A stretch of 50,725 nt of DNA from assembly GCA_964347095.1 (NCBI GenBank), contig CAYFXD010000144.1:1-50725 (forward strand), written 5' to 3'. The notes below the pieces were generated by a model. That model made no database searches. It saw only the letters and a list, made by a program, of their open reading frames with translations, and was not told where the DNA came from. Shown piece after piece: positions 1 through 50,725 of this stretch. Made by a program: the position numbers and the translations under genes. The DNA comes from an uncultured Actinomycetota bacterium (GTDB lineage Bacteria; Actinomycetota; Aquicultoria; Subteraquimicrobiales; CAYFXD01). How positions within the stretch are numbered: the first letter of the stretch is position 1; the number at the start of each line of letters is the position of its first letter.

Positions 1-85
1 CTATCTAGGATCGAGCGTCCAGTATTCGGCATTCTCTTTCTTTTTTCGTCATTTGTGATTATTGATTACTCATTGAGGAATTACT

Positions 86-1261
86 ATGCCAGCAATAAAG
101 GAAATACTGCATGGCAAATTGAAATTCGGCATGATCATGTTCACGATCAGCTTGATCGTAGCGCTAATTGTGGTCCTTTCTGCTTTCTCAGAGGGGCTGA
201 TCAGCGGCATGACGGGAGCGGTGGGCCAGCTCCAGGGGGATGTAGTTGTCTTCCAGGGCGATACTTATCTCACCTTGGAGCGAAGCGTCCTGACATCTGA
301 TGCAGTCGAGGAAATCAAGACCGTGGAGGGCGTGAAGAGCGCGTATGGCGTGGGCCATGTCCAGGTCTCAGTTGACTCCAGCAACGAGCCGTTTGACGGG
401 CACATCTTTGGAATGGAGGACAAGGCTCTGGTCGATCTCCCCGTAGTTGAAGGAAGTGAGAGCCGTGATCTGGAGAAAGATCAGGTAATCATTGATAAAA
501 GTGCTCAGGACAAAGGCGTCGAGGTTGGGGACGAGCTACACTTGGAGCCTACGGAGCGCAAGCTTGAGGTTGCCGGTTTCACCGAGGGCCGGCGTTTTGT
601 TATGGCTCCTGTGTTTTATGTCACTATGGATACGTGGGAGGAAATCCGGTTGGCGACTCTGCTGGGCAGGATGGAGGAGGCAGCGGAAGAGCAGGCTGCC
701 GGGCAGACTATGCCATCGGCAGCGATTATGGCCGAGTCGGTAAAGGATAGTGCCACCATAGCCGTGGCAGAGCTGGAAGAAGACACCACCGCGAGCGATG
801 TGGAGAACGCCCTGGGGGAGGATTTTGATGTAGAACCGGTCAAAGAGGCAGCTCTGAGCATGAAAGGAATGCCCATCATGCTGATGCAGGTCAATGGGAT
901 GGAGTTTGTGGCACTATTTATCGGGGCAATTGTGATCGGTGTGTTCTTTTACATAATCACACTAAACAAGACCGGCCAAATCGCGGCAGTTAAGGCGCTT
1001 GGGGCCTCCAGCGGATACCTTTACAGGCAATTGCTGCTTCAGATTACATTGCTGGTCACAGCAGGAGCTATAATCGGTACGTTGCTTGCGGTGACCTCCA
1101 GCAGATTTATGCCTCCCACCATGGGATTTGATCTCAGGATTTCAAGATGGGCAGTGACGATCGCAGCTGTGTATCTAACCGCCTATTTAGGAAGTCTCTT
1201 CTCTTTGCGCAGCATTCTGCAGATTGATCCCGCAACAGCTTTGGATACAGGTGAGCACTAA
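86..1261 (+). CDS. ABC transporter permease, FtsX/MacB type
   Basis: 391-aa ORF. It has an N-terminal TM helix (FGMIMFTISLIVALIVVLSAF), a ~230-aa hydrophilic loop, then three C-terminal TM helices with the FtsX-type segment KTGQIAAVKALGASSGYLYRQLL. GAGGA lies 6 nt upstream of the ATG. The partner ATPase gene follows. Confidence 0.85.
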   Translation: MPAIKEILHGKLKFGMIMFTISLIVALIVVLSAFSEGLISGMTGAVGQLQGDVVVFQGDTYLTLERSVLTSDAVEEIKTVEGVKSAYGVGHVQVSVDSSNEPFDGHIFGMEDKALVDLPVVEGSESRDLEKDQVIIDKSAQDKGVEVGDELHLEPTERKLEVAGFTEGRRFVMAPVFYVTMDTWEEIRLATLLGRMEEAAEEQAAGQTMPSAAIMAESVKDSATIAVAELEEDTTASDVENALGEDFDVEPVKEAALSMKGMPIMLMQVNGMEFVALFIGAIVIGVFFYIITLNKTGQIAAVKALGASSGYLYRQLLLQITLLVTAGAIIGTLLAVTSSRFMPPTMGFDLRISRWAVTIAAVYLTAYLGSLFSLRSILQIDPATALDTGEH

Positions 1262-1312
1262 CAGGCGCATGCGCGCCCAGGGAAGTTAGCGAGGAAACTG
1301 AAGGAGATCTGG

Positions 1313-1987
1313 TTGAGCTTGTTGGAAGTCAAGAATCTAACAAAAGTATATGGGCACGGTCATTCCCAAGTTGTCGCATTGGAGGACGTGTCGCTAGGGC
1401 TTGCAAAGGGCCATCTGCTGGCAATCCTTGGCCCGTCAGGTTCTGGGAAAACGACCTTGATCTCGATTATTGCTGGGTTGCTTTCACCAACATCGGGTGA
1501 GGTACTGATAAACGGTGTGCGGATTGCGGCTAATAACAGAAGGGCCGCAGCAGCCTACAGGCGGGCACAGATTGGCATTGTATTTCAGGATTATCATCTC
1601 ATTCCGTATCTCACTGCTCTGGACAATCTGCTCCTTATACCGCATTTGAGCGGGCGCATCACCCGGACTGACCGCGAACGGGCTACACAATTGCTATGCG
1701 AATTTGGTTTGGAAATGCGCGCGAAGCACAAGCCTGAAATGCTGTCGGGTGGGGAACGTCAGCGCGTGGCAATTGCGCGGGCGCTCATGAATGATCCGCA
1801 GATCATGCTGGTGGATGAGCCCACCTCAAACCTCGACACAAAACGCGGCCATAAAGTAGTGGAAATGATTCGCCAACACATCCATTCTCGCCAAATGTCA
1901 TGCGTGATGGTAAGCCACGATCCGCGGATGTGCGACCAAGCCGATACAACACTACAATTGCTGGACGGGCAAGTAGTGGCACGCTGA
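1313..1987 (+). CDS. ABC transporter ATP-binding protein (MacB/LolD-like)
   Basis: Walker A GPSGSGKTT, signature LSGGERQRVAIARAL, Walker B MLVDEPTSNLD, H-loop VSHD. TTG start with AAGGAG 6 nt upstream. Confidence 0.9.
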   Translation: MSLLEVKNLTKVYGHGHSQVVALEDVSLGLAKGHLLAILGPSGSGKTTLISIIAGLLSPTSGEVLINGVRIAANNRRAAAAYRRAQIGIVFQDYHLIPYLTALDNLLLIPHLSGRITRTDRERATQLLCEFGLEMRAKHKPEMLSGGERQRVAIARALMNDPQIMLVDEPTSNLDTKRGHKVVEMIRQHIHSRQMSCVMVSHDPRMCDQADTTLQLLDGQVVAR

Positions 1988-2018
1988 ACTCTTCCACTTG
2001 GCTCGGTTGTGCTCCGGT

Positions 2019-2234
2019 CTAATGGCTTGCGTAGATTTTCAGGTTGGTGGGAAGCAGACTGGATCTTTTGAGGAAGAGGTCTTTTCTTGTCCACCTAATC
2101 TTGTGTCCACAATTGGCGCAGGAGAGCTTGCCGCTCAGGGACTGCGGGTCCTTGAAGAAAGCTAGAGTTGTCGTCTGAAGCCCTGTGTCAATTTGCCCGC
2201 GACAATACGGACAGACGATCATAACGTTACTCAT
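2019..2234 (-). CDS. small zinc-ribbon protein (CPYC...CANC), function unknown
   Basis: 71-aa ORF with two CxxC pairs (CPYCRG, CANCGH). Strong SD: AAGGAG 7 nt upstream of the ATG on the minus strand. Confidence 0.6.
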   Translation of the reverse strand: MSNVMIVCPYCRGQIDTGLQTTTLAFFKDPQSLSGKLSCANCGHKIRWTRKDLFLKRSSLLPTNLKIYASH

Positions 2235-2752
2235 GACGCTTCTCCTTGGCTTCCAATGGATCTGAGTGCTGCGGCGAAGGTTGCGAAGATTTTACCCCAG
2301 GATTTCATGAGACAATATATCACTAACTCAGAAGAATATCAAGTGTTTCTTTTTTGGGACAAAATGTTACCCAGATTGAACCAACGGTTCCTCTAGTTGC
2401 ATGAGTTGTGCAACTTGAACTGCAGAAATTTACGGAATGTTGCTGATTCCTGAGTCCGCTATCCTCAACAGACCAAGTCCAATCCCTCCCTTCCATTTGC
2501 TACCGGGCAGGTATTTGGCCGGACTGGACTTCCCACGAGATGGCAAAAAAATATTTCAAATTTGATGGCTTATGCTATATTACTTTTATTAGCAATCTGG
2601 TGGGAAGCCGGAATATGCCAAAGAGTCGGGCCGGGTTTGCTGTGTCTGGAATTGGTACTGCATCATAGCCAACGTGATTTTGATGATCGTCAGATCCATA
2701 TCAGTGTGAAGATTGAGAAAGCTTCCAGTATGGCTTTTGATCAAGGAGCCAG

Positions 2753-3001
2753 ATGGCTGAAAAGAAACTGAGTGAGTATGCGAGGGAGCTGGGGCTGGAA
2801 GTCGACGAGCTGGTTGAACGGCTTCAGAGGTATGGTCTGCATGTTGAAGATGCATCCAGTCCTGTTCTCGAAGAAGATTTGAGACCGTTCAGGCCTGAAT
2901 TGTATCAGCATCCTGGTGGCTCACTGTCCACAAACCAGCTTGCGGAACGATTGGGTTTTTCCTCCGAGTTCATTGAGGAAAGTGTGCGGATTCTGAACTA
3001 G
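2753..3001 (+). CDS. small protein with two IF2_N-like helix-turn-helix repeats; possibly the 5' part of the downstream LCP gene
   Basis: Repeats LSEYARELGLEVDELVERLQRYGL and LSTNQLAERLGFSSEFIEESVRIL resemble the N-terminal domain of IF-2. AGGAG lies 4 nt upstream of the ATG. The ORF ends at TAG 2999-3001, in the same frame as ORF 3050-4507. Confidence 0.6.
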   Translation: MAEKKLSEYARELGLEVDELVERLQRYGLHVEDASSPVLEEDLRPFRPELYQHPGGSLSTNQLAERLGFSSEFIEESVRILN

Positions 3002-3049
3002 GACCCGGCAGGGAACTTCCGCAATCTAGATTCCGAGGCAATCGAAGCC

Positions 3050-4507
3050 TTGATCGCTGTGAAAGAGCCGCTGAGGGTTAAAGAGCTCGGCAGGCGGTTG
3101 GGGCTTTCATCTAGAAGGACGCTCAGATTACTGGAAAAGCTGGGACGTCCTGCACTTCACAACAGATCACGCATTGATCCAGTCACCGTAAACGTTCTAT
3201 CAAAGGTTCAACTTGGCGGCATAAAAGAGTATCTGAGGCTGAAGAAAAGGGCTGGATCTGAACGTCAAGCCGCCAAAAGCGGCGAGGGAAGTTACTCATC
3301 CGTATTTGGCATAGCCTTTATCATAGCCTCATGGCTATGTTTTTTATTAACGGCTGGCTATATTGCCTATGGATTCTATGGTTTGAGCCGAATGAGTCAA
3401 CAGGCAAGCGTGAGCCTGACCCATAATGACAAGAATTACGAAAGCCCCAAAAAGATTGAATCAAGCGAGCCTATAAATGTGCTGGTTTTAGGGATCGAGG
3501 CAACGGACTGGGAGGATAAGACCAGATCGGACACGATCATGGTGGCCAGGGTTGACCCTGCAAATGGCAAGGTCACTATAGTATCGATTCCCCGAGATTC
3601 CCGAATGCCAATGGGAAAATATGGAGAGCAGAAGCTTGCGCACGCATATTTCTTTGGAGGAGCACCATTTGTTGAAGAGACAATCACCGAGAACCTAGGT
3701 ATTCCGATAGATCGCCGTGTTGAGGTCCATTTCCAGGGATTCTACGAAATAGTTGACTATCTTGGGGGAATCGAGATTCAAGTCGAAAAACCGATGCGCA
3801 GTCCCAGATTCTGGAATTTCCGCCCTTTTACCATTCCGGCCGGCAAACGGCGTTTGAGTCCAAAACAGGCTTTGGCCTATGTGCATTTCCGGTTTGACAG
3901 AAAAGGAGACATAGGAAGAATAGAAAGACAGCAGAAGTTTGTCCGGGCAGTTGCCAAGCAGATCAAAAAGTCCAACAACCTCATTGAATTGCCAATAATG
4001 GTTAACCAGTTAGCATCTCATATGCGAACAAACCTGTCCGTGACGGAGATGCTGTTTTGGGGCAAGATCTTATGGAAGATAGACCTTAGTGATGTTGAAA
4101 CAGAAACGGTGCCGGGTAGTCCTAAGATGATCTATGACAAAGATGCCGGAAAGAAATTGAGTTTTTGGCTGATAGATGATGACAAGGCTGCGCCACTCAT
4201 CAGCCGTGTCTTTGACATTCCGTTGTATCAAAAGGAAGATGAACGAAAGCCGCAAAAATCAAATAATGATAAGGAAGATGCGCCGGTGCGGGCAAAACCA
4301 GACATCAATTATGGCCAGGAGGCGCCAGCTGCCTCTTCAAGTCAAGCATCGCAACAGTACACAGTAAAGCAGGGAGAATCGATATCGTCGATTGCGGACC
4401 AGTCTGGGATCGAGGTTGGTGATCTGATCAAGGCAAATCCTCAAGTAAGCGATGCAAACCTGATCGAAGCGGGAGATGTTCTTACGATCCCTGCCCGCAC
4501 ACAATGA
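3050..4507 (+). CDS. LytR-CpsA-Psr (LCP) family cell-wall polymer ligase with C-terminal LysM domain
   Basis: LCP core INVLVLGIEATDWEDKTRSDTIMVARVDPANGKVTIVSIPRDS ... LGIPIDRRVEVHFQGFYEIVDYLGGIEI. One TM helix (FGIAFIIASWLCFLLTAGYIAYGFYGL). LysM tail YTVKQGESISSIADQSGIEVGDLIKANPQVSDANLIEAGDVLTIP. A third IF2_N-like repeat sits at the N-terminus. The start is uncertain (TTG 3050 or GTG 3059). Confidence 0.85.
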   Translation: MIAVKEPLRVKELGRRLGLSSRRTLRLLEKLGRPALHNRSRIDPVTVNVLSKVQLGGIKEYLRLKKRAGSERQAAKSGEGSYSSVFGIAFIIASWLCFLLTAGYIAYGFYGLSRMSQQASVSLTHNDKNYESPKKIESSEPINVLVLGIEATDWEDKTRSDTIMVARVDPANGKVTIVSIPRDSRMPMGKYGEQKLAHAYFFGGAPFVEETITENLGIPIDRRVEVHFQGFYEIVDYLGGIEIQVEKPMRSPRFWNFRPFTIPAGKRRLSPKQALAYVHFRFDRKGDIGRIERQQKFVRAVAKQIKKSNNLIELPIMVNQLASHMRTNLSVTEMLFWGKILWKIDLSDVETETVPGSPKMIYDKDAGKKLSFWLIDDDKAAPLISRVFDIPLYQKEDERKPQKSNNDKEDAPVRAKPDINYGQEAPAASSSQASQQYTVKQGESISSIADQSGIEVGDLIKANPQVSDANLIEAGDVLTIPARTQ

Positions 4508-4819
4508 GGGCGAGGTCCTTATAATTGCAGAATGCCCCGTGCAAAAAACTGGTTCACCGAAGCCCGTTCACCGTTGGCCGAAAGATGTGCCGCTGTGGTC
4601 AGGGTCTGCAGTGCCCGCCAAGCAAGCGGCGTTCGGTTTTCGGTGTGCGGCTAGCCTAGAACCACATAGATCGGTTAGGTCTAGCTTTGCCAGCTCATTC
4701 CGGATCTGGTTTTTTGCTTTTATGTTGCGCGAACAGACAACCGCAAATTGCAAACCATTTTTGAGGATACGGGTTTCCTAGCTGTAGCTTGTGACCGTTC
4801 TGCTGCATTGTACATTGAA

Positions 4820-6547
4820 TTATTGGATCAGACCTGACCTTATCTCTAATGCTTCTGGGCTCACGGCGGATCCGAGAACCAGGCTTTTTGCTTCTTCTAG
4901 TTCCATCTGAGCTTCAATCTTCTTACTCTGGTATGTGTAGACTTGGGCCAAGCATAAGTGAGCTCGGATGTCATCGGGTGCGAGCTCTAGTGCATCTTGC
5001 GATTCCTCGAAAGCCTTTTCATGCTCATCAGTGCTTAGATAGATAAGAGCAAGATTTCTGTGCGGAAGAGCATTGCGGTTATAGAGAGCGATTGCACGGT
5101 TAAAATGGACCGCAGCTCCTTGCAGCAGATGCATTTGCCTCTCTTTGCTGATTCCCTTTTTTCGCGCCCGACAGAACATTATATTGCCCCAATTGTTGTC
5201 AATGTTGCTCCTTAGATAATTGAGATTCACGCCCAGCGACAGGAGACCAATAGCCAGTATCGGCAACACCAGCTTCTTCTGCCTTGACCACACGGACTTC
5301 AGGATTCTTGTCTTAGGAGATTGTGTTTCTGTGCCTAACTCTCGTATCTTCCACTCAGCCATGACCAACGCAATTATTAGCCAAAAAAGCATTCCCAGGC
5401 GCACGCCCGCGTTTACAGAGTCAATCAGGCCTTGGAAGAGAAAGCCGATTAAGCTGCAAAAAAGACCCAGAGACAAGGCATGATGATACCCTGTCGAGTA
5501 TTTCTGCAATCTGAAAGTTGCTCGGAGTGCCAAAAACAGAAGCCAACCAAAAGCGAGCAGAGAGAGCATTCCGGTCTCAGCGGCAGGCTGCAGGAGTATA
5601 TTGTGAGCATGCCTTGAGAAGGGGGTGTACATCTCTGCTCCGGGCAATTGGAAATAATGGTAGGCAGCTTCGTACGCACCCAATCCCACGCCTGTAAGAG
5701 GGAATTCGCGGATCATATCAACCGAACTCTGCCATATATATACGCGGGCAATGAAAGTGAAATCCGATTCTAGATATGTCTTTAACTGGGACTGAAAGGA
5801 GATTGTCAATCCCGCAATTAATATGAGCACTGCGATGCCTGTCTTTGGTTTTTTAATGGTGATGAACGCGAAGATCGCGCCAAAGAGACCAAAGAGCGTA
5901 CCTCTAGAGCTGGTAAGGAACGGGATGATCATCATTAGGATGAATGCCAAGGCCATCAGGTATCTCTTGGAGTCTTTGTGTCCCCAGACAGCTAAGGAGA
6001 ATGCGACTGGCATCAAGAATAGAGTGAAACCGCCAAGCGAATTCTGATATCCTGTGCCCGGATCAAGTAGGGCGTTGCGAAGCTTGAGCAGCGGCGACAG
6101 CAGGAGCTTGAGTGACTGGATGGGCAGATACGCAGTTGCGGCCGGGACCAGCCAGGAAACAAGTGCGACCAGAGAGAGTAGAGCAGAAACCAGAATAGCC
6201 AGGCTCACCAGCTGGTGTAGCTCTTCTTCCTCTTCAATATGGTTGACAATGGTAAAATAGAGGGCCAGGTACATGGCTAGTTGGTATATCTTGTATGTGG
6301 TTGCGGGTCTATCAATCGAGGTCAACAATGATAAGGCCCCCGTGGCCGCGATCAGGAGGATTGGAAAATCAAGGGGTGTCCTGGTCCACTTATTTCCTGA
6401 GAGCCAGGGCCGCAAGGCAAGCAATACGACAACTGCTGCTAATGCCAACGGTCTGAGACGAGGGACAAAGAGTAGAAAGGGAAGGGCAGCTATCCAAACA
6501 GCTATTTCAATTTTTTTATAGTTGCTGCGGAGATGGGCGATGTCCAT
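4820..6547 (-). CDS. O-antigen ligase/polymerase-like (Wzy_C) polytopic membrane protein with C-terminal TPR repeats
   Basis: Many TM helices. Motifs SSRGTLFGLFGAIFAF and HAHNILLQPAAETGMLSLLAF are typical of Wzy_C proteins. The C-terminal ~120 aa look TPR-like (NRAIALYNRNALPHRNLALIYLSTDEHEKAFEESQDALELAPDDIRAHLCLAQVY). Confidence 0.8.
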   Translation of the reverse strand: MDIAHLRSNYKKIEIAVWIAALPFLLFVPRLRPLALAAVVVLLALRPWLSGNKWTRTPLDFPILLIAATGALSLLTSIDRPATTYKIYQLAMYLALYFTIVNHIEEEEELHQLVSLAILVSALLSLVALVSWLVPAATAYLPIQSLKLLLSPLLKLRNALLDPGTGYQNSLGGFTLFLMPVAFSLAVWGHKDSKRYLMALAFILMMIIPFLTSSRGTLFGLFGAIFAFITIKKPKTGIAVLILIAGLTISFQSQLKTYLESDFTFIARVYIWQSSVDMIREFPLTGVGLGAYEAAYHYFQLPGAEMYTPFSRHAHNILLQPAAETGMLSLLAFGWLLFLALRATFRLQKYSTGYHHALSLGLFCSLIGFLFQGLIDSVNAGVRLGMLFWLIIALVMAEWKIRELGTETQSPKTRILKSVWSRQKKLVLPILAIGLLSLGVNLNYLRSNIDNNWGNIMFCRARKKGISKERQMHLLQGAAVHFNRAIALYNRNALPHRNLALIYLSTDEHEKAFEESQDALELAPDDIRAHLCLAQVYTYQSKKIEAQMELEEAKSLVLGSAVSPEALEIRSGLIQ

Positions 6548-7069
6548 CTAGGTTTTTGCTCTGCCTTTCATTCCCTCATAAGCCGGGCAATCCAATTCCC
6601 CTTGCTTGCAATATTTGCATACATGATTGCTTCTAAGATAGAATCCCAGAACCACTGCAATCAGCAGATACAGCAAGAAAAGAAGCAGGAGAAGAGGCGT
6701 AAATTCAAATAGCAAATAGACAATTGCTACAATGAGCGGCAAGAATAGTATTGTGAAGCTAACTATAGCCACTGGTGTTATGTTGCTGGGATTGCTAAAG
6801 TCTGAATTATCTCTCTGCTTGAACAGGAACGCGGCTGTGATTCCCAAACCGGTAGAGCATCTTTTTCCGTAGTAATAGCAATGGGCGCATCTGAATCTCA
6901 TGGCCAAGATCAGTGAAACAAGCGCAATAATTACGTAAACTGTGGCTGGCAGGACTCCCCAAATGAGGTAGAAAATCAACGCTCCCAACAGATAGTTTAG
7001 GAGGCTCGTGAGGGAGGCAAAAAGAAAGATCGAAAAGGGATAGTCTTCTTCGAACGTTCTCTCGGCCAT
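6548..7069 (-). CDS. cysteine-motif integral membrane protein, function unknown
   Basis: 173-aa ORF with ~5 hydrophobic helices and two Cys clusters (CAHCYYYGKRC; CKYCKQGELDC). GGGAGA lies 5 nt upstream of the ATG. Its stop TAG directly abuts the ATG of the Wzy_C-like gene. Confidence 0.6.
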   Translation of the reverse strand: MAERTFEEDYPFSIFLFASLTSLLNYLLGALIFYLIWGVLPATVYVIIALVSLILAMRFRCAHCYYYGKRCSTGLGITAAFLFKQRDNSDFSNPSNITPVAIVSFTILFLPLIVAIVYLLFEFTPLLLLLFLLYLLIAVVLGFYLRSNHVCKYCKQGELDCPAYEGMKGRAKT

Positions 7070-7228
7070 GGTTGTCTCCCTGGCGATCGATTTTGCCTTT
7101 GGTCATCATATCAAAAAATGGACAGGTGAAAAAGCAGACAATATCGAAGTTTTACATTGCTGTTCAGCTCGCCACGATAGCACATACATTGCCGAATCGA
7201 CCAGCGTGTCAGAAACGTGGGGTCATGC

Positions 7229-8029
7229 ATGGAGACCAAGCAAAACCGTGTCTTATGCCAAGGTGAATCATTGGAGATATGCTATTTCTTGCGGGAGGCG
7301 CATGATGCGACCATCTTGTATCTCCATGGTTTGGGGTGTTCAAAAGAAGATTTTTCGGCCGCAACCAATCTGGATGAAATGGAAAATTTCACCATAATGG
7401 CCTTTGACTTCCCAGGCTGCGGCAATTCATCCTATCCGAAAAATGCACGACTTGATATGGTTCATCTGGTAGAAATTGTTCGAAAAACAGCAGATGCAGT
7501 CAGCTTGGATTCCCCCGTCGTTATTGGGCACAGCATGGGGGGACTGGTGGGTCTACTATATTGTGAGCGGTATCCGAAAGCCGTCCAGGGATTTGTTAAT
7601 GTGGAGGGTAACTTGTCTCTCGAGGACTGCTTCATATCTTGCAGGGCAGGCCTACATGGACGTGAAGAGTTCAAGAAGATCGTCTTTCCCAATCTGATCA
7701 GAGAGCTCTCATTGACCCAAAACATGGGTTATCAAAAACTCGTGCAAGCATTGAAGCGGCAGACATCTCCCGAGGCTTTCTGGGACTATTCAAAGTCCCT
7801 CGTTGATTACTCTGAAAAGCTGGATTTGCTGCACATGTTTACCCATCTAGACATGCCCAGGCTGTTCATAAGAGGGTCAGAAAGCCCCAAGCATTCCTAC
7901 CTTGACCTTTTGCATCGCTCAGGGATAAGAATCTGTGAGATATCAAAAAGCGATCATTTCCCGTTCCATGACAATCCGGAAGCCTTTTTCAAGACAATCT
8001 GGGACTTCCTTGCCGAACTGCGCCTTTAG
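7229..8029 (+). CDS. alpha/beta-fold hydrolase
   Basis: HGLG oxyanion motif (ILYLHGLGCS), nucleophile elbow GHSMGG, and C-terminal SDHFPFHDNPEAF (His of the triad). ATG 7229 chosen; GTG 7217 is possible. Confidence 0.8.
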   Translation: METKQNRVLCQGESLEICYFLREAHDATILYLHGLGCSKEDFSAATNLDEMENFTIMAFDFPGCGNSSYPKNARLDMVHLVEIVRKTADAVSLDSPVVIGHSMGGLVGLLYCERYPKAVQGFVNVEGNLSLEDCFISCRAGLHGREEFKKIVFPNLIRELSLTQNMGYQKLVQALKRQTSPEAFWDYSKSLVDYSEKLDLLHMFTHLDMPRLFIRGSESPKHSYLDLLHRSGIRICEISKSDHFPFHDNPEAFFKTIWDFLAELRL

Positions 8030-8205
8030 ATTCTTCCTCTCTCCAACGCAAAGGCCGATGAGCGAGTTGCGACGAGCGACAAGCCAAAAGAAACGAGATA
8101 ATCCGTCGAGTCACTTGTGGGACCAAAAAACCAGCTACCGGCAGGAACAAGCAGGTCTTCTTGCATTCAAATCGCTGATCGAAAGTTGCTGATGGCCAAC
8201 TGTAT

Positions 8206-8745
8206 TTATTTGTTCCTCACGCCTGCCTGCGTCAACTGAGTTAGCTTCTTGAGACTGGCCTCAATGAATGGAGGAATATCTCTCGGATCTCTGCTGGTGA
8301 TCAGATTCCCGTCCTCAACCACCGCTCTGTTAACAAATATAGCTCCTGCGTTTTTGATCTCCTGAATGACCGACTTATAACACGTAACTTTTCTGCCCTG
8401 AAGGGATTCTGCAGATATCAGCAGCTGAGGGCCGTGGCAGATGGCGAGCACTGGTTTGCCGCTCTCAACAAACTCCTTCACGAACTGAACAGCCTCGTTA
8501 TGAGCGCGCAATCTGTCGGGAGAATAGCCGCCAGGGATAAATAATGCATCATAATCTGCAGCCGAGACATCTTTGACTGCCTCGTCGATTGTGACCTTCG
8601 AACCGGATCTTTTTCCCGTTATTCTTTTGCCTCTGCTCAGGCCAATCTTTATTACCCTATGACCTGCATCCTCAAAGGCTTTAGCTGGCTGTGTGTATTC
8701 AACATCCTCAAACCAATCATCGATTATTACTGCTATCTTGCTCAT
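8206..8745 (-). CDS. DJ-1/PfpI family protein (intracellular protease / glyoxalase III type)
   Basis: KIAVIIDDWFEDVEY ... YDALFIPGG ... KPVLAICHGPQLLISA nucleophile-elbow Cys-His. AGGGAGG lies 7 nt upstream of ATG 8745. Confidence 0.85.
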   Translation of the reverse strand: MSKIAVIIDDWFEDVEYTQPAKAFEDAGHRVIKIGLSRGKRITGKRSGSKVTIDEAVKDVSAADYDALFIPGGYSPDRLRAHNEAVQFVKEFVESGKPVLAICHGPQLLISAESLQGRKVTCYKSVIQEIKNAGAIFVNRAVVEDGNLITSRDPRDIPPFIEASLKKLTQLTQAGVRNK

Positions 8746-8985
8746 ATGGTGACCTCCCTTTGTCACCTAGGTGGACTTCGGGCTCTATTATCATATCCAA
8801 GAGCCCTAGATTCAAACGCACTCATGTGCGCTGACTGCACGTTTGAAAGCTCCTGCGATCACTGTTTGCTGCCGGAGTAGGCAACTGCTCCTTGTACTTT
8901 TATCTTATTGGCCAGAAAGACGGAATCAAGTACTTGAAAAAAAATGGCAAAGAAGAGTCCACCATGCGTCTTTTCGCCGATCCTA

Positions 8986-9038
8986 TTGTCCTTAAGAAAA
9001 GGCTGTGCTAATATATGACTGACTGGTCAGTCATATAT
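8986..9038 (+). promoter_or_regulatory. candidate sigma70-type promoter overlapped by a perfect 13-bp-arm palindrome (likely TetR operator)
   Basis: TTGTCC (8986-8991), a 17-nt spacer, then TAATAT (9009-9014). Palindrome ATATATGACTGAC-tg-GTCAGTCATATAT at 9011-9038. It sits in the divergent gap between the DJ-1/PfpI and TetR genes. Confidence 0.45.
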
Positions 9039-9251
9039 CTATGTTACCTTGTAGAATGAATAACGGGATGGAAAATGACGATATGTGTTCCGACTGAGCG
9101 GTCATTAAAGATATCATGAGTAGCGAGAAGCTGGCGAGCGAGACAAGAATAATTCTGAAGACTAGGGCTCTGTATTTGCCGTCATTAACAGCGACTTCAG
9201 CCGCATCAAATGAGCCGGCGCTGGGCGATAGGAGAAAAGGAGCAAGAGCAG

Positions 9252-9875
9252 GTGCCACCGCTGCGAGTCAACAAAGAAGACAGACAAAGAGAGATACTGG
9301 AAGCAGCATTGTCGGTCTTTTCAAAGAAGGGATTTCATGACGCCGCGGTCCAAGAGATAGCCAATGAAGCTGGAATCGCCAAAGGGACGATCTATGAGTA
9401 CTTCAAAAGCAAAGATGACCTGTTTTTGTCCCTTTTGGATTATGTCTTTGCTGAATTCTTTGAGGAATTTGCCTATCCGAAAGAGATAGACGATCCCATA
9501 AAACTCTTGGAAGAGGTCTTTTTAGAGGGCCTAAAGGTTTACCAGAATCAGGAACAGCTTCTAAAATTCTTCATCTTCTACTGGGGAAAGAGTCTGGGGT
9601 CAACGAAGGATCATATTATTCAGATAAAACTGAGAAGAAGCTTCAGACTCAATCGTGCATTTATTGAAAGGGCGTACTTGAAGGGTGTGGAGCAAAAAAA
9701 GTTCAAGGATCTTAATCCTACACATGTCAGTGCAACATTGATGGCGATTGCGGAATTTCTGCCCATGCAATGGGTGCTGGACAAAAAGGTCTTCTCATTA
9801 AGAGAAGCAGGAAAGACTGCGTTTGATATTTGGCTCGCGGGGCTACTGCAGGATAAGAATAAGCGGCCTGCCTAA
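9252..9875 (+). CDS. TetR/AcrR family transcriptional regulator
   Basis: N-terminal HTH REILEAALSVFSKKGFHDAAVQEIANEAGIAKGTIYEYFKSKDDLF. GTG 9252 has AAGGAG 9 nt upstream; the ORF is open from 9210. Confidence 0.85.
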   Translation: MPPLRVNKEDRQREILEAALSVFSKKGFHDAAVQEIANEAGIAKGTIYEYFKSKDDLFLSLLDYVFAEFFEEFAYPKEIDDPIKLLEEVFLEGLKVYQNQEQLLKFFIFYWGKSLGSTKDHIIQIKLRRSFRLNRAFIERAYLKGVEQKKFKDLNPTHVSATLMAIAEFLPMQWVLDKKVFSLREAGKTAFDIWLAGLLQDKNKRPA

Positions 9876-9916
9876 AGAAGCGCTGTGTGCTATGGGAGGG
9901 AGAGGAGGCGGAAAGA

Positions 9917-10816
9917 ATGAACAATGTAATTCGCACAGAGGGATTAACCAAGTACTATGGTAAAACCCTTGGCGTGGGTGATCTAGATTTGGAGGTCGAG
10001 AGAGGCGAAGTATTCGGTTATCTCGGGCCAAATGGCGCAGGTAAGACCACCACGATCCGGACTTTGTTAGATTTCATTCGTCCCACCAAAGGAAAAGCCA
10101 CCATCTTCGGTTTGGATACGCACAAAGACAGCGTGAAGATTAGGCGACGGATCGGCTATGTGCCGGGCGAGTTAGAGCTTTATAAGAAACTCAAGGGCTC
10201 TGAATTACTATTGCATTTTGCCAGTTTGCGCGGGGGTGTGGACTGGAAGCATGTCGAAAAGTTAGCGCAGCGGCTGGATTTTGACATGTCCAAACCTGTC
10301 CGTTCCTTGTCATCGGGCAACAAACACAAACTTGGTCTTGTCCAGGCGTTTATGCACAGGCCGGACCTGCTAATACTTGACGAACCCACAGCCGGTCTTG
10401 ACCCTCTTATGCAACAAGAGTTCTACCGAATGATACGGGAAGTAAAGGATGCAGAGCAGACTGTGTTCCTCTCCTCTCACATCCTGCCGGAAGTCGAGCA
10501 TATCTGTGACCGGGTGGGATTTATCAGAAACGGCACGCTGATTGAGATTGAAGATGTCGCCGATCTTAAGGCACACGCCTTCCGTCAGATCGAGATCCAT
10601 TTCGCCGAACCTGTTCCCAAAGAAGAATTTGAGAATCTTTCCGGCGTTCAGAATGTAATAGTGGAAGACAGCATACTGCGGTGTAAGGCTGCAGGCTCAC
10701 TGGACGCAGTGATTAAAGCCGCTGCCAAGCACGAAGTTGTCAATGTGATAAGCCATGAGCCGAATCTGGAAGATATCTTTCTTGCCTACTACGGAGGTCA
10801 TAACAATGCTGCGTAA
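9917..10816 (+). CDS. ABC transporter ATP-binding protein (ABC-2 subfamily)
   Basis: Walker A GPNGAGKTTT, signature LSSGNKHKLGLVQAF, Walker B LILDEPTAGLD, H-loop LSSH. GAGGAGG lies 8 nt upstream of ATG 9917. Confidence 0.9.
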   Translation: MNNVIRTEGLTKYYGKTLGVGDLDLEVERGEVFGYLGPNGAGKTTTIRTLLDFIRPTKGKATIFGLDTHKDSVKIRRRIGYVPGELELYKKLKGSELLLHFASLRGGVDWKHVEKLAQRLDFDMSKPVRSLSSGNKHKLGLVQAFMHRPDLLILDEPTAGLDPLMQQEFYRMIREVKDAEQTVFLSSHILPEVEHICDRVGFIRNGTLIEIEDVADLKAHAFRQIEIHFAEPVPKEEFENLSGVQNVIVEDSILRCKAAGSLDAVIKAAAKHEVVNVISHEPNLEDIFLAYYGGHNNAA

Positions 10817-11612
10817 CATATTCTTGAAGGAGCTTCGGGACCGTCGTGTATCACTTTTTTGGTGGGCAGTATCAATCTTCTTATTGGTTTTGATGATTGG
10901 ATCGGTTTGGCCAAGCGTCCAAAAATCGGCCACGGGTCTTGAGAGCTATCTCGAGAATCTGCCGGAGGCTTTTAAGGCGGCATTTATGGTTGAATCGGGA
11001 GTAGATATTACCTCTGCAAAAGGCTTTCTGAATGCTGAGCTGTTCTCCTTGATGATACCGATCATGTTTGTGGTTTTTGCAATTGGCTTTGGCAGCAGCG
11101 CGATCGCCGGAGAAGAAGAAACAGGTACGCTTGATCTTTTACTTGCCAATCCACTTCCTCGTGGGCGCGTGCTGCTGGAAAAATTTGCGGCACTGGTAAT
11201 TGGCATGGCCTTGCTTGGCTTTGTGCTATGGCTGTCATTGGTTATCATAGTTGCGATATTCGATATGGATGTAGCTGCAGGGTCTCTGGCTGCAGCGACC
11301 ACCAGCAGCTCGCTTTTGGGTTTGACCTTTGGCATGTTTGCTCTGGCATTGGGATCTGCAACAGGCAGAAAAGGCTTGGCCATTGGAGTTGCCATTGCTC
11401 TTACTGCGGGTTCATATCTCCTAAATATATTGGCAAAGAGTGCAGAGTTCCTTAAGGACTACGACAAGCTGTCGCTCTTCTACTATTTGATCACCGCTGA
11501 TCCTATGAGTAATGGATTGTACTGGGGCGATATACTGGTCTTCCTCGGAGTCACTGCGGTTCTTCTTGCAATAGCTCTGCTTGGATTTCAACGCCGCGAC
11601 CTGGCTGTTTAG
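10806..11612 (+). CDS. ABC-2 type transporter permease
   Basis: About six hydrophobic helices. It starts MLRNIFLKELRDRR, typical of ABC-2 permeases, and overlaps the ATPase stop by 11 nt. Confidence 0.8.
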   Translation: MLRNIFLKELRDRRVSLFWWAVSIFLLVLMIGSVWPSVQKSATGLESYLENLPEAFKAAFMVESGVDITSAKGFLNAELFSLMIPIMFVVFAIGFGSSAIAGEEETGTLDLLLANPLPRGRVLLEKFAALVIGMALLGFVLWLSLVIIVAIFDMDVAAGSLAAATTSSSLLGLTFGMFALALGSATGRKGLAIGVAIALTAGSYLLNILAKSAEFLKDYDKLSLFYYLITADPMSNGLYWGDILVFLGVTAVLLAIALLGFQRRDLAV

Positions 11613-11878
11613 TTTGCGCGGTCAGATCTCCTCGTCTATATTTACCTGCAGTGAGCGATTCCTATCTCAAATCTTGCACGGTTGCCGCTTTTGAAAAACC
11701 GGGATTTCAACCTATTGAGGGATGATTTCCACTGAGAACAGCATTTTCTGGAATAACGACAGATGCCTAGGTAGAAACATAAAAAAAGCATGTAAGTAGG
11801 TGAACGCCAATCAAAAAATTCCAATAAGAAGCTAAAGCCGCAGGTGAATAGGTGCGAGGAGGTCTGACCCGTTTACGT

Positions 11879-13048
11879 TTACAATATCGCTTTTGCACCG
11901 GGGATTCTTCTGACAACGTATTGGCTGGTTAGGAAACACAGGCTGACTCCGGAGACAGAGACAAAAACAAACTTTAGAAGGGGATGCAGCGCTGCATTGC
12001 GCAACGAGTAAGTGAAGAAAACGATAACCGGAGCATGAATAACATAGACAGCGTAGGCGTTATTCGCCATTGTCTTGGCCAGGTGTCCTTGATGGTCAAA
12101 GCGGCGGCGGAAGATAACGAACAGCCCAGCTATGATTCCCGTCCCGACAAAAGCCTCCCAGGTGCAAAGAATCATTGACTGCCAGTGAACCCCGCCTCGG
12201 AACGGAGCAATGTTATCCAATGCTCCTCCAAAGACGACGATCACGGGAAATAGCATGACTGTTGCTATTGCCACCCAAAGCCAAGTTCTGCCTACCGAAT
12301 CAGAAAAATTCTCAAACCATCTGTTGCGATGAGCAGCAATCCCAACAATGAACAAGCTTATGTATCCGGGGAAGTAGCTAAACTGTAGGTTGGAGAAGCT
12401 TGTTCCAAGGGGAAACCACATTCTCACCAAGAAATTGGCTAGAGACAAGGCAATTGCGAAGATCAGAATCTTCCCGTGCCCCAACGCATGTGCATCCTGC
12501 CTGGGCGTATCAGATGGGCGCCCACTTATGCGCCGCCAGATTGCATAGCAAAAGGCAAAGGTAAACAACAGCTGGACGAACCATAGAGGTCCTGAACCAA
12601 ACATCGACGCAATGTCCAAATCTCTTGCCATGAATCGAACGTAGAGGGTGTAGGTCAGAATGGGACTGACCACGAAGAAATAGACAAAGAATGGGATCCC
12701 CAGACGCAAAAGACGGTCCTTGATGAAGCTTGCAGCTCCCTTTCGATCGTATGAATGGGGCGTGAAGTATCCGGAGATCATGAAGAAGAACCCCAATACG
12801 AATGATTGAACAATCGCGTTGAACAACGTCAATATGACCCCGGTGGCGATATCATTCGTGTTTTCAGAGTAGTACCAGGAACCCTCTGCGCCATAGGTTA
12901 TAGCGATGTGCAGCATCACGATCAAGATGATCAGTAGGAGCCTCAGATTGTTGACGTACAGCAGCTGCGTTCGTCTTTGGCCATCATCTTTTTGAAACTC
13001 GGCCGAGTGCGGAGCAGACGCCTTGTTGTTAGGCTGATCTGGCTTCAT
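11879..13048 (-). CDS. membrane acyltransferase, Acyl_transf_3 family (OafA/OatA-like core)
   Basis: About ten TM helices. The N-terminal motif VNNLRLLLIILIVMLHIAITYG is typical of family-3 acyltransferases. It overlaps the 3' end of the upstream ABC ATPase gene by 20 nt. Confidence 0.8.
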   Translation of the reverse strand: MKPDQPNNKASAPHSAEFQKDDGQRRTQLLYVNNLRLLLIILIVMLHIAITYGAEGSWYYSENTNDIATGVILTLFNAIVQSFVLGFFFMISGYFTPHSYDRKGAASFIKDRLLRLGIPFFVYFFVVSPILTYTLYVRFMARDLDIASMFGSGPLWFVQLLFTFAFCYAIWRRISGRPSDTPRQDAHALGHGKILIFAIALSLANFLVRMWFPLGTSFSNLQFSYFPGYISLFIVGIAAHRNRWFENFSDSVGRTWLWVAIATVMLFPVIVVFGGALDNIAPFRGGVHWQSMILCTWEAFVGTGIIAGLFVIFRRRFDHQGHLAKTMANNAYAVYVIHAPVIVFFTYSLRNAALHPLLKFVFVSVSGVSLCFLTSQYVVRRIPGAKAIL

Positions 13049-13778
13049 CTTCCACCACACCGTCGCGGACGTAGATTATCCGATCGCAGGCTGCCGCAAC
13101 TTCCGGGTCATGTGTGACCAGTACGAAGGTTGTTCCGGTTAATTTATTAATTTCTTTCATTGTCTGTACTATTTCATTTGAGGTCACTGTGTCCAAATCG
13201 CCGGTTGGCTCATCGCCCAAGATGACTTTTGGATTGTTGACCAGGGCACGGGCAATGGCCACACGTTGTTGTTGTCCTCCGGAGAGCTCGCTGGGAAGAT
13301 GGTTCATCCTGTTGGCCAAACCGACTTGCTCAAGTGCTTTCTCGGCTGCACGCCGCGCTTCACCTCTGGAAGCACCAGCATATTCTGCTGCCAGGGAGAC
13401 ATTGTCTAGGGCTGCAAGAGTGGGGATCAGATTGAAACCCTGGAAGATAAAGCCCACTTCACGACTGCGCAGGCGGGCCAGTGCCTTGCTTCCTAGTTCA
13501 TCGACACGCTGGCTGGATAGCCACGCTTCTCCTTTGTCTGGTTTGTCCAGCGCTCCCATGATATGCATGAGGGTAGATTTTCCCGACCCTGATGGGCCCA
13601 TAATAGCTAGGAATTCTCCTTTGCCAATTTCCAATGAAGCGCCGCGCAGGGCGTGGACGAAATTATCCTTTCCGAGTCTGTATCTTTTATGAAGATTCTT
13701 TGCCTCCAGTATGTTTTCCATCTTCTCCGTGCTCCTTTTTGTTTGAACTGCTTCTGATCTATTCTTTTGCCTATTCAT
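13029..13778 (-). CDS. ABC transporter ATP-binding protein (MacB/LolD-like)
   Basis: Walker A GPSGSGKST, signature LSGGQQQRVAIARAL, Walker B ILGDEPTGDLD, H-loop VTHD. ATG 13778 overlaps the permease stop (ATGAATAG). Confidence 0.9.
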   Translation of the reverse strand: MNRQKNRSEAVQTKRSTEKMENILEAKNLHKRYRLGKDNFVHALRGASLEIGKGEFLAIMGPSGSGKSTLMHIMGALDKPDKGEAWLSSQRVDELGSKALARLRSREVGFIFQGFNLIPTLAALDNVSLAAEYAGASRGEARRAAEKALEQVGLANRMNHLPSELSGGQQQRVAIARALVNNPKVILGDEPTGDLDTVTSNEIVQTMKEINKLTGTTFVLVTHDPEVAAACDRIIYVRDGVVEDEARSA

Positions 13779-14934
13779 AACGCAACGCCTCCACTGGATT
13801 GAGGCGTGCTGCATGCCATGCTGGATATAGCCCGCTTATTACACCAACGCACAGGGCGAACAGTACTGAACCAATTGCCAGCCTGGCAGTTACAAGAAAG
13901 AGTGCTGTTCCTGCCTGATTGCCTGCGGCGTTTGCGGCAGCAGCAAAGCCCCAGCCAAGCATTAGACCAATCAATCCCCCAATTAGCCCTATGACTCCTG
14001 ATTCAATTAGAAACTGGCGGATAATATTGCCGTCGGTAGCTCCGATAGCTTTGCGGATGCCTATCTCCCTGGTTCTCTCGGCAACTGACATGGTCATGGT
14101 ATTGATAACCGAGAGTCCACCGACCAAAAGTGATATTAGTGCAATGCCAAAGATGATAGAGGTAAATATGCTGATGGAGTTGGTGACCTGTTCCTCAAAT
14201 GCTTTAGGACCGGTTGCAGTTGTGTTGCTAACTTCCTTTTCGATGCCTTGTGCCACCTTGTCTGGATCATAGCCCTTTTTGATGTAGACCGTGAGCGATG
14301 TGGCAAGCTTGTCAGGATCGACTTGAGCTCTGACTACTGGAGGTAGAGTTTTATGGTACAGAAGCTGTGCATCATAGAGAGACATTGCCACGGTGTTGTC
14401 GGGCGTTGTTAACGTCTTTTCTATGATGCCAATTACCTGAAATTCCTTTTTTCTGATTGTGACATCCTCGCCAACCTGTGCGTCTAGTTTTTCTACGAGG
14501 TCAGTGCCGACAACTACCTTACCTCGGTCCTCGGCTTTGAGATCCCGACCTTCAGCCATGGTCAATTTGAATGTTTCGAGACTCTGTCCCCTGAGATCCG
14601 AGCCTGATATTGCGGCTGGTGGTCCCATGTTTACCGCCCCGATCTCCTCGTCAAGGGTCATTCCCACGCTTGCTGACGCTTTGGCAACACCTTCTACGGC
14701 TTCAATATCCTTAATCCGGTTAACAGACATCGGACTGGACGTGAATCCTGCTATAGACTGTCCTTCCGTTACAGTTACCTTGTCGCTGTAGTACTTAGTA
14801 CCTCCCTCAACCAGTATGGTCATCTTCTCGGCCATAGCACCCATGGCAACCAGAGCGAATACACCGACGGTGATGCCAAAGATAGTCAAGAATGCCCGTA
14901 ACTTGCGTTTGAAGATGTTTCTTATAAGTCGCAT
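13771..14934 (-). CDS. ABC transporter permease, FtsX/MacB type
   Basis: N-terminal TM helix (FLTIFGITVGVFALVAMGAMA), a ~230-aa loop, and a C-terminal FtsX block ERTREIGIRKAIGATDGNIIRQFLIESGVIGLIGG. Confidence 0.85.
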   Translation of the reverse strand: MRLIRNIFKRKLRAFLTIFGITVGVFALVAMGAMAEKMTILVEGGTKYYSDKVTVTEGQSIAGFTSSPMSVNRIKDIEAVEGVAKASASVGMTLDEEIGAVNMGPPAAISGSDLRGQSLETFKLTMAEGRDLKAEDRGKVVVGTDLVEKLDAQVGEDVTIRKKEFQVIGIIEKTLTTPDNTVAMSLYDAQLLYHKTLPPVVRAQVDPDKLATSLTVYIKKGYDPDKVAQGIEKEVSNTTATGPKAFEEQVTNSISIFTSIIFGIALISLLVGGLSVINTMTMSVAERTREIGIRKAIGATDGNIIRQFLIESGVIGLIGGLIGLMLGWGFAAAANAAGNQAGTALFLVTARLAIGSVLFALCVGVISGLYPAWHAARLNPVEALRYE

Positions 14935-15171
14935 TACTACATCACTCCCAGAGTCTTTGTGAATCCAGCTAGCTGTTCTTTGTTTTTTTGATGTATGTAT
15001 CCTCGTGTATGTTAATACTGAGTTGATATTGAAGAGGCTACATCGGAAAAGATGAATTATTTTGTCTCAAGCTGCCCACCTATGGATTATAACAGAGGCG
15101 GTGCTGAGGCGTTGCTCAACTGTAAGCGTCGTATTAAACGTTCTCACTTACCAGTCACTTCCTCGCTCTCT

Positions 15172-15342
15172 CTAGGCAATCGCCCGCCCGTATGCCCAGT
15201 AGGCAGCTACAAATAAGGCAATTCCTACAATTATTGATACTGCAGTTCCCATGAAGCCTTTTTCGGCCGCACCTGCGACTCCACCCAATATGGCTGCGAC
15301 TCCTCAGACAGCCAAAACTCCGCAAAGAATCCAAAACCACAT
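15172..15342 (-). pseudogene. 57-codon two-helix membrane mini-ORF (56 sense positions plus terminator) interrupted by an in-frame TGA at codon 13
   Basis: AAAGGAGGG lies 7 nt upstream of ATG 15342. It reads MWFWILCGVLAV*GVAAILGGVAGAAEKGFMGTAVSIIVGIALFVAAYWAYGRAIA. The internal TGA is at 15304-15306 and the terminal TAG at 15172-15174. The ATG overlaps the TAA of the upstream receiver gene (TAATG). Confidence 0.4.
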
Positions 15343-15758
15343 TAGACTTCCCTCCTTTCAAGATCACAATGCGCTCTTCTGCCATTTCTCAATTTCTTCA
15401 AAAGCTGAAGCAGTTCGTCCGGTGGGTTGCGTTTGCTTATAAACACATCTGCTCCCGCAACAAGCGCCTCGTTGCGCACGTCTGGTCTGCTGCCTAGCGC
15501 GATTACTTTGACGTTGGGGGTGGATTCGTAACGCTGCAATAGCGCCATTCTCTGGTTCTCTCAGCGAAGCTAGCTTTTCCAGGCCCTGGAGCCCCCAGTC
15601 AAGCAGAACGAAATCTGGCTGGGTTGCCTATACGCTCACCACAAGCTCGGTTACATCTGCCACTTCGGCCACAACGTTCAGTCTTTCTTCCTGCTCTATG
15701 AGTAGACATAGCGCTGAGAGGATCTCTGATTTGTTATCAGCTAACAGAATTTGCATTT
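15342..15758 (-). pseudogene. stand-alone response-regulator receiver gene disrupted by an amber codon and a frameshift
   Basis: MQILLADNKSEILSALCLLIEQEERLNVVAEVADVTELVVSV-TAG(15628-15630)-ATQPDFVLLDWGLQGLEKL... The frame then changes near 15548-15560 to ...ALLQRYESTPNVKVIALGSRPDVRNEALVAGADVFISK. The acceptor Asp (LLDW) and the conserved K are recognisable. Confidence 0.65.
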
Positions 15759-15945
15759 TCTGCCTCTTCCTTTTGGCTAGAATCATTGAGGTCTGAACAT
15801 AGACTAACAATAGTCTTCGCAATTTGCTTCAGGCATACGGACAGTCTTTTACCTAGCCACTTGGGTAGTTTTATGGAGTCAAGATCCACCAGCCTGTGAT
15901 AGAATTGTTGTTGTACTTATTTGGGAGGTAATTAGTGAGTGCAGC

Positions 15946-16405
15946 ATGCCTAAGATGGACGGGCCGACAGCGATCTAAATCATCCGCGAACGCTGCCTGG
16001 CTACACAGTTTATTGCACTGACCAGCTTCCAGGAGGAAGATTCTGGTGCAAGGAGCTCTTCAAGCAGGAGCAATTAGCTGTCTGTCAAAGAATGTCTCCG
16101 CCAACGAACTGGCTGAAGCAGTACGAGCTGCTCATGCGGGCCGCTCGACTCTGGCGCCGGAAGCAACAGAGGTTTTGGGGAAGACAACCGGCAAAGGACC
16201 TCGACCTGGCCATGACCTGACGGCTCGCGAGCACGAGGTATTCGGTTTGATGCTCAAAGGGCCGAGTAATCCCGAAATCGCCAAGAAGCTGTTCGTCAGT
16301 CCTTCGAAGATAAAATTCCACGTGAGTAGCATCCTTAGTAAGTTGCAGGTTACGACCCGAACGGAAGCCGTTGCCCTGGCTATTCAGCATAAACTGGTCG
16401 ACTAG
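15946..16405 (+). pseudogene. NarL/FixJ-type response regulator remnant (5'-truncated, TAA and frameshift) with intact LuxR-type HTH
   Basis: MPKMDGPTAI-TAA(15976-15978)-IIRERCLATQFIALTSFQEED, then a frame change near 16040-16046 to VQGALQAGAISCLSKN... followed by LTAREHEVFGLMLKGPSNPEIAKKLFVSPSKIKFHVSSILSKL. No beta1-alpha2 part and no acceptor Asp are found upstream. Confidence 0.7.
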
Positions 16406-16674
16406 GACTTGGAGACCGAAGTGCAAAATGCGGAGCGAAGAATTCAAAGAAACAGCGCAAAATGCATGATGATCGTCTCTCTGCCCCGGTATTCTGTGGT
16501 TTCATGGTTCGGGCTTTGCGCTGTTGTTTGGCCTTTGTGTTTTGAACTTTGAGCCTTTGTCCCGACCGTGAACAGGTTTTCAAGCGTACACTGCGTGGCC
16601 GGTTGCAAAACAGGCGCAGTCGAGGATAATAGCAACTAGTGCGACGCTCTTGCAGAAATCATTTGGAGGGTTCT

Positions 16675-17544
16675 ATGAAGAGCATTAGATCGATCGGCAC
16701 AGGTACCCAGGTTTGCGCGATTATAGGCAACCCGGTCTCACACAGTCTGTCACCGGCAATTCATAATGCAGCTTTCAAGGCAAAGGACTTGGATTTTGTC
16801 TACGTCGCCTTCCGGGTTGAAGATGTTAAGAATGCGCTTGCTGGTATGCGGGCTTTGCATAATTTTCGAGGAATGAGTGTGACTATTCCACACAAAACGC
16901 AAGCGATCAGATACGTCGATGAGGTGAGCGAAGCAGACCGCGCCATCGGTTCAATAAATACAGTCATCAAAGAAGAAGATAAACTGAGGGGTCTAAGCAC
17001 TGATGGACCAGGCGCGTTGAAAGCCATTAGAGACGCCGGCGTGGAAGTACGCGGCAAGAGGCTATTGATACTCGGCTCAGGCGGTGCGGCCCGAGCCATT
17101 GCCTTCACTTTTGCGCTCCAGGCTAGCGTGACGGAGCTGCAAATTCTGGATATCGATCAGCGCATGCTGAACAAGCTGGTGGCAGATCTAAGGACAAATA
17201 CGGATGTCACGGTCAGATCAGCTTTGCTCAATGACAGCGCTCTGGAGGCGGCAATGAAGCAAGCTGACATTATCATTCATTGTACGCCGGTCGGAATGTA
17301 TCCGGATGATGATGCATCGCTGGTTCCCGCTGAATTCTTCCAACCTCACCAAGTCGTTTTTGATATCGTATACACACCGTTCGAAACCAGACTCATTGGC
17401 GCAGCCAAAGCCCGCGGCATCAAAGCAATTCATGGAGTAGATATGTTCATTAACCAGGCGGTCTTGCAGTTCGAACATTTTACTGGTGTCGAGGCGCCGG
17501 CAGCCGTCATGCGGCGTGTGGTAATGGAGAATCTGGGCACATGA
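16675..17544 (+). CDS. aroE: shikimate 5-dehydrogenase
   Basis: IIGNPVSHSLSPAIHNAAF, GMSVTIPHK, INTV, TDGPG, LGSGGAARAI. GGAGGG lies 4 nt upstream of ATG 16675. Confidence 0.9.
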   Translation: MKSIRSIGTGTQVCAIIGNPVSHSLSPAIHNAAFKAKDLDFVYVAFRVEDVKNALAGMRALHNFRGMSVTIPHKTQAIRYVDEVSEADRAIGSINTVIKEEDKLRGLSTDGPGALKAIRDAGVEVRGKRLLILGSGGAARAIAFTFALQASVTELQILDIDQRMLNKLVADLRTNTDVTVRSALLNDSALEAAMKQADIIIHCTPVGMYPDDDASLVPAEFFQPHQVVFDIVYTPFETRLIGAAKARGIKAIHGVDMFINQAVLQFEHFTGVEAPAAVMRRVVMENLGT

Positions 17545-18062
17545 ACATCGTACTGATCGGCTATCGTGGGACTGGAAAAACTGAAGTTGGAGAGCTTATT
17601 GCGAAGGAATTGGGGATGCAGTATATCGGTATGGACGCAAGGATTGTCGAGAAAGTCCATATGTCTATTCCTGAGATCGTCGATAAATATGGTTGGCCAC
17701 GATTTCGTGATCTGGAGTCGGATGTGGCCACGGAATTGGCCGAGCTTGACAACGTGGTCATAGACACCGGCGGTGGCGTCATCGAGCGCCGCAAGAATGT
17801 CGAAGCGCTCCGGCAAAATTCAGTGGTAGTCTGGCTAAAGGCTTCTGTGGATACTATCGTAGCTCGAATCAAGGAAGATACCGAGCGACCCTCATTGACA
17901 GCCGCAAAATCGTTTACTGATGAGGTGGCTGAAGTATTGGAGCAACGGATTCCCAAATATGAGAGCGCTACGGAATATGAGATCGATACTGACGAACTGA
18001 CCCTCAAACAAGTTGCGGACAAGATTGTTGAGATATATGAAGAAAGAATGGAGTGCGGTTAG
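17541..18062 (+). CDS. aroK: shikimate kinase
   Basis: P-loop MNIVLIGYRGTGKTEVG, then DTGGGVI. The start overlaps the aroE stop (ATGA). Confidence 0.9.
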   Translation: MNIVLIGYRGTGKTEVGELIAKELGMQYIGMDARIVEKVHMSIPEIVDKYGWPRFRDLESDVATELAELDNVVIDTGGGVIERRKNVEALRQNSVVVWLKASVDTIVARIKEDTERPSLTAAKSFTDEVAEVLEQRIPKYESATEYEIDTDELTLKQVADKIVEIYEERMECG

Positions 18063-18915
18063 ACCTGAGCCAGGATCCTCGGTGAACCAAAGATATGAAG
18101 AATTAAGCCAAAACGAGATCAGCGCATTTCGGGCGACTGTCTATGCGTACTACGAGGATCATGGTCGTGCGTTCCCCTGGCGACAGACTGCTGATCCATA
18201 TCAGATTCTCGTCTCTGAAGTGATGCTTCAGCAGACTCAGGCAGATCGGGCCATAAACAAGTACGGAGAATTCTTGGAGGCTTTTCCCGATTTCTGCAGC
18301 CTGGCTGCTGCGCACTTGAGCGAAGTGCTGCGGATGTGGCAGGGTCTTGGATATAATCGCAGAGCCCTGGCACTTAAGAAGACAGCCGAGATTGTGATGA
18401 ACGAGTATTCCGGCTTATTGCCCTCGGACGACGAAAGCCTGAGACGCTTGCCTGGGATCGGACAGGCAACGGCAGGAGCAGTTCGCGCGTTTGCGTTCGG
18501 GGAATCAGCTGTCTTTTTGGAGACAAATATTCGAGCAGTATTTATCCATTACTTTTTCGGCGACCACCAGCATATACGCGATCGCGATCTGCTGGACCTG
18601 GTTAAACAGACTCTTGATGTGGCCAATCCGAGAGACTGGTATTATGCTCTGATGGATTATGGTGTTTTGCTGAAGAGACAGCACGTCAATCCAGGCAGAA
18701 GAAGCGCTCACTACCGAAAGCAAAGCCGCTTTTCCGGTTCAAATCGGGAGCTCCGAGGAAAGATAATTAGAGCTCTCATCCAACATGAGCACGCCTCTGC
18801 TGCGCAGTTGGCCAAAGAAGCAAGTGCATCCACGAATGATGTCAAGAAAGCACTGGACGAGCTTCAGAAGCACAGCCTGATCAAGGAGGCAAAGGGCACA
18901 TACTGGATTGAGTGA
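18037..18915 (+). CDS. HhH-GPD DNA glycosylase, MutY-like N-terminal half, no Fe-S cysteines, with a C-terminal winged-helix-like tail
   Basis: FPWRQTADPYQILVSEVMLQQTQADRAINKYGEFLEAFPD, WQGLGYNRRALALKKTAE, LPGIGQATAGAVRAFAF. The whole C-terminal half contains no Cys. The start is uncertain (18013/18037) and overlaps the aroK 3' end. Confidence 0.75.
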   Translation: MKKEWSAVRPEPGSSVNQRYEELSQNEISAFRATVYAYYEDHGRAFPWRQTADPYQILVSEVMLQQTQADRAINKYGEFLEAFPDFCSLAAAHLSEVLRMWQGLGYNRRALALKKTAEIVMNEYSGLLPSDDESLRRLPGIGQATAGAVRAFAFGESAVFLETNIRAVFIHYFFGDHQHIRDRDLLDLVKQTLDVANPRDWYYALMDYGVLLKRQHVNPGRRSAHYRKQSRFSGSNRELRGKIIRALIQHEHASAAQLAKEASASTNDVKKALDELQKHSLIKEAKGTYWIE

Positions 18916-18962
18916 GGTCTAATCAGACGGAATCAGAATGGACAGTTCGCAATAGATGCATA

Positions 18963-19679
18963 TCAAGACACAGACTGGCTTCCGTCTGAGAACTTGGCTT
19001 CTACGTGGGTGCCGTCACAGAACGGTTTATTCTTTGATTTACCGCAGCGGCAAAGCGTGACATGTGTCCGGACTTCGTAGAGATCTCTATCGGCAGATTC
19101 AATGGGAATGCCGCCGCGCACCCAAATCGGACCGCTCACGCCAGCCTGGGGGTCTTGAACCAGCCAAACGGAAGGCTCACATTCCGGTTCGATCGTCTCT
19201 CCATTCTTGCGCCACACAATTAGGCGACCTGATGGGCAATCTGCAGCCTGCTCAATGGCGGTTCTTCGACGGTCTTCAACATCGGATTCCTCAACGAGCT
19301 TCCAAATCCCACCCGAGCGGTGACAAAACCGAGCGCTCGCACACAGATTTTCCGCATCGGTCAGATCCAAAGCCCGCCCTGCATATTTCTCTGCCTGTTT
19401 CATGTAAGGCTGCTTGGTGGCCGTTTCCATGCCGTCGAATCCTATGTTAAGATGAGTCCCATCGCAAAATGGTGGATTCCTGGACTGTCCACAACGGCAC
19501 AGGGCATATTTTTGGCTCAATGGAAATCCAAGACCAAGGCGCCATCCGTGAGTTTCTCCCTCCTCGTCGACACAGATTATCTGTTCAGCAAGGCGTATCC
19601 CGCCGGACATGATATAAGGACCGTCCCTGGTTACTTTTATTTTGAACTGCGGCCATGGGATCTCATTGCTGTTTTCCAT
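18963..19679 (-). CDS. CDGSH iron-sulfur domain protein with a central divergent 4Fe-4S mono-cluster-like segment
   Basis: Two CDGSH motifs, CRCGQSRNPPFCDGTH and CRCGKSKNKPFCDGTH. The middle carries CASARFCHRSGG...CPSGRL. AAGAGG lies 5 nt upstream of ATG 19679; the ORF is open to 19715. Confidence 0.85.
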   Translation of the reverse strand: MENSNEIPWPQFKIKVTRDGPYIMSGGIRLAEQIICVDEEGETHGWRLGLGFPLSQKYALCRCGQSRNPPFCDGTHLNIGFDGMETATKQPYMKQAEKYAGRALDLTDAENLCASARFCHRSGGIWKLVEESDVEDRRRTAIEQAADCPSGRLIVWRKNGETIEPECEPSVWLVQDPQAGVSGPIWVRGGIPIESADRDLYEVRTHVTLCRCGKSKNKPFCDGTHVEAKFSDGSQSVS

Positions 19680-20011
19680 ATTTTCCTCTTTCGCGCCTCT
19701 CTCCTCTGATGTCATGATCGGATTGACTTACATTGTGAGAGCCCCAGCTCAAGCCGCCTGGCTCTTTTTTCAATCCATAAGTTTGCGCCGTCTTATCTCC
19801 ACCATGCGTTCTCAATTCTCGCGTCTTCGCTTGAAGATATTATCAAATACTGGTGGGCGTGCAAACTGGTAAAAACCCTTGAACTATTGATATCCTTTGA
19901 TGGATTCTTTCAAGTTCTTGCCTCCGCATGGCTAGCTTTGTTAGTGTTGCTTTGTCAAGGTTTTCGAATGACGTGGGAGATGATGATGTGCGATCGAGTA
20001 ACAGAAGAAGA

Positions 20012-20743
20012 ATGTGTTCGGTACAGGTGATGTTTCTTTTGGGGTTTCTGTCGGTTTTTGGTTCGGCTGATCTTGGCTACGCCCATCAACCGCGGATTAC
20101 AGCCAAGTCCCTGACCAAGGTTGAAAATCCAGAGGTAAGCCAAGCCTTCTACGGTGAGCTGAAAGGACAGCCGCATTATTATCGGATAGAATCGGCGAAG
20201 CCCTTTCGACTGTATGTAGGAATTCTCGTGCCTGACATAAAGGGAATCAAGAAGAATGTGTCTGCGCAGGTCAGCAAAGGGCGTGGGCACAAGGCAGATA
20301 GTCCGGAGCATGAAGATGAAGAGGAGCGTCCCTTTTTCGTGCTGGATGGCCTGGAGCACAACTGGACGAGGTATTATGAGGAGTTTGCGGGCGACAATTA
20401 CTACTTCGGGCCTGAACTTAAAGCCAAGTCAACCGAGGGAGACAGGGTTCCCAGGGGTATTCGGGTCGACGAAGGTACCTACACCATCAAGGTTTTCAAT
20501 CCCGCCAACAAGGGGAAATATGTCCTAGTCGTAGGCGATCAAGAGCAATTTCCCTTGAGCGAGATCATGAGAACCGTCATCACCCTGCCGTGGCTCAAAT
20601 CAGAATTTTTCGGCAAATCCCCGTTCACGGCTTTCCTTAACCTTACCGGACTGTTCCTGCTTGGCTTTCTGATAATTGTCGCCGTTTTGATTACCGCTGT
20701 CGTTTGGTTGATCAAAAGACTTATACGTAGAAGAGTGAGCTAG
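20012..20743 (+). CDS. exported, C-terminally membrane-anchored protein of unknown function
   Basis: Signal-peptide-like MCSVQVMFLLGFLSVFGSADLGYA, then HQPRI. A His/acid-rich insert GHKADSPEHEDEEERP. C-terminal TM helix LTGLFLLGFLIIVAVLITAVVWLI followed by KRLIRRR. The start is uncertain (19928/20012/20030). Confidence 0.55.
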   Translation: MCSVQVMFLLGFLSVFGSADLGYAHQPRITAKSLTKVENPEVSQAFYGELKGQPHYYRIESAKPFRLYVGILVPDIKGIKKNVSAQVSKGRGHKADSPEHEDEEERPFFVLDGLEHNWTRYYEEFAGDNYYFGPELKAKSTEGDRVPRGIRVDEGTYTIKVFNPANKGKYVLVVGDQEQFPLSEIMRTVITLPWLKSEFFGKSPFTAFLNLTGLFLLGFLIIVAVLITAVVWLIKRLIRRRVS

Positions 20744-20780
20744 CTTCACGCTGGGAATAGTGTCTGTGGTTGCTCTCAGT

Positions 20781-21293
20781 CTATTTGCGTCGGCGCTGAC
20801 ATAAATCCTTACTACATGCAATACGAAACCGACCAACTCTTTTGGCTTCGAGGTCGACATGAAAACTAGAGTTCCCGCTGGAAATAGAGCACAAGCGGCC
20901 GCCAACAGTTTCTCTCAGCTCGGCGACGCTTATCGAAGACTCGGGAGCACCAATAAACTGTCCGACTTTTTCCTTTGTAACCTCAGCCTCTTCAGCCGTC
21001 GGTTGTCTCTTGGCAGTCTTAAACCGGTTGGCCGAGTCAAGCCAGTCTTCCGCCCCCGAAGGATCTGGCGATCGTTTGAATACAGGGCATTTCAGATAGG
21101 AGTCAATTCCCAGGAAAAGCAAGAGAACCGGCATGGATATTAATAGGATTCGCTCAGGCCCCGACAGGCCTATATACGATTCTTTCAGCTTCTTGATCGT
21201 CCCCCTGCTTGCAGGCGCACTTGAGCTTGGTTCTATTATTAGTCTTAGCAGTCGGGTTTGTCCACTGCTTAGATGTACGATACTTAGGCTCAA
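20781..21293 (-). CDS. hypothetical protein with one TM helix
   Basis: The ORF is open for 170 codons. It has a hydrophobic segment ILLISMPVLLLFLGI. No convincing SD exists for any start and no family is recognised. Confidence 0.3.
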   Translation of the reverse strand: MSLSIVHLSSGQTRLLRLIIEPSSSAPASRGTIKKLKESYIGLSGPERILLISMPVLLLFLGIDSYLKCPVFKRSPDPSGAEDWLDSANRFKTAKRQPTAEEAEVTKEKVGQFIGAPESSISVAELRETVGGRLCSISSGNSSFHVDLEAKRVGRFRIACSKDLCQRRRK

Positions 21294-21411
21294 GAATTTG
21301 ATATGCGGGACCTATGATTGGCAGAAGACTATCATTTGAGTGCCTGCGCATAGCTTCCTTTGCAGATAAATCATGACTCTCGGGCACAGTACACCGAAGA
21401 TCTAATTGTAG

Positions 21412-21429
21412 AGCTGCAAGTTTGCAGCT
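21412..21429. promoter_or_regulatory. 18-bp near-perfect palindrome in a divergent intergenic region
   Basis: AGCTGCAA-gt-TTGCAGCT with 8-bp arms, between the minus-strand ORF 20781-21293 and the plus-strand zinc-ribbon gene. Confidence 0.3.
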
Positions 21430-21671
21430 ATCCTGCGTAAAGGCTGAAGGAGACTCTGTCACGTGCGTGAGTGACGGGTGCGGCAATTTTAAAGGAAATA
21501 ACTATGCTTTCTCGAAGATTCCTCATGAGAATTTTGAGATGATATGGTCTACTGCAACGATGGGCGCAAGTTCTGAGATCGGTGATTATATGCATAGCCA
21601 TGCTGCATAGACTCATCGAGTTTGCAACCGGCTAAAGTTCAGTGCAGCCGCAATGGCAGAGAAAGGAGCAA

Positions 21672-22175
21672 ATGATGAATTGTCCGGTGTGCTCTCAAGC
21701 AATGGTCGAGAAAGATTTCGGAGGAGTAAGGGTAGACGTGTGCCAGAATGGCTGCAAAGGGATTTGGTTTGATTGGATGGAGCTTCTCAAGCTGGACGAA
21801 AAAAATGAAGGGCTAGGCAATGCACTTGAGGAGGCTCTGAAATATCCTAGGACAAATGATGGGACAAGGGGGAGGGTCGGTTGCCCCAAGTGTGGCGTGC
21901 CGATGCACGCGCACATGTACCAGTCATCCAAACAGGTCAATGTAGACGAGTGCTACTCCTGCGGCGGTTTTTTCCTGGATTCTGGTGAGTTGAATGCTAT
22001 AAGAGGCGCTTATATGAGCGAGCAGGAAGAGGAAGAATACACGCAAAAGCTCTTGGACGAATTGCCTGATTTCCAACAAGCACAGGCAGAGCTGGCAAAG
22101 ACTCAACAGAGGGCGGACGCAATCCGCCGCTATACCAGATTCGTGAGGCTCAGCTATTATATGGGTGGCAAGTAG
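21672..22175 (+). CDS. double zinc-ribbon protein (zf-TFIIB-like repeats) with a C-terminal coiled-coil-like tail
   Basis: Two copies of CPxC...(V/E)C..(G)C followed by (W/F)FD..EL: CPVCSQAM..VDVCQNGCKGIWFDWMELLKLD and CPKCGVPM..VDECYSCGGFFLDSGELNAI. AAAGGAG lies 3-6 nt upstream of ATGATG. Confidence 0.7.
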   Translation: MMNCPVCSQAMVEKDFGGVRVDVCQNGCKGIWFDWMELLKLDEKNEGLGNALEEALKYPRTNDGTRGRVGCPKCGVPMHAHMYQSSKQVNVDECYSCGGFFLDSGELNAIRGAYMSEQEEEEYTQKLLDELPDFQQAQAELAKTQQRADAIRRYTRFVRLSYYMGGK

Positions 22176-23640
22176 GGTGAAATGGATCAATTGGACGCAT
22201 CAAAAAACCGGATTTCCCTCAACGGTTGCAATTACCATTATTGTCGCAATTTGGCTGGTTGGCTGTGGAATTCTAAATCCAGCCGGCAAAAACAAGGCAG
22301 ATAAAAAAGGAGCATCCAAAACCTCCCAAACCGAATCAGCAAAGCCTCTGAAGAGCATCTCTTATCCAGCCAATTTCACTTTTACTGAAGTCCCCAAACC
22401 TCTCTCCGGCGGCAACAAGAAATATGCTCTGACCGAAAGATCAGCTCCGGCTGTCGGCAAAACCTTTAGAGATGATCGGTTTCGAACCTATCTTACGCGC
22501 GTAACCCAGAAGGGTAAAATACGGCATGAGTATTCCCGCCATGATCCGTTCAACAGCGATCAGTCCATGATTATACTCCAAGATATTGCAGGCGGAGAAT
22601 ATAGGGTCTTTCAAACCGACAGCGTGCCATATGAACAGAGGACTAACCGGGTCAGAACACTTGGATTGGAAGAACCTCGCTGGGATCCCAGCGATCCGAA
22701 TCAAGTCTGGGGATCAACTGAGTTCTCTATAGTAGCGGCAAATGTGAGGACCGGCAAGACGAAGACGGTTAAAGACTTTAGCAAGGACAAACGTGTCGGA
22801 CCAATCATCAAGAAGGAGAAGGATCTCTATCGCATCACCATGCGGGATGAAGGTGAATCTTCGACCGATAAGCGGTTTTGGGCAGTAGCTTTGCAGGGAA
22901 GCAAGGATGACGACCGGCTTAGATATATAATCACCTGGGATCGCCGAGACGATGAGGTCCTGGGGGTATATGATATTCCAGAGAATGAATCTGAGATTGA
23001 CTGGGTGGGGATGTCTCCTGAGGGGACCTGGGTTTTGATTGGCGGGGATGCTGGGAATGGCAAGAACTTGGACGGGCTCGTCATGGCCAATCTGGAGCTT
23101 ACAGAATTTCATCAGCTGGATCATGGAACCGGCCATGCCGATGTGGGGCTGGACAGCGACGGAAATGAAGTCATAGTAATGCAGAATTCTCAAACCGACT
23201 ATATTGATCTGATCCCTATCGATATGAAGACCAAGCCGGTTTCCGAAAATAGACGTTATACTGGCACCAACAGGACTAGGCTTATGCGGCTGTATTATGA
23301 CTCGGAATCCAAGAATGGATTCAACAGTGGAGTTCATATTTCATGCAACGTTCCCGGCTACTGCGTCGTTTCGACTCATATCGAGCCCCATACTCCCGAG
23401 CAGAACTGGCTTGACCGGACAATTGTCCTTATTAAGCTGGACCGTCAAAATCCCCGAGTCTTCTACCTGGCCAAGATTTATAATACAACCCAAGAGTACT
23501 GGGAAGAAACCCATGCGACGATCACCAATGACGGCTCCAAATTAATCTGGGCATCAAACTGGGGACAGGATGTGGGGGCAGAGGACCTTTTCGTGATGCA
23601 GCTTGATATGCCAAGCAACTGGACCGATTTGACTGAGTAG
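22165..23640 (+). CDS. lipoprotein of unknown function, probably beta-propeller-like
   Basis: Lipobox IWLVGC. It is long, beta-rich and hydrophilic, with repeated D/G-rich turns (GMSPEGTWVLIGGDAGNG, GLDSDGNEVIVMQNS, ITNDGSKLIWASNWG). GTG start 22165 or 22177 overlaps or abuts the previous gene. Confidence 0.65.
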   Translation: MASRVKWINWTHQKTGFPSTVAITIIVAIWLVGCGILNPAGKNKADKKGASKTSQTESAKPLKSISYPANFTFTEVPKPLSGGNKKYALTERSAPAVGKTFRDDRFRTYLTRVTQKGKIRHEYSRHDPFNSDQSMIILQDIAGGEYRVFQTDSVPYEQRTNRVRTLGLEEPRWDPSDPNQVWGSTEFSIVAANVRTGKTKTVKDFSKDKRVGPIIKKEKDLYRITMRDEGESSTDKRFWAVALQGSKDDDRLRYIITWDRRDDEVLGVYDIPENESEIDWVGMSPEGTWVLIGGDAGNGKNLDGLVMANLELTEFHQLDHGTGHADVGLDSDGNEVIVMQNSQTDYIDLIPIDMKTKPVSENRRYTGTNRTRLMRLYYDSESKNGFNSGVHISCNVPGYCVVSTHIEPHTPEQNWLDRTIVLIKLDRQNPRVFYLAKIYNTTQEYWEETHATITNDGSKLIWASNWGQDVGAEDLFVMQLDMPSNWTDLTE

Positions 23641-23666
23641 TTATTTGAGGAGTTGAAGCAGCTGCA

Positions 23667-24176
23667 ATGAAGACCGCCATTATCCTAGCTATGCACGGTA
23701 TACCACCCAAAGATTTTCCCAAAAATGAGAGTGGGGAATTCTTTCGATTGGGCGCACAGATAGATCGCGCCCGGAGCGAAGAGAGAGCTGCTCTTATCAG
23801 GCGCCGTGATGAGCTGGATCGCAAGATGCGGAACTGGCCAAGAACCAAAGAGAATGATCCTTATCATGCCTGGTCGTTGCAACTAGCTGATTCTCTGAGC
23901 AAATTGACTGGTAAAAGGGCAATTGCCGGATTTAATGAGTTCTGCGCTCCGACAATCAAGGAGGCGGTTGCAGCGGCCGTAGAGGATAGAGCAGAACGGG
24001 TGGTTATTGTAACGCCAATGATGACAAGAGGCGGAGAACATTCGGAAAGGGAAATCCCCGCCGCGGTCGATGAAGCTAAGAAACAGTACCCAAATGTGTC
24101 TTTCTTGTATGCTTGGCCATTTGACCTGCATGAAGTAGCCGCTTTTCTGGCTAGTCATGTTGCGCATTTTGAGTGA
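23667..24176 (+). CDS. CbiX-type (class II) chelatase-like protein
   Basis: AIILAMHGIPP (catalytic His region), then VVIVTPMMTRGGEHSEREIP and NVSFLYAWPF. It is a short single-domain form with a ~40-aa insert. Confidence 0.65.
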   Translation: MKTAIILAMHGIPPKDFPKNESGEFFRLGAQIDRARSEERAALIRRRDELDRKMRNWPRTKENDPYHAWSLQLADSLSKLTGKRAIAGFNEFCAPTIKEAVAAAVEDRAERVVIVTPMMTRGGEHSEREIPAAVDEAKKQYPNVSFLYAWPFDLHEVAAFLASHVAHFE

Positions 24177-24255
24177 GAGAGTGATAGAGTGGAGAAATGA
24201 CTTAGCACCTCTGGGATTGAAAGATTAGGATTAGGATGCCCATATCGTCAGGAAT

Positions 24256-24419
24256 GGTTAGCGGTTGGCGGGTGTCGGTTCGCGCAAGATCAAAGCTAAA
24301 AACCAAACACCAGATCCAGAATGAGTCGGGACACCAAGACCCACCGAGCTTTGTGGTTTTGCACTGACCGCACACCGACAACCGAACACCGCTTGCCAAA
24401 CGGCACCGTAACCCTAACC
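24256..24419. other. long imperfect nested inverted repeat (rod-like hairpin, ~165 nt)
   Basis: A GT-rich left arm pairs with a CA-rich right arm in four nested segments: 24256-24266/24410-24419, 24271-24280/24380-24390, 24295-24307/24350-24362 and 24324-24328/24341-24348 (TCGGG with CCCaCCGA, one A bulged). It is intergenic, between the CbiX-like gene and ORF 24471. Confidence 0.4.
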
Positions 24420-24470
24420 GCAATCAGAGATTTTGCGTGGTGTGAATTGTGAAAGGTCAACGGTGGTAAA

Positions 24471-25211
24471 ATGAAACGTCTAAGTTGGCAAGTGCGTCTT
24501 GGGATGATTCTTGTTGCCCTGTCTGTTGTCTTGTATCTTGTCCACTTCGGGATCTTTCACGACCCGCATCATATCTTCATATATCTCTTGGGAGATCTTG
24601 CCTTTGTTCCAATTGAAGTCCTGCTGGTTACTTTAATCATTCATGAACTTCTAAGCCAAAGAGAAAAGCGGAGCCTGCTGGAGAAAATGAACATGATCAT
24701 TGGGGCGTTCTTTAGTGAAGTAGGCACTAATCTGCTGGCCTATTTTTCCGATTTTGATCCTCATCTTAATGACATTCGAGGGAAACTCATTGTAGAAGCG
24801 GACTGGACAGATAATGAGTTCAAGCTGGTGAGCAGGGAGCTTAAAAACTACGATTATGGGATAGAGATTGAACAATTTGATCTTGTGTATCTACGTGATT
24901 TCTTAATGGCCAAGAGGAATTTCCTGTTGCGTCTTTTGGAAAACCCAAACCTTCTGGAACATGAGAGCTTTACCGGACTTTTGAGGGCGGTTTTTCACCT
25001 GACGGAAGAACTCAAAAGCAGGGAGAATATCGAGAACCTGACCCCTAGCGACCAAGAACACCTAGCAGGTGATATTCACCGAATATACGTGCTGCTGGTG
25101 CACGAGTGGCTGGATTATATGGAATATTTGAGAAACAACTACCCGTATCTGTTTTCGCTCGCCATACGCACCAATCCTTTTGATTTGAATGCATCAGCCG
25201 AGGTTACTTAA
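24471..25211 (+). CDS. membrane protein (two N-terminal TM helices plus a ~170-aa cytoplasmic helical domain), function unknown
   Basis: TM helices LGMILVALSVVLYLVHFGIF and IFIYLLGDLAFVPIEVLLVTLII. The rest is hydrophilic and helical. No family recognised. Confidence 0.6.
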   Translation: MKRLSWQVRLGMILVALSVVLYLVHFGIFHDPHHIFIYLLGDLAFVPIEVLLVTLIIHELLSQREKRSLLEKMNMIIGAFFSEVGTNLLAYFSDFDPHLNDIRGKLIVEADWTDNEFKLVSRELKNYDYGIEIEQFDLVYLRDFLMAKRNFLLRLLENPNLLEHESFTGLLRAVFHLTEELKSRENIENLTPSDQEHLAGDIHRIYVLLVHEWLDYMEYLRNNYPYLFSLAIRTNPFDLNASAEVT

Positions 25212-25300
25212 TGAAGACAACAGATACGGGATCCTGGATCCTGCATGTTCTGAGAATCCCAGCTTGATCACTTTGGGTATTTACATGTGGAGTTGAGCTC

Positions 25301-26356
25301 ATGGAGTCCCGCAAAGAGGCAATCTGCGTCACTCTCATAATACTGGGTCTATTTGTATTTGCCAGCTGCACCCAGAAGGCTGCCAAGAATTCGCAGCAGG
25401 CAAAGAAGGAAGCAGCCAAAGGCAAGGAGCAGAGCAGGGGAGTGGACAGTTCGGCAGCGCCCGCCGATCTTCTGGAGAACACCCGTTTTTGGGCCTACCA
25501 GATCCAAAAGCAAGATCATGGCAACAACATGGATAAACTGGCTGATTCACATTATGACATGCTGGTCATAGATCAGACGCGCAGCTTAAAAGGAGACGAA
25601 GACTATGACAGCAAAAAGGATGTGTCTCTGCTTAAAAAGAGTGCAAACTCACGAGGTGGTAGAAAACTGGTTGTCTGCTACATTGACGTGGGTGAAGCTG
25701 AAAGCTACCGCTGGTATTGGCAGAAAGATTGGAAAGTGGGTAATCCAGATTGGATCGTGGCTGAGGATCCTGACGGCTGGGACGAAAACTACCCGGTGAA
25801 ATTCTGGCGTCACGAGTGGAAAGATATTATGAAGAAGTGCATTGATCGGATAATTTATGATGGCTACGATGGGATCTACCTGGATTGGCTAGAGGTATAC
25901 TCCTTTGAACAGGTGGCAGAGGCGGCCGAGGCGGAAGGTCTCAGTCCGATTGCCGAACTAACCAAATTTGTAGGGGAGCTCCGAGGGTATGCGCGAAAAA
26001 GGAATCCCTGCTTTCTCATTATCGCTCAGAATGCGGCCGAGCTCGGCACCTTTGCCGGCTACACCGAATTCTTTGATGCAATTGCTCAAGAAGCGATATG
26101 GTATGATGGGACTGGTGATCCTGATAGCAGTGAGCAGCCGGGCGATGAACCCTGGGATGCAGATGAATCCCAAGAGCTTCTGTATCAGCTCGAGGAATGG
26201 CAGGACTTGGACAAACCCGTGTTCAATGTGGAATATGCCCAAGAGCAGTCTAATGTGGACAGATCGTATAGATTGGGCCAGGACAATGGTCTGATAACCT
26301 ACGTAACACTTAGACCACTGGATAGATTGACTGCAACCCCTCCGCCAGGATACTGA
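25301..26356 (+). CDS. lipoprotein, GH114 / TM1410-like TIM-barrel putative glycoside hydrolase (endo-alpha-1,4-polygalactosaminidase-like)
   Basis: Lipobox VFASC. Motifs FWAYQIQ, YDMLVIDQ, VVCYIDVGEAESYRWYW, GWDENYPVKFW, GYDGIYLDWLEVY, FLIIAQNAAEL. Confidence 0.65.
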   Translation: MESRKEAICVTLIILGLFVFASCTQKAAKNSQQAKKEAAKGKEQSRGVDSSAAPADLLENTRFWAYQIQKQDHGNNMDKLADSHYDMLVIDQTRSLKGDEDYDSKKDVSLLKKSANSRGGRKLVVCYIDVGEAESYRWYWQKDWKVGNPDWIVAEDPDGWDENYPVKFWRHEWKDIMKKCIDRIIYDGYDGIYLDWLEVYSFEQVAEAAEAEGLSPIAELTKFVGELRGYARKRNPCFLIIAQNAAELGTFAGYTEFFDAIAQEAIWYDGTGDPDSSEQPGDEPWDADESQELLYQLEEWQDLDKPVFNVEYAQEQSNVDRSYRLGQDNGLITYVTLRPLDRLTATPPPGY

Positions 26357-26401
26357 CCAAGAGTCTGCCAAAATATCTGCAAGCTGTCGGCGAGAGCTGA
26401 G

Positions 26402-26776
26402 ATGACTGAAGAGAGAAAAAGCAGAAGCATCCATGTGCTGGTAGTAGACGATGAACCTGGCATATTAAGCTTTGTGTCCAAAAGCTTGTCCCTTGCTGGG
26501 TACGAAGTTACTGCCACAGATGATGGGGAAGAGGCATCGGATCTTGTGAAGTCAACAAATCCTGACGTCGTGCTCCTTGACGTACTCATGAGCCCCGTTT
26601 CCGGCTTTGACGTCGCCAAGAGGATCAGGGCAATCTCTGAGGTGCCGATCATTGTCTTCACCGCACGTGCTGATCTGTGGGAGATGGCAAAGGAGGCGGG
26701 GGCAACTACTTCTCTGTCCAAACCCTTCAAGCCGCGCGAACTGATAGCCAAGATCGAGGAAGTGCTCCAAGATTAG
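26402..26776 (+). CDS. single-domain response regulator (receiver only)
   Basis: VLVVDDEPGIL, acceptor PDVVLLDVLMSPVSGFDV, IIVFTAR, SKPFKPRELIAKI. There is no output domain. Confidence 0.85.
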   Translation: MTEERKSRSIHVLVVDDEPGILSFVSKSLSLAGYEVTATDDGEEASDLVKSTNPDVVLLDVLMSPVSGFDVAKRIRAISEVPIIVFTARADLWEMAKEAGATTSLSKPFKPRELIAKIEEVLQD

Positions 26777-26927
26777 CGTTAAGCCCCTGGTTCTCTGCTG
26801 AATGTAAGGGTTGTCATACAGCTAGAGCAAGAGGTTTGTTGCTTGCCCTCACTTCTACTTTTGCCCTCCTTGAACAACAGTGCAAGGGCTGGGGAGGTCT
26901 TCTGGCGCCTGCTAGTTGTGGGATGCG

Positions 26928-27248
26928 TCAACGTTCAGTTATGTCCTCGAAAACTGCGACAAAGTATTCTTTCTGTGGACTACACGCCGAGACAAAATAC
27001 CACCTGAGCAGGGATTCGGCATATTGCTCAAAGCGGATGCTCTCTCCACTCAGTGCGACCTTTCCGTACGTGCCGATCCAATTAGCCGGATCTTCTTCAA
27101 TCCCCGGAAGTATCTCTGTTACCCGCTTTCCCAGGACGTTTGCACGTTTCAGTCCAGTTAGCTGTTCAAAGGTCTCGTTGATTTCGAGAAAAAAAACATA
27201 GTCGATCGGTTGACCATCCTGGTCCAAAACAATCCTATGGTAAGCCAT
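26928..27248 (-). CDS. stand-alone PAS domain protein (possibly a sensor-kinase remnant)
   Basis: AYHRIVLDQDGQPIDYVFFLEINETFEQLTGLKRANVLGKRVTEILPG...WIGTYGKVALSGESIRFEQYAESLLRWYFVSACSP...FVAVFEDITER. No SD upstream of the ATG. The ORF stops right after DITER. Confidence 0.65.
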   Translation of the reverse strand: MAYHRIVLDQDGQPIDYVFFLEINETFEQLTGLKRANVLGKRVTEILPGIEEDPANWIGTYGKVALSGESIRFEQYAESLLRWYFVSACSPQKEYFVAVFEDITER

Positions 27249-27660
27249 GCATGTACAGGCGGCAAGTAAATCGGTCTATCACAGCGGATTTGCTCAAAGA
27301 ACAATAATTTGCAAATGTGATTTTGGCCGGGCTGTCTGTGGCCAGAATTATCTATTATCAACAGCGCAAAACAATGACAATGAGTGTGGAAAAATACTTG
27401 GCCTAGTTTTTGCACGGCATCCCTAGGTATTTCCATGTTAAAAACTGGCAATTCTCCCAGTTTAAAATTGGATGCGACTCGGTAAAATAAGTATTAGATA
27501 GGTCTTCGGGAAAGAATATGCGATAGCGAATGAACAAGGCTAAAGGAGCCAGAACAATCGCAAAACTTTAATGGCAGCTTGACACAAGCGTATTTTAGCG
27601 GGGACGTAAAATTTGGGAAGCAGAGAGTAAAGGGCGTGTCGTCAGCGAAGTGTGCGGATA

Positions 27661-27687
27661 GGGGAGTACAGGGGAGTACAGGGGAGC
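27661..27687 (+). repeat. tandem 10-mer GGGGAGTACA, 2.7 copies
   Basis: The sequence reads ggggagtaca ggggagtaca ggggagc. Confidence 0.9.
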
Positions 27688-27690
27688 CAA

Positions 27691-27734
27691 AAGAGGTCGC
27701 TTTGCGATTAAAATGGGGTGGCCTCTTATTTTTT
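27691..27734 (+). terminator. possible Rho-independent terminator
   Basis: AAGAGGTC ... GGCCTCTT, 8 bp including one G-U pair, with a 21-nt loop, followed by A-TTTTTT. The loop is larger than in typical terminators. Confidence 0.35.
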
Positions 27735-27852
27735 GGGAAAAATCAGGCAATAATGCGGTCAGCAGTTGGTGCAGACGATCTAGAACCGGGAGAGACTTTG
27801 TGGACCATGTCCCCCGTTTGTTATAGACTTGAATGCACAACTATGATTTATT

Positions 27853-28263
27853 ATGCAATTGGAAGGACAGTTGAGGGCGATCTTGAAAGTCAAAAAGATA
27901 CTTGTTGTGGATGATGAGCCGGCCATACTGCGATTTGTGAAATCCAGTTTGACATTGGCAGGTTATGATGTTGTTGCGACGACCAGTGGCGAGGAAGCTC
28001 TACAGTTAACCCGATCCGAAGGTCCCGATATCATCCTATTAGACATATTTATGGCGCCCGTGTCCGGCTTTGACGTTTTGGCCGAGCTGAGGACATTCTC
28101 GAGGATCCCCGTGATCGTTTTTACGGCGCGGAGCCATGTTGCCAAGCAAGCATTTGAACTGGGAGCCAATGGTTTTCTAACCAAACCATTCAAGCTCGAT
28201 GAATTGCAGAGCAAGATCGATGATATCCTCGGCCCGAACGGCCATGAACCATCCATGCGATAG
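27853..28263 (+). CDS. single-domain response regulator (receiver only), paralog of 26402-26776
   Basis: ILVVDDEPAIL, PDIILLDIFMAPVSGFDV, VIVFTAR, TKPFKLDELQSKI. The likely true start is TTG 27883, with GAGGG 5 nt upstream, giving MKVKKILVVDD. Confidence 0.85.
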   Translation: MQLEGQLRAILKVKKILVVDDEPAILRFVKSSLTLAGYDVVATTSGEEALQLTRSEGPDIILLDIFMAPVSGFDVLAELRTFSRIPVIVFTARSHVAKQAFELGANGFLTKPFKLDELQSKIDDILGPNGHEPSMR

Positions 28264-28635
28264 GCAGAATGCACGTCCTGCGTCTGCGCTCGGCAACATT
28301 TCCCCAGCAAGACAACTGCCATACTTATTCGATAGAATCTCTCTTTTCTACCTCCGTTTTCTACATCTATTCGATTCTTCAACCGTGGATTCCCAGAGCG
28401 CGTGCAAATATGACATAGGCTGAAAGGTCCTTTGCGGAAAGGCCAGTTTATGGTATTTCAGATTCGATAGGAATGGTGTCGGAAAAATGATTGCTGCAGA
28501 ACAGTGGCATCTCGGTTACAATTCCAAGAAAGAAGAATCGAAAAACCATATCGCACCTTTGAAGAAACGCGGTCTCACTACGAATTGCTTTCTGAACTGT
28601 CAAAGAGGGATGGAAGCCTGAACGGAGGTACTGAA

Positions 28636-29073
28636 ATGCTGAAAGAATTCAAGGATTTCATCAAGCGAGGAAATGCTGTTGACATGGCTGTGGGTATCAT
28701 CATTGGGGCTGCTTTTGGCAAGATCGTGACGTCTTTGGTGAATGACGTGATTATGCCCCCAATTGGCTTGCTCCTTGGCAAAGTGGATTTTTCCAATCTA
28801 TTCATCAGCTTATCCGGCCAAAGCTATGGATCGCTGGAAGCGGCAAAGCAAGCAGGGGCGCCCACGGTCAATTATGGTGCTTTTTTCAACAATATCATCG
28901 ATTTTCTGATTGTAGCATTCGCCATTTTCTTACTTGTGCGGCAGGTCAACAAATTCATGAAAAAGTCCGAACCGGCAGCGACCAAGGAGTGCGATTACTG
29001 TTTCTCGGCGATCCCGGCAAAAGCCACCCGCTGCCCAAGCTGCACGTCTGAACTAGCAGCTCATGCCTCGTAG
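28636..29073 (+). CDS. mscL: large-conductance mechanosensitive channel with a C-terminal CxxC...CxxC tail
   Basis: [54 protein letters not shown] lies 5 nt upstream of ATG 28636. The tail reads [24 protein letters not shown]. Confidence 0.9.
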
Positions 29074-29103
29074 CTCGCAGCTCATGGGTCGAATCGCGAA
29101 TCG

Positions 29104-29235
29104 AGGGGCGACAGCCGATAGCAGAGCACCGAGAAAAGAAGACATGTAAATCGTGGTATCTTTCCTGGATGCGTCCATCGCCTTCAACGTACCAAACTCA
29201 GGAATCCGCTCCATGGTTGCCGTATAGGTGGTCAA
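29104..29235 (-). pseudogene. FtsX-type permease fragment
   Basis: MERIPEFGTLKAMDASRKDTTIYMSSFLGALLSAVA resembles the ERTREIG.LKA.GA....I..F..E cytoplasmic loop/TM3 of the intact permeases. There is no N- or C-terminal remainder. Confidence 0.4.
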
Positions 29236-29363
29236 AGGAATTGGCCAATGCGCGCAATACCGCAGTCATTATTGTCACCCGCGACAACCGGATCGAGCAC
29301 ATAGCCAACCGGATCCTGCACTTGGAAGATGGGGTAATGAAAGGCGAAAAGGCTCAGGTATAG
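29232..29363 (+). pseudogene. ABC ATPase C-terminal fragment
   Basis: SKELANARNTAVIIVTRDNRIEHIANRILHLEDGVMKGE matches the H-loop to the end of MacB/LolD-type ATPases, with the H-loop His replaced by Arg. No Walker A or signature region lies upstream. Confidence 0.5.
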
Positions 29364-29548
29364 GTGGTCTGCTTTGCTATCGTATCTTAATACCCTCAGT
29401 TTCTGTGCACCCTGGTGTAGATAGTTCATCTGTACTTGAGAGCAAAAGGTAATTGCACAATTCAACAGCGCTGTGATAATATATTTAGGCAATCTGCCTT
29501 TATTAAACAGTGTGGTTAGGGGTAGAAGATCAACGTTTGATTGCTGTC

Positions 29549-29570
29549 CTGAACTCAACGGTGAGTTCAG
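29549..29570. repeat. perfect 9-bp stem / 4-nt loop hairpin
   Basis: CTGAACTCA-acgg-TGAGTTCAG, inside the ~700-bp stretch without a convincing gene. Confidence 0.85.
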
Positions 29571-30070
29571 ATTTAGTGACATGCGCAATGGTGCGCCGGC
29601 TTCGCCTTAGAGGTCTTGATTGGTCTGCAAGGTTTCTCCTGTCTGCTCTTAGCCTGCTCTTAGGAAATTTCTTCATTCTTTTCCCAAAGGCACATAGCAA
29701 TCAAACATCCAGTGTGCTCAAAAAGCACAAGGAGGGTCAAGGAGAAGAGTTTGAGGCTGCTCAGTCCAGCACCGTGAATAGGCACCGTAATCGGTCTCCT
29801 ATTTGGTTTCTTGTCTTGGACTTTGGTCGCCATTGCCTTGGCAGCTGCAGGTTCTTCGTCCGTTCCTCTTCGCAAGCTGAGTGCGCTCTAAATCACGTCT
29901 ATGAGACCATGCTTTTCCACTAACGAGCCTTTTCCATGACTGCAAAGGTTTGCTCTGGCACGTACGCAGATTAGACCCTGCATTGTGGTGTTCATACCTG
30001 CTTATGCTTCATGGAGACTCGCTGTCCGGCGACTGGCGCGAGTTCATTGAATGATTTGAAAGGAGGCATA

Positions 30071-30559
30071 TTGAAACGAGTGAGTGAGGTACAGTGCGAT
30101 TGCGAAAGAGTGAGGGAAATAGTGGATACATATGACTGCAGCCGTGACAACCTCATCTCAATACTGCAGGACATACAATGCGAATATCAGTACCTACCGG
30201 AAGATGCACTCAGAGTTGTGGCACAGCTGCTGGATCTTTCTTATATCCAAGTCTATGGTGTTGCCACCTTTTTCAAGGCATTTAGCCTTGAGCCAAAAGG
30301 CAAGCATATAGTCAGTGTTTGTCTTGGAACTGCATGTCATGTGCGAAACGCACCTCATGTTCTCGATGAGCTAAGAAGGGAACTTTGCATTGAACCCGGC
30401 GAAACAAGCGAAGATATGCAGTTTTCCCTGGAAACAGTCAATTGTTTAGGCGCGTGTGCATTGGGACCAATCATGGTTATTGATGGCACATATCATGGAG
30501 AAATGAACACCGGAAAGGTAAAAAAGGTTCTCAGAACTATGAGAAGGAATGCAGAATGA
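30071..30559 (+). CDS. NuoE/HydC-like thioredoxin-fold [2Fe-2S] subunit
   Basis: [41 protein letters not shown] and [17 protein letters not shown] (the C-x4-C ... C-x3-C cluster motif). AAAGGAGG lies 5 nt upstream of TTG 30071; the ORF is open from 30011. Confidence 0.85.
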
Positions 30560-32421
30560 CAAAAAGCATGACGAAACTTGGATCGGCAGCTGAACTCGAA
30601 CAAATGCGGGATCGCATACTATGCAAACCAGAAAAGATCTACATCTCAATCTGTAGCGGTACTGGCTGTCATGCATACGGATCTGATGAAGTTGCCGCGG
30701 CATTTCGTGACGCGATAGCGCGACAAGGGATGAGTAATCGGATCGGATTGAAGGTGACAGGCTGTCACGGTTTTTGCGAGCACGGGCCATTGGTTGTAGT
30801 TCACCCCAAGAGAGTGTTTTACCACAGGGTCACTCCAAACGATCCCGCCGAAATAATCTCAGAGACAATTCTGAACGGAAGGATTATCGAAAGGCTCCTT
30901 TATAGTGATCCTGTGACTCAGCAAAGAACATATTTTGAACACGAAGTTCCCTTTTATAAGAAGCAGCGCAGGCTGATCTTCGGCAATAATGGGCTAATCG
31001 ATCCTCATAGAATTGAGGACTATATTGCAATTGGCGGCTACTCAGCACTGAACAAAGCACTTTTTGAGATGGACGCTATGCAGATTATTGAAGAGATTAA
31101 GCGATCCGGCTTGCGGGGACGCGGTGGAGGCGGTTTTCCCACAGGTAGAAAGTGGGAGTCGTGCCGCAATGCTCCCACCTTTGACGGGACTCGTTATGTA
31201 ATCTGCAACGCTGATGAAGGTGATCCGGGCGCCTACATGGACAGGAGTCTTCTTGAAGGCAATCCTCATGGTGTAATAGAGGGGATGATCATCGGCGCAC
31301 TCGCAATCGATTCACATTCTGGATACGTCTACGTGAGGCACGAGTACCCACTTGCCGTGCGGAATCTCAACATAGCATTAGAACAGGCCAGAGAATTAGG
31401 TCTTCTGGGCAAAAGTATTCTTGGATCCAGTTTTGATTTCGATATCAAGATTTCGCGGGGCGGAGGTGCCTTCATCTGCGGCGAATCAACTGCACTAATG
31501 GCATCTTTGGAGGGCAAAATAGGCGAACCGCGTCCGAAGCATATTCACACTGTTGAGAGCGGGCTCTATGGCAAGCCGACGAATCTCAATAATGTTGAAA
31601 CCTGGGCCAATGTACCGCTAATAATCGATCGCGGTGCGGAATGGTACTCGCAAATAGGCACGGAGAGAAGCAAAGGCACTAAGATATTCTCTCTGGTGGG
31701 CAAGATAAACAATACAGGACTGGTTGAGGTGCCAATGGGCATCACGCTGAGGGAGATAGTCTACGATATCGGAGGAGGAGTTCCTGACGGCAAGAAGTTC
31801 AAGGCTGTCCAGACAGGTGGCCCGTCGGGAGGTTGTATTCCTGAAAGTCTGCTTGATACTCCCGTCGATTTTGACAGGCTTGTTGAAGTTGGATCGATGA
31901 TGGGCTCAGGCGGGATGATTGTTATGGATGAGACCACTTGCATGGTTGATGTAGCGAAATATTTCGTCAAGTTCTTGACTGAAGAATCCTGCGGCAAATG
32001 CGTTCCTTGCCGCGAAGGACTGGATAGAATGCTTGATATTCTTACGGACATCACGGAGGGAAACGGCAAGGAAGAAGACATCGAACTCCTGGAGGAGATC
32101 GGAGAGATTGTTGGCGAGACTTCCCTCTGCGCTCTGGGTGGCACTGCTCCCAACCCCGTTCTCTCAACTATCAGGTACTTCGGAGAAGAATATGAGGCTC
32201 ATATAAAAGAGAAACGCTGCCCGGCAGGCGTCTGCAAGGCGCTGATCAACTTTGCTATTGACCAGGAAAAATGCGATGGGTGCGTACTGTGTGCAAAAGT
32301 CTGTCCACAAGAAGCTATTTCAGGTGAGAAGAAAGAACCCCATAAGATCGATCAGGAAAAGTGCATAAAGTGTGGGCTCTGCCGTGATAATTGCAGATTT
32401 GAGGCGATAATAGTTGCATGA
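30556..32421 (+). CDS. NuoF/HydB-like NADH- and FMN-binding subunit with an N-terminal [2Fe-2S] domain and a C-terminal 2x[4Fe-4S] ferredoxin domain
   Basis: N-terminus [12 protein letters not shown]...[28 protein letters not shown] (FMN/NADH site). [12 protein letters not shown] (N3-type cluster). C-terminus [12 protein letters not shown] and [15 protein letters not shown] overlap with the upstream gene. Confidence 0.9.
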
Positions 32422-32434
32422 AGAAGGAGAATGT

Positions 32435-33100
32435 ATGGTTGAGTTAACTATAGACGGGATAAGAACGAGTGTGTTGCCAGGAACCAGTGTTCTTGAAGCA
32501 GCTAATGAAATGGGTATTACTATCCCAACTCTCTGCTATGACCCCGGTTTAAGCTCCTTTGGCGGATGTCGTGTTTGTGTGGTTGAGGTGGTTAAAGGCA
32601 ACCGCTCATCACTTGAAGCCTCTTGTACTCTGCCGGTTACTCAGGGGCAGGTGATCCTCACGAATTCGAAGAGAGCCACAAAGGCGCGCAAGGTTATCGT
32701 CGAGCTCTTGCTTGCTTCCTGCCCGAGTTCCAAGACGCTTCAGGATTTGGCGGCGAATTTCGGAATTAACAAGATTCGCTTCAAGGTAAAAGACAGGGGC
32801 TGTATTCTATGTGGCCTATGCGTGCGCTACTGCAAAGAGCAGATGAAATCAGGAGGTATCGGATTTGTTGACCGTGGCACATCGCGGAGGGTGGCAACTG
32901 CTTTTGGTGCTACTCCGGAAGAGTGCCGGAATTGTGGTGGCTGTGAGTGGGTATGTCCGGTATGTGAACGGGCGTGCACAGCGGGCGACCTCATTGATGG
33001 TCTTTGTGGAGGATGTCAGAATCTGATACCTGTCGAAACGTGCTCAGTATGCATAAGATGCTCTGAGAGTGTTGGTGCCAAAGGCCATAAGACTTATTAG
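32435..33100 (+). CDS. NuoG/HydA N-terminal-like ferredoxin ([2Fe-2S] plus [4Fe-4S] motifs) lacking any catalytic domain
   Basis: MVELTIDGIRTSVLPGTSVLEAANEMGITIPTLCYDPGLSSFGGCRVCVVEV (plant-type 2Fe-2S start of NuoG/HydA), CILCGLCVRYC, CRNCGGCEWVCPVC, and a Cys-rich tail. It is only 221 aa. GAAGGAG lies 5 nt upstream of ATG 32435. Confidence 0.8.
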   Translation: MVELTIDGIRTSVLPGTSVLEAANEMGITIPTLCYDPGLSSFGGCRVCVVEVVKGNRSSLEASCTLPVTQGQVILTNSKRATKARKVIVELLLASCPSSKTLQDLAANFGINKIRFKVKDRGCILCGLCVRYCKEQMKSGGIGFVDRGTSRRVATAFGATPEECRNCGGCEWVCPVCERACTAGDLIDGLCGGCQNLIPVETCSVCIRCSESVGAKGHKTY

Positions 33101-33158
33101 GGTCTAAAGTCAAAAGGTACTTTTGAAATATAGGAACGCGAACAAGAGGAGGTAGAAG

Positions 33159-34736
33159 ATGACCCTCACAAGGTATAATGCATCAGCGGCAGTATTAACC
33201 AAGAACAGAACGGGCGGCGATTGGTGCCCTATAAGCGGGATGTGTGTCACCTGCGTGGAAGGGTGCATTGGTATGTGTGACATCGGAAAGAGCGCATACC
33301 GGGGCTCAGAAGTTATCTATCCGCAACCTTTCGGCATTATAACCACTGCGTCACAGAAGGATTATCCTGTCGACCTATCACACTTCAATATCATGGGAAC
33401 AACAGTGGGAGCTGTCGGTGTTGCAGAGGATTCTGACAAATGTATCTTTCCAAATGTCAATCTGGAGACGAAGCTTGGCAGCAATGAGGGTATTAAATTG
33501 CGTTTACCCATTGTTATCCCAGGGCTGGGTTCTACAAATATTGCCAAACAGAACTGGGAAGGATTAGCGATAGGTGCAGCTCTAACTGGCACTGTGCTCA
33601 CAATCGGTGAGAATGTGTGTGGAATGGATGTTGAATCACGCATAGTCAAGGGACGAGTAGTTAGTTCACCTGAGCTCGAAAGACGGATTAGACTTTTTAA
33701 CGATTGGCAAAGTGACGGATACGGTGCAATTGTCTTGCAGGCCAATGTCGAGGACACCAAGCTGAATGTGCAGGAGTATGCGATCGAGAAACTCGGAGTT
33801 GAGGCGGTTGAACTAAAATGGGGACAGGGGGCAAAGGATATTGGTGGCGAGGTCAAGATCAAGAATCTCGAGAAGGCGCAACTGCTCAGAAAACGGGGTT
33901 ATGTTGTGCTTCCTGACCCGCTGGATCCGGAGATAGTAGAGGAATTCAACAAAGGCGTCTTTACGGAGTTTGAAAGGCACTCACGAGTTGGCATGGTAAC
34001 TGAGGAAAGTTTTATGGAGCGTGTCGAAGAATTAAGAAAAGCAGGGGCCAAATACATAACACTAAAGACGGGCGCCTACAGACCCGCAGATCTGGCGCGT
34101 GCGGTCAAGTATGCTTCGATTGCCAAAGTAGATTATCTAACTGTTGATGGAGCAGGAGGAGGCACAGGCATGAGTCCTTGGCGTATGATGAATGAATGGG
34201 GCGTGCCCGGCATTGAACTCTGGTCGTTGCTCTATCAGTATTGCGAGCGCTTGGCTAAAAGAGGTAAATATGTCCCCCATATTGTACTTGCCGGTGGATT
34301 TGCCCTGGAGGACCAGGTATTCAAAGGGCTTGCACTATGTGCACCCTACACAAAGGCAATTGGCATGGCACGAGCACCACTTGCAGCGGTTATGGTTGGC
34401 AAGACTATTGGCGAAGGCATAAGTAGCGGAGAGCTTCCCATATACCTGCAGCGTTTTGGTACGACAAGGGAAGCCATTTTTGTTACGGCGGAAGCGCTAA
34501 AACGCAAATATGGCAAGGACTATGAGAAAATACCAACCTCTGCCATAGCGCTCTATACGTACTACGAGCGGCTTGCTCAGGGTATGCGGCAGCTAATGTG
34601 TGGTGCCCGCAAGTTTGCCCTTGAACATATTAGTCGTGATGATATTGCTGCACTAACTCCGGAAGTGTCGAGAGTTAGCGATATACCGCTGGTTTCAGAT
34701 CTTGATGCAGAAGAGGTTGAGAATATCTTGGGATAA
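33159..34736 (+). CDS. stand-alone FMN-binding glutamate-synthase-domain (GltB central domain) family protein, paralog 1
   Basis: LKWGQGAKDIGGEVK, VDGAGGGTGMSPW, VLAGGF...VFKGLALCA as in the GltS FMN domain. N-terminal CVTCVEGCIGMC. AGGAGG lies 6 nt upstream of the ATG. Confidence 0.85.
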   Translation: MTLTRYNASAAVLTKNRTGGDWCPISGMCVTCVEGCIGMCDIGKSAYRGSEVIYPQPFGIITTASQKDYPVDLSHFNIMGTTVGAVGVAEDSDKCIFPNVNLETKLGSNEGIKLRLPIVIPGLGSTNIAKQNWEGLAIGAALTGTVLTIGENVCGMDVESRIVKGRVVSSPELERRIRLFNDWQSDGYGAIVLQANVEDTKLNVQEYAIEKLGVEAVELKWGQGAKDIGGEVKIKNLEKAQLLRKRGYVVLPDPLDPEIVEEFNKGVFTEFERHSRVGMVTEESFMERVEELRKAGAKYITLKTGAYRPADLARAVKYASIAKVDYLTVDGAGGGTGMSPWRMMNEWGVPGIELWSLLYQYCERLAKRGKYVPHIVLAGGFALEDQVFKGLALCAPYTKAIGMARAPLAAVMVGKTIGEGISSGELPIYLQRFGTTREAIFVTAEALKRKYGKDYEKIPTSAIALYTYYERLAQGMRQLMCGARKFALEHISRDDIAALTPEVSRVSDIPLVSDLDAEEVENILG

Positions 34737-34831
34737 TGCATACCAAAAGGACTAGCGTAGATTCCCCAAAACTGCCAACTCGGCATTTGTAAAGCTTGCA
34801 GCATATTACTTTACATCAGGTGAGGGGATGC

Positions 34832-34860
34832 TTGACAAGCTCTCATTAGCTTGGTAAATT
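34832..34860 (+). promoter_or_regulatory. candidate sigma70-type promoter
   Basis: TTGACA (34832-34837), a 17-nt spacer, then TAAATT (34855-34860). Confidence 0.35.
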
Positions 34861-35118
34861 CTTTCATATATAATAGATCAGAGACACAACGGTGTGTCAA
34901 AGAACCGACGAGGGCGTCCTTGGAAAGGATGTTCTTTTTTATGACTTCTGGATTATAGATCTGTAAATCAAGGAATATTCGGTTGAGGTGGGACCACATG
35001 GGGCTTTTTGCTGGACAGGGTGCCTCTCGACTGTACCTCTTCAGTTCTTCTCCTTGACTCCCAATTAGGAGTCCTACTACTCGCAGATTTCGAAGAGTGG
35101 AAGACCGCGTCCGAACCA

Positions 35119-35147
35119 TGAACATATATCTGCGAATTTGCTATAAT
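35119..35147 (+). promoter_or_regulatory. candidate extended -10 promoter upstream of GltB-like paralog 2
   Basis: TGAACA, a 17-nt spacer ending in TGc, then TATAAT (35142-35147). It lies about 200 nt upstream of ATG 35350. Confidence 0.45.
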
Positions 35148-35349
35148 CTGCAGCGAGTGGAATCTCCCAAAAAGTCTTGTCTTAGTCTTGCGGACTATAG
35201 GTTTGTCTGCATCTTGTATGGCAATCCGAATTCTACCTGTTAATGTGCTTAATGTCATAGGGAAAGCACCGGTTTGCGCTGGGCGCCAAAAAAGTGTTCT
35301 GTGAAGTGGGATTGGAAAGATAATACATAATTGAGGGAGGTTGGCAACC

Positions 35350-36939
35350 ATGAATTTGAGACAACCAAATGCTAATTCAGCAACAGGGACATTCAATCGT
35401 TCGAGAAGTGTTGTGCCCATGTCTGGAATCTGTACAGATTGTCTTGATGGATGTAAAGGCGGCTGTGAGATCTGGCTTTCTTCGTTCAGAGGGAGGGAAG
35501 TTCTCTATCCGGGTCCTTTTGGGCATATTACCGCTGGTGCTGATAAGGATTATCCCATTGACTACTCTCATCTAAGTATCCAAGGGTATGCTGTTGGTGC
35601 CAAAGGGATGCCCGAGGGCGTTTTGCCTGGACCTGATAGTTCAGTCTTCCCGTGTGTCAACACTGAAACAGAATATGGGTGGGAACGAAAGGTTAGAATG
35701 AGCTTGCCCATCTTTAGCGGGGCTTTGGGTTCTACGGATATTGCCCAGATCAACTGGGAGCATTTTGCCATAGGGGCTGCTATCTCGGGCATTACCCTTG
35801 TATGTGGTGAAAATGTATGTGGTGTCGATCCCCGACTAGAACTGGATAGTAAAGGCCAGGTTCAGAATTCGCCAGAAATGGATCGCCGAATAGAGACATA
35901 TAGGCGGTTCCACAACGGTTATGGGGAGATACTTATCCAGATGAATGTGGAAGATAAGAGGTTTGGAGTGGCTGAGTATATATTGCGAAAGCATGATCTG
36001 CGTACGATTGAACTGAAATGGGGACAGGGTGCGAAAAACATTGGAGGAGAGATAAAAGTCAGACAAATCGAAAGAGCCGTTGAGCTTAAAAGGAGAGGAT
36101 ATCTGGTTACCCCGGATCCAACTCTTCCTGAGATCCGGAAAGCATTCGAAGAAGGAGAAATCAAAGAATTCGAAAGGCATTCCCGGCTGGGATTCGTAAG
36201 CAAAGAGGGTTTTCTGGCAGAGGTCCAGAGACTTCGGGACCTTGGATTTGAGAGGATTACACTCAAGACCGGCGCATATTCCATGGTAGAACTGGCTATG
36301 GCGCTGCGGTATGGAGCCGAAGCGGAACTCGATCTTATTACAATTGATGGGGCTCCGGGCGGCACAGGCATGAGTCCTTGGCCGATGATGAACGAATGGG
36401 GGATCCCTACATTCTATCTGCAGTGCCTTGCCTATGAATTCTGCGAGCAACTCAGCAAGCGAGGAATCAGAGTTCCTGACATAGCTGTGGCCGGAGGATT
36501 CTCCACTGAAGACGGTGTCTTCAAGGCAATTGCTATGGGTAGCCCCTATGTCAAGGCAGTGTGCATGGGCAGAGCATTGATGATTCCTGGTATGGTTGGC
36601 AAGAACATTGAAAAATGGTTGAACGAGAACAATCTGCCAAAGACAGTCTCCAAGTATGGGACAAGCAAAGAGGAAATCTTTGTCAACTACGAAGAATTGA
36701 AGAAGGAATATGGCAAGGAAACAAAGAATATGCCATTGGGTGCAGTCGGTATTTACACGTTTTCTCACAAGTTCAGAGTGGGCCTGCAGCAGCTCCTGGC
36801 TGGCAGCAGAAACTTCAATCTGTCCACTGTTACGCGCAATGATGTTATGGCTCTCACCAGGGAGGCATCTGAGATCTCTGGAATTCCGTATGTGACCGAT
36901 GCATATCGCGAAGAAGCGGAACGCATTCTGACCGAATAG
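35350..36939 (+). CDS. stand-alone FMN-binding glutamate-synthase-domain (GltB central domain) family protein, paralog 2
   Basis: LKWGQGAKNIGGEIK, IDGAPGGTGMSPW, VAGGF...VFKAIAMGS. N-terminal CTDCLDGCKGGC. By eye it aligns end to end with 33159-34736 at roughly half identical positions. GGGAGG lies 9 nt upstream of ATG 35350. Confidence 0.85.
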   Translation: MNLRQPNANSATGTFNRSRSVVPMSGICTDCLDGCKGGCEIWLSSFRGREVLYPGPFGHITAGADKDYPIDYSHLSIQGYAVGAKGMPEGVLPGPDSSVFPCVNTETEYGWERKVRMSLPIFSGALGSTDIAQINWEHFAIGAAISGITLVCGENVCGVDPRLELDSKGQVQNSPEMDRRIETYRRFHNGYGEILIQMNVEDKRFGVAEYILRKHDLRTIELKWGQGAKNIGGEIKVRQIERAVELKRRGYLVTPDPTLPEIRKAFEEGEIKEFERHSRLGFVSKEGFLAEVQRLRDLGFERITLKTGAYSMVELAMALRYGAEAELDLITIDGAPGGTGMSPWPMMNEWGIPTFYLQCLAYEFCEQLSKRGIRVPDIAVAGGFSTEDGVFKAIAMGSPYVKAVCMGRALMIPGMVGKNIEKWLNENNLPKTVSKYGTSKEEIFVNYEELKKEYGKETKNMPLGAVGIYTFSHKFRVGLQQLLAGSRNFNLSTVTRNDVMALTREASEISGIPYVTDAYREEAERILTE

Positions 36940-37080
36940 TACGGTTGACACGAAGGAAGATGGAAAAGAAAAATGGGGAAGATAAGCGAAAATCAGGCAG
37001 ACGAGGAAAGACCTGAAGAAAGAAGCTTTGCTCGGCTCAAGGCTTGGGTTGGGTACAAATCTGGCGTGAAGGGAGCTTAT

Positions 37081-37584
37081 ATGAAATCGGGCGGAATGCT
37101 TGGAACACTGTTAGTTGCTGTGTTGGTCCTGTCTTCGATGTTTATGCTTGCTGGTTGTTCTCGCTTGACTGAGACCGCAACCAAGAAAGCAGTGGAAAAA
37201 AGTACAGGTGTGTCAGTGGATGAAGAAGAGGGCAAAGTCAAGGTCAGGACCAAAGAAGGTGAGGCGGAACTTGAAGCCGGCGAGAATAAGCTTCCCGACG
37301 GATTTCCAGATGATTTCCCCATTTATAAAGGTGCCAAAGTGGCCAGTTCAACCAAGATGACCCTTGATCAAGGCACATCCTACACTGTTCAACTTGAAGC
37401 CAAGGAGAGCGTAAGCACAGTTGCCGACTACTATAAGGAGGCTCTCCCTGATGCTGGATACAAAATTGAAGGCACCATGGAAACGGACGGCAATGTCATG
37501 TACACGCTGGAAGGCGGAGGGATAGTTCAGGTCATGGATCAGCAGGGCAAAACCAAAATCCAAATCACCCTGATGGAAAAGTAG
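37081..37584 (+). CDS. small lipoprotein, function unknown
   Basis: Signal peptide with lipobox MFMLAGC. AAGGGA lies upstream of ATG 37081; the ORF is open from 36973. Confidence 0.6.
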   Translation: MKSGGMLGTLLVAVLVLSSMFMLAGCSRLTETATKKAVEKSTGVSVDEEEGKVKVRTKEGEAELEAGENKLPDGFPDDFPIYKGAKVASSTKMTLDQGTSYTVQLEAKESVSTVADYYKEALPDAGYKIEGTMETDGNVMYTLEGGGIVQVMDQQGKTKIQITLMEK

Positions 37585-37619
37585 CGGGGCAGCTGATGCA
37601 ACTTGCTTTGGAAGGGTAA

Positions 37620-38312
37620 ATGCCTGCGCGTGCACAGCAGAGCGATACCGAGGAGAGCGAGCCAGCTATGAAAAAGATTGACTTCAAGAAAGAACTGAAG
37701 CATCTATACAACGCATCCGCAAAAAAAGCTTCAATTGTCGAAGTTCCCAAGATGAATTTCTTGATGATCGACGGAGAAGGAGATCCAAACACGGCCAAAG
37801 CATACTCGGATGCAATCGAGGCGCTCTATGCAGTTGCCTATACGCTCAAGTTTATGATCAAAAAAGGGGCAATGGCAATCGACTACGGAGTTATGCCTCT
37901 TGAGGGGCTTTGGTGGACCGATCATATGAGCCAGTTCAGTGCAGACAATAAGGATATCTGGAAGTGGACGGCAATGATCATGCAGCCCGAATTGATAACA
38001 GAGAAACTGGTCGGAGATGCATCCGACCAGGTCGAAAAGAAGAAGAATCCGCCTGCGCTTGCCAAAATCAGGTTTGAGAAATTCCATGAGGGATTGTCAG
38101 CGCAAATAATGCATATCGGTCCCTATTCAGCAGAGGAACCGACTATAACCAGGCTCCACAAGTTCATTGCTGAGCAGGCGTACAAATTCGAGGGAACCGT
38201 GCAGAAGCATCACGAGATATACCTTAGCGATCCCCGAAGAGCTGCCCCCGAAAAAATGAAGACCATCATCAGACAACCAGTGACGGGGGTCGGTCCTCCT
38301 CAAGGCGCTTGA
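37620..38312 (+). CDS. GyrI-like small-molecule-binding domain protein
   Basis: KELKHLYNASAKKASIVEVPKMNFLMIDGEGDPNT, LEGLWW, FEKFHEGLSAQIMHIGPYSAE, HHEIYLSDPRR. The alternative start is ATG 37668. Confidence 0.7.
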   Translation: MPARAQQSDTEESEPAMKKIDFKKELKHLYNASAKKASIVEVPKMNFLMIDGEGDPNTAKAYSDAIEALYAVAYTLKFMIKKGAMAIDYGVMPLEGLWWTDHMSQFSADNKDIWKWTAMIMQPELITEKLVGDASDQVEKKKNPPALAKIRFEKFHEGLSAQIMHIGPYSAEEPTITRLHKFIAEQAYKFEGTVQKHHEIYLSDPRRAAPEKMKTIIRQPVTGVGPPQGA

Positions 38313-38660
38313 ACTACCTTTAAGTTTTCTTATTTCTAATTTCTAGATCAACAGGCATCAGCGGACCTTTGCTGCTCACTTTATTTAACTGTTGGCGCAT
38401 CTGCCTATTCGGGGTTTCCCACCTCATTCACACTTCGTGGTGCAACTGAGAACAAGCGACTGCCATCGCCATAACCGACCGGATTATGGATTTCTGGATC
38501 TCATCACGCTGTCTAAGGGTTCAATTTCCGATGGCTCTTCAAACAGCGGAATGGTTGGTTTAGTATTCTTTTATAGCTTGCGCATTAGAAAAAGGGACGT
38601 CTGCAAATCGCTTTGGCCGCACATTTTCTCGTGCCGCTCGCAGGAGGGGAATCAGTCGTT

Positions 38661-40781
38661 ATGTCCGAAGATCAAGTTGCGAACCAAGCCAATCAACATG
38701 GTAATCGGCTGATGCTGGAAAAAAGCCCCTATCTTCGCCAACATGCACACAACCCCGTAGACTGGTACCCTTGGGGCGACGAGGCCTTCCACCGAGCACG
38801 TCACCAGAACAGACCGATCTTCTTATCCATCGGGTATTCCACGTGTCATTGGTGTCATGTCATGGAACAGGAGTCTTTTGAAGATCCTCAAGTGGCCCGA
38901 TTGATGAATTCAGCCTTTGTCAACATCAAAGTAGACCGCGAGGAAAGGCCCGACATTGACGCTGTGTACATGAAAGCGTCTCAAGCTCTAACTGGCAGAG
39001 GCGGATGGCCTTTGAACCTTGTTCTGACGCCGGAACAACGACCCTTCTTTGCAACTACCTACATCCCCAAAGATCCTGGATTTGGAGGATCCGGAATGCT
39101 TGATCTCATTCCTCGGCTGAGCCAGCTCTGGACGGAGCAGAGGGACCACGTCGAATACTTGGCTTCCCAGGTGTCGCTGGCTATCGAGGAACAACCCATA
39201 CGGGACGCAACAGCTGAACTTAATAAAGAACTCCTCGAGGCGGGGTACGCCCAGCTGCTGGCAAGATTTGATAAGCAACACGGAGGATTTGGTGGCGCTC
39301 CCAAATTCCCAACTCCCCACAACTTGACCTTTCTTTTGCGCTACTGGAAGAGAAACAAAGCTGACAAGGCGCTGGCCATGGTGGAGCAGACACTTGAAGC
39401 GATGCGCAGAGGCGGGATATTCGACCACCTTGGATTTGGCTTTCACCGCTATGCGACCGATGCAGAATGGCTGGTCCCACACTTCGAAAAAATGCTCTAT
39501 GACCAGGCCCTGCTGGCTTTAGCATACACAGAGACCTATCAAGCAACCAAGGCAATCCAATACCAACGTACGGCAGACGAGATCTTCACATATGTTCTGA
39601 GGGACATGACATCTCCCCAAGGAGGTTTCTTCACCGCTGAAGATGCTGACAGCGAGGGTGAGGAAGGGAAATTCTACCTTTGGCGCATGGAGGAGCTCGA
39701 AGATGTCCTTGACGCGGACCAGTACAAAATCATAACCGGATTCCTTGATCTGAACAAAGATGGCAACTTCACAGCAGATGCAAGCGCAACAAGAACGGGG
39801 GCAAACATAATCTATCAACAGAGACGCCTGTCTGAATTTGCTCGCGCCCAAAGACGGTCTGTTGAAGAGATGCAATCACTTTGGGATGGGATCAGAGAGC
39901 TACTGCTTGCAGAGCGCAATAAACGGGTCCATCCACTGAAGGACACCAAGATTCTCACCGACTGGAACGGATTGATGATTGCCGCGCTGGCCCGTGCCGG
40001 TGCGGTTTTTGACGCACCTCAATATACAAAAGCTGCGGAAAAAGCAGCTGATTTTCTGTTGTCAAACCTTCTTAGCCCAGAGAGCACCCTCTTTCATCGC
40101 TACTGCGACGGCGAGGTTGCCATACACGGATTCTTGAACGATTATGCTTTTCTCATATGGGCACAAATCGAGCTCTATGAGGCGACGTTTGCTACCCGCT
40201 TTCTGCAAAACGCAGTTCAATTGAGCGAAGACATGATCAGAGGCTTTTGGGATGGAGAGCAGGGCGGATTTAATTTTACGCATCAGGATGCAGAGCAGTT
40301 GCCTGCCCGGCTGAAAGATGCCGATGACGGGGCGGTTCCCTCAGGCAATTCGGTGGCCATGTTGGATCTTTTGAGGCTCGGTCATCTGACAGGGAATACA
40401 TTCTTCTTGGGGAAGGCTCTGCAAACCGGTAATACCTTTGCTCCTATGATGGAGTTATCGCCGCTCGCCTTCACTCAAATGCTTGGAGCAGTGGATCTTG
40501 CGATCGGGCCGAGCTATGAGGTAGTGATCACCGGTGACGGCAATGGAAATCAGCTCAGAGAGATGCTGAAAAGCTTGCGCCAGGTTTTTGCCCCTCGGGT
40601 CGACGTTCTTTTGCTGAGCAAGGCCCACTCATCCAAGGTTGTCAAACTTGCCCCTTACACTGCAGGATTGACAAGTCAAAAAGACCGGATAACGGCACAT
40701 GTGTGCTCAAATTTCGACTGCGAAACAAGTACGAACAGCGCTGAGGAACTGCAGAATGCCCTCGAGGATAGGGGGAATTAG
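38661..40781 (+). CDS. thioredoxin-domain protein, YyaL/DUF255 family, with a C-terminal alpha/alpha-toroid (N-acylglucosamine-2-epimerase-like) region
   Basis: [68 protein letters not shown] lies upstream of ATG 38661. Confidence 0.85.
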
Positions 40782-40948
40782 TGATCAAGGAAAGGTAAAG
40801 AAAACAATGGAAGATCAGGGAAAGACCGGGGAGTACGGAAGAATCCAGCAAAGCTATCGAAGCTAATACACGAGCGCTTCAATCCTCAATATTGCCTTGT
40901 TCTCCTGCATCTTCCCTGATGCTGTCTGAACAAAAGGGGTGTTGCACT

Positions 40949-41866
40949 ATGGAAAAAGCTGGGGAAATGGGCTTTATCGGGCTGGGCCGGATGGGTTTGA
41001 ATATGGTCAGTCGGATACTAGAAAGGAAGAAAGTCGATATAGTTGCCTGGGACCGTTCACCGGAACCACTGCGACAGGTTGTTGAGAAAGGGGCAACCGG
41101 AGCCGGTGCGCCTGAAGATATAATGGTTGAGCTGCAGCAGGACAGACGCGTTGTCTGGTTGATGCTGCCTGCCGGTGACGTTACGGAAACCTATTTCCAG
41201 ACGCTGCTGAAAATGATGGATCCCGGAGATATCATAATTGATGGTGCAAACTCACATTTCAAGGACAGCGTGCGAAGACATAAAGAAGCCAAAGACAAGG
41301 GCGTGGGCATGCTGGATGTGGGAGTCAGTGGCGGGATTATTGCCGCAAAAACCGGTTATCCTATGATGATTGGCGGAGAAAAGGAAACCTATGAGTTTTG
41401 CCTGCCGGTCTTTGAGAGTCTTGGCGCAGAGGAAGGATGGGATCTGCTGGGAGGTCCTGGTGCCGGTCATTATGTAAAGATGGTTCACAATGCTATTGAG
41501 TATGGGATGATGCAGGCTATAGCCGAGGGTTGCGACCTGCTTGAAAACGGCAGCTATCAGCAGCTCGATCTAAAAGACATCGTTCATGTCTGGAACCATG
41601 GCACCATTATCAGCTCGTTCTTGATGGAGATGGTTGAGCGCGCTTTGGAGAAGAGCCCTGATTTGGATTATCTCAGACCGTTTGTTGAGGATAGCGGAGG
41701 AGACCGATGGGCAACGGAGGAGGCCATTAGCAGGGCGGTGCCTTTTGTGGTAAACAGCTATGCACTTCAAGCCCGGTTTATCTCGCGTGACCAGAATTCA
41801 ACCGCCTTTCGAATGCTGGCAGCCATAAGGCACGAGTTTGGCGGCCATGAAGTGAAGAAAACATAG
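40949..41866 (+). CDS. gnd: 6-phosphogluconate dehydrogenase (decarboxylating), short ~300-aa form
   Basis: GFIGLGRMGLNM, DVGVSGGIIAAKTGYPMMIGG, GAGHYVKMVHNAIEYGMMQAIAEG. Confidence 0.85.
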   Translation: MEKAGEMGFIGLGRMGLNMVSRILERKKVDIVAWDRSPEPLRQVVEKGATGAGAPEDIMVELQQDRRVVWLMLPAGDVTETYFQTLLKMMDPGDIIIDGANSHFKDSVRRHKEAKDKGVGMLDVGVSGGIIAAKTGYPMMIGGEKETYEFCLPVFESLGAEEGWDLLGGPGAGHYVKMVHNAIEYGMMQAIAEGCDLLENGSYQQLDLKDIVHVWNHGTIISSFLMEMVERALEKSPDLDYLRPFVEDSGGDRWATEEAISRAVPFVVNSYALQARFISRDQNSTAFRMLAAIRHEFGGHEVKKT

Positions 41867-42018
41867 ACGCTGGATGCTTGATCCTAGATCCAAGACAAAA
41901 AATCTAAAACCAGGAGACCAGAAGCCTGTGCATCGTCTGGGATCCAGGATCCAGTATATGGTGTCTTGACTGGTCTTCGTTTAAATGCACGCATCATTAA
42001 GGACTTAAGAGGGCATGC

Positions 42019-42729
42019 ATGGCTATGACTATATCCAGCAAGAATAAACAAACACTGGACCAAATGGCGGTAGACATAATCAGCAATTCGACCATGAAGC
42101 TGCTGAAAGACCGAGATTGGGTTGTCCTGGCGATTCCCGGCGGAAGAAGTGTGCGTGGAATTTTTCGACACTTGGTGGAGGAACGCAATATTGGCAAGAT
42201 CCCCTGGCAGAACCTGCAGATATTTATGGCAGATGAAAGACTGGTCCCCATCGACCACAAGGACAGCAATTTCAAGCTGGCCAAGGAGATCTTCTTGGAC
42301 AAAGCGGTGAGCAGGGGAGTTCTGCCTGAAGAAAATGTTCATCCCTTTATTTTGGATACAAAAAAGGCAGATTTTGGAGTTTTTGACTATGAGCGTGAGC
42401 TTAAACAGTATGCGACGGGCTATGACATCGTAGTTCTAAGTGCCGGAGAAGACGGTCACATCGGCGCTCTGTACCCAAATCATCATTCCGTATATGATGA
42501 ATCCGAGTTCTTTTTGTCAATGACCGACTCACCCAAACCACCCAGAGACAGGATGACGCTCTCCACCAACATGCTGCTCAGGTCTGACACGGCTATTGTG
42601 CTCTTTATTGACAAGGCAAAGAAGGGTGCATACCGGGCATTCCTCGACGGTCAATTGGACTATCGGTCATGTCCCGCCAAGCTCGTATTGTCTGTTCATG
42701 ATTCCTACGTAATCACAAATCTTGGATAA
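42019..42729 (+). CDS. pgl: 6-phosphogluconolactonase
   Basis: LAIPGGRS, IFMADERLVP, VLSAGEDGHIGALYPNH. Confidence 0.85.
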   Translation: MAMTISSKNKQTLDQMAVDIISNSTMKLLKDRDWVVLAIPGGRSVRGIFRHLVEERNIGKIPWQNLQIFMADERLVPIDHKDSNFKLAKEIFLDKAVSRGVLPEENVHPFILDTKKADFGVFDYERELKQYATGYDIVVLSAGEDGHIGALYPNHHSVYDESEFFLSMTDSPKPPRDRMTLSTNMLLRSDTAIVLFIDKAKKGAYRAFLDGQLDYRSCPAKLVLSVHDSYVITNLG

Positions 42730-42739
42730 AGGAGCGAGA

Positions 42740-43753
42740 ATGACAGGCCACAACTTATATCGAGGTGAAGTCATCGGTGCGGACGTGGGAGGCACTAACA
42801 TCACTTTGAGCGTGACCAGGTTTCAAAAGGGAATGCCTGAGGTTGTTTTTTCGGAGCGCCACGAAACAGCCGCCATCGGCCAATTTTCCGATTTGGTGGG
42901 TGATTTCCTGAAATCGGCAGGCAAACAAGGTCTCAGACCAAGAAAGGGATGTTTTGCGGTGGCTGGCCATGTCGAACACGCCGATGGGGAACAAAGGGTC
43001 ACCTTGACCAATGCTGATCTTGTCGTGGATTCTGCCGAGATCAAGGCAAAGACGCAGCTTGAAGATGCCTTGGTCATCAATGATTTTGAGGCAATCTCAT
43101 ACGCAACAAACGTGCTGCAACGGGAGCAGTTCATTACGCTAAACAAGGGTAAGGCCAAGGAAAGGGCAACGCGTGCGGTTATTGGGGCAGGGACTGGGCT
43201 TGGAAAAAGCATCCTCCGGTTTCATTCTCGCCTACACACTTATTTGCCCCTTCCCTCCGAGGGTGGTCACGCTGATCTTCCCCTACTTAATAAAGAAGAG
43301 ATCAAGCTCTCCAATTTCATCAGGGAAAAAGCAGGCATCAGGAAGCAACTATCCTATGAAGACGTTCTATCAGGGAGGGGTCTAGAGCGCCTGTACAAGT
43401 ATTTGAGTCAGACTGAATTCCCACAACAACCGGCGGCTCTGTCTGCCAAAAGCATCTCACAAACCGCAGTAACCAATCCTTGCAGCAGGGAGACCTTTTT
43501 GTGGTTCATCCGGTTCTATGCACGGTGTGCGCGCAATTTTGTCTTGGATTCGTTGGCAATAGGAGGATTGTTTATCGCTGGGGGCATTGCTGCCAAGAAT
43601 CCAGATTTTTTTGGGCGTTTTATGGAAGAGTTCATCAAAAACGAGACCTATCAAGCCTTGCTGGAGGATGTTCCGGTGCAGCTTATTACGGACTACTATA
43701 TCAGTCCCGTTGGAGCGGCTTATGCATTGGCGATGCAGATGGAGATAGACTGA
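42740..43753 (+). CDS. glk: glucokinase
   Basis: IGADVGGTNITL, IGAGTGLG, SEGGHADLP, LSGRGLERLYKYL. AAAGGAG lies 5 nt upstream of ATG 42740. Confidence 0.85.
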   Translation: MTGHNLYRGEVIGADVGGTNITLSVTRFQKGMPEVVFSERHETAAIGQFSDLVGDFLKSAGKQGLRPRKGCFAVAGHVEHADGEQRVTLTNADLVVDSAEIKAKTQLEDALVINDFEAISYATNVLQREQFITLNKGKAKERATRAVIGAGTGLGKSILRFHSRLHTYLPLPSEGGHADLPLLNKEEIKLSNFIREKAGIRKQLSYEDVLSGRGLERLYKYLSQTEFPQQPAALSAKSISQTAVTNPCSRETFLWFIRFYARCARNFVLDSLAIGGLFIAGGIAAKNPDFFGRFMEEFIKNETYQALLEDVPVQLITDYYISPVGAAYALAMQMEID

Positions 43754-43767
43754 TAAGGGGGTTCTAG

Positions 43768-45279
43768 ATGTCGCGGGAGAAGTTGGAGAATTGTGCAATT
43801 GTGATCTTTGGTGCGACAGGGGATCTCATGAAGCGAAAACTAATTCCCGCATTGTATCAAATGTATAGGGCCGGAACGATCACCGATGAGTCGCCGATCA
43901 TTGGAATCAGCCGTGAATCAAAGAGCAAGGAAGAGTTTGTTGAACTATTGGAGATTGACAAATTCCTTCCCGAGTGGGATGAAGAAGTTTTGCATCGCTT
44001 TCTGAAGCTGATTCATCACTTGGCGCTGGATCTGACCAAAAAGCAAAGCGCTGAGGAATTATACAAACGATATACGGAGCTAAAGGAAAAACACGGCTGC
44101 AGCGGCAATAAGCTTTTCTATCTGGCGATCCCGCCCGATCTGTTTGGGAACGTCGTTGAGTTATTGGCCTCCAGCAAGCTGCTGGAGGTGCCCGGCTGGA
44201 ACCGTGTGGTTTTCGAGAAACCGTTCGGTCATGATCTGAAGTCGGCAATTGAATTAAATCGATTCATAAAGACGGTTTTCAAGGAGGAGGAGATCTATCG
44301 AATCGACCACTTCTTGGGGAAAGAACTAGTGCAAAGCATTTTGGTTTTTCGCTTTGGCAACTCCATCTTCGAGCAGATTTGGAACAATCAGTGTATTGAT
44401 AATGTGCAGATCACCGTGGCCGAGACGGTGGGAGTTGAGCACAGGGGTCGTTATTATGACAAAGCCGGCGCCATACGGGATATTCTTCAAAACCACATCC
44501 TACAGGTTTTGTCGACGGTGGCCATGGAAGCGCCCAAATCATGGCATGCGGACAGCATAAGAGATCAGAAGGCAAAGATATTCAGATTACTAAAGCCGAT
44601 AGATCCCGAAGACTTGGTGATCGGGCAGTATGATACCGGCCGGATCGACGGAGAAGAGGTAGTTTCCTACCGCATGGAGCCGAGCGTGAACCCCGACTCT
44701 TCCACTGAGACCTTTGTTGCTGCTAAAATACAGCTAAACAACAAGCGCTGGAGGGGTGTTCCTTTTTATGTAAGGACTGGGAAGAGGCTTGAAGTGCGCT
44801 ATTCGGAGATCGACTTGATCTTGCGGGAACCCTCCTCCTCTCTTTTTGCCGGAGAACATATGAATCGCCGTCCCAACGTTGTGACCATGAGAATTCAACC
44901 GGATGAGGGACTGGTCCTCATATTTAACGCCAAGTACCCAGGCCGCGAGATGCGGCTTCAACCAGTCATAATGGATTTCTGCCATAAATGCGAGTTTCAG
45001 ATGTATAGTCCGTCGGCATATCAAACACTCATAATGCAGGTCATGATGGGCGATCAGACGTTATTCGCGCGCTGGGATGGGGTTGAGGCAAGCTGGGAGT
45101 TTATAGAGCCGCTGTTTGATACAGTGAAAGCGCGCGGTGATAAAGTGCCGCTTTACCCCGCGGGAAGCAAGGGCCCAGCAGAAGCCGATGAACTACTGGC
45201 AAAGGATGGACGCAGGTGGATCTTGCCCAAAGAAAGCATAAATGAAAGTCATGAATATGCCAGCTTTTGGGAGGCATGA
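43768..45279 (+). CDS. zwf: glucose-6-phosphate 1-dehydrogenase
   Basis: IFGATGDLMKRKLIPALY, YRIDHFLGKE, RDILQNHILQVL. Confidence 0.92.
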   Translation: MSREKLENCAIVIFGATGDLMKRKLIPALYQMYRAGTITDESPIIGISRESKSKEEFVELLEIDKFLPEWDEEVLHRFLKLIHHLALDLTKKQSAEELYKRYTELKEKHGCSGNKLFYLAIPPDLFGNVVELLASSKLLEVPGWNRVVFEKPFGHDLKSAIELNRFIKTVFKEEEIYRIDHFLGKELVQSILVFRFGNSIFEQIWNNQCIDNVQITVAETVGVEHRGRYYDKAGAIRDILQNHILQVLSTVAMEAPKSWHADSIRDQKAKIFRLLKPIDPEDLVIGQYDTGRIDGEEVVSYRMEPSVNPDSSTETFVAAKIQLNNKRWRGVPFYVRTGKRLEVRYSEIDLILREPSSSLFAGEHMNRRPNVVTMRIQPDEGLVLIFNAKYPGREMRLQPVIMDFCHKCEFQMYSPSAYQTLIMQVMMGDQTLFARWDGVEASWEFIEPLFDTVKARGDKVPLYPAGSKGPAEADELLAKDGRRWILPKESINESHEYASFWEA

Positions 45280-45437
45280 TTGTCATCTGCTGAATAATTG
45301 TTTACGATTGGGGAATCGGCTTGTCCAGCCTGTCGGCTCACGGCTTCCAGAAGAGAATCCAGTTGGCTCAGTTGTGCATGCCGAGAATCATTTCGGGCGG
45401 ATGGAAACCAGAACATTGCGAGACAAAGGATGTACCA

Positions 45438-46079
45438 GTGAAGAATATCATCATTCCGGCACTAATAGCCGAGTCACCGGAGGAATTGTCAAGCATGATC
45501 GAGAAGATGGAGCCTTACTTCGATCTCATGCAACTTGATATTATGGACGGTGGTTTTGTCGGTAATCACTCTCTTGATTTTCCATTTGATCTGCCCGCTG
45601 GCACGCAATACGAGGCCCATTTGATGGTGGAGGATCCGGAAGGATGGATTGATAAGAACTGGAAAAAAGTGCATACTATCTTGGCGCACATCGAAACGTG
45701 CAAGGATCCATCAAACATAATTGAACGATTAAAAGGAATACGAAAAGTCGGCTTCGCTGTTAATCCTGAGACTCCAGTAGAGACGATCTTCGACTACCTT
45801 GATCTAATTGATCAGGTGCAGATCATGACGGTCCATCCGGGACAGTACCGGAGCAAATTCTTGCCCGATGCCTTGAAAAAAGTGCGCAAGCTCAGAGAAA
45901 AGAAGCCGGACCTCAACATAGAAGTTGATGGGGGCGTCAATCCTGATACGATCAAGCAGGCTCAAGAAGCGGGAACAAATATGTTTGTGTCGGGTTCGTA
46001 TATTGTAAAATCAGATGACATTCAGGGGGCGATAAAGACACTGGAAGACATATTGAGAGGTGAGCATGACCGAGATTAG
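45438..46079 (+). CDS. rpe: ribulose-phosphate 3-epimerase
   Basis: LDIMDGGFVGN, HLMVEDP, AVNPETP, IMTVHPGQ, IEVDGGVN, FVSGSYI. GTG 45438 has AAAGGA 7 nt upstream; the ORF is open from 45321. Confidence 0.8.
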   Translation: MKNIIIPALIAESPEELSSMIEKMEPYFDLMQLDIMDGGFVGNHSLDFPFDLPAGTQYEAHLMVEDPEGWIDKNWKKVHTILAHIETCKDPSNIIERLKGIRKVGFAVNPETPVETIFDYLDLIDQVQIMTVHPGQYRSKFLPDALKKVRKLREKKPDLNIEVDGGVNPDTIKQAQEAGTNMFVSGSYIVKSDDIQGAIKTLEDILRGEHDRD

Positions 46080-47853
46080 CGATTTACAGTCGATGGCCAA
46101 CAAGCTCAGAATCCATTCTCTCAAGTCCACAACCGAGGCAGGATCAGGTCATCCGACTTCTTGCTTGTCATGTGCTGAAATAATGAGCTGTCTGTTCTTC
46201 AGCGAAATGGGTCCTAATGACGAATTTGTGTTATCCAAAGGCCATGCAGCTCCCATTCTTTGGGCCGCCTATGCAGAGGCAGGATGTATCCCACGGGAAG
46301 ACCTAATGGACCTTCGCAAGATCGGCAGCGACTTGGAGGGACACCCAACTGCGAGAATGCCTTTGGTCAAAGTCGCCACCGGAAGCCTGGGACAGGGTCT
46401 ATCAGCGGCTGTTGGAATGGCGCTGGCCAAGGGACGGCTTCGGGACAACGATGGCAGGGTCTATGCATTGTTGGGAGATGGAGAGTGTGCCGAAGGCGCA
46501 GTCTGGGAAGCAGCAAGTGTTGCGGACCATTACGGGCTGGACAATCTATGTGCAATAGTTGACGTGAACAGGCTTGGTCAATCCGGTCCGACCATGTACG
46601 GCCATGATGTTGGCAGCTATAAGAGACGATTCGAGGCGTTCGGCTGGCGAGCGGTTGCAATTGACGGGCACAGCGTCGAGGAGATCTTGGAAGCTTTTGA
46701 ACAGGCAAGAAAAGGTCAAAGTCCCTTCGTTATTGTCGCCAAGACGCTCAAAGGAAAAGGGGTATCATTCTTGGAGGACAAGGAAGGATGGCACGGCAAG
46801 CCTGTGAGCCGTGACCAATTAGAGAATGCGCTGGATGAGATGGGAGAGGAAGAAATCGAACTAGCAACCAGAATGGAGCGGCCTCGCGGCCACAGCTATG
46901 ATTATGTTTCCTTTGAGATGACCAAGTATAATCTCGGCGATAAAGTGGCAACCAGAGTAGCATCCGGAAATGCCCTTGTTCGTTTGGGACAAAAGAACCC
47001 GAATGTAGTTGTGTTGGACGGGGATGTAAAGAACTCTACTATGACTCAAGATTTCTTCAAGGCTTTCCCCGATCGATCATTCGAATCGTTTATTGCTGAG
47101 CAGAATATGGTAGGAATGGCCGCCGGATTCTCAGCCGAAGGTTACCTGCCTTTTGTGGCAACATTCTCCACCTTCCTGACCAGGGCTCACGATTTTATCC
47201 GAATGGCCCAATATTCAATGTCCAACATTAAGTTGATCGGCTCGCATTCCGGTGTCAGCATAGGGCAGGACGGCCCTTCCCAAATGGGGCTGGAGGACAT
47301 ACCGATGTTCTTGAGCATGCCCGATGCCGTTGTTCTCTATCCCTGTGACGCTGTTTCAGCCGAGCATCTGGTGAGCGAGATGGCCAGACACAAAGGTATA
47401 TCCTATCTAAGAACTACCAGAGGTGGAACACCGGTCATCTATGAGAATGGTGAAGAATTTCCGGTCGGGGGGCTAAAGGTCCTGAGGCGCAGTGACAATG
47501 ATAATGCACTAGTTGTGGCGGCGGGGGTAACGGTTCATGAAGCACTTGGCGCCTATGACGCCCTAAAAGAGGACATGGTGAATATAAGAGTGGTCGATCT
47601 TTATTCATTGCAGCCCGTCGATGCTGCGTCCTTGGCCAAAAACGCTAAAGAATGTAGCAACAATGTTGTTGTTGTTGAAGATCATTATTGCGGTGGTCTG
47701 GGATCCGTGGTCTCAGCCGCTGTTGACGGAGTGAGACAACTCTGCATCAGAGAGATGCCGAGGTCAGGAAAGCCCGAAGAGCTTAGACATGCGTATGGAA
47801 TTGACTCATCAGCTGTCGTTCAGGCCATCAGGCAAATCCTGAGCAGTTTATGA
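46066..47853 (+). CDS. tkt: transketolase, single-chain short (~595 aa) type
   Basis: GSGHPTSCLSCAEIM, LSKGHAAPILWA, GSLGQGLSAAVGMALA, LLGDGECAEGAVWEA, FIAEQNMVGMAAGF, GSHSGVSIGQDGPSQM. Confidence 0.9.
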   Translation: MTEISDLQSMANKLRIHSLKSTTEAGSGHPTSCLSCAEIMSCLFFSEMGPNDEFVLSKGHAAPILWAAYAEAGCIPREDLMDLRKIGSDLEGHPTARMPLVKVATGSLGQGLSAAVGMALAKGRLRDNDGRVYALLGDGECAEGAVWEAASVADHYGLDNLCAIVDVNRLGQSGPTMYGHDVGSYKRRFEAFGWRAVAIDGHSVEEILEAFEQARKGQSPFVIVAKTLKGKGVSFLEDKEGWHGKPVSRDQLENALDEMGEEEIELATRMERPRGHSYDYVSFEMTKYNLGDKVATRVASGNALVRLGQKNPNVVVLDGDVKNSTMTQDFFKAFPDRSFESFIAEQNMVGMAAGFSAEGYLPFVATFSTFLTRAHDFIRMAQYSMSNIKLIGSHSGVSIGQDGPSQMGLEDIPMFLSMPDAVVLYPCDAVSAEHLVSEMARHKGISYLRTTRGGTPVIYENGEEFPVGGLKVLRRSDNDNALVVAAGVTVHEALGAYDALKEDMVNIRVVDLYSLQPVDAASLAKNAKECSNNVVVVEDHYCGGLGSVVSAAVDGVRQLCIREMPRSGKPEELRHAYGIDSSAVVQAIRQILSSL

Positions 47854-47867
47854 AAGGGGTAAAGCTC

Positions 47868-48701
47868 ATGAAGATATTTATCGATTCGGCAAAATTTGAT
47901 GAGATCGAAGAAGCGTATAGTAGCGGGGCTCTTGACGGTATCACCATCAATCCGTCATTGATCAAGAAAGCAGTGGACGATCTACATGCAAAGGGTGAAG
48001 ACATACAGATGGGCGACTATATAAAGAAGATCTTGCGAACGGCAAAGGGGACCCCGGTAAGCCTTGAAGTTACTGAGTTCAAGTACCAGGGTATGGTGGA
48101 ACAGGGGAGGGGACTCTTTGAAATGTTCAATCCCGTCGCGAACAACGTCTACATCAAGATTCCCGTTAATCCTTCTTTTGAAGGGGAACAGGGCAGAGAA
48201 TTTGAAGGCTTGAAGGCTATTGCCAAGCTGACCAGTGAGGGGATTCCCATCAATTGCACACTGGTATTTACTCCGGAACAGGCTTTGTTGGCCGCCAAGG
48301 CGGGCGCCAAGTTTGTCAGCCCTTTTGCGGGCAGGATTGATGACTACATTCGTAAGATGAACGGCATACCGTTTGAAAAGGGCGACTACTTTCCGGCTGA
48401 AGGCATTTACAGAAACGATGAGTTGTTGGAGGACAACGGCGTGGTCTCAGGAATCGACTTGGTTCAGCAGATAGTAGAAGTATTTGCAGTCCACGATATA
48501 GAAGCCAAGGTTCTGGCCGCAAGCATAAGGAATGCCCGCCAGGCGCGCGAAGCGGCCCTTGCCGGTGCCGACATTGCAACGTTGCCATTCAACGTCATCA
48601 AGGAACTATTTGTTCATTACAAGACGCAAGAGGGAATGAAGTCCTTCACAGACGACATCGTCTTGGCATACGCGGATCTGGTCAAGATAAAGGTGGATTG
48701 A
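47868..48701 (+). CDS. tal: transaldolase / fructose-6-phosphate aldolase family (short-type core with insertions)
   Basis: MKIFIDSAKFDEI, GITINPSL, VYIKIPV (Schiff-base Lys), NCTLVFTPEQALLAAKAGAKFVSPFAGRIDD. Confidence 0.85.
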   Translation: MKIFIDSAKFDEIEEAYSSGALDGITINPSLIKKAVDDLHAKGEDIQMGDYIKKILRTAKGTPVSLEVTEFKYQGMVEQGRGLFEMFNPVANNVYIKIPVNPSFEGEQGREFEGLKAIAKLTSEGIPINCTLVFTPEQALLAAKAGAKFVSPFAGRIDDYIRKMNGIPFEKGDYFPAEGIYRNDELLEDNGVVSGIDLVQQIVEVFAVHDIEAKVLAASIRNARQAREAALAGADIATLPFNVIKELFVHYKTQEGMKSFTDDIVLAYADLVKIKVD

Positions 48702-48801
48702 TGGAGTCTGCCGGGTCATGAGGTGCCCACAGTAGTCAGCCCGCATCCCATCACACTAGCGGAAGCCTAGGGTTGTCTGCCGCTGCCCGGAGTTGTTGAA
48801 T

Positions 48802-49719
48802 ATGCACATTTGGGGACCAATATTTGCCCTCACAACTCCTTTTACGGAGGAGGGAGCCATCTGCTTTGATGCGATGGAGAGGTATCTGGATTTTTTGACT
48901 ACACGAGGTGTCGGCACTGTTATCGTTAACGGTACGACAGGAGAATTTGCCTCCTTGACGTTTGAACAACGAAAAAAGATCCTTGAATTTTGCAGGACCC
49001 ACTTCAATGGCGCGATCATCGATCACATAAGCGCATGTTCGATTCCAGACGTCATCCAGCTGCTCCGGCATGGTGAAAAGTTTGCGGATGCATTTCTGCT
49101 TCTGCCGCCCTTCTACTTTGCTGATCCACCCTTACCCGGAGTCAAGCAGTTCTTTGAACAAATCCTGAGAGCATGCGATATGCCCCTATTCCTTTACAAT
49201 TTTCCACGGCATTGTGGAGTGAGGATCGAGCCTCTTATGCTGCAAGAGTTGGGCAGTAAGTACAAATGCCTGCGGGGGATCAAAGATTCGAGCGGGAATC
49301 TTGCTAACGCAACCAGCTATAAATCAGCCAACCCCGATTTTCAGGTCTTTGTGGGGTCCGATAAGGCCGTGCTAGAAGTGCTGGATCGAGGTCTGGACGG
49401 TTCTGTGACGGGTGGCGGAAATCCTATACCAGAGTGCGTGGTCGGCATTGTTGCTTCGGCCAAAAGCGGTGATAGAAATGAGGCCCAGAGATTGCAGAAC
49501 ATCTTCAACGTCTGGACAGGCTATAGATGCTCAGTTGCATCAAATGAAATCTCAGCAGCAAAAGCTGGGCTCCATTCAAGAATAAGCGGTTTTCCCATCT
49601 GGACGCGCCCACCCCTCCTGCATGAGACTGAGCAGAACCTGAAGCTCATATACCACAAACTCAATAAAGAAATCTTGCCTAGGATCAGGGAAAATCACGA
49701 ACTAATACATGATTCTTGA
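48802..49719 (+). CDS. DapA/NAL-family class I aldolase (dihydrodipicolinate synthase-like), substrate unknown
   Basis: TPFTEEGAICFDAMERYLDFLTTRGVGTVIVNGTTGEFASLTFEQR, LYNFPRHCGVRI, GIKDSSGN (Schiff-base Lys). Confidence 0.8.
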   Translation: MHIWGPIFALTTPFTEEGAICFDAMERYLDFLTTRGVGTVIVNGTTGEFASLTFEQRKKILEFCRTHFNGAIIDHISACSIPDVIQLLRHGEKFADAFLLLPPFYFADPPLPGVKQFFEQILRACDMPLFLYNFPRHCGVRIEPLMLQELGSKYKCLRGIKDSSGNLANATSYKSANPDFQVFVGSDKAVLEVLDRGLDGSVTGGGNPIPECVVGIVASAKSGDRNEAQRLQNIFNVWTGYRCSVASNEISAAKAGLHSRISGFPIWTRPPLLHETEQNLKLIYHKLNKEILPRIRENHELIHDS

Positions 49720-49787
49720 TACAGGGTACCGGATAAAAGCCATGGTCCGAAATCTTGAGTTTTCAAAAATCGAGCATCCAGCATCTA

Positions 49788-50725
49788 TTATCTCAGGTAC
49801 TCCTCAGGAATTTCGTCGGCTTTGGTGATGGCGATCTTGGTGGCGGTGGGACCCAGCACCTGATAGACAAAAGTGGTTGCTGCTATTATGTTGATGGCCA
49901 AAATTCCGATCCTAGCTCCCGCATCGCCATATTGTCGGAAGGTATGAGATGCATCGATGGCAAGACCAATGGCTACCCCTGCCTGTGAGAGCAGTCCAAG
50001 TCCAAGATATTTACGAACGGTCTCCGGTGCTTTGGAGAGTACCGAGCCCCAATAGGCACCTGTGGTCTTTCCGAGAACTCTCATGACGAGATAAGCAAGT
50101 CCGATCAGACCGATCTGGGGAAGAAGATTTATCTTCAGCCGCGCACCGACCAGAATAAAAAACATCAGAAAAATAGGGGCATTTATTGATGAGATCTGCT
50201 CGAACGCAGTCCTGTTATCTCTGGACAGATTTATGAGAATGAAACCCAGAGCCATGTTGGTCAGGATCAGTGACAGGTTGTATAGGTTTGACACTCCTGA
50301 GCAGAAAATAATGGCGCCGAGGATCAGAATAAGTATCTGGCCGCTTTCCTTTATGTATCTGAGGGCGTAGTTCAAAGTAACGCCAGCCGCAGCTCCTACT
50401 AGAAGTGAGCCTCCGATCTCAGCAAGGGGTGTACCTAATGCAGACGCCACAGAGAATTCTTGGGAGCCCAGAAATACTCTGGCAAGAGAAGAGGCAAACG
50501 CATAAATGATCAGGGCTGCCGCGTCGTCGAGTCCGACGACACCAAAGAGAGTTGTCGTCAGGGGTCCCTGCGAACGGTATTGCCACAACACATCCACGGT
50601 AGCAGCAGGCGCTGTGGCTGAGGCCAGTGCCCCAAAGATCAAAGCAAGTGCAAAGTGCGCGGTCAAGGCGTAAATGGAGAGAAAGACCAAAAGGAAGGCA
50701 GCGAGGGATTCAAACGCCGTTATGA
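49788..50725 (-). CDS. cation:proton antiporter family protein, N-terminus cut by the window edge
   Basis: Entirely hydrophobic and multi-helix. ALIFGALASATAPAATVDVL and GVVGLDDAAALIIYAF are typical of Na+/H+-exchanger-family proteins. The frame stays open to position 50725. Confidence 0.75.
   Translation of the reverse strand, partial: ITAFESLAAFLLVFLSIYALTAHFALALIFGALASATAPAATVDVLWQYRSQGPLTTTLFGVVGLDDAAALIIYAFASSLARVFLGSQEFSVASALGTPLAEIGGSLLVGAAAGVTLNYALRYIKESGQILILILGAIIFCSGVSNLYNLSLILTNMALGFILINLSRDNRTAFEQISSINAPIFLMFFILVGARLKINLLPQIGLIGLAYLVMRVLGKTTGAYWGSVLSKAPETVRKYLGLGLLSQAGVAIGLAIDASHTFRQYGDAGARIGILAINIIAATTFVYQVLGPTATKIAITKADEIPEEYLR

Follow-up and report, generated by a model that had tools for sequence, protein, structure and literature searches.

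A conserved operon that links a HydABC/Bfu-type NADH module to a GltB-like flavoprotein: a candidate ammonia-dependent glutamate synthase of anaerobes

The window, the whole 50,725-nt stretch of DNA analysed here, comes from an uncultured Actinomycetota bacterium and contains five adjacent genes, g1 through g5, which are listed in Table 1. The start of g1 was placed at a TTG preceded by the Shine-Dalgarno sequence AAAGGAGG; the longest ORF begins at 30011. The stop of g1 and the start of g2 overlap in ATGA, a gap of 13 nt separates g2 from g3 (Shine-Dalgarno GAAGGAG), and a gap of 58 nt separates g3 from g4 (Shine-Dalgarno AGAGGAGG). The ATG of g5 follows the Shine-Dalgarno sequence GAGGGAGG, with the longest ORF running from a TTG at 35341. 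The ORF coordinates bore out all five ORFs, junctions and gaps of a preliminary description made from the sequence, and every motif quoted in it was present; the profile search it had called for recovered Pfam domains in all five proteins. It had treated the five genes as one locus, and five genes are indeed there, but the conserved unit proved to be g1-g4 only.

Table 1. Coordinates and assignments of the genes and of the conserved spacer block
Feature	Position	Strand	Remarks
g1, NuoE/HydC/BfuC-like [2Fe-2S] subunit	30071..30559	+	162 aa from TTG at 30071
g2, NuoF/HydB/BfuB-like NADH-FMN subunit	30556..32421	+	621 aa; Pfam, Cys/His conservation
g3, shortened NuoG/HydA-N-terminal (BfuA-like) ferredoxin	32435..33100	+	221 aa; Pfam
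g4, candidate catalytic subunit, GltB-family FMN (beta/alpha)8 barrel	33159..34736	+	525 aa; PF01645
g5, paralogue of g4	35350..36939	+	529 aa; same 4-Cys motif as g4
Sole conserved block of the g4-g5 spacer	34826..34945	+	alignment with relatives L158 and L160

The g1 protein matched 2Fe-2S_thioredx (Pfam, E=7e-49), and its top NCBIfam matches were HoxE and NuoE, all under the equivalog cut-offs. Its C84, C89, C125 and C129 were kept in 98-100% of 59 homologues. In g2, Pfam identified an N-terminal 2Fe-2S_thioredx, Complex1_51K, SLBB, NADH_4Fe-4S and two C-terminal Fer4 domains, and the cofactor sites were those of an N-terminal thioredoxin-like [2Fe-2S] cluster, an N3-type [4Fe-4S] cluster, a 3Cys+His site and a C-terminal 2x[4Fe-4S] ferredoxin domain. 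Two Cys sets of g2 were conserved (C33/C38/C70/C74 and C479/C482/C485/C525), H549/C555/C560 showed 97% conservation, and the eight Cys at 573-613 were conserved in the short-F half of the loci. The full cofactor set proposed earlier for g2 was thus confirmed by both domains and ligands. The g3 protein matched Fer2_4 and Fer4_7 (Pfam), as befits the NuoG/HydA-N-terminal ferredoxin without a catalytic domain that it had been taken for, and had partial NCBIfam matches to the N-terminus of FeFe-hydrogenase A6, NuoG and HoxU. Its motifs correspond to one [2Fe-2S] and 2x[4Fe-4S] clusters and a conserved six-Cys C-terminal tail; Cys 34, 45, 48, 64, 123, 126, 129, 133, 164, 167, 170, 174, 177, 181, 191, 194, 203 and 206 are 96-100% conserved. 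The His-ligated cluster motif of NuoG and HydA is missing from g3, as is any catalytic domain.

Judged by the definitions that PMC9304861 and PMC11829005 give, g1 and g2 have all defining BfuB and BfuC domains and ligands. As had been proposed, g1-g3 are a HydABC/Bfu-type module and not a part of complex I; g2 has every BfuB feature. In a neighbor-joining tree, 69 of the 72 GLTB-associated F subunits fell in a single clade, and the nearest non-GLTB relative found for both g3 and g2 was a Codh-Bfu-type cluster (L130). We compared the locus with the BfuABC/HydABC-type set (FeFe-/NiFe-hydrogenases, Fdh-, Nfn/Stn-, Wor-, Bam-, Por- and Codh-Bfu). The g1/g2 core shares with it the FMN, B1, 3Cys+His, N-terminal [2Fe-2S] and C-terminal 2x[4Fe-4S] sites, and g3, a short FeS subunit resembling BfuA, would feed an extra catalytic subunit in the manner of 'Type 2/3' Bfu enzymes. 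In contrast to that set, the locus has as its catalytic partner an FMN/FeS protein of the GltB family, a kind of partner that the 2022 family survey does not list, and its g3 has a six-Cys tail and no His-ligated cluster. According to the Bfu paper, every BfuA contains clusters A1 and A2; like the missing His-ligated cluster of g3, this was weighed against the reading proposed below.

PF01645 (Glu_synthase) was the sole Pfam domain in g4 and g5, at 46.6 and 64.5 bits, respectively (cut-off 20.4); the two proteins are 48% identical. The score of g4 upholds the view that the partner of the module is a GltB-family FMN protein and not a hydrogenase or formate dehydrogenase. However, the earlier wording that g4 and g5 consist only of the GltB FMN domain overstated the likeness: the match to bona fide GltB is remote. 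Neither phmmer nor the family profile matched the g4 family to any GltB chain in the PDB, the similarity being too low for such searches to reach GltB, and hhalign aligned 81 columns, no more, with E. coli GltB. In g4, QGAK (with its lysine and a later invariant Arg), DGAGGGTGMSP and GGFALED come in the same order as the corresponding motifs of E. coli GltB. The canonical 3Fe-4S motif CX5CX4C is absent from g4 and is replaced by an invariant N-terminal CX2CX3CX3C (C29, C32, C36 and C40). The AF2 model of g4 had a pLDDT of 77 and a pTM of 0.81, with low-confidence active-site loops, and Foldseek ranked alpha-hydroxy-acid oxidase FMN barrels first.

With the domains of E. coli GltB and GltD as tblastn queries, no GATase_2, central domain, GXGXG domain or GltD was detected in the window. 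A Pfam scan of 38 further window ORFs (all those of at least 150 aa judged likely genes, plus two shorter) found none of these and no other nuo gene, and no nuo or hydrogenase gene was found elsewhere in the window. These results agree with the preliminary description, in which the amidotransferase, GXGXG, GltD and other nuo genes were reported missing and a canonical GOGAT was rejected. A search within +/-10 kb of about 150 loci did not find the separately encoded GATase/GXGXG partners raised as a counter-case; for the g3-seeded metagenome loci, the queries were the proteins of the window and of L001 only. Around the 85 genome loci, +/-4-10 kb held neither GATase_2 nor central or GXGXG sequences.

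In a one-genome-per-species collection, g4 matched at least 576 stretches at 67-84% identity over its full length. Of 80 loci, which represent over 15 phyla with archaea among them, 71-77 kept the E-F-Gn-GLTB order, and most exceptions were at contig ends. It occurred in Chloroflexota, Planctomycetota, Zixibacteria, Aminicenantes, Acetothermia, Aerophobetes, Elusimicrobia, Armatimonadota, Ignavibacteria, Acidobacteriota, Bacillota, Verrucomicrobiota, Bacteroidota and Desulfobacterota as well as in archaea. In the reverse test, all close g3 homologues with room downstream had a g4-type gene next, and the median gaps were 4 nt for F-Gn and 31 nt for Gn-GLTB. The outcome of the neighbourhood survey suggested earlier was very strong: the operon is translationally coupled and conserved from phylum to phylum, and g1-g4 are an obligately linked unit shared by hundreds of anaerobic bacteria and by some archaea.

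The 613-nt spacer between g4 and g5 contains a terminator-like hairpin and a promoter-like site, so g5 is probably not co-transcribed with g1-g4 and probably forms its own transcription unit. A consensus scan of the conserved block located a promoter-like TTGACA-17-TAAATT and the palindrome GACACAACGGTGTGTC; the hairpin at 34910-34936, followed by TTTTTAT, is likely the terminator of the g1-g4 transcript. A promoter-like site also lies ahead of g5 at 35119-35147, and no Rfam family was detected in the window at gathering scores. Orthologues of g5 with 75-83% identity occur in Methanothrix, Altiarchaeota, Syntrophales, Elusimicrobiota and Caldicellulosiruptoraceae, and in the 3 contexts examined they stood alone without NuoEFG neighbours. 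The g4-spacer-g5 arrangement was found only in close relatives of the window. By sequence comparison, the g5 family is a distinct orthologue group, as conserved as that of g4 and outside the conserved complex. The proposal that the module is wired to two GltB paralogues was not sustained; g4 alone is the conserved partner.

Related operons vary in their F subunit. NuoF is fused to Fer4_20 and Pyr_redox_2, which is the architecture of GltD, in at least 27 loci, and a GltD-like module is joined to NuoF in about 40% of the related operons; this fusion is absent in the window. GltD is the natural electron donor of GltB, and we counted the fusion in favor of a GOGAT-like wiring of the g1-g4 complex. 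In this long-F variant, which departs from BfuABC, the NAD(P)H/FAD module takes the place of the ferredoxin-facing BfuB domain, so ferredoxin coupling would not be family-wide. Long-F variants share NuoE, NuoF, the NuoG N-terminus and a GltD-like NADPH/FAD module with StnABC/NfnABC (PMC10482914, PMC11829005). In those enzymes, however, the A subunit carries the GltD-like module as a fusion, and this module provides the third-substrate site itself, whereas here it is either absent (window) or on the B subunit, and a GltB-like subunit is always added.

The neighbourhoods recurrently involve nitrogen, glutamate and 2-oxoglutarate. Glutamate dehydrogenase (GDH) adjoins the operon in 14 loci spread over at least 8 phyla, glnA is near it in at least 6 loci, and amt/P-II genes were also seen. 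Many Dehalococcoidia loci carry NrpR-like regulators, 23 loci have a GAF kinase and sigma-54 activator pair, and an L-2-hydroxyglutarate-oxidase-like protein is encoded next to the operon in Dehalococcoidia. 2-oxoacid:ferredoxin oxidoreductase and NfnAB are further neighbours, the former adjoining the operon in L017. No nitrogen genes flank the operon in the window itself, which counts against the reading proposed below. Adjacency of glnA would be expected of a glutamine-dependent GOGAT and counts against an ammonia-dependent reading, a glutaminase encoded in trans is conceivable, and GDH adjacency is equally compatible with catabolism.

We propose, with about even confidence, that g1-g4 encode a Bfu-type, NADH- and ferredoxin-linked, ammonia-dependent glutamate synthase, the substrate and bifurcation being inferred. 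The products would assemble into a soluble iron-sulfur flavoprotein that has four subunits and belongs to the Bfu (HydABC-type) family. In it, g1 and g2 would make up the NAD(H)-binding core (FMN, N3-type [4Fe-4S] and NuoE [2Fe-2S]), the C-terminal 2x[4Fe-4S] domain of g2 the ferredoxin-facing arm, and g3 a wire of [2Fe-2S] and [4Fe-4S] clusters, from which electrons would pass through the N-terminal 4-Cys cluster of g4 to the FMN of the GltB-type barrel. The reaction would be 2-oxoglutarate + NH3 + 2e- + 2H+ <-> L-glutamate via 2-iminoglutarate, fed by NADH plus reduced ferredoxin (confurcation), and may run both ways. Such an enzyme would correspond to the 'synthase half' of GOGAT and have no glutaminase half. 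Like GltBD and ferredoxin-GOGAT, it has a PF01645 barrel with QGAK and DGxGGTGxSP, a proposed FeS cluster to FMN to substrate path in g4, and relatives with GltD-like modules and nitrogen-assimilation neighbourhoods; unlike them, its g4 has no glutaminase, central or GXGXG domain, carries CX2CX3CX3C instead of CX5CX4C, and would receive electrons from a three-subunit NuoEFG-type module. Our best reading is that the enzyme is new. The literature searched held no description of a g1-g4-type enzyme, in line with the earlier statement that no characterised enzyme of this composition was recognised.

Because alpha-hydroxy-acid oxidase barrels led the Foldseek ranking and the likeness to GltB is remote, the same complex could instead act on another 2-oxo, 2-hydroxy or imino acid or on a non-amino-acid acceptor. 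The low-confidence active-site loops and the L-2-hydroxyglutarate-oxidase-like neighbour are in keeping with such chemistry; we nevertheless consider it fairly unlikely, as the GltB-specific motifs QGAK...GG and DGxGGTGxSP are invariant, the alpha-hydroxy-acid oxidase motif is absent at the equivalent position (the positions being matched by our own reading), and glutamate, glutamine and 2-oxoglutarate genes recur in context. A catabolic role, in which peptide-fermenting anaerobes would oxidize glutamate or another amino acid and split the electrons between NAD+ and ferredoxin for hydrogen or Rnf, is unlikely. In Dehalococcoidia, the amt-P-II-glnA and NrpR-like surroundings speak for assimilation, and by our own calculation glutamate oxidation towards ferredoxin is thermodynamically uphill unless products are very low. 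On the other side are the adjoining GDH genes, the oxidoreductase next to the L017 operon, and the sigma-54 activator/kinase pairs, which are typical of amino-acid catabolic operons. Many host lineages, namely Aminicenantes, Zixibacteria and Acetothermia, are considered to ferment proteins or amino acids, which was also counted for catabolism. So was the reversibility of Bfu enzymes (PMC9304861).

It is quite improbable that g4 is the synthase subunit of a split, glutamine-dependent archaeal-type GOGAT, with GATase_2/GXGXG encoded elsewhere and NuoEFG replacing GltD as the NADH input. The unit is exactly four genes over more than 15 phyla, GATase_2, central and GXGXG sequences were missing within +/-4-10 kb of the 85 genome loci and in the window, and g4 has no 3Fe-4S motif, central domain or GXGXG domain. 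The latter two help form the ammonia tunnel in known GOGAT. The adjoining glnA and the GltD-like modules fused to F would suit a split enzyme, and split GOGATs with separate domain genes exist, with putative F420-dependent ones having been proposed (PMC3448663, PMC3087415). For our main proposal we counted the modularity seen in a g4 relative with 36% identity, which is fused to an FrhB-like F420 module, matching these putative F420-dependent glutamate synthases (FGltS) of methanogens, which consist of FrhB-like and GltS subunits and were proposed to be glutamine-dependent with further GOGAT subunits (same reports). Both putative systems have a GltB-like catalytic module and an exchangeable electron-input module, but the input here is NADH/ferredoxin (Bfu) and not F420. 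Detached nuoEFG clusters are often interpreted in genome papers (PMC5736913, PMC6338057) as complex I or hydrogenase NADH modules, and g1-g3 might be such a module beside an unrelated GltB-like gene. This explanation is strongly disfavoured and highly improbable, since gene overlap and a fixed gene order recur in different phyla and domains, g2 carries BfuB-specific extra domains not present in true NuoF, g3 is truncated with a family-specific Cys tail, and the window is without nuo or hydrogenase genes.

The potential of the 2-oxoglutarate+NH4+/glutamate couple was counted in favor of the proposed NADH- and ferredoxin-linked synthase. From the textbook GDH equilibrium, E0' was computed to be approximately -0.15 V, and E' to be approximately -0.33 to -0.36 V when NH4+ is at 0.01-0.1 mM and Glu/2-OG is about 100, which is under the cellular NADH couple and near the mid-potential level of Bfu cores (about -0.4 V). 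If the proposal is true, ammonium at low concentration would be assimilated without the ATP spent in glutamine synthetase. As a stand-alone relative of the catalytic subunit, g5 would probably use another donor, such as ferredoxin directly.

The five plus-strand open reading frames of the locus were all found in the sequence with the coordinates, lengths, junctions and motifs claimed for them in the preliminary description, and a Pfam profile search of the five proteins returned exactly the domains that had been predicted. The NuoE/BfuC-like g1 matched 2Fe-2S_thioredx (E=7e-49). The NuoF/BfuB-like g2 matched an N-terminal thioredoxin-like 2Fe-2S domain, Complex1_51K, SLBB (25.8 bits, slightly under the cut-off of 27), NADH_4Fe-4S and two C-terminal Fer4 domains, and g3, a truncated NuoG/BfuA-like protein, matched Fer2_4 and Fer4_7. 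PF01645 was the only match, with partial coverage, for both g4 (46.6 bits) and its paralogue g5 (64.5 bits; cut-off 20.4); no NCBIfam model matched either protein. The rest of the window was screened by Pfam searches of 38 further ORFs (every likely gene of at least 150 aa plus two shorter ones) and by tblastn with the E. coli GltB domains and GltD as queries. No glutaminase, central domain, GXGXG domain, GltD or further nuo gene was detected in the window, which bears out the earlier statements that the operon is accompanied by no amidotransferase, GXGXG or GltD gene and by no other part of complex I. The operon is surrounded by genes for MscL, a receiver protein, ABC transporters, shikimate enzymes and a compact cluster of oxidative and non-oxidative pentose-phosphate genes. 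The sole amidotransferase-fold gene of the window is 21 kb away from the operon; it encodes a DJ-1/PfpI family protein that weakly resembles class-I amidotransferases and probably has no connection with the operon.

Features of the window and of related loci (L numbers) in other genomes and metagenomes
Feature	Position	Strand	Remarks
g1	30071-30559	+	start TTG preceded by AAAGGAGG
g2	30556-32421	+	ATGA overlap with g1
g3	32435-33100	+	13 nt past g2
g4	33159-34736	+	58 nt past g3
g5	35350-36939	+	most likely start is the ATG at 35350, preceded by GAGGGAGG
Leader upstream of g1	29470-30070		~600 nt
Conserved block of g4-g5 spacer	34826-34945
Hairpin and T-run in g4-g5 spacer	34910-34936
DJ-1/PfpI family protein	8206-8766	-
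Pentose-phosphate cluster	40892-48701		6PGDH-like, 6-phosphogluconolactonase, glucokinase, G6PDH, ribulose-phosphate epimerase, transketolase, transaldolase
NuoF/BfuB-GltD/NfnB-like fusion	L015:6080-9241; at least 26 other loci, e.g. L017, L025, L040		in place of 2x[4Fe-4S] domain
Closest non-GltB-associated relative of g2 and g3	L130:6-4759
Third GltB-like paralogue	L023:3099-6554; also L078
Genes bracketing the operon of an Aerophobetes MAG	L017:553-5590 and 13711-16427
Cluster c7 protein	L040:4727-5182 and homologues

A scan of a collection with one genome per species found at least 576 matching stretches related to g4, a protein annotated in databases just as an FMN-binding glutamate synthase family protein. 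The best 80 of these were 67-84% identical to g4 across all 525 residues and came from Dehalococcoidia, Planctomycetota, Zixibacteria, Aminicenantes, Acetothermia, Aerophobetes, Elusimicrobia, Armatimonadota, Ignavibacteria, Acidobacteriota, Bacillota, Verrucomicrobiota, Bacteroidota, Desulfatiglans and KSB1, and from two archaeal MAGs, one of them Methanophagales. Hosts of g4-type genes thus span more than 15 phyla and two domains, and conservation at this level over such a range is the usual mark of a central housekeeping enzyme. The closest relatives of the window were Dehalococcoidia/Chloroflexota MAGs.

In the survey of gene neighbourhoods that the preliminary description had proposed, the g1-g4 order recurred across phyla, and tblastn with ORF clustering found it in essentially all loci whose contig extends upstream. 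The reverse test gave the same picture: in metagenome loci seeded with g3, homologues at least 75% identical to g3 and with room downstream were followed by a g4-type gene in every case, and distant g3 relatives (33-44%) were in hydrogenase-type clusters or in Codh-Bfu-type clusters (Bfu being the HydABC-type electron-bifurcating family with subunits BfuA, BfuB and BfuC), without a g4-type gene. Median intergenic distances were 4 nt between the g2-type and g3-type genes, often as a 4-nt overlap, and 31 nt between the g3-type and g4-type genes, and 69 of the 72 g2-type cores associated with a g4-type gene formed one pure clade in a rough NJ tree. The conserved order, the reverse g3 test, the short gaps and the single clade together indicate that g1-g4 are one inherited, co-translated unit, and a coincidental adjacency of g1-g3 and g4 is effectively ruled out. 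At the locus with the closest relative of g2 and g3 that lacks a GltB-like partner, a Prismane/CooS-like and a CooF-like gene precede the genes equivalent to g1, g2 and BfuA, an arrangement of the Codh-Bfu type predicted previously (PMC9304861).

Conservation of Cys and His residues was scored over 59-72 homologues of the operon proteins. Four Cys of a NuoE-type [2Fe-2S] site were conserved in g1. Those of g2 comprised an N-terminal [2Fe-2S] site (C33/C38/C70/C74), an N3-type [4Fe-4S] site and a C-terminal domain with eight Cys at 573-613 for 2x[4Fe-4S]; H549, C555 and C560 were 97% conserved and are three placed ligands of a predicted 3Cys+His "B2" site, occupied by Zn or a cluster in the Bfu enzymes of known structure (PMC11829005). 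BfuB proteins have been defined by NuoF FMN, SLBB, NuoF 4Fe-4S and 4Fe-4S ferredoxin-type domains (IPR011538, IPR019554, IPR019575, IPR017896), and they differ from non-bifurcating NuoF in a thioredoxin-like [2Fe-2S] (B5), the 3Cys+His site (B2) and C-terminal clusters B3/B4 (PMC9304861). In Pfam equivalents g2 shares this domain set, with SLBB just under its cut-off, as well as the extra metal sites, so that the full HydB-type cofactor set ascribed to it earlier was recovered. BfuC is a NuoE-type [2Fe-2S] protein (IPR002023) encoded with BfuB (PMC9304861), and g1, which overlaps g2, is its equivalent. BfuA requires at least one 2Fe-2S and one 4Fe-4S ferredoxin-type domain, and all BfuA are said to carry clusters A1 and A2 (PMC9304861). 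The 221-aa g3 has a [2Fe-2S] site, two ferredoxin-type [4Fe-4S] sites and six further conserved tail Cys (18 conserved Cys in all), no molybdopterin-like domain and, over the homologues scored, no His-ligated cluster motif, in agreement with its description as a NuoG/HydA N-terminus that lacks a catalytic domain. Its clusters may correspond to A2, A3 or A4. In the complex I N-module, by contrast, NuoG is full-length and membrane and Q-module nuo genes co-occur; g1-g3 missed the cut-offs of the NCBIfam equivalogs NuoE, NuoF, NuoG, HoxE and HoxU by wide margins.

Both g4 and g5 have the GltB hallmarks QGAK..GGE, DGAxGGTGMSP and GGFxxED, collinear with E. coli GltB, and share with GltB and Fd-GOGAT (glutamate synthase) the PF01645 synthase domain and its QGAK and DGGTGxSP motifs. 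In contrast, the class II glutamine amidotransferase N-terminus of those enzymes is absent from g4 and g5 (Pfam), and tblastn with the E. coli GltB N-terminus found no match in the window or in 85 related loci. The [3Fe-4S] motif CX5CX4C that follows the barrel (1102-1113 in E. coli GltB) is likewise absent, the central and C-terminal GXGXG beta-helix domains were detected by neither Pfam nor tblastn in the window and related loci, and the GltD small subunit that serves NADPH-GOGAT as donor is not encoded in the window. The view that this is no canonical GOGAT was therefore upheld. The N-terminal four-Cys motif shared by g4 and g5, which had been called novel, is an invariant CX2CX3CX3C among homologues, and its C29, C32, C36 and C40 are the sole invariant Cys. 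Searches of the PDB with g4 (sequence) and with the alignment of its family (profile) gave no GltB match, and hhalign of that alignment against E. coli GltB gave just a weak 81-column match. The AF2 model of g4 (pLDDT 77, pTM 0.81) was a (beta/alpha)8 barrel with helical extensions, with pLDDT <50 for two active-site loops and for the region of the N-terminal cluster; Foldseek placed generic alpha-hydroxy-acid oxidase FMN barrels first and did not discriminate the substrate. The PDB searches and the model indicate that the g4 family is a deep, compact PF01645 branch. The earlier assignment to the GltB FMN domain thus held for the sole Pfam domain and the collinear motifs, but the relation is remote and g4 is not simply an excised GltB domain.

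The module had also been described as wired to two paralogous GltB-like proteins, and here the data favored one. The g5 protein is 48% identical to g4 and belongs to an orthologue group (75-83% identity) found in Methanothrix, Methanosarcinales, Altiarchaeota, Syntrophales, Elusimicrobiota and Caldicellulosiruptoraceae. In the three contexts examined, these orthologues were monocistronic with NuoEFG absent, and their neighbors were carB and a purF-like amidotransferase, hisHF and purC, or glnA and nfnAB. In the window a 613-nt spacer with a hairpin, T-run and promoter-like site separates g4 from g5, and this layout was common only to the close relatives L158-L160. On the basis of the stand-alone orthologues and the spacer signals, g5 was rejected as a second complex subunit; g4 alone is the partner, and g5 is a neighbor from a sister family.

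The electron-input side varied among loci. The g2-type subunit was ~1050-1100 aa long in at least 27 of 80 loci, with its C-terminal Fer4 domain replaced by Fer4_20 and Pyr_redox_2, the GltD/NfnB architecture. To our knowledge, such a fusion has not been described before. It shows that the predicted ferredoxin-facing arm is not universal in the family and, since GltB physiologically receives its electrons from GltD, it ties the system to GOGAT-like wiring. A 36%-identical g4 relative was fused to an FrhB-like F420 module, recalling the putative F420-dependent glutamate synthases of methanogens (PMC3448663, PMC3087415). The GltD-type and FrhB-type fusions point to the GltB-like barrel as a catalytic cassette with interchangeable electron-input modules. 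A naturally occurring fusion of this kind, P0363 (800 aa) from the representative library, joins an FrhB/FdhB-like F420 module carrying 2x[4Fe-4S] to a g4-like barrel; its QGAKPGMGGE motif is between canonical GltB and g4, and its Cys motif is CX2CX2CX2C. A third GltB-like paralogue, 60% identical to g4, was seen in a Dethiobacter alkaliphilus MAG and one further locus; it lies just upstream of the g1-g4-type operon with IclR-family regulators on both sides, and a GltD-FlpD (MvhD-like) fusion protein is encoded downstream.

Nitrogen genes recurred near the operon in related loci, although none is in the window itself. Loci with a neighboring glutamate dehydrogenase gene numbered 14 and came from many phyla; glnA, amt and P-II were recurrent operon neighbors, an NrpR-like regulator was present in many Dehalococcoidia loci, and a GAF histidine kinase with a sigma-54 activator was found in 23 loci. 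In methanogens, NrpR senses 2-oxoglutarate and acts as the nitrogen repressor. An L-2-hydroxyglutarate-oxidase-like flavoprotein, scoring below its model's cut-off, was also among the neighbors. In an Aerophobetes MAG, two four-subunit 2-oxoacid:ferredoxin oxidoreductase sets and NfnAB-like genes bracket the operon. A HisF-like neighbor considered as an ammonia-channel subunit was rejected, being a genuine HisF by NCBIfam cut-off and restricted to one class. In Planctomycetota and Zixibacteria, the gene for a small conserved protein of 102-177 aa (cluster c7, 9 loci), which had no Pfam match, separates the sigma-54 activator gene from the NuoE-like gene; NuoE of these lineages has a ~130-aa C-terminal extension past its 2Fe-2S domain.

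Bfu enzymes couple NAD(H), ferredoxin and a third substrate in a bifurcating or confurcating manner. The best-supported reading of these sequences is that g1-g4 encode a new Bfu-type complex whose GltB-family subunit would handle the third substrate. That the four proteins form a complex, which substrate and nitrogen donor they use, whether ferredoxin is coupled and which way the reaction runs are all inferred; the most probable reaction would be a reversible one, in which 2-oxoglutarate undergoes reductive amination by free ammonia. The 2-oxoglutarate+NH4+/glutamate couple has a standard potential of ~-0.15 V, calculated from the textbook GDH equilibrium, and a calculated ~-0.33 to -0.36 V when ammonium is between micromolar and 0.1 mM and the glutamate/2-oxoglutarate ratio is physiological. 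The latter would be beyond NADH alone and would match the mid-potential electrons of a Bfu core fed by NADH and reduced ferredoxin, and the enzyme could then provide high-affinity ammonium assimilation without the ATP of glutamine synthetase. The fully specified version, an electron-confurcating glutamate synthase without glutaminase (NADH + reduced ferredoxin + 2-oxoglutarate + NH3 -> glutamate), is a proposal that we regard as less likely than not.

More than one other scenario may apply. The system may be a split GOGAT with its glutaminase encoded in trans. In the archaeal-type split GOGAT and FGltS, the putative F420-dependent enzyme, GATase and GXGXG genes adjoin the FMN-domain gene; such separate partners had been raised as a case against a new system, and tblastn found no glutaminase, central or GXGXG domain in any flank examined at 85 loci, including the archaeal L042 and L051. 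The enzyme may also run in the catabolic direction, or its substrate may be a different oxo or hydroxy acid. Full-text literature searches, which covered few subscription journals, returned no paper joining a NuoEF/HydBC/Bfu module to a GltB-like partner; the preliminary description, too, had recognised no characterised enzyme with a pair of such partners. A 2022 survey lists Por, Codh, F420, Wor, Bam, Rub, Fdh, Mbh, Nuo and Nfn as Bfu partners and leaves 17-18 clades unassigned (PMC9304861); glutamate is not mentioned in its text or supplement. Both the building blocks and their modular logic are familiar, and what is probably new is the combination, the cluster arrangement of g4 and the likely chemistry.

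If reductive amination is the reaction, nitrogen assimilation and its energy cost would be misdescribed in reconstructions of many uncultured anaerobes, among them Dehalococcoidia, Aminicenantes, Zixibacteria, Planctomycetota and ANME-1. The Bfu family would gain an amino-acid/2-oxoacid couple as a new third substrate, and the minimal requirements of a glutamate synthase would be revised, with glutaminase and ammonia tunnel dispensable and a different FeS site. If the confurcating synthase were true, it would be a third major ammonium-assimilation route, widespread in energy-limited anaerobic bacteria and archaea, with low-potential ferredoxin in place of the ATP of the GS-GOGAT cycle; the same catalytic module would be driven by ferredoxin in stand-alone g5-type proteins and by F420 in FrhB-fused ones.

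No convincing gene lies in the leader upstream of g1. The DNA of the leader is conserved in L158 and L160, the lengths of the indels are not divisible by three, and the hairpins or palindromes TGAACTCAACGGTGAGTTCA and GCGCAATGGTGCGC occur in it. Pairing in the first hairpin is kept in L158 via G-U wobbles, a hint of an RNA leader; folding of the leader was not significantly stable (z = -1.5), and Rfam gave zero families at gathering scores in the window and zero in the leader even at E<=1. Matches to the NrpR operator pattern GGAAN6TTCC were not enriched, and none lay upstream of g1 or g5; the sigma-54 -24/-12 pattern was not above chance, with no match on the plus strand of the leader. The sole conserved block of the g4-g5 spacer contains TTGACA-17-TAAATT, the palindrome GACACAACGGTGTGTC, which has the same ACGG centre as the hairpin upstream of g1, and a hairpin with a T-run. 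From its sequence, this block could be a terminator with a regulator site, or a small RNA.
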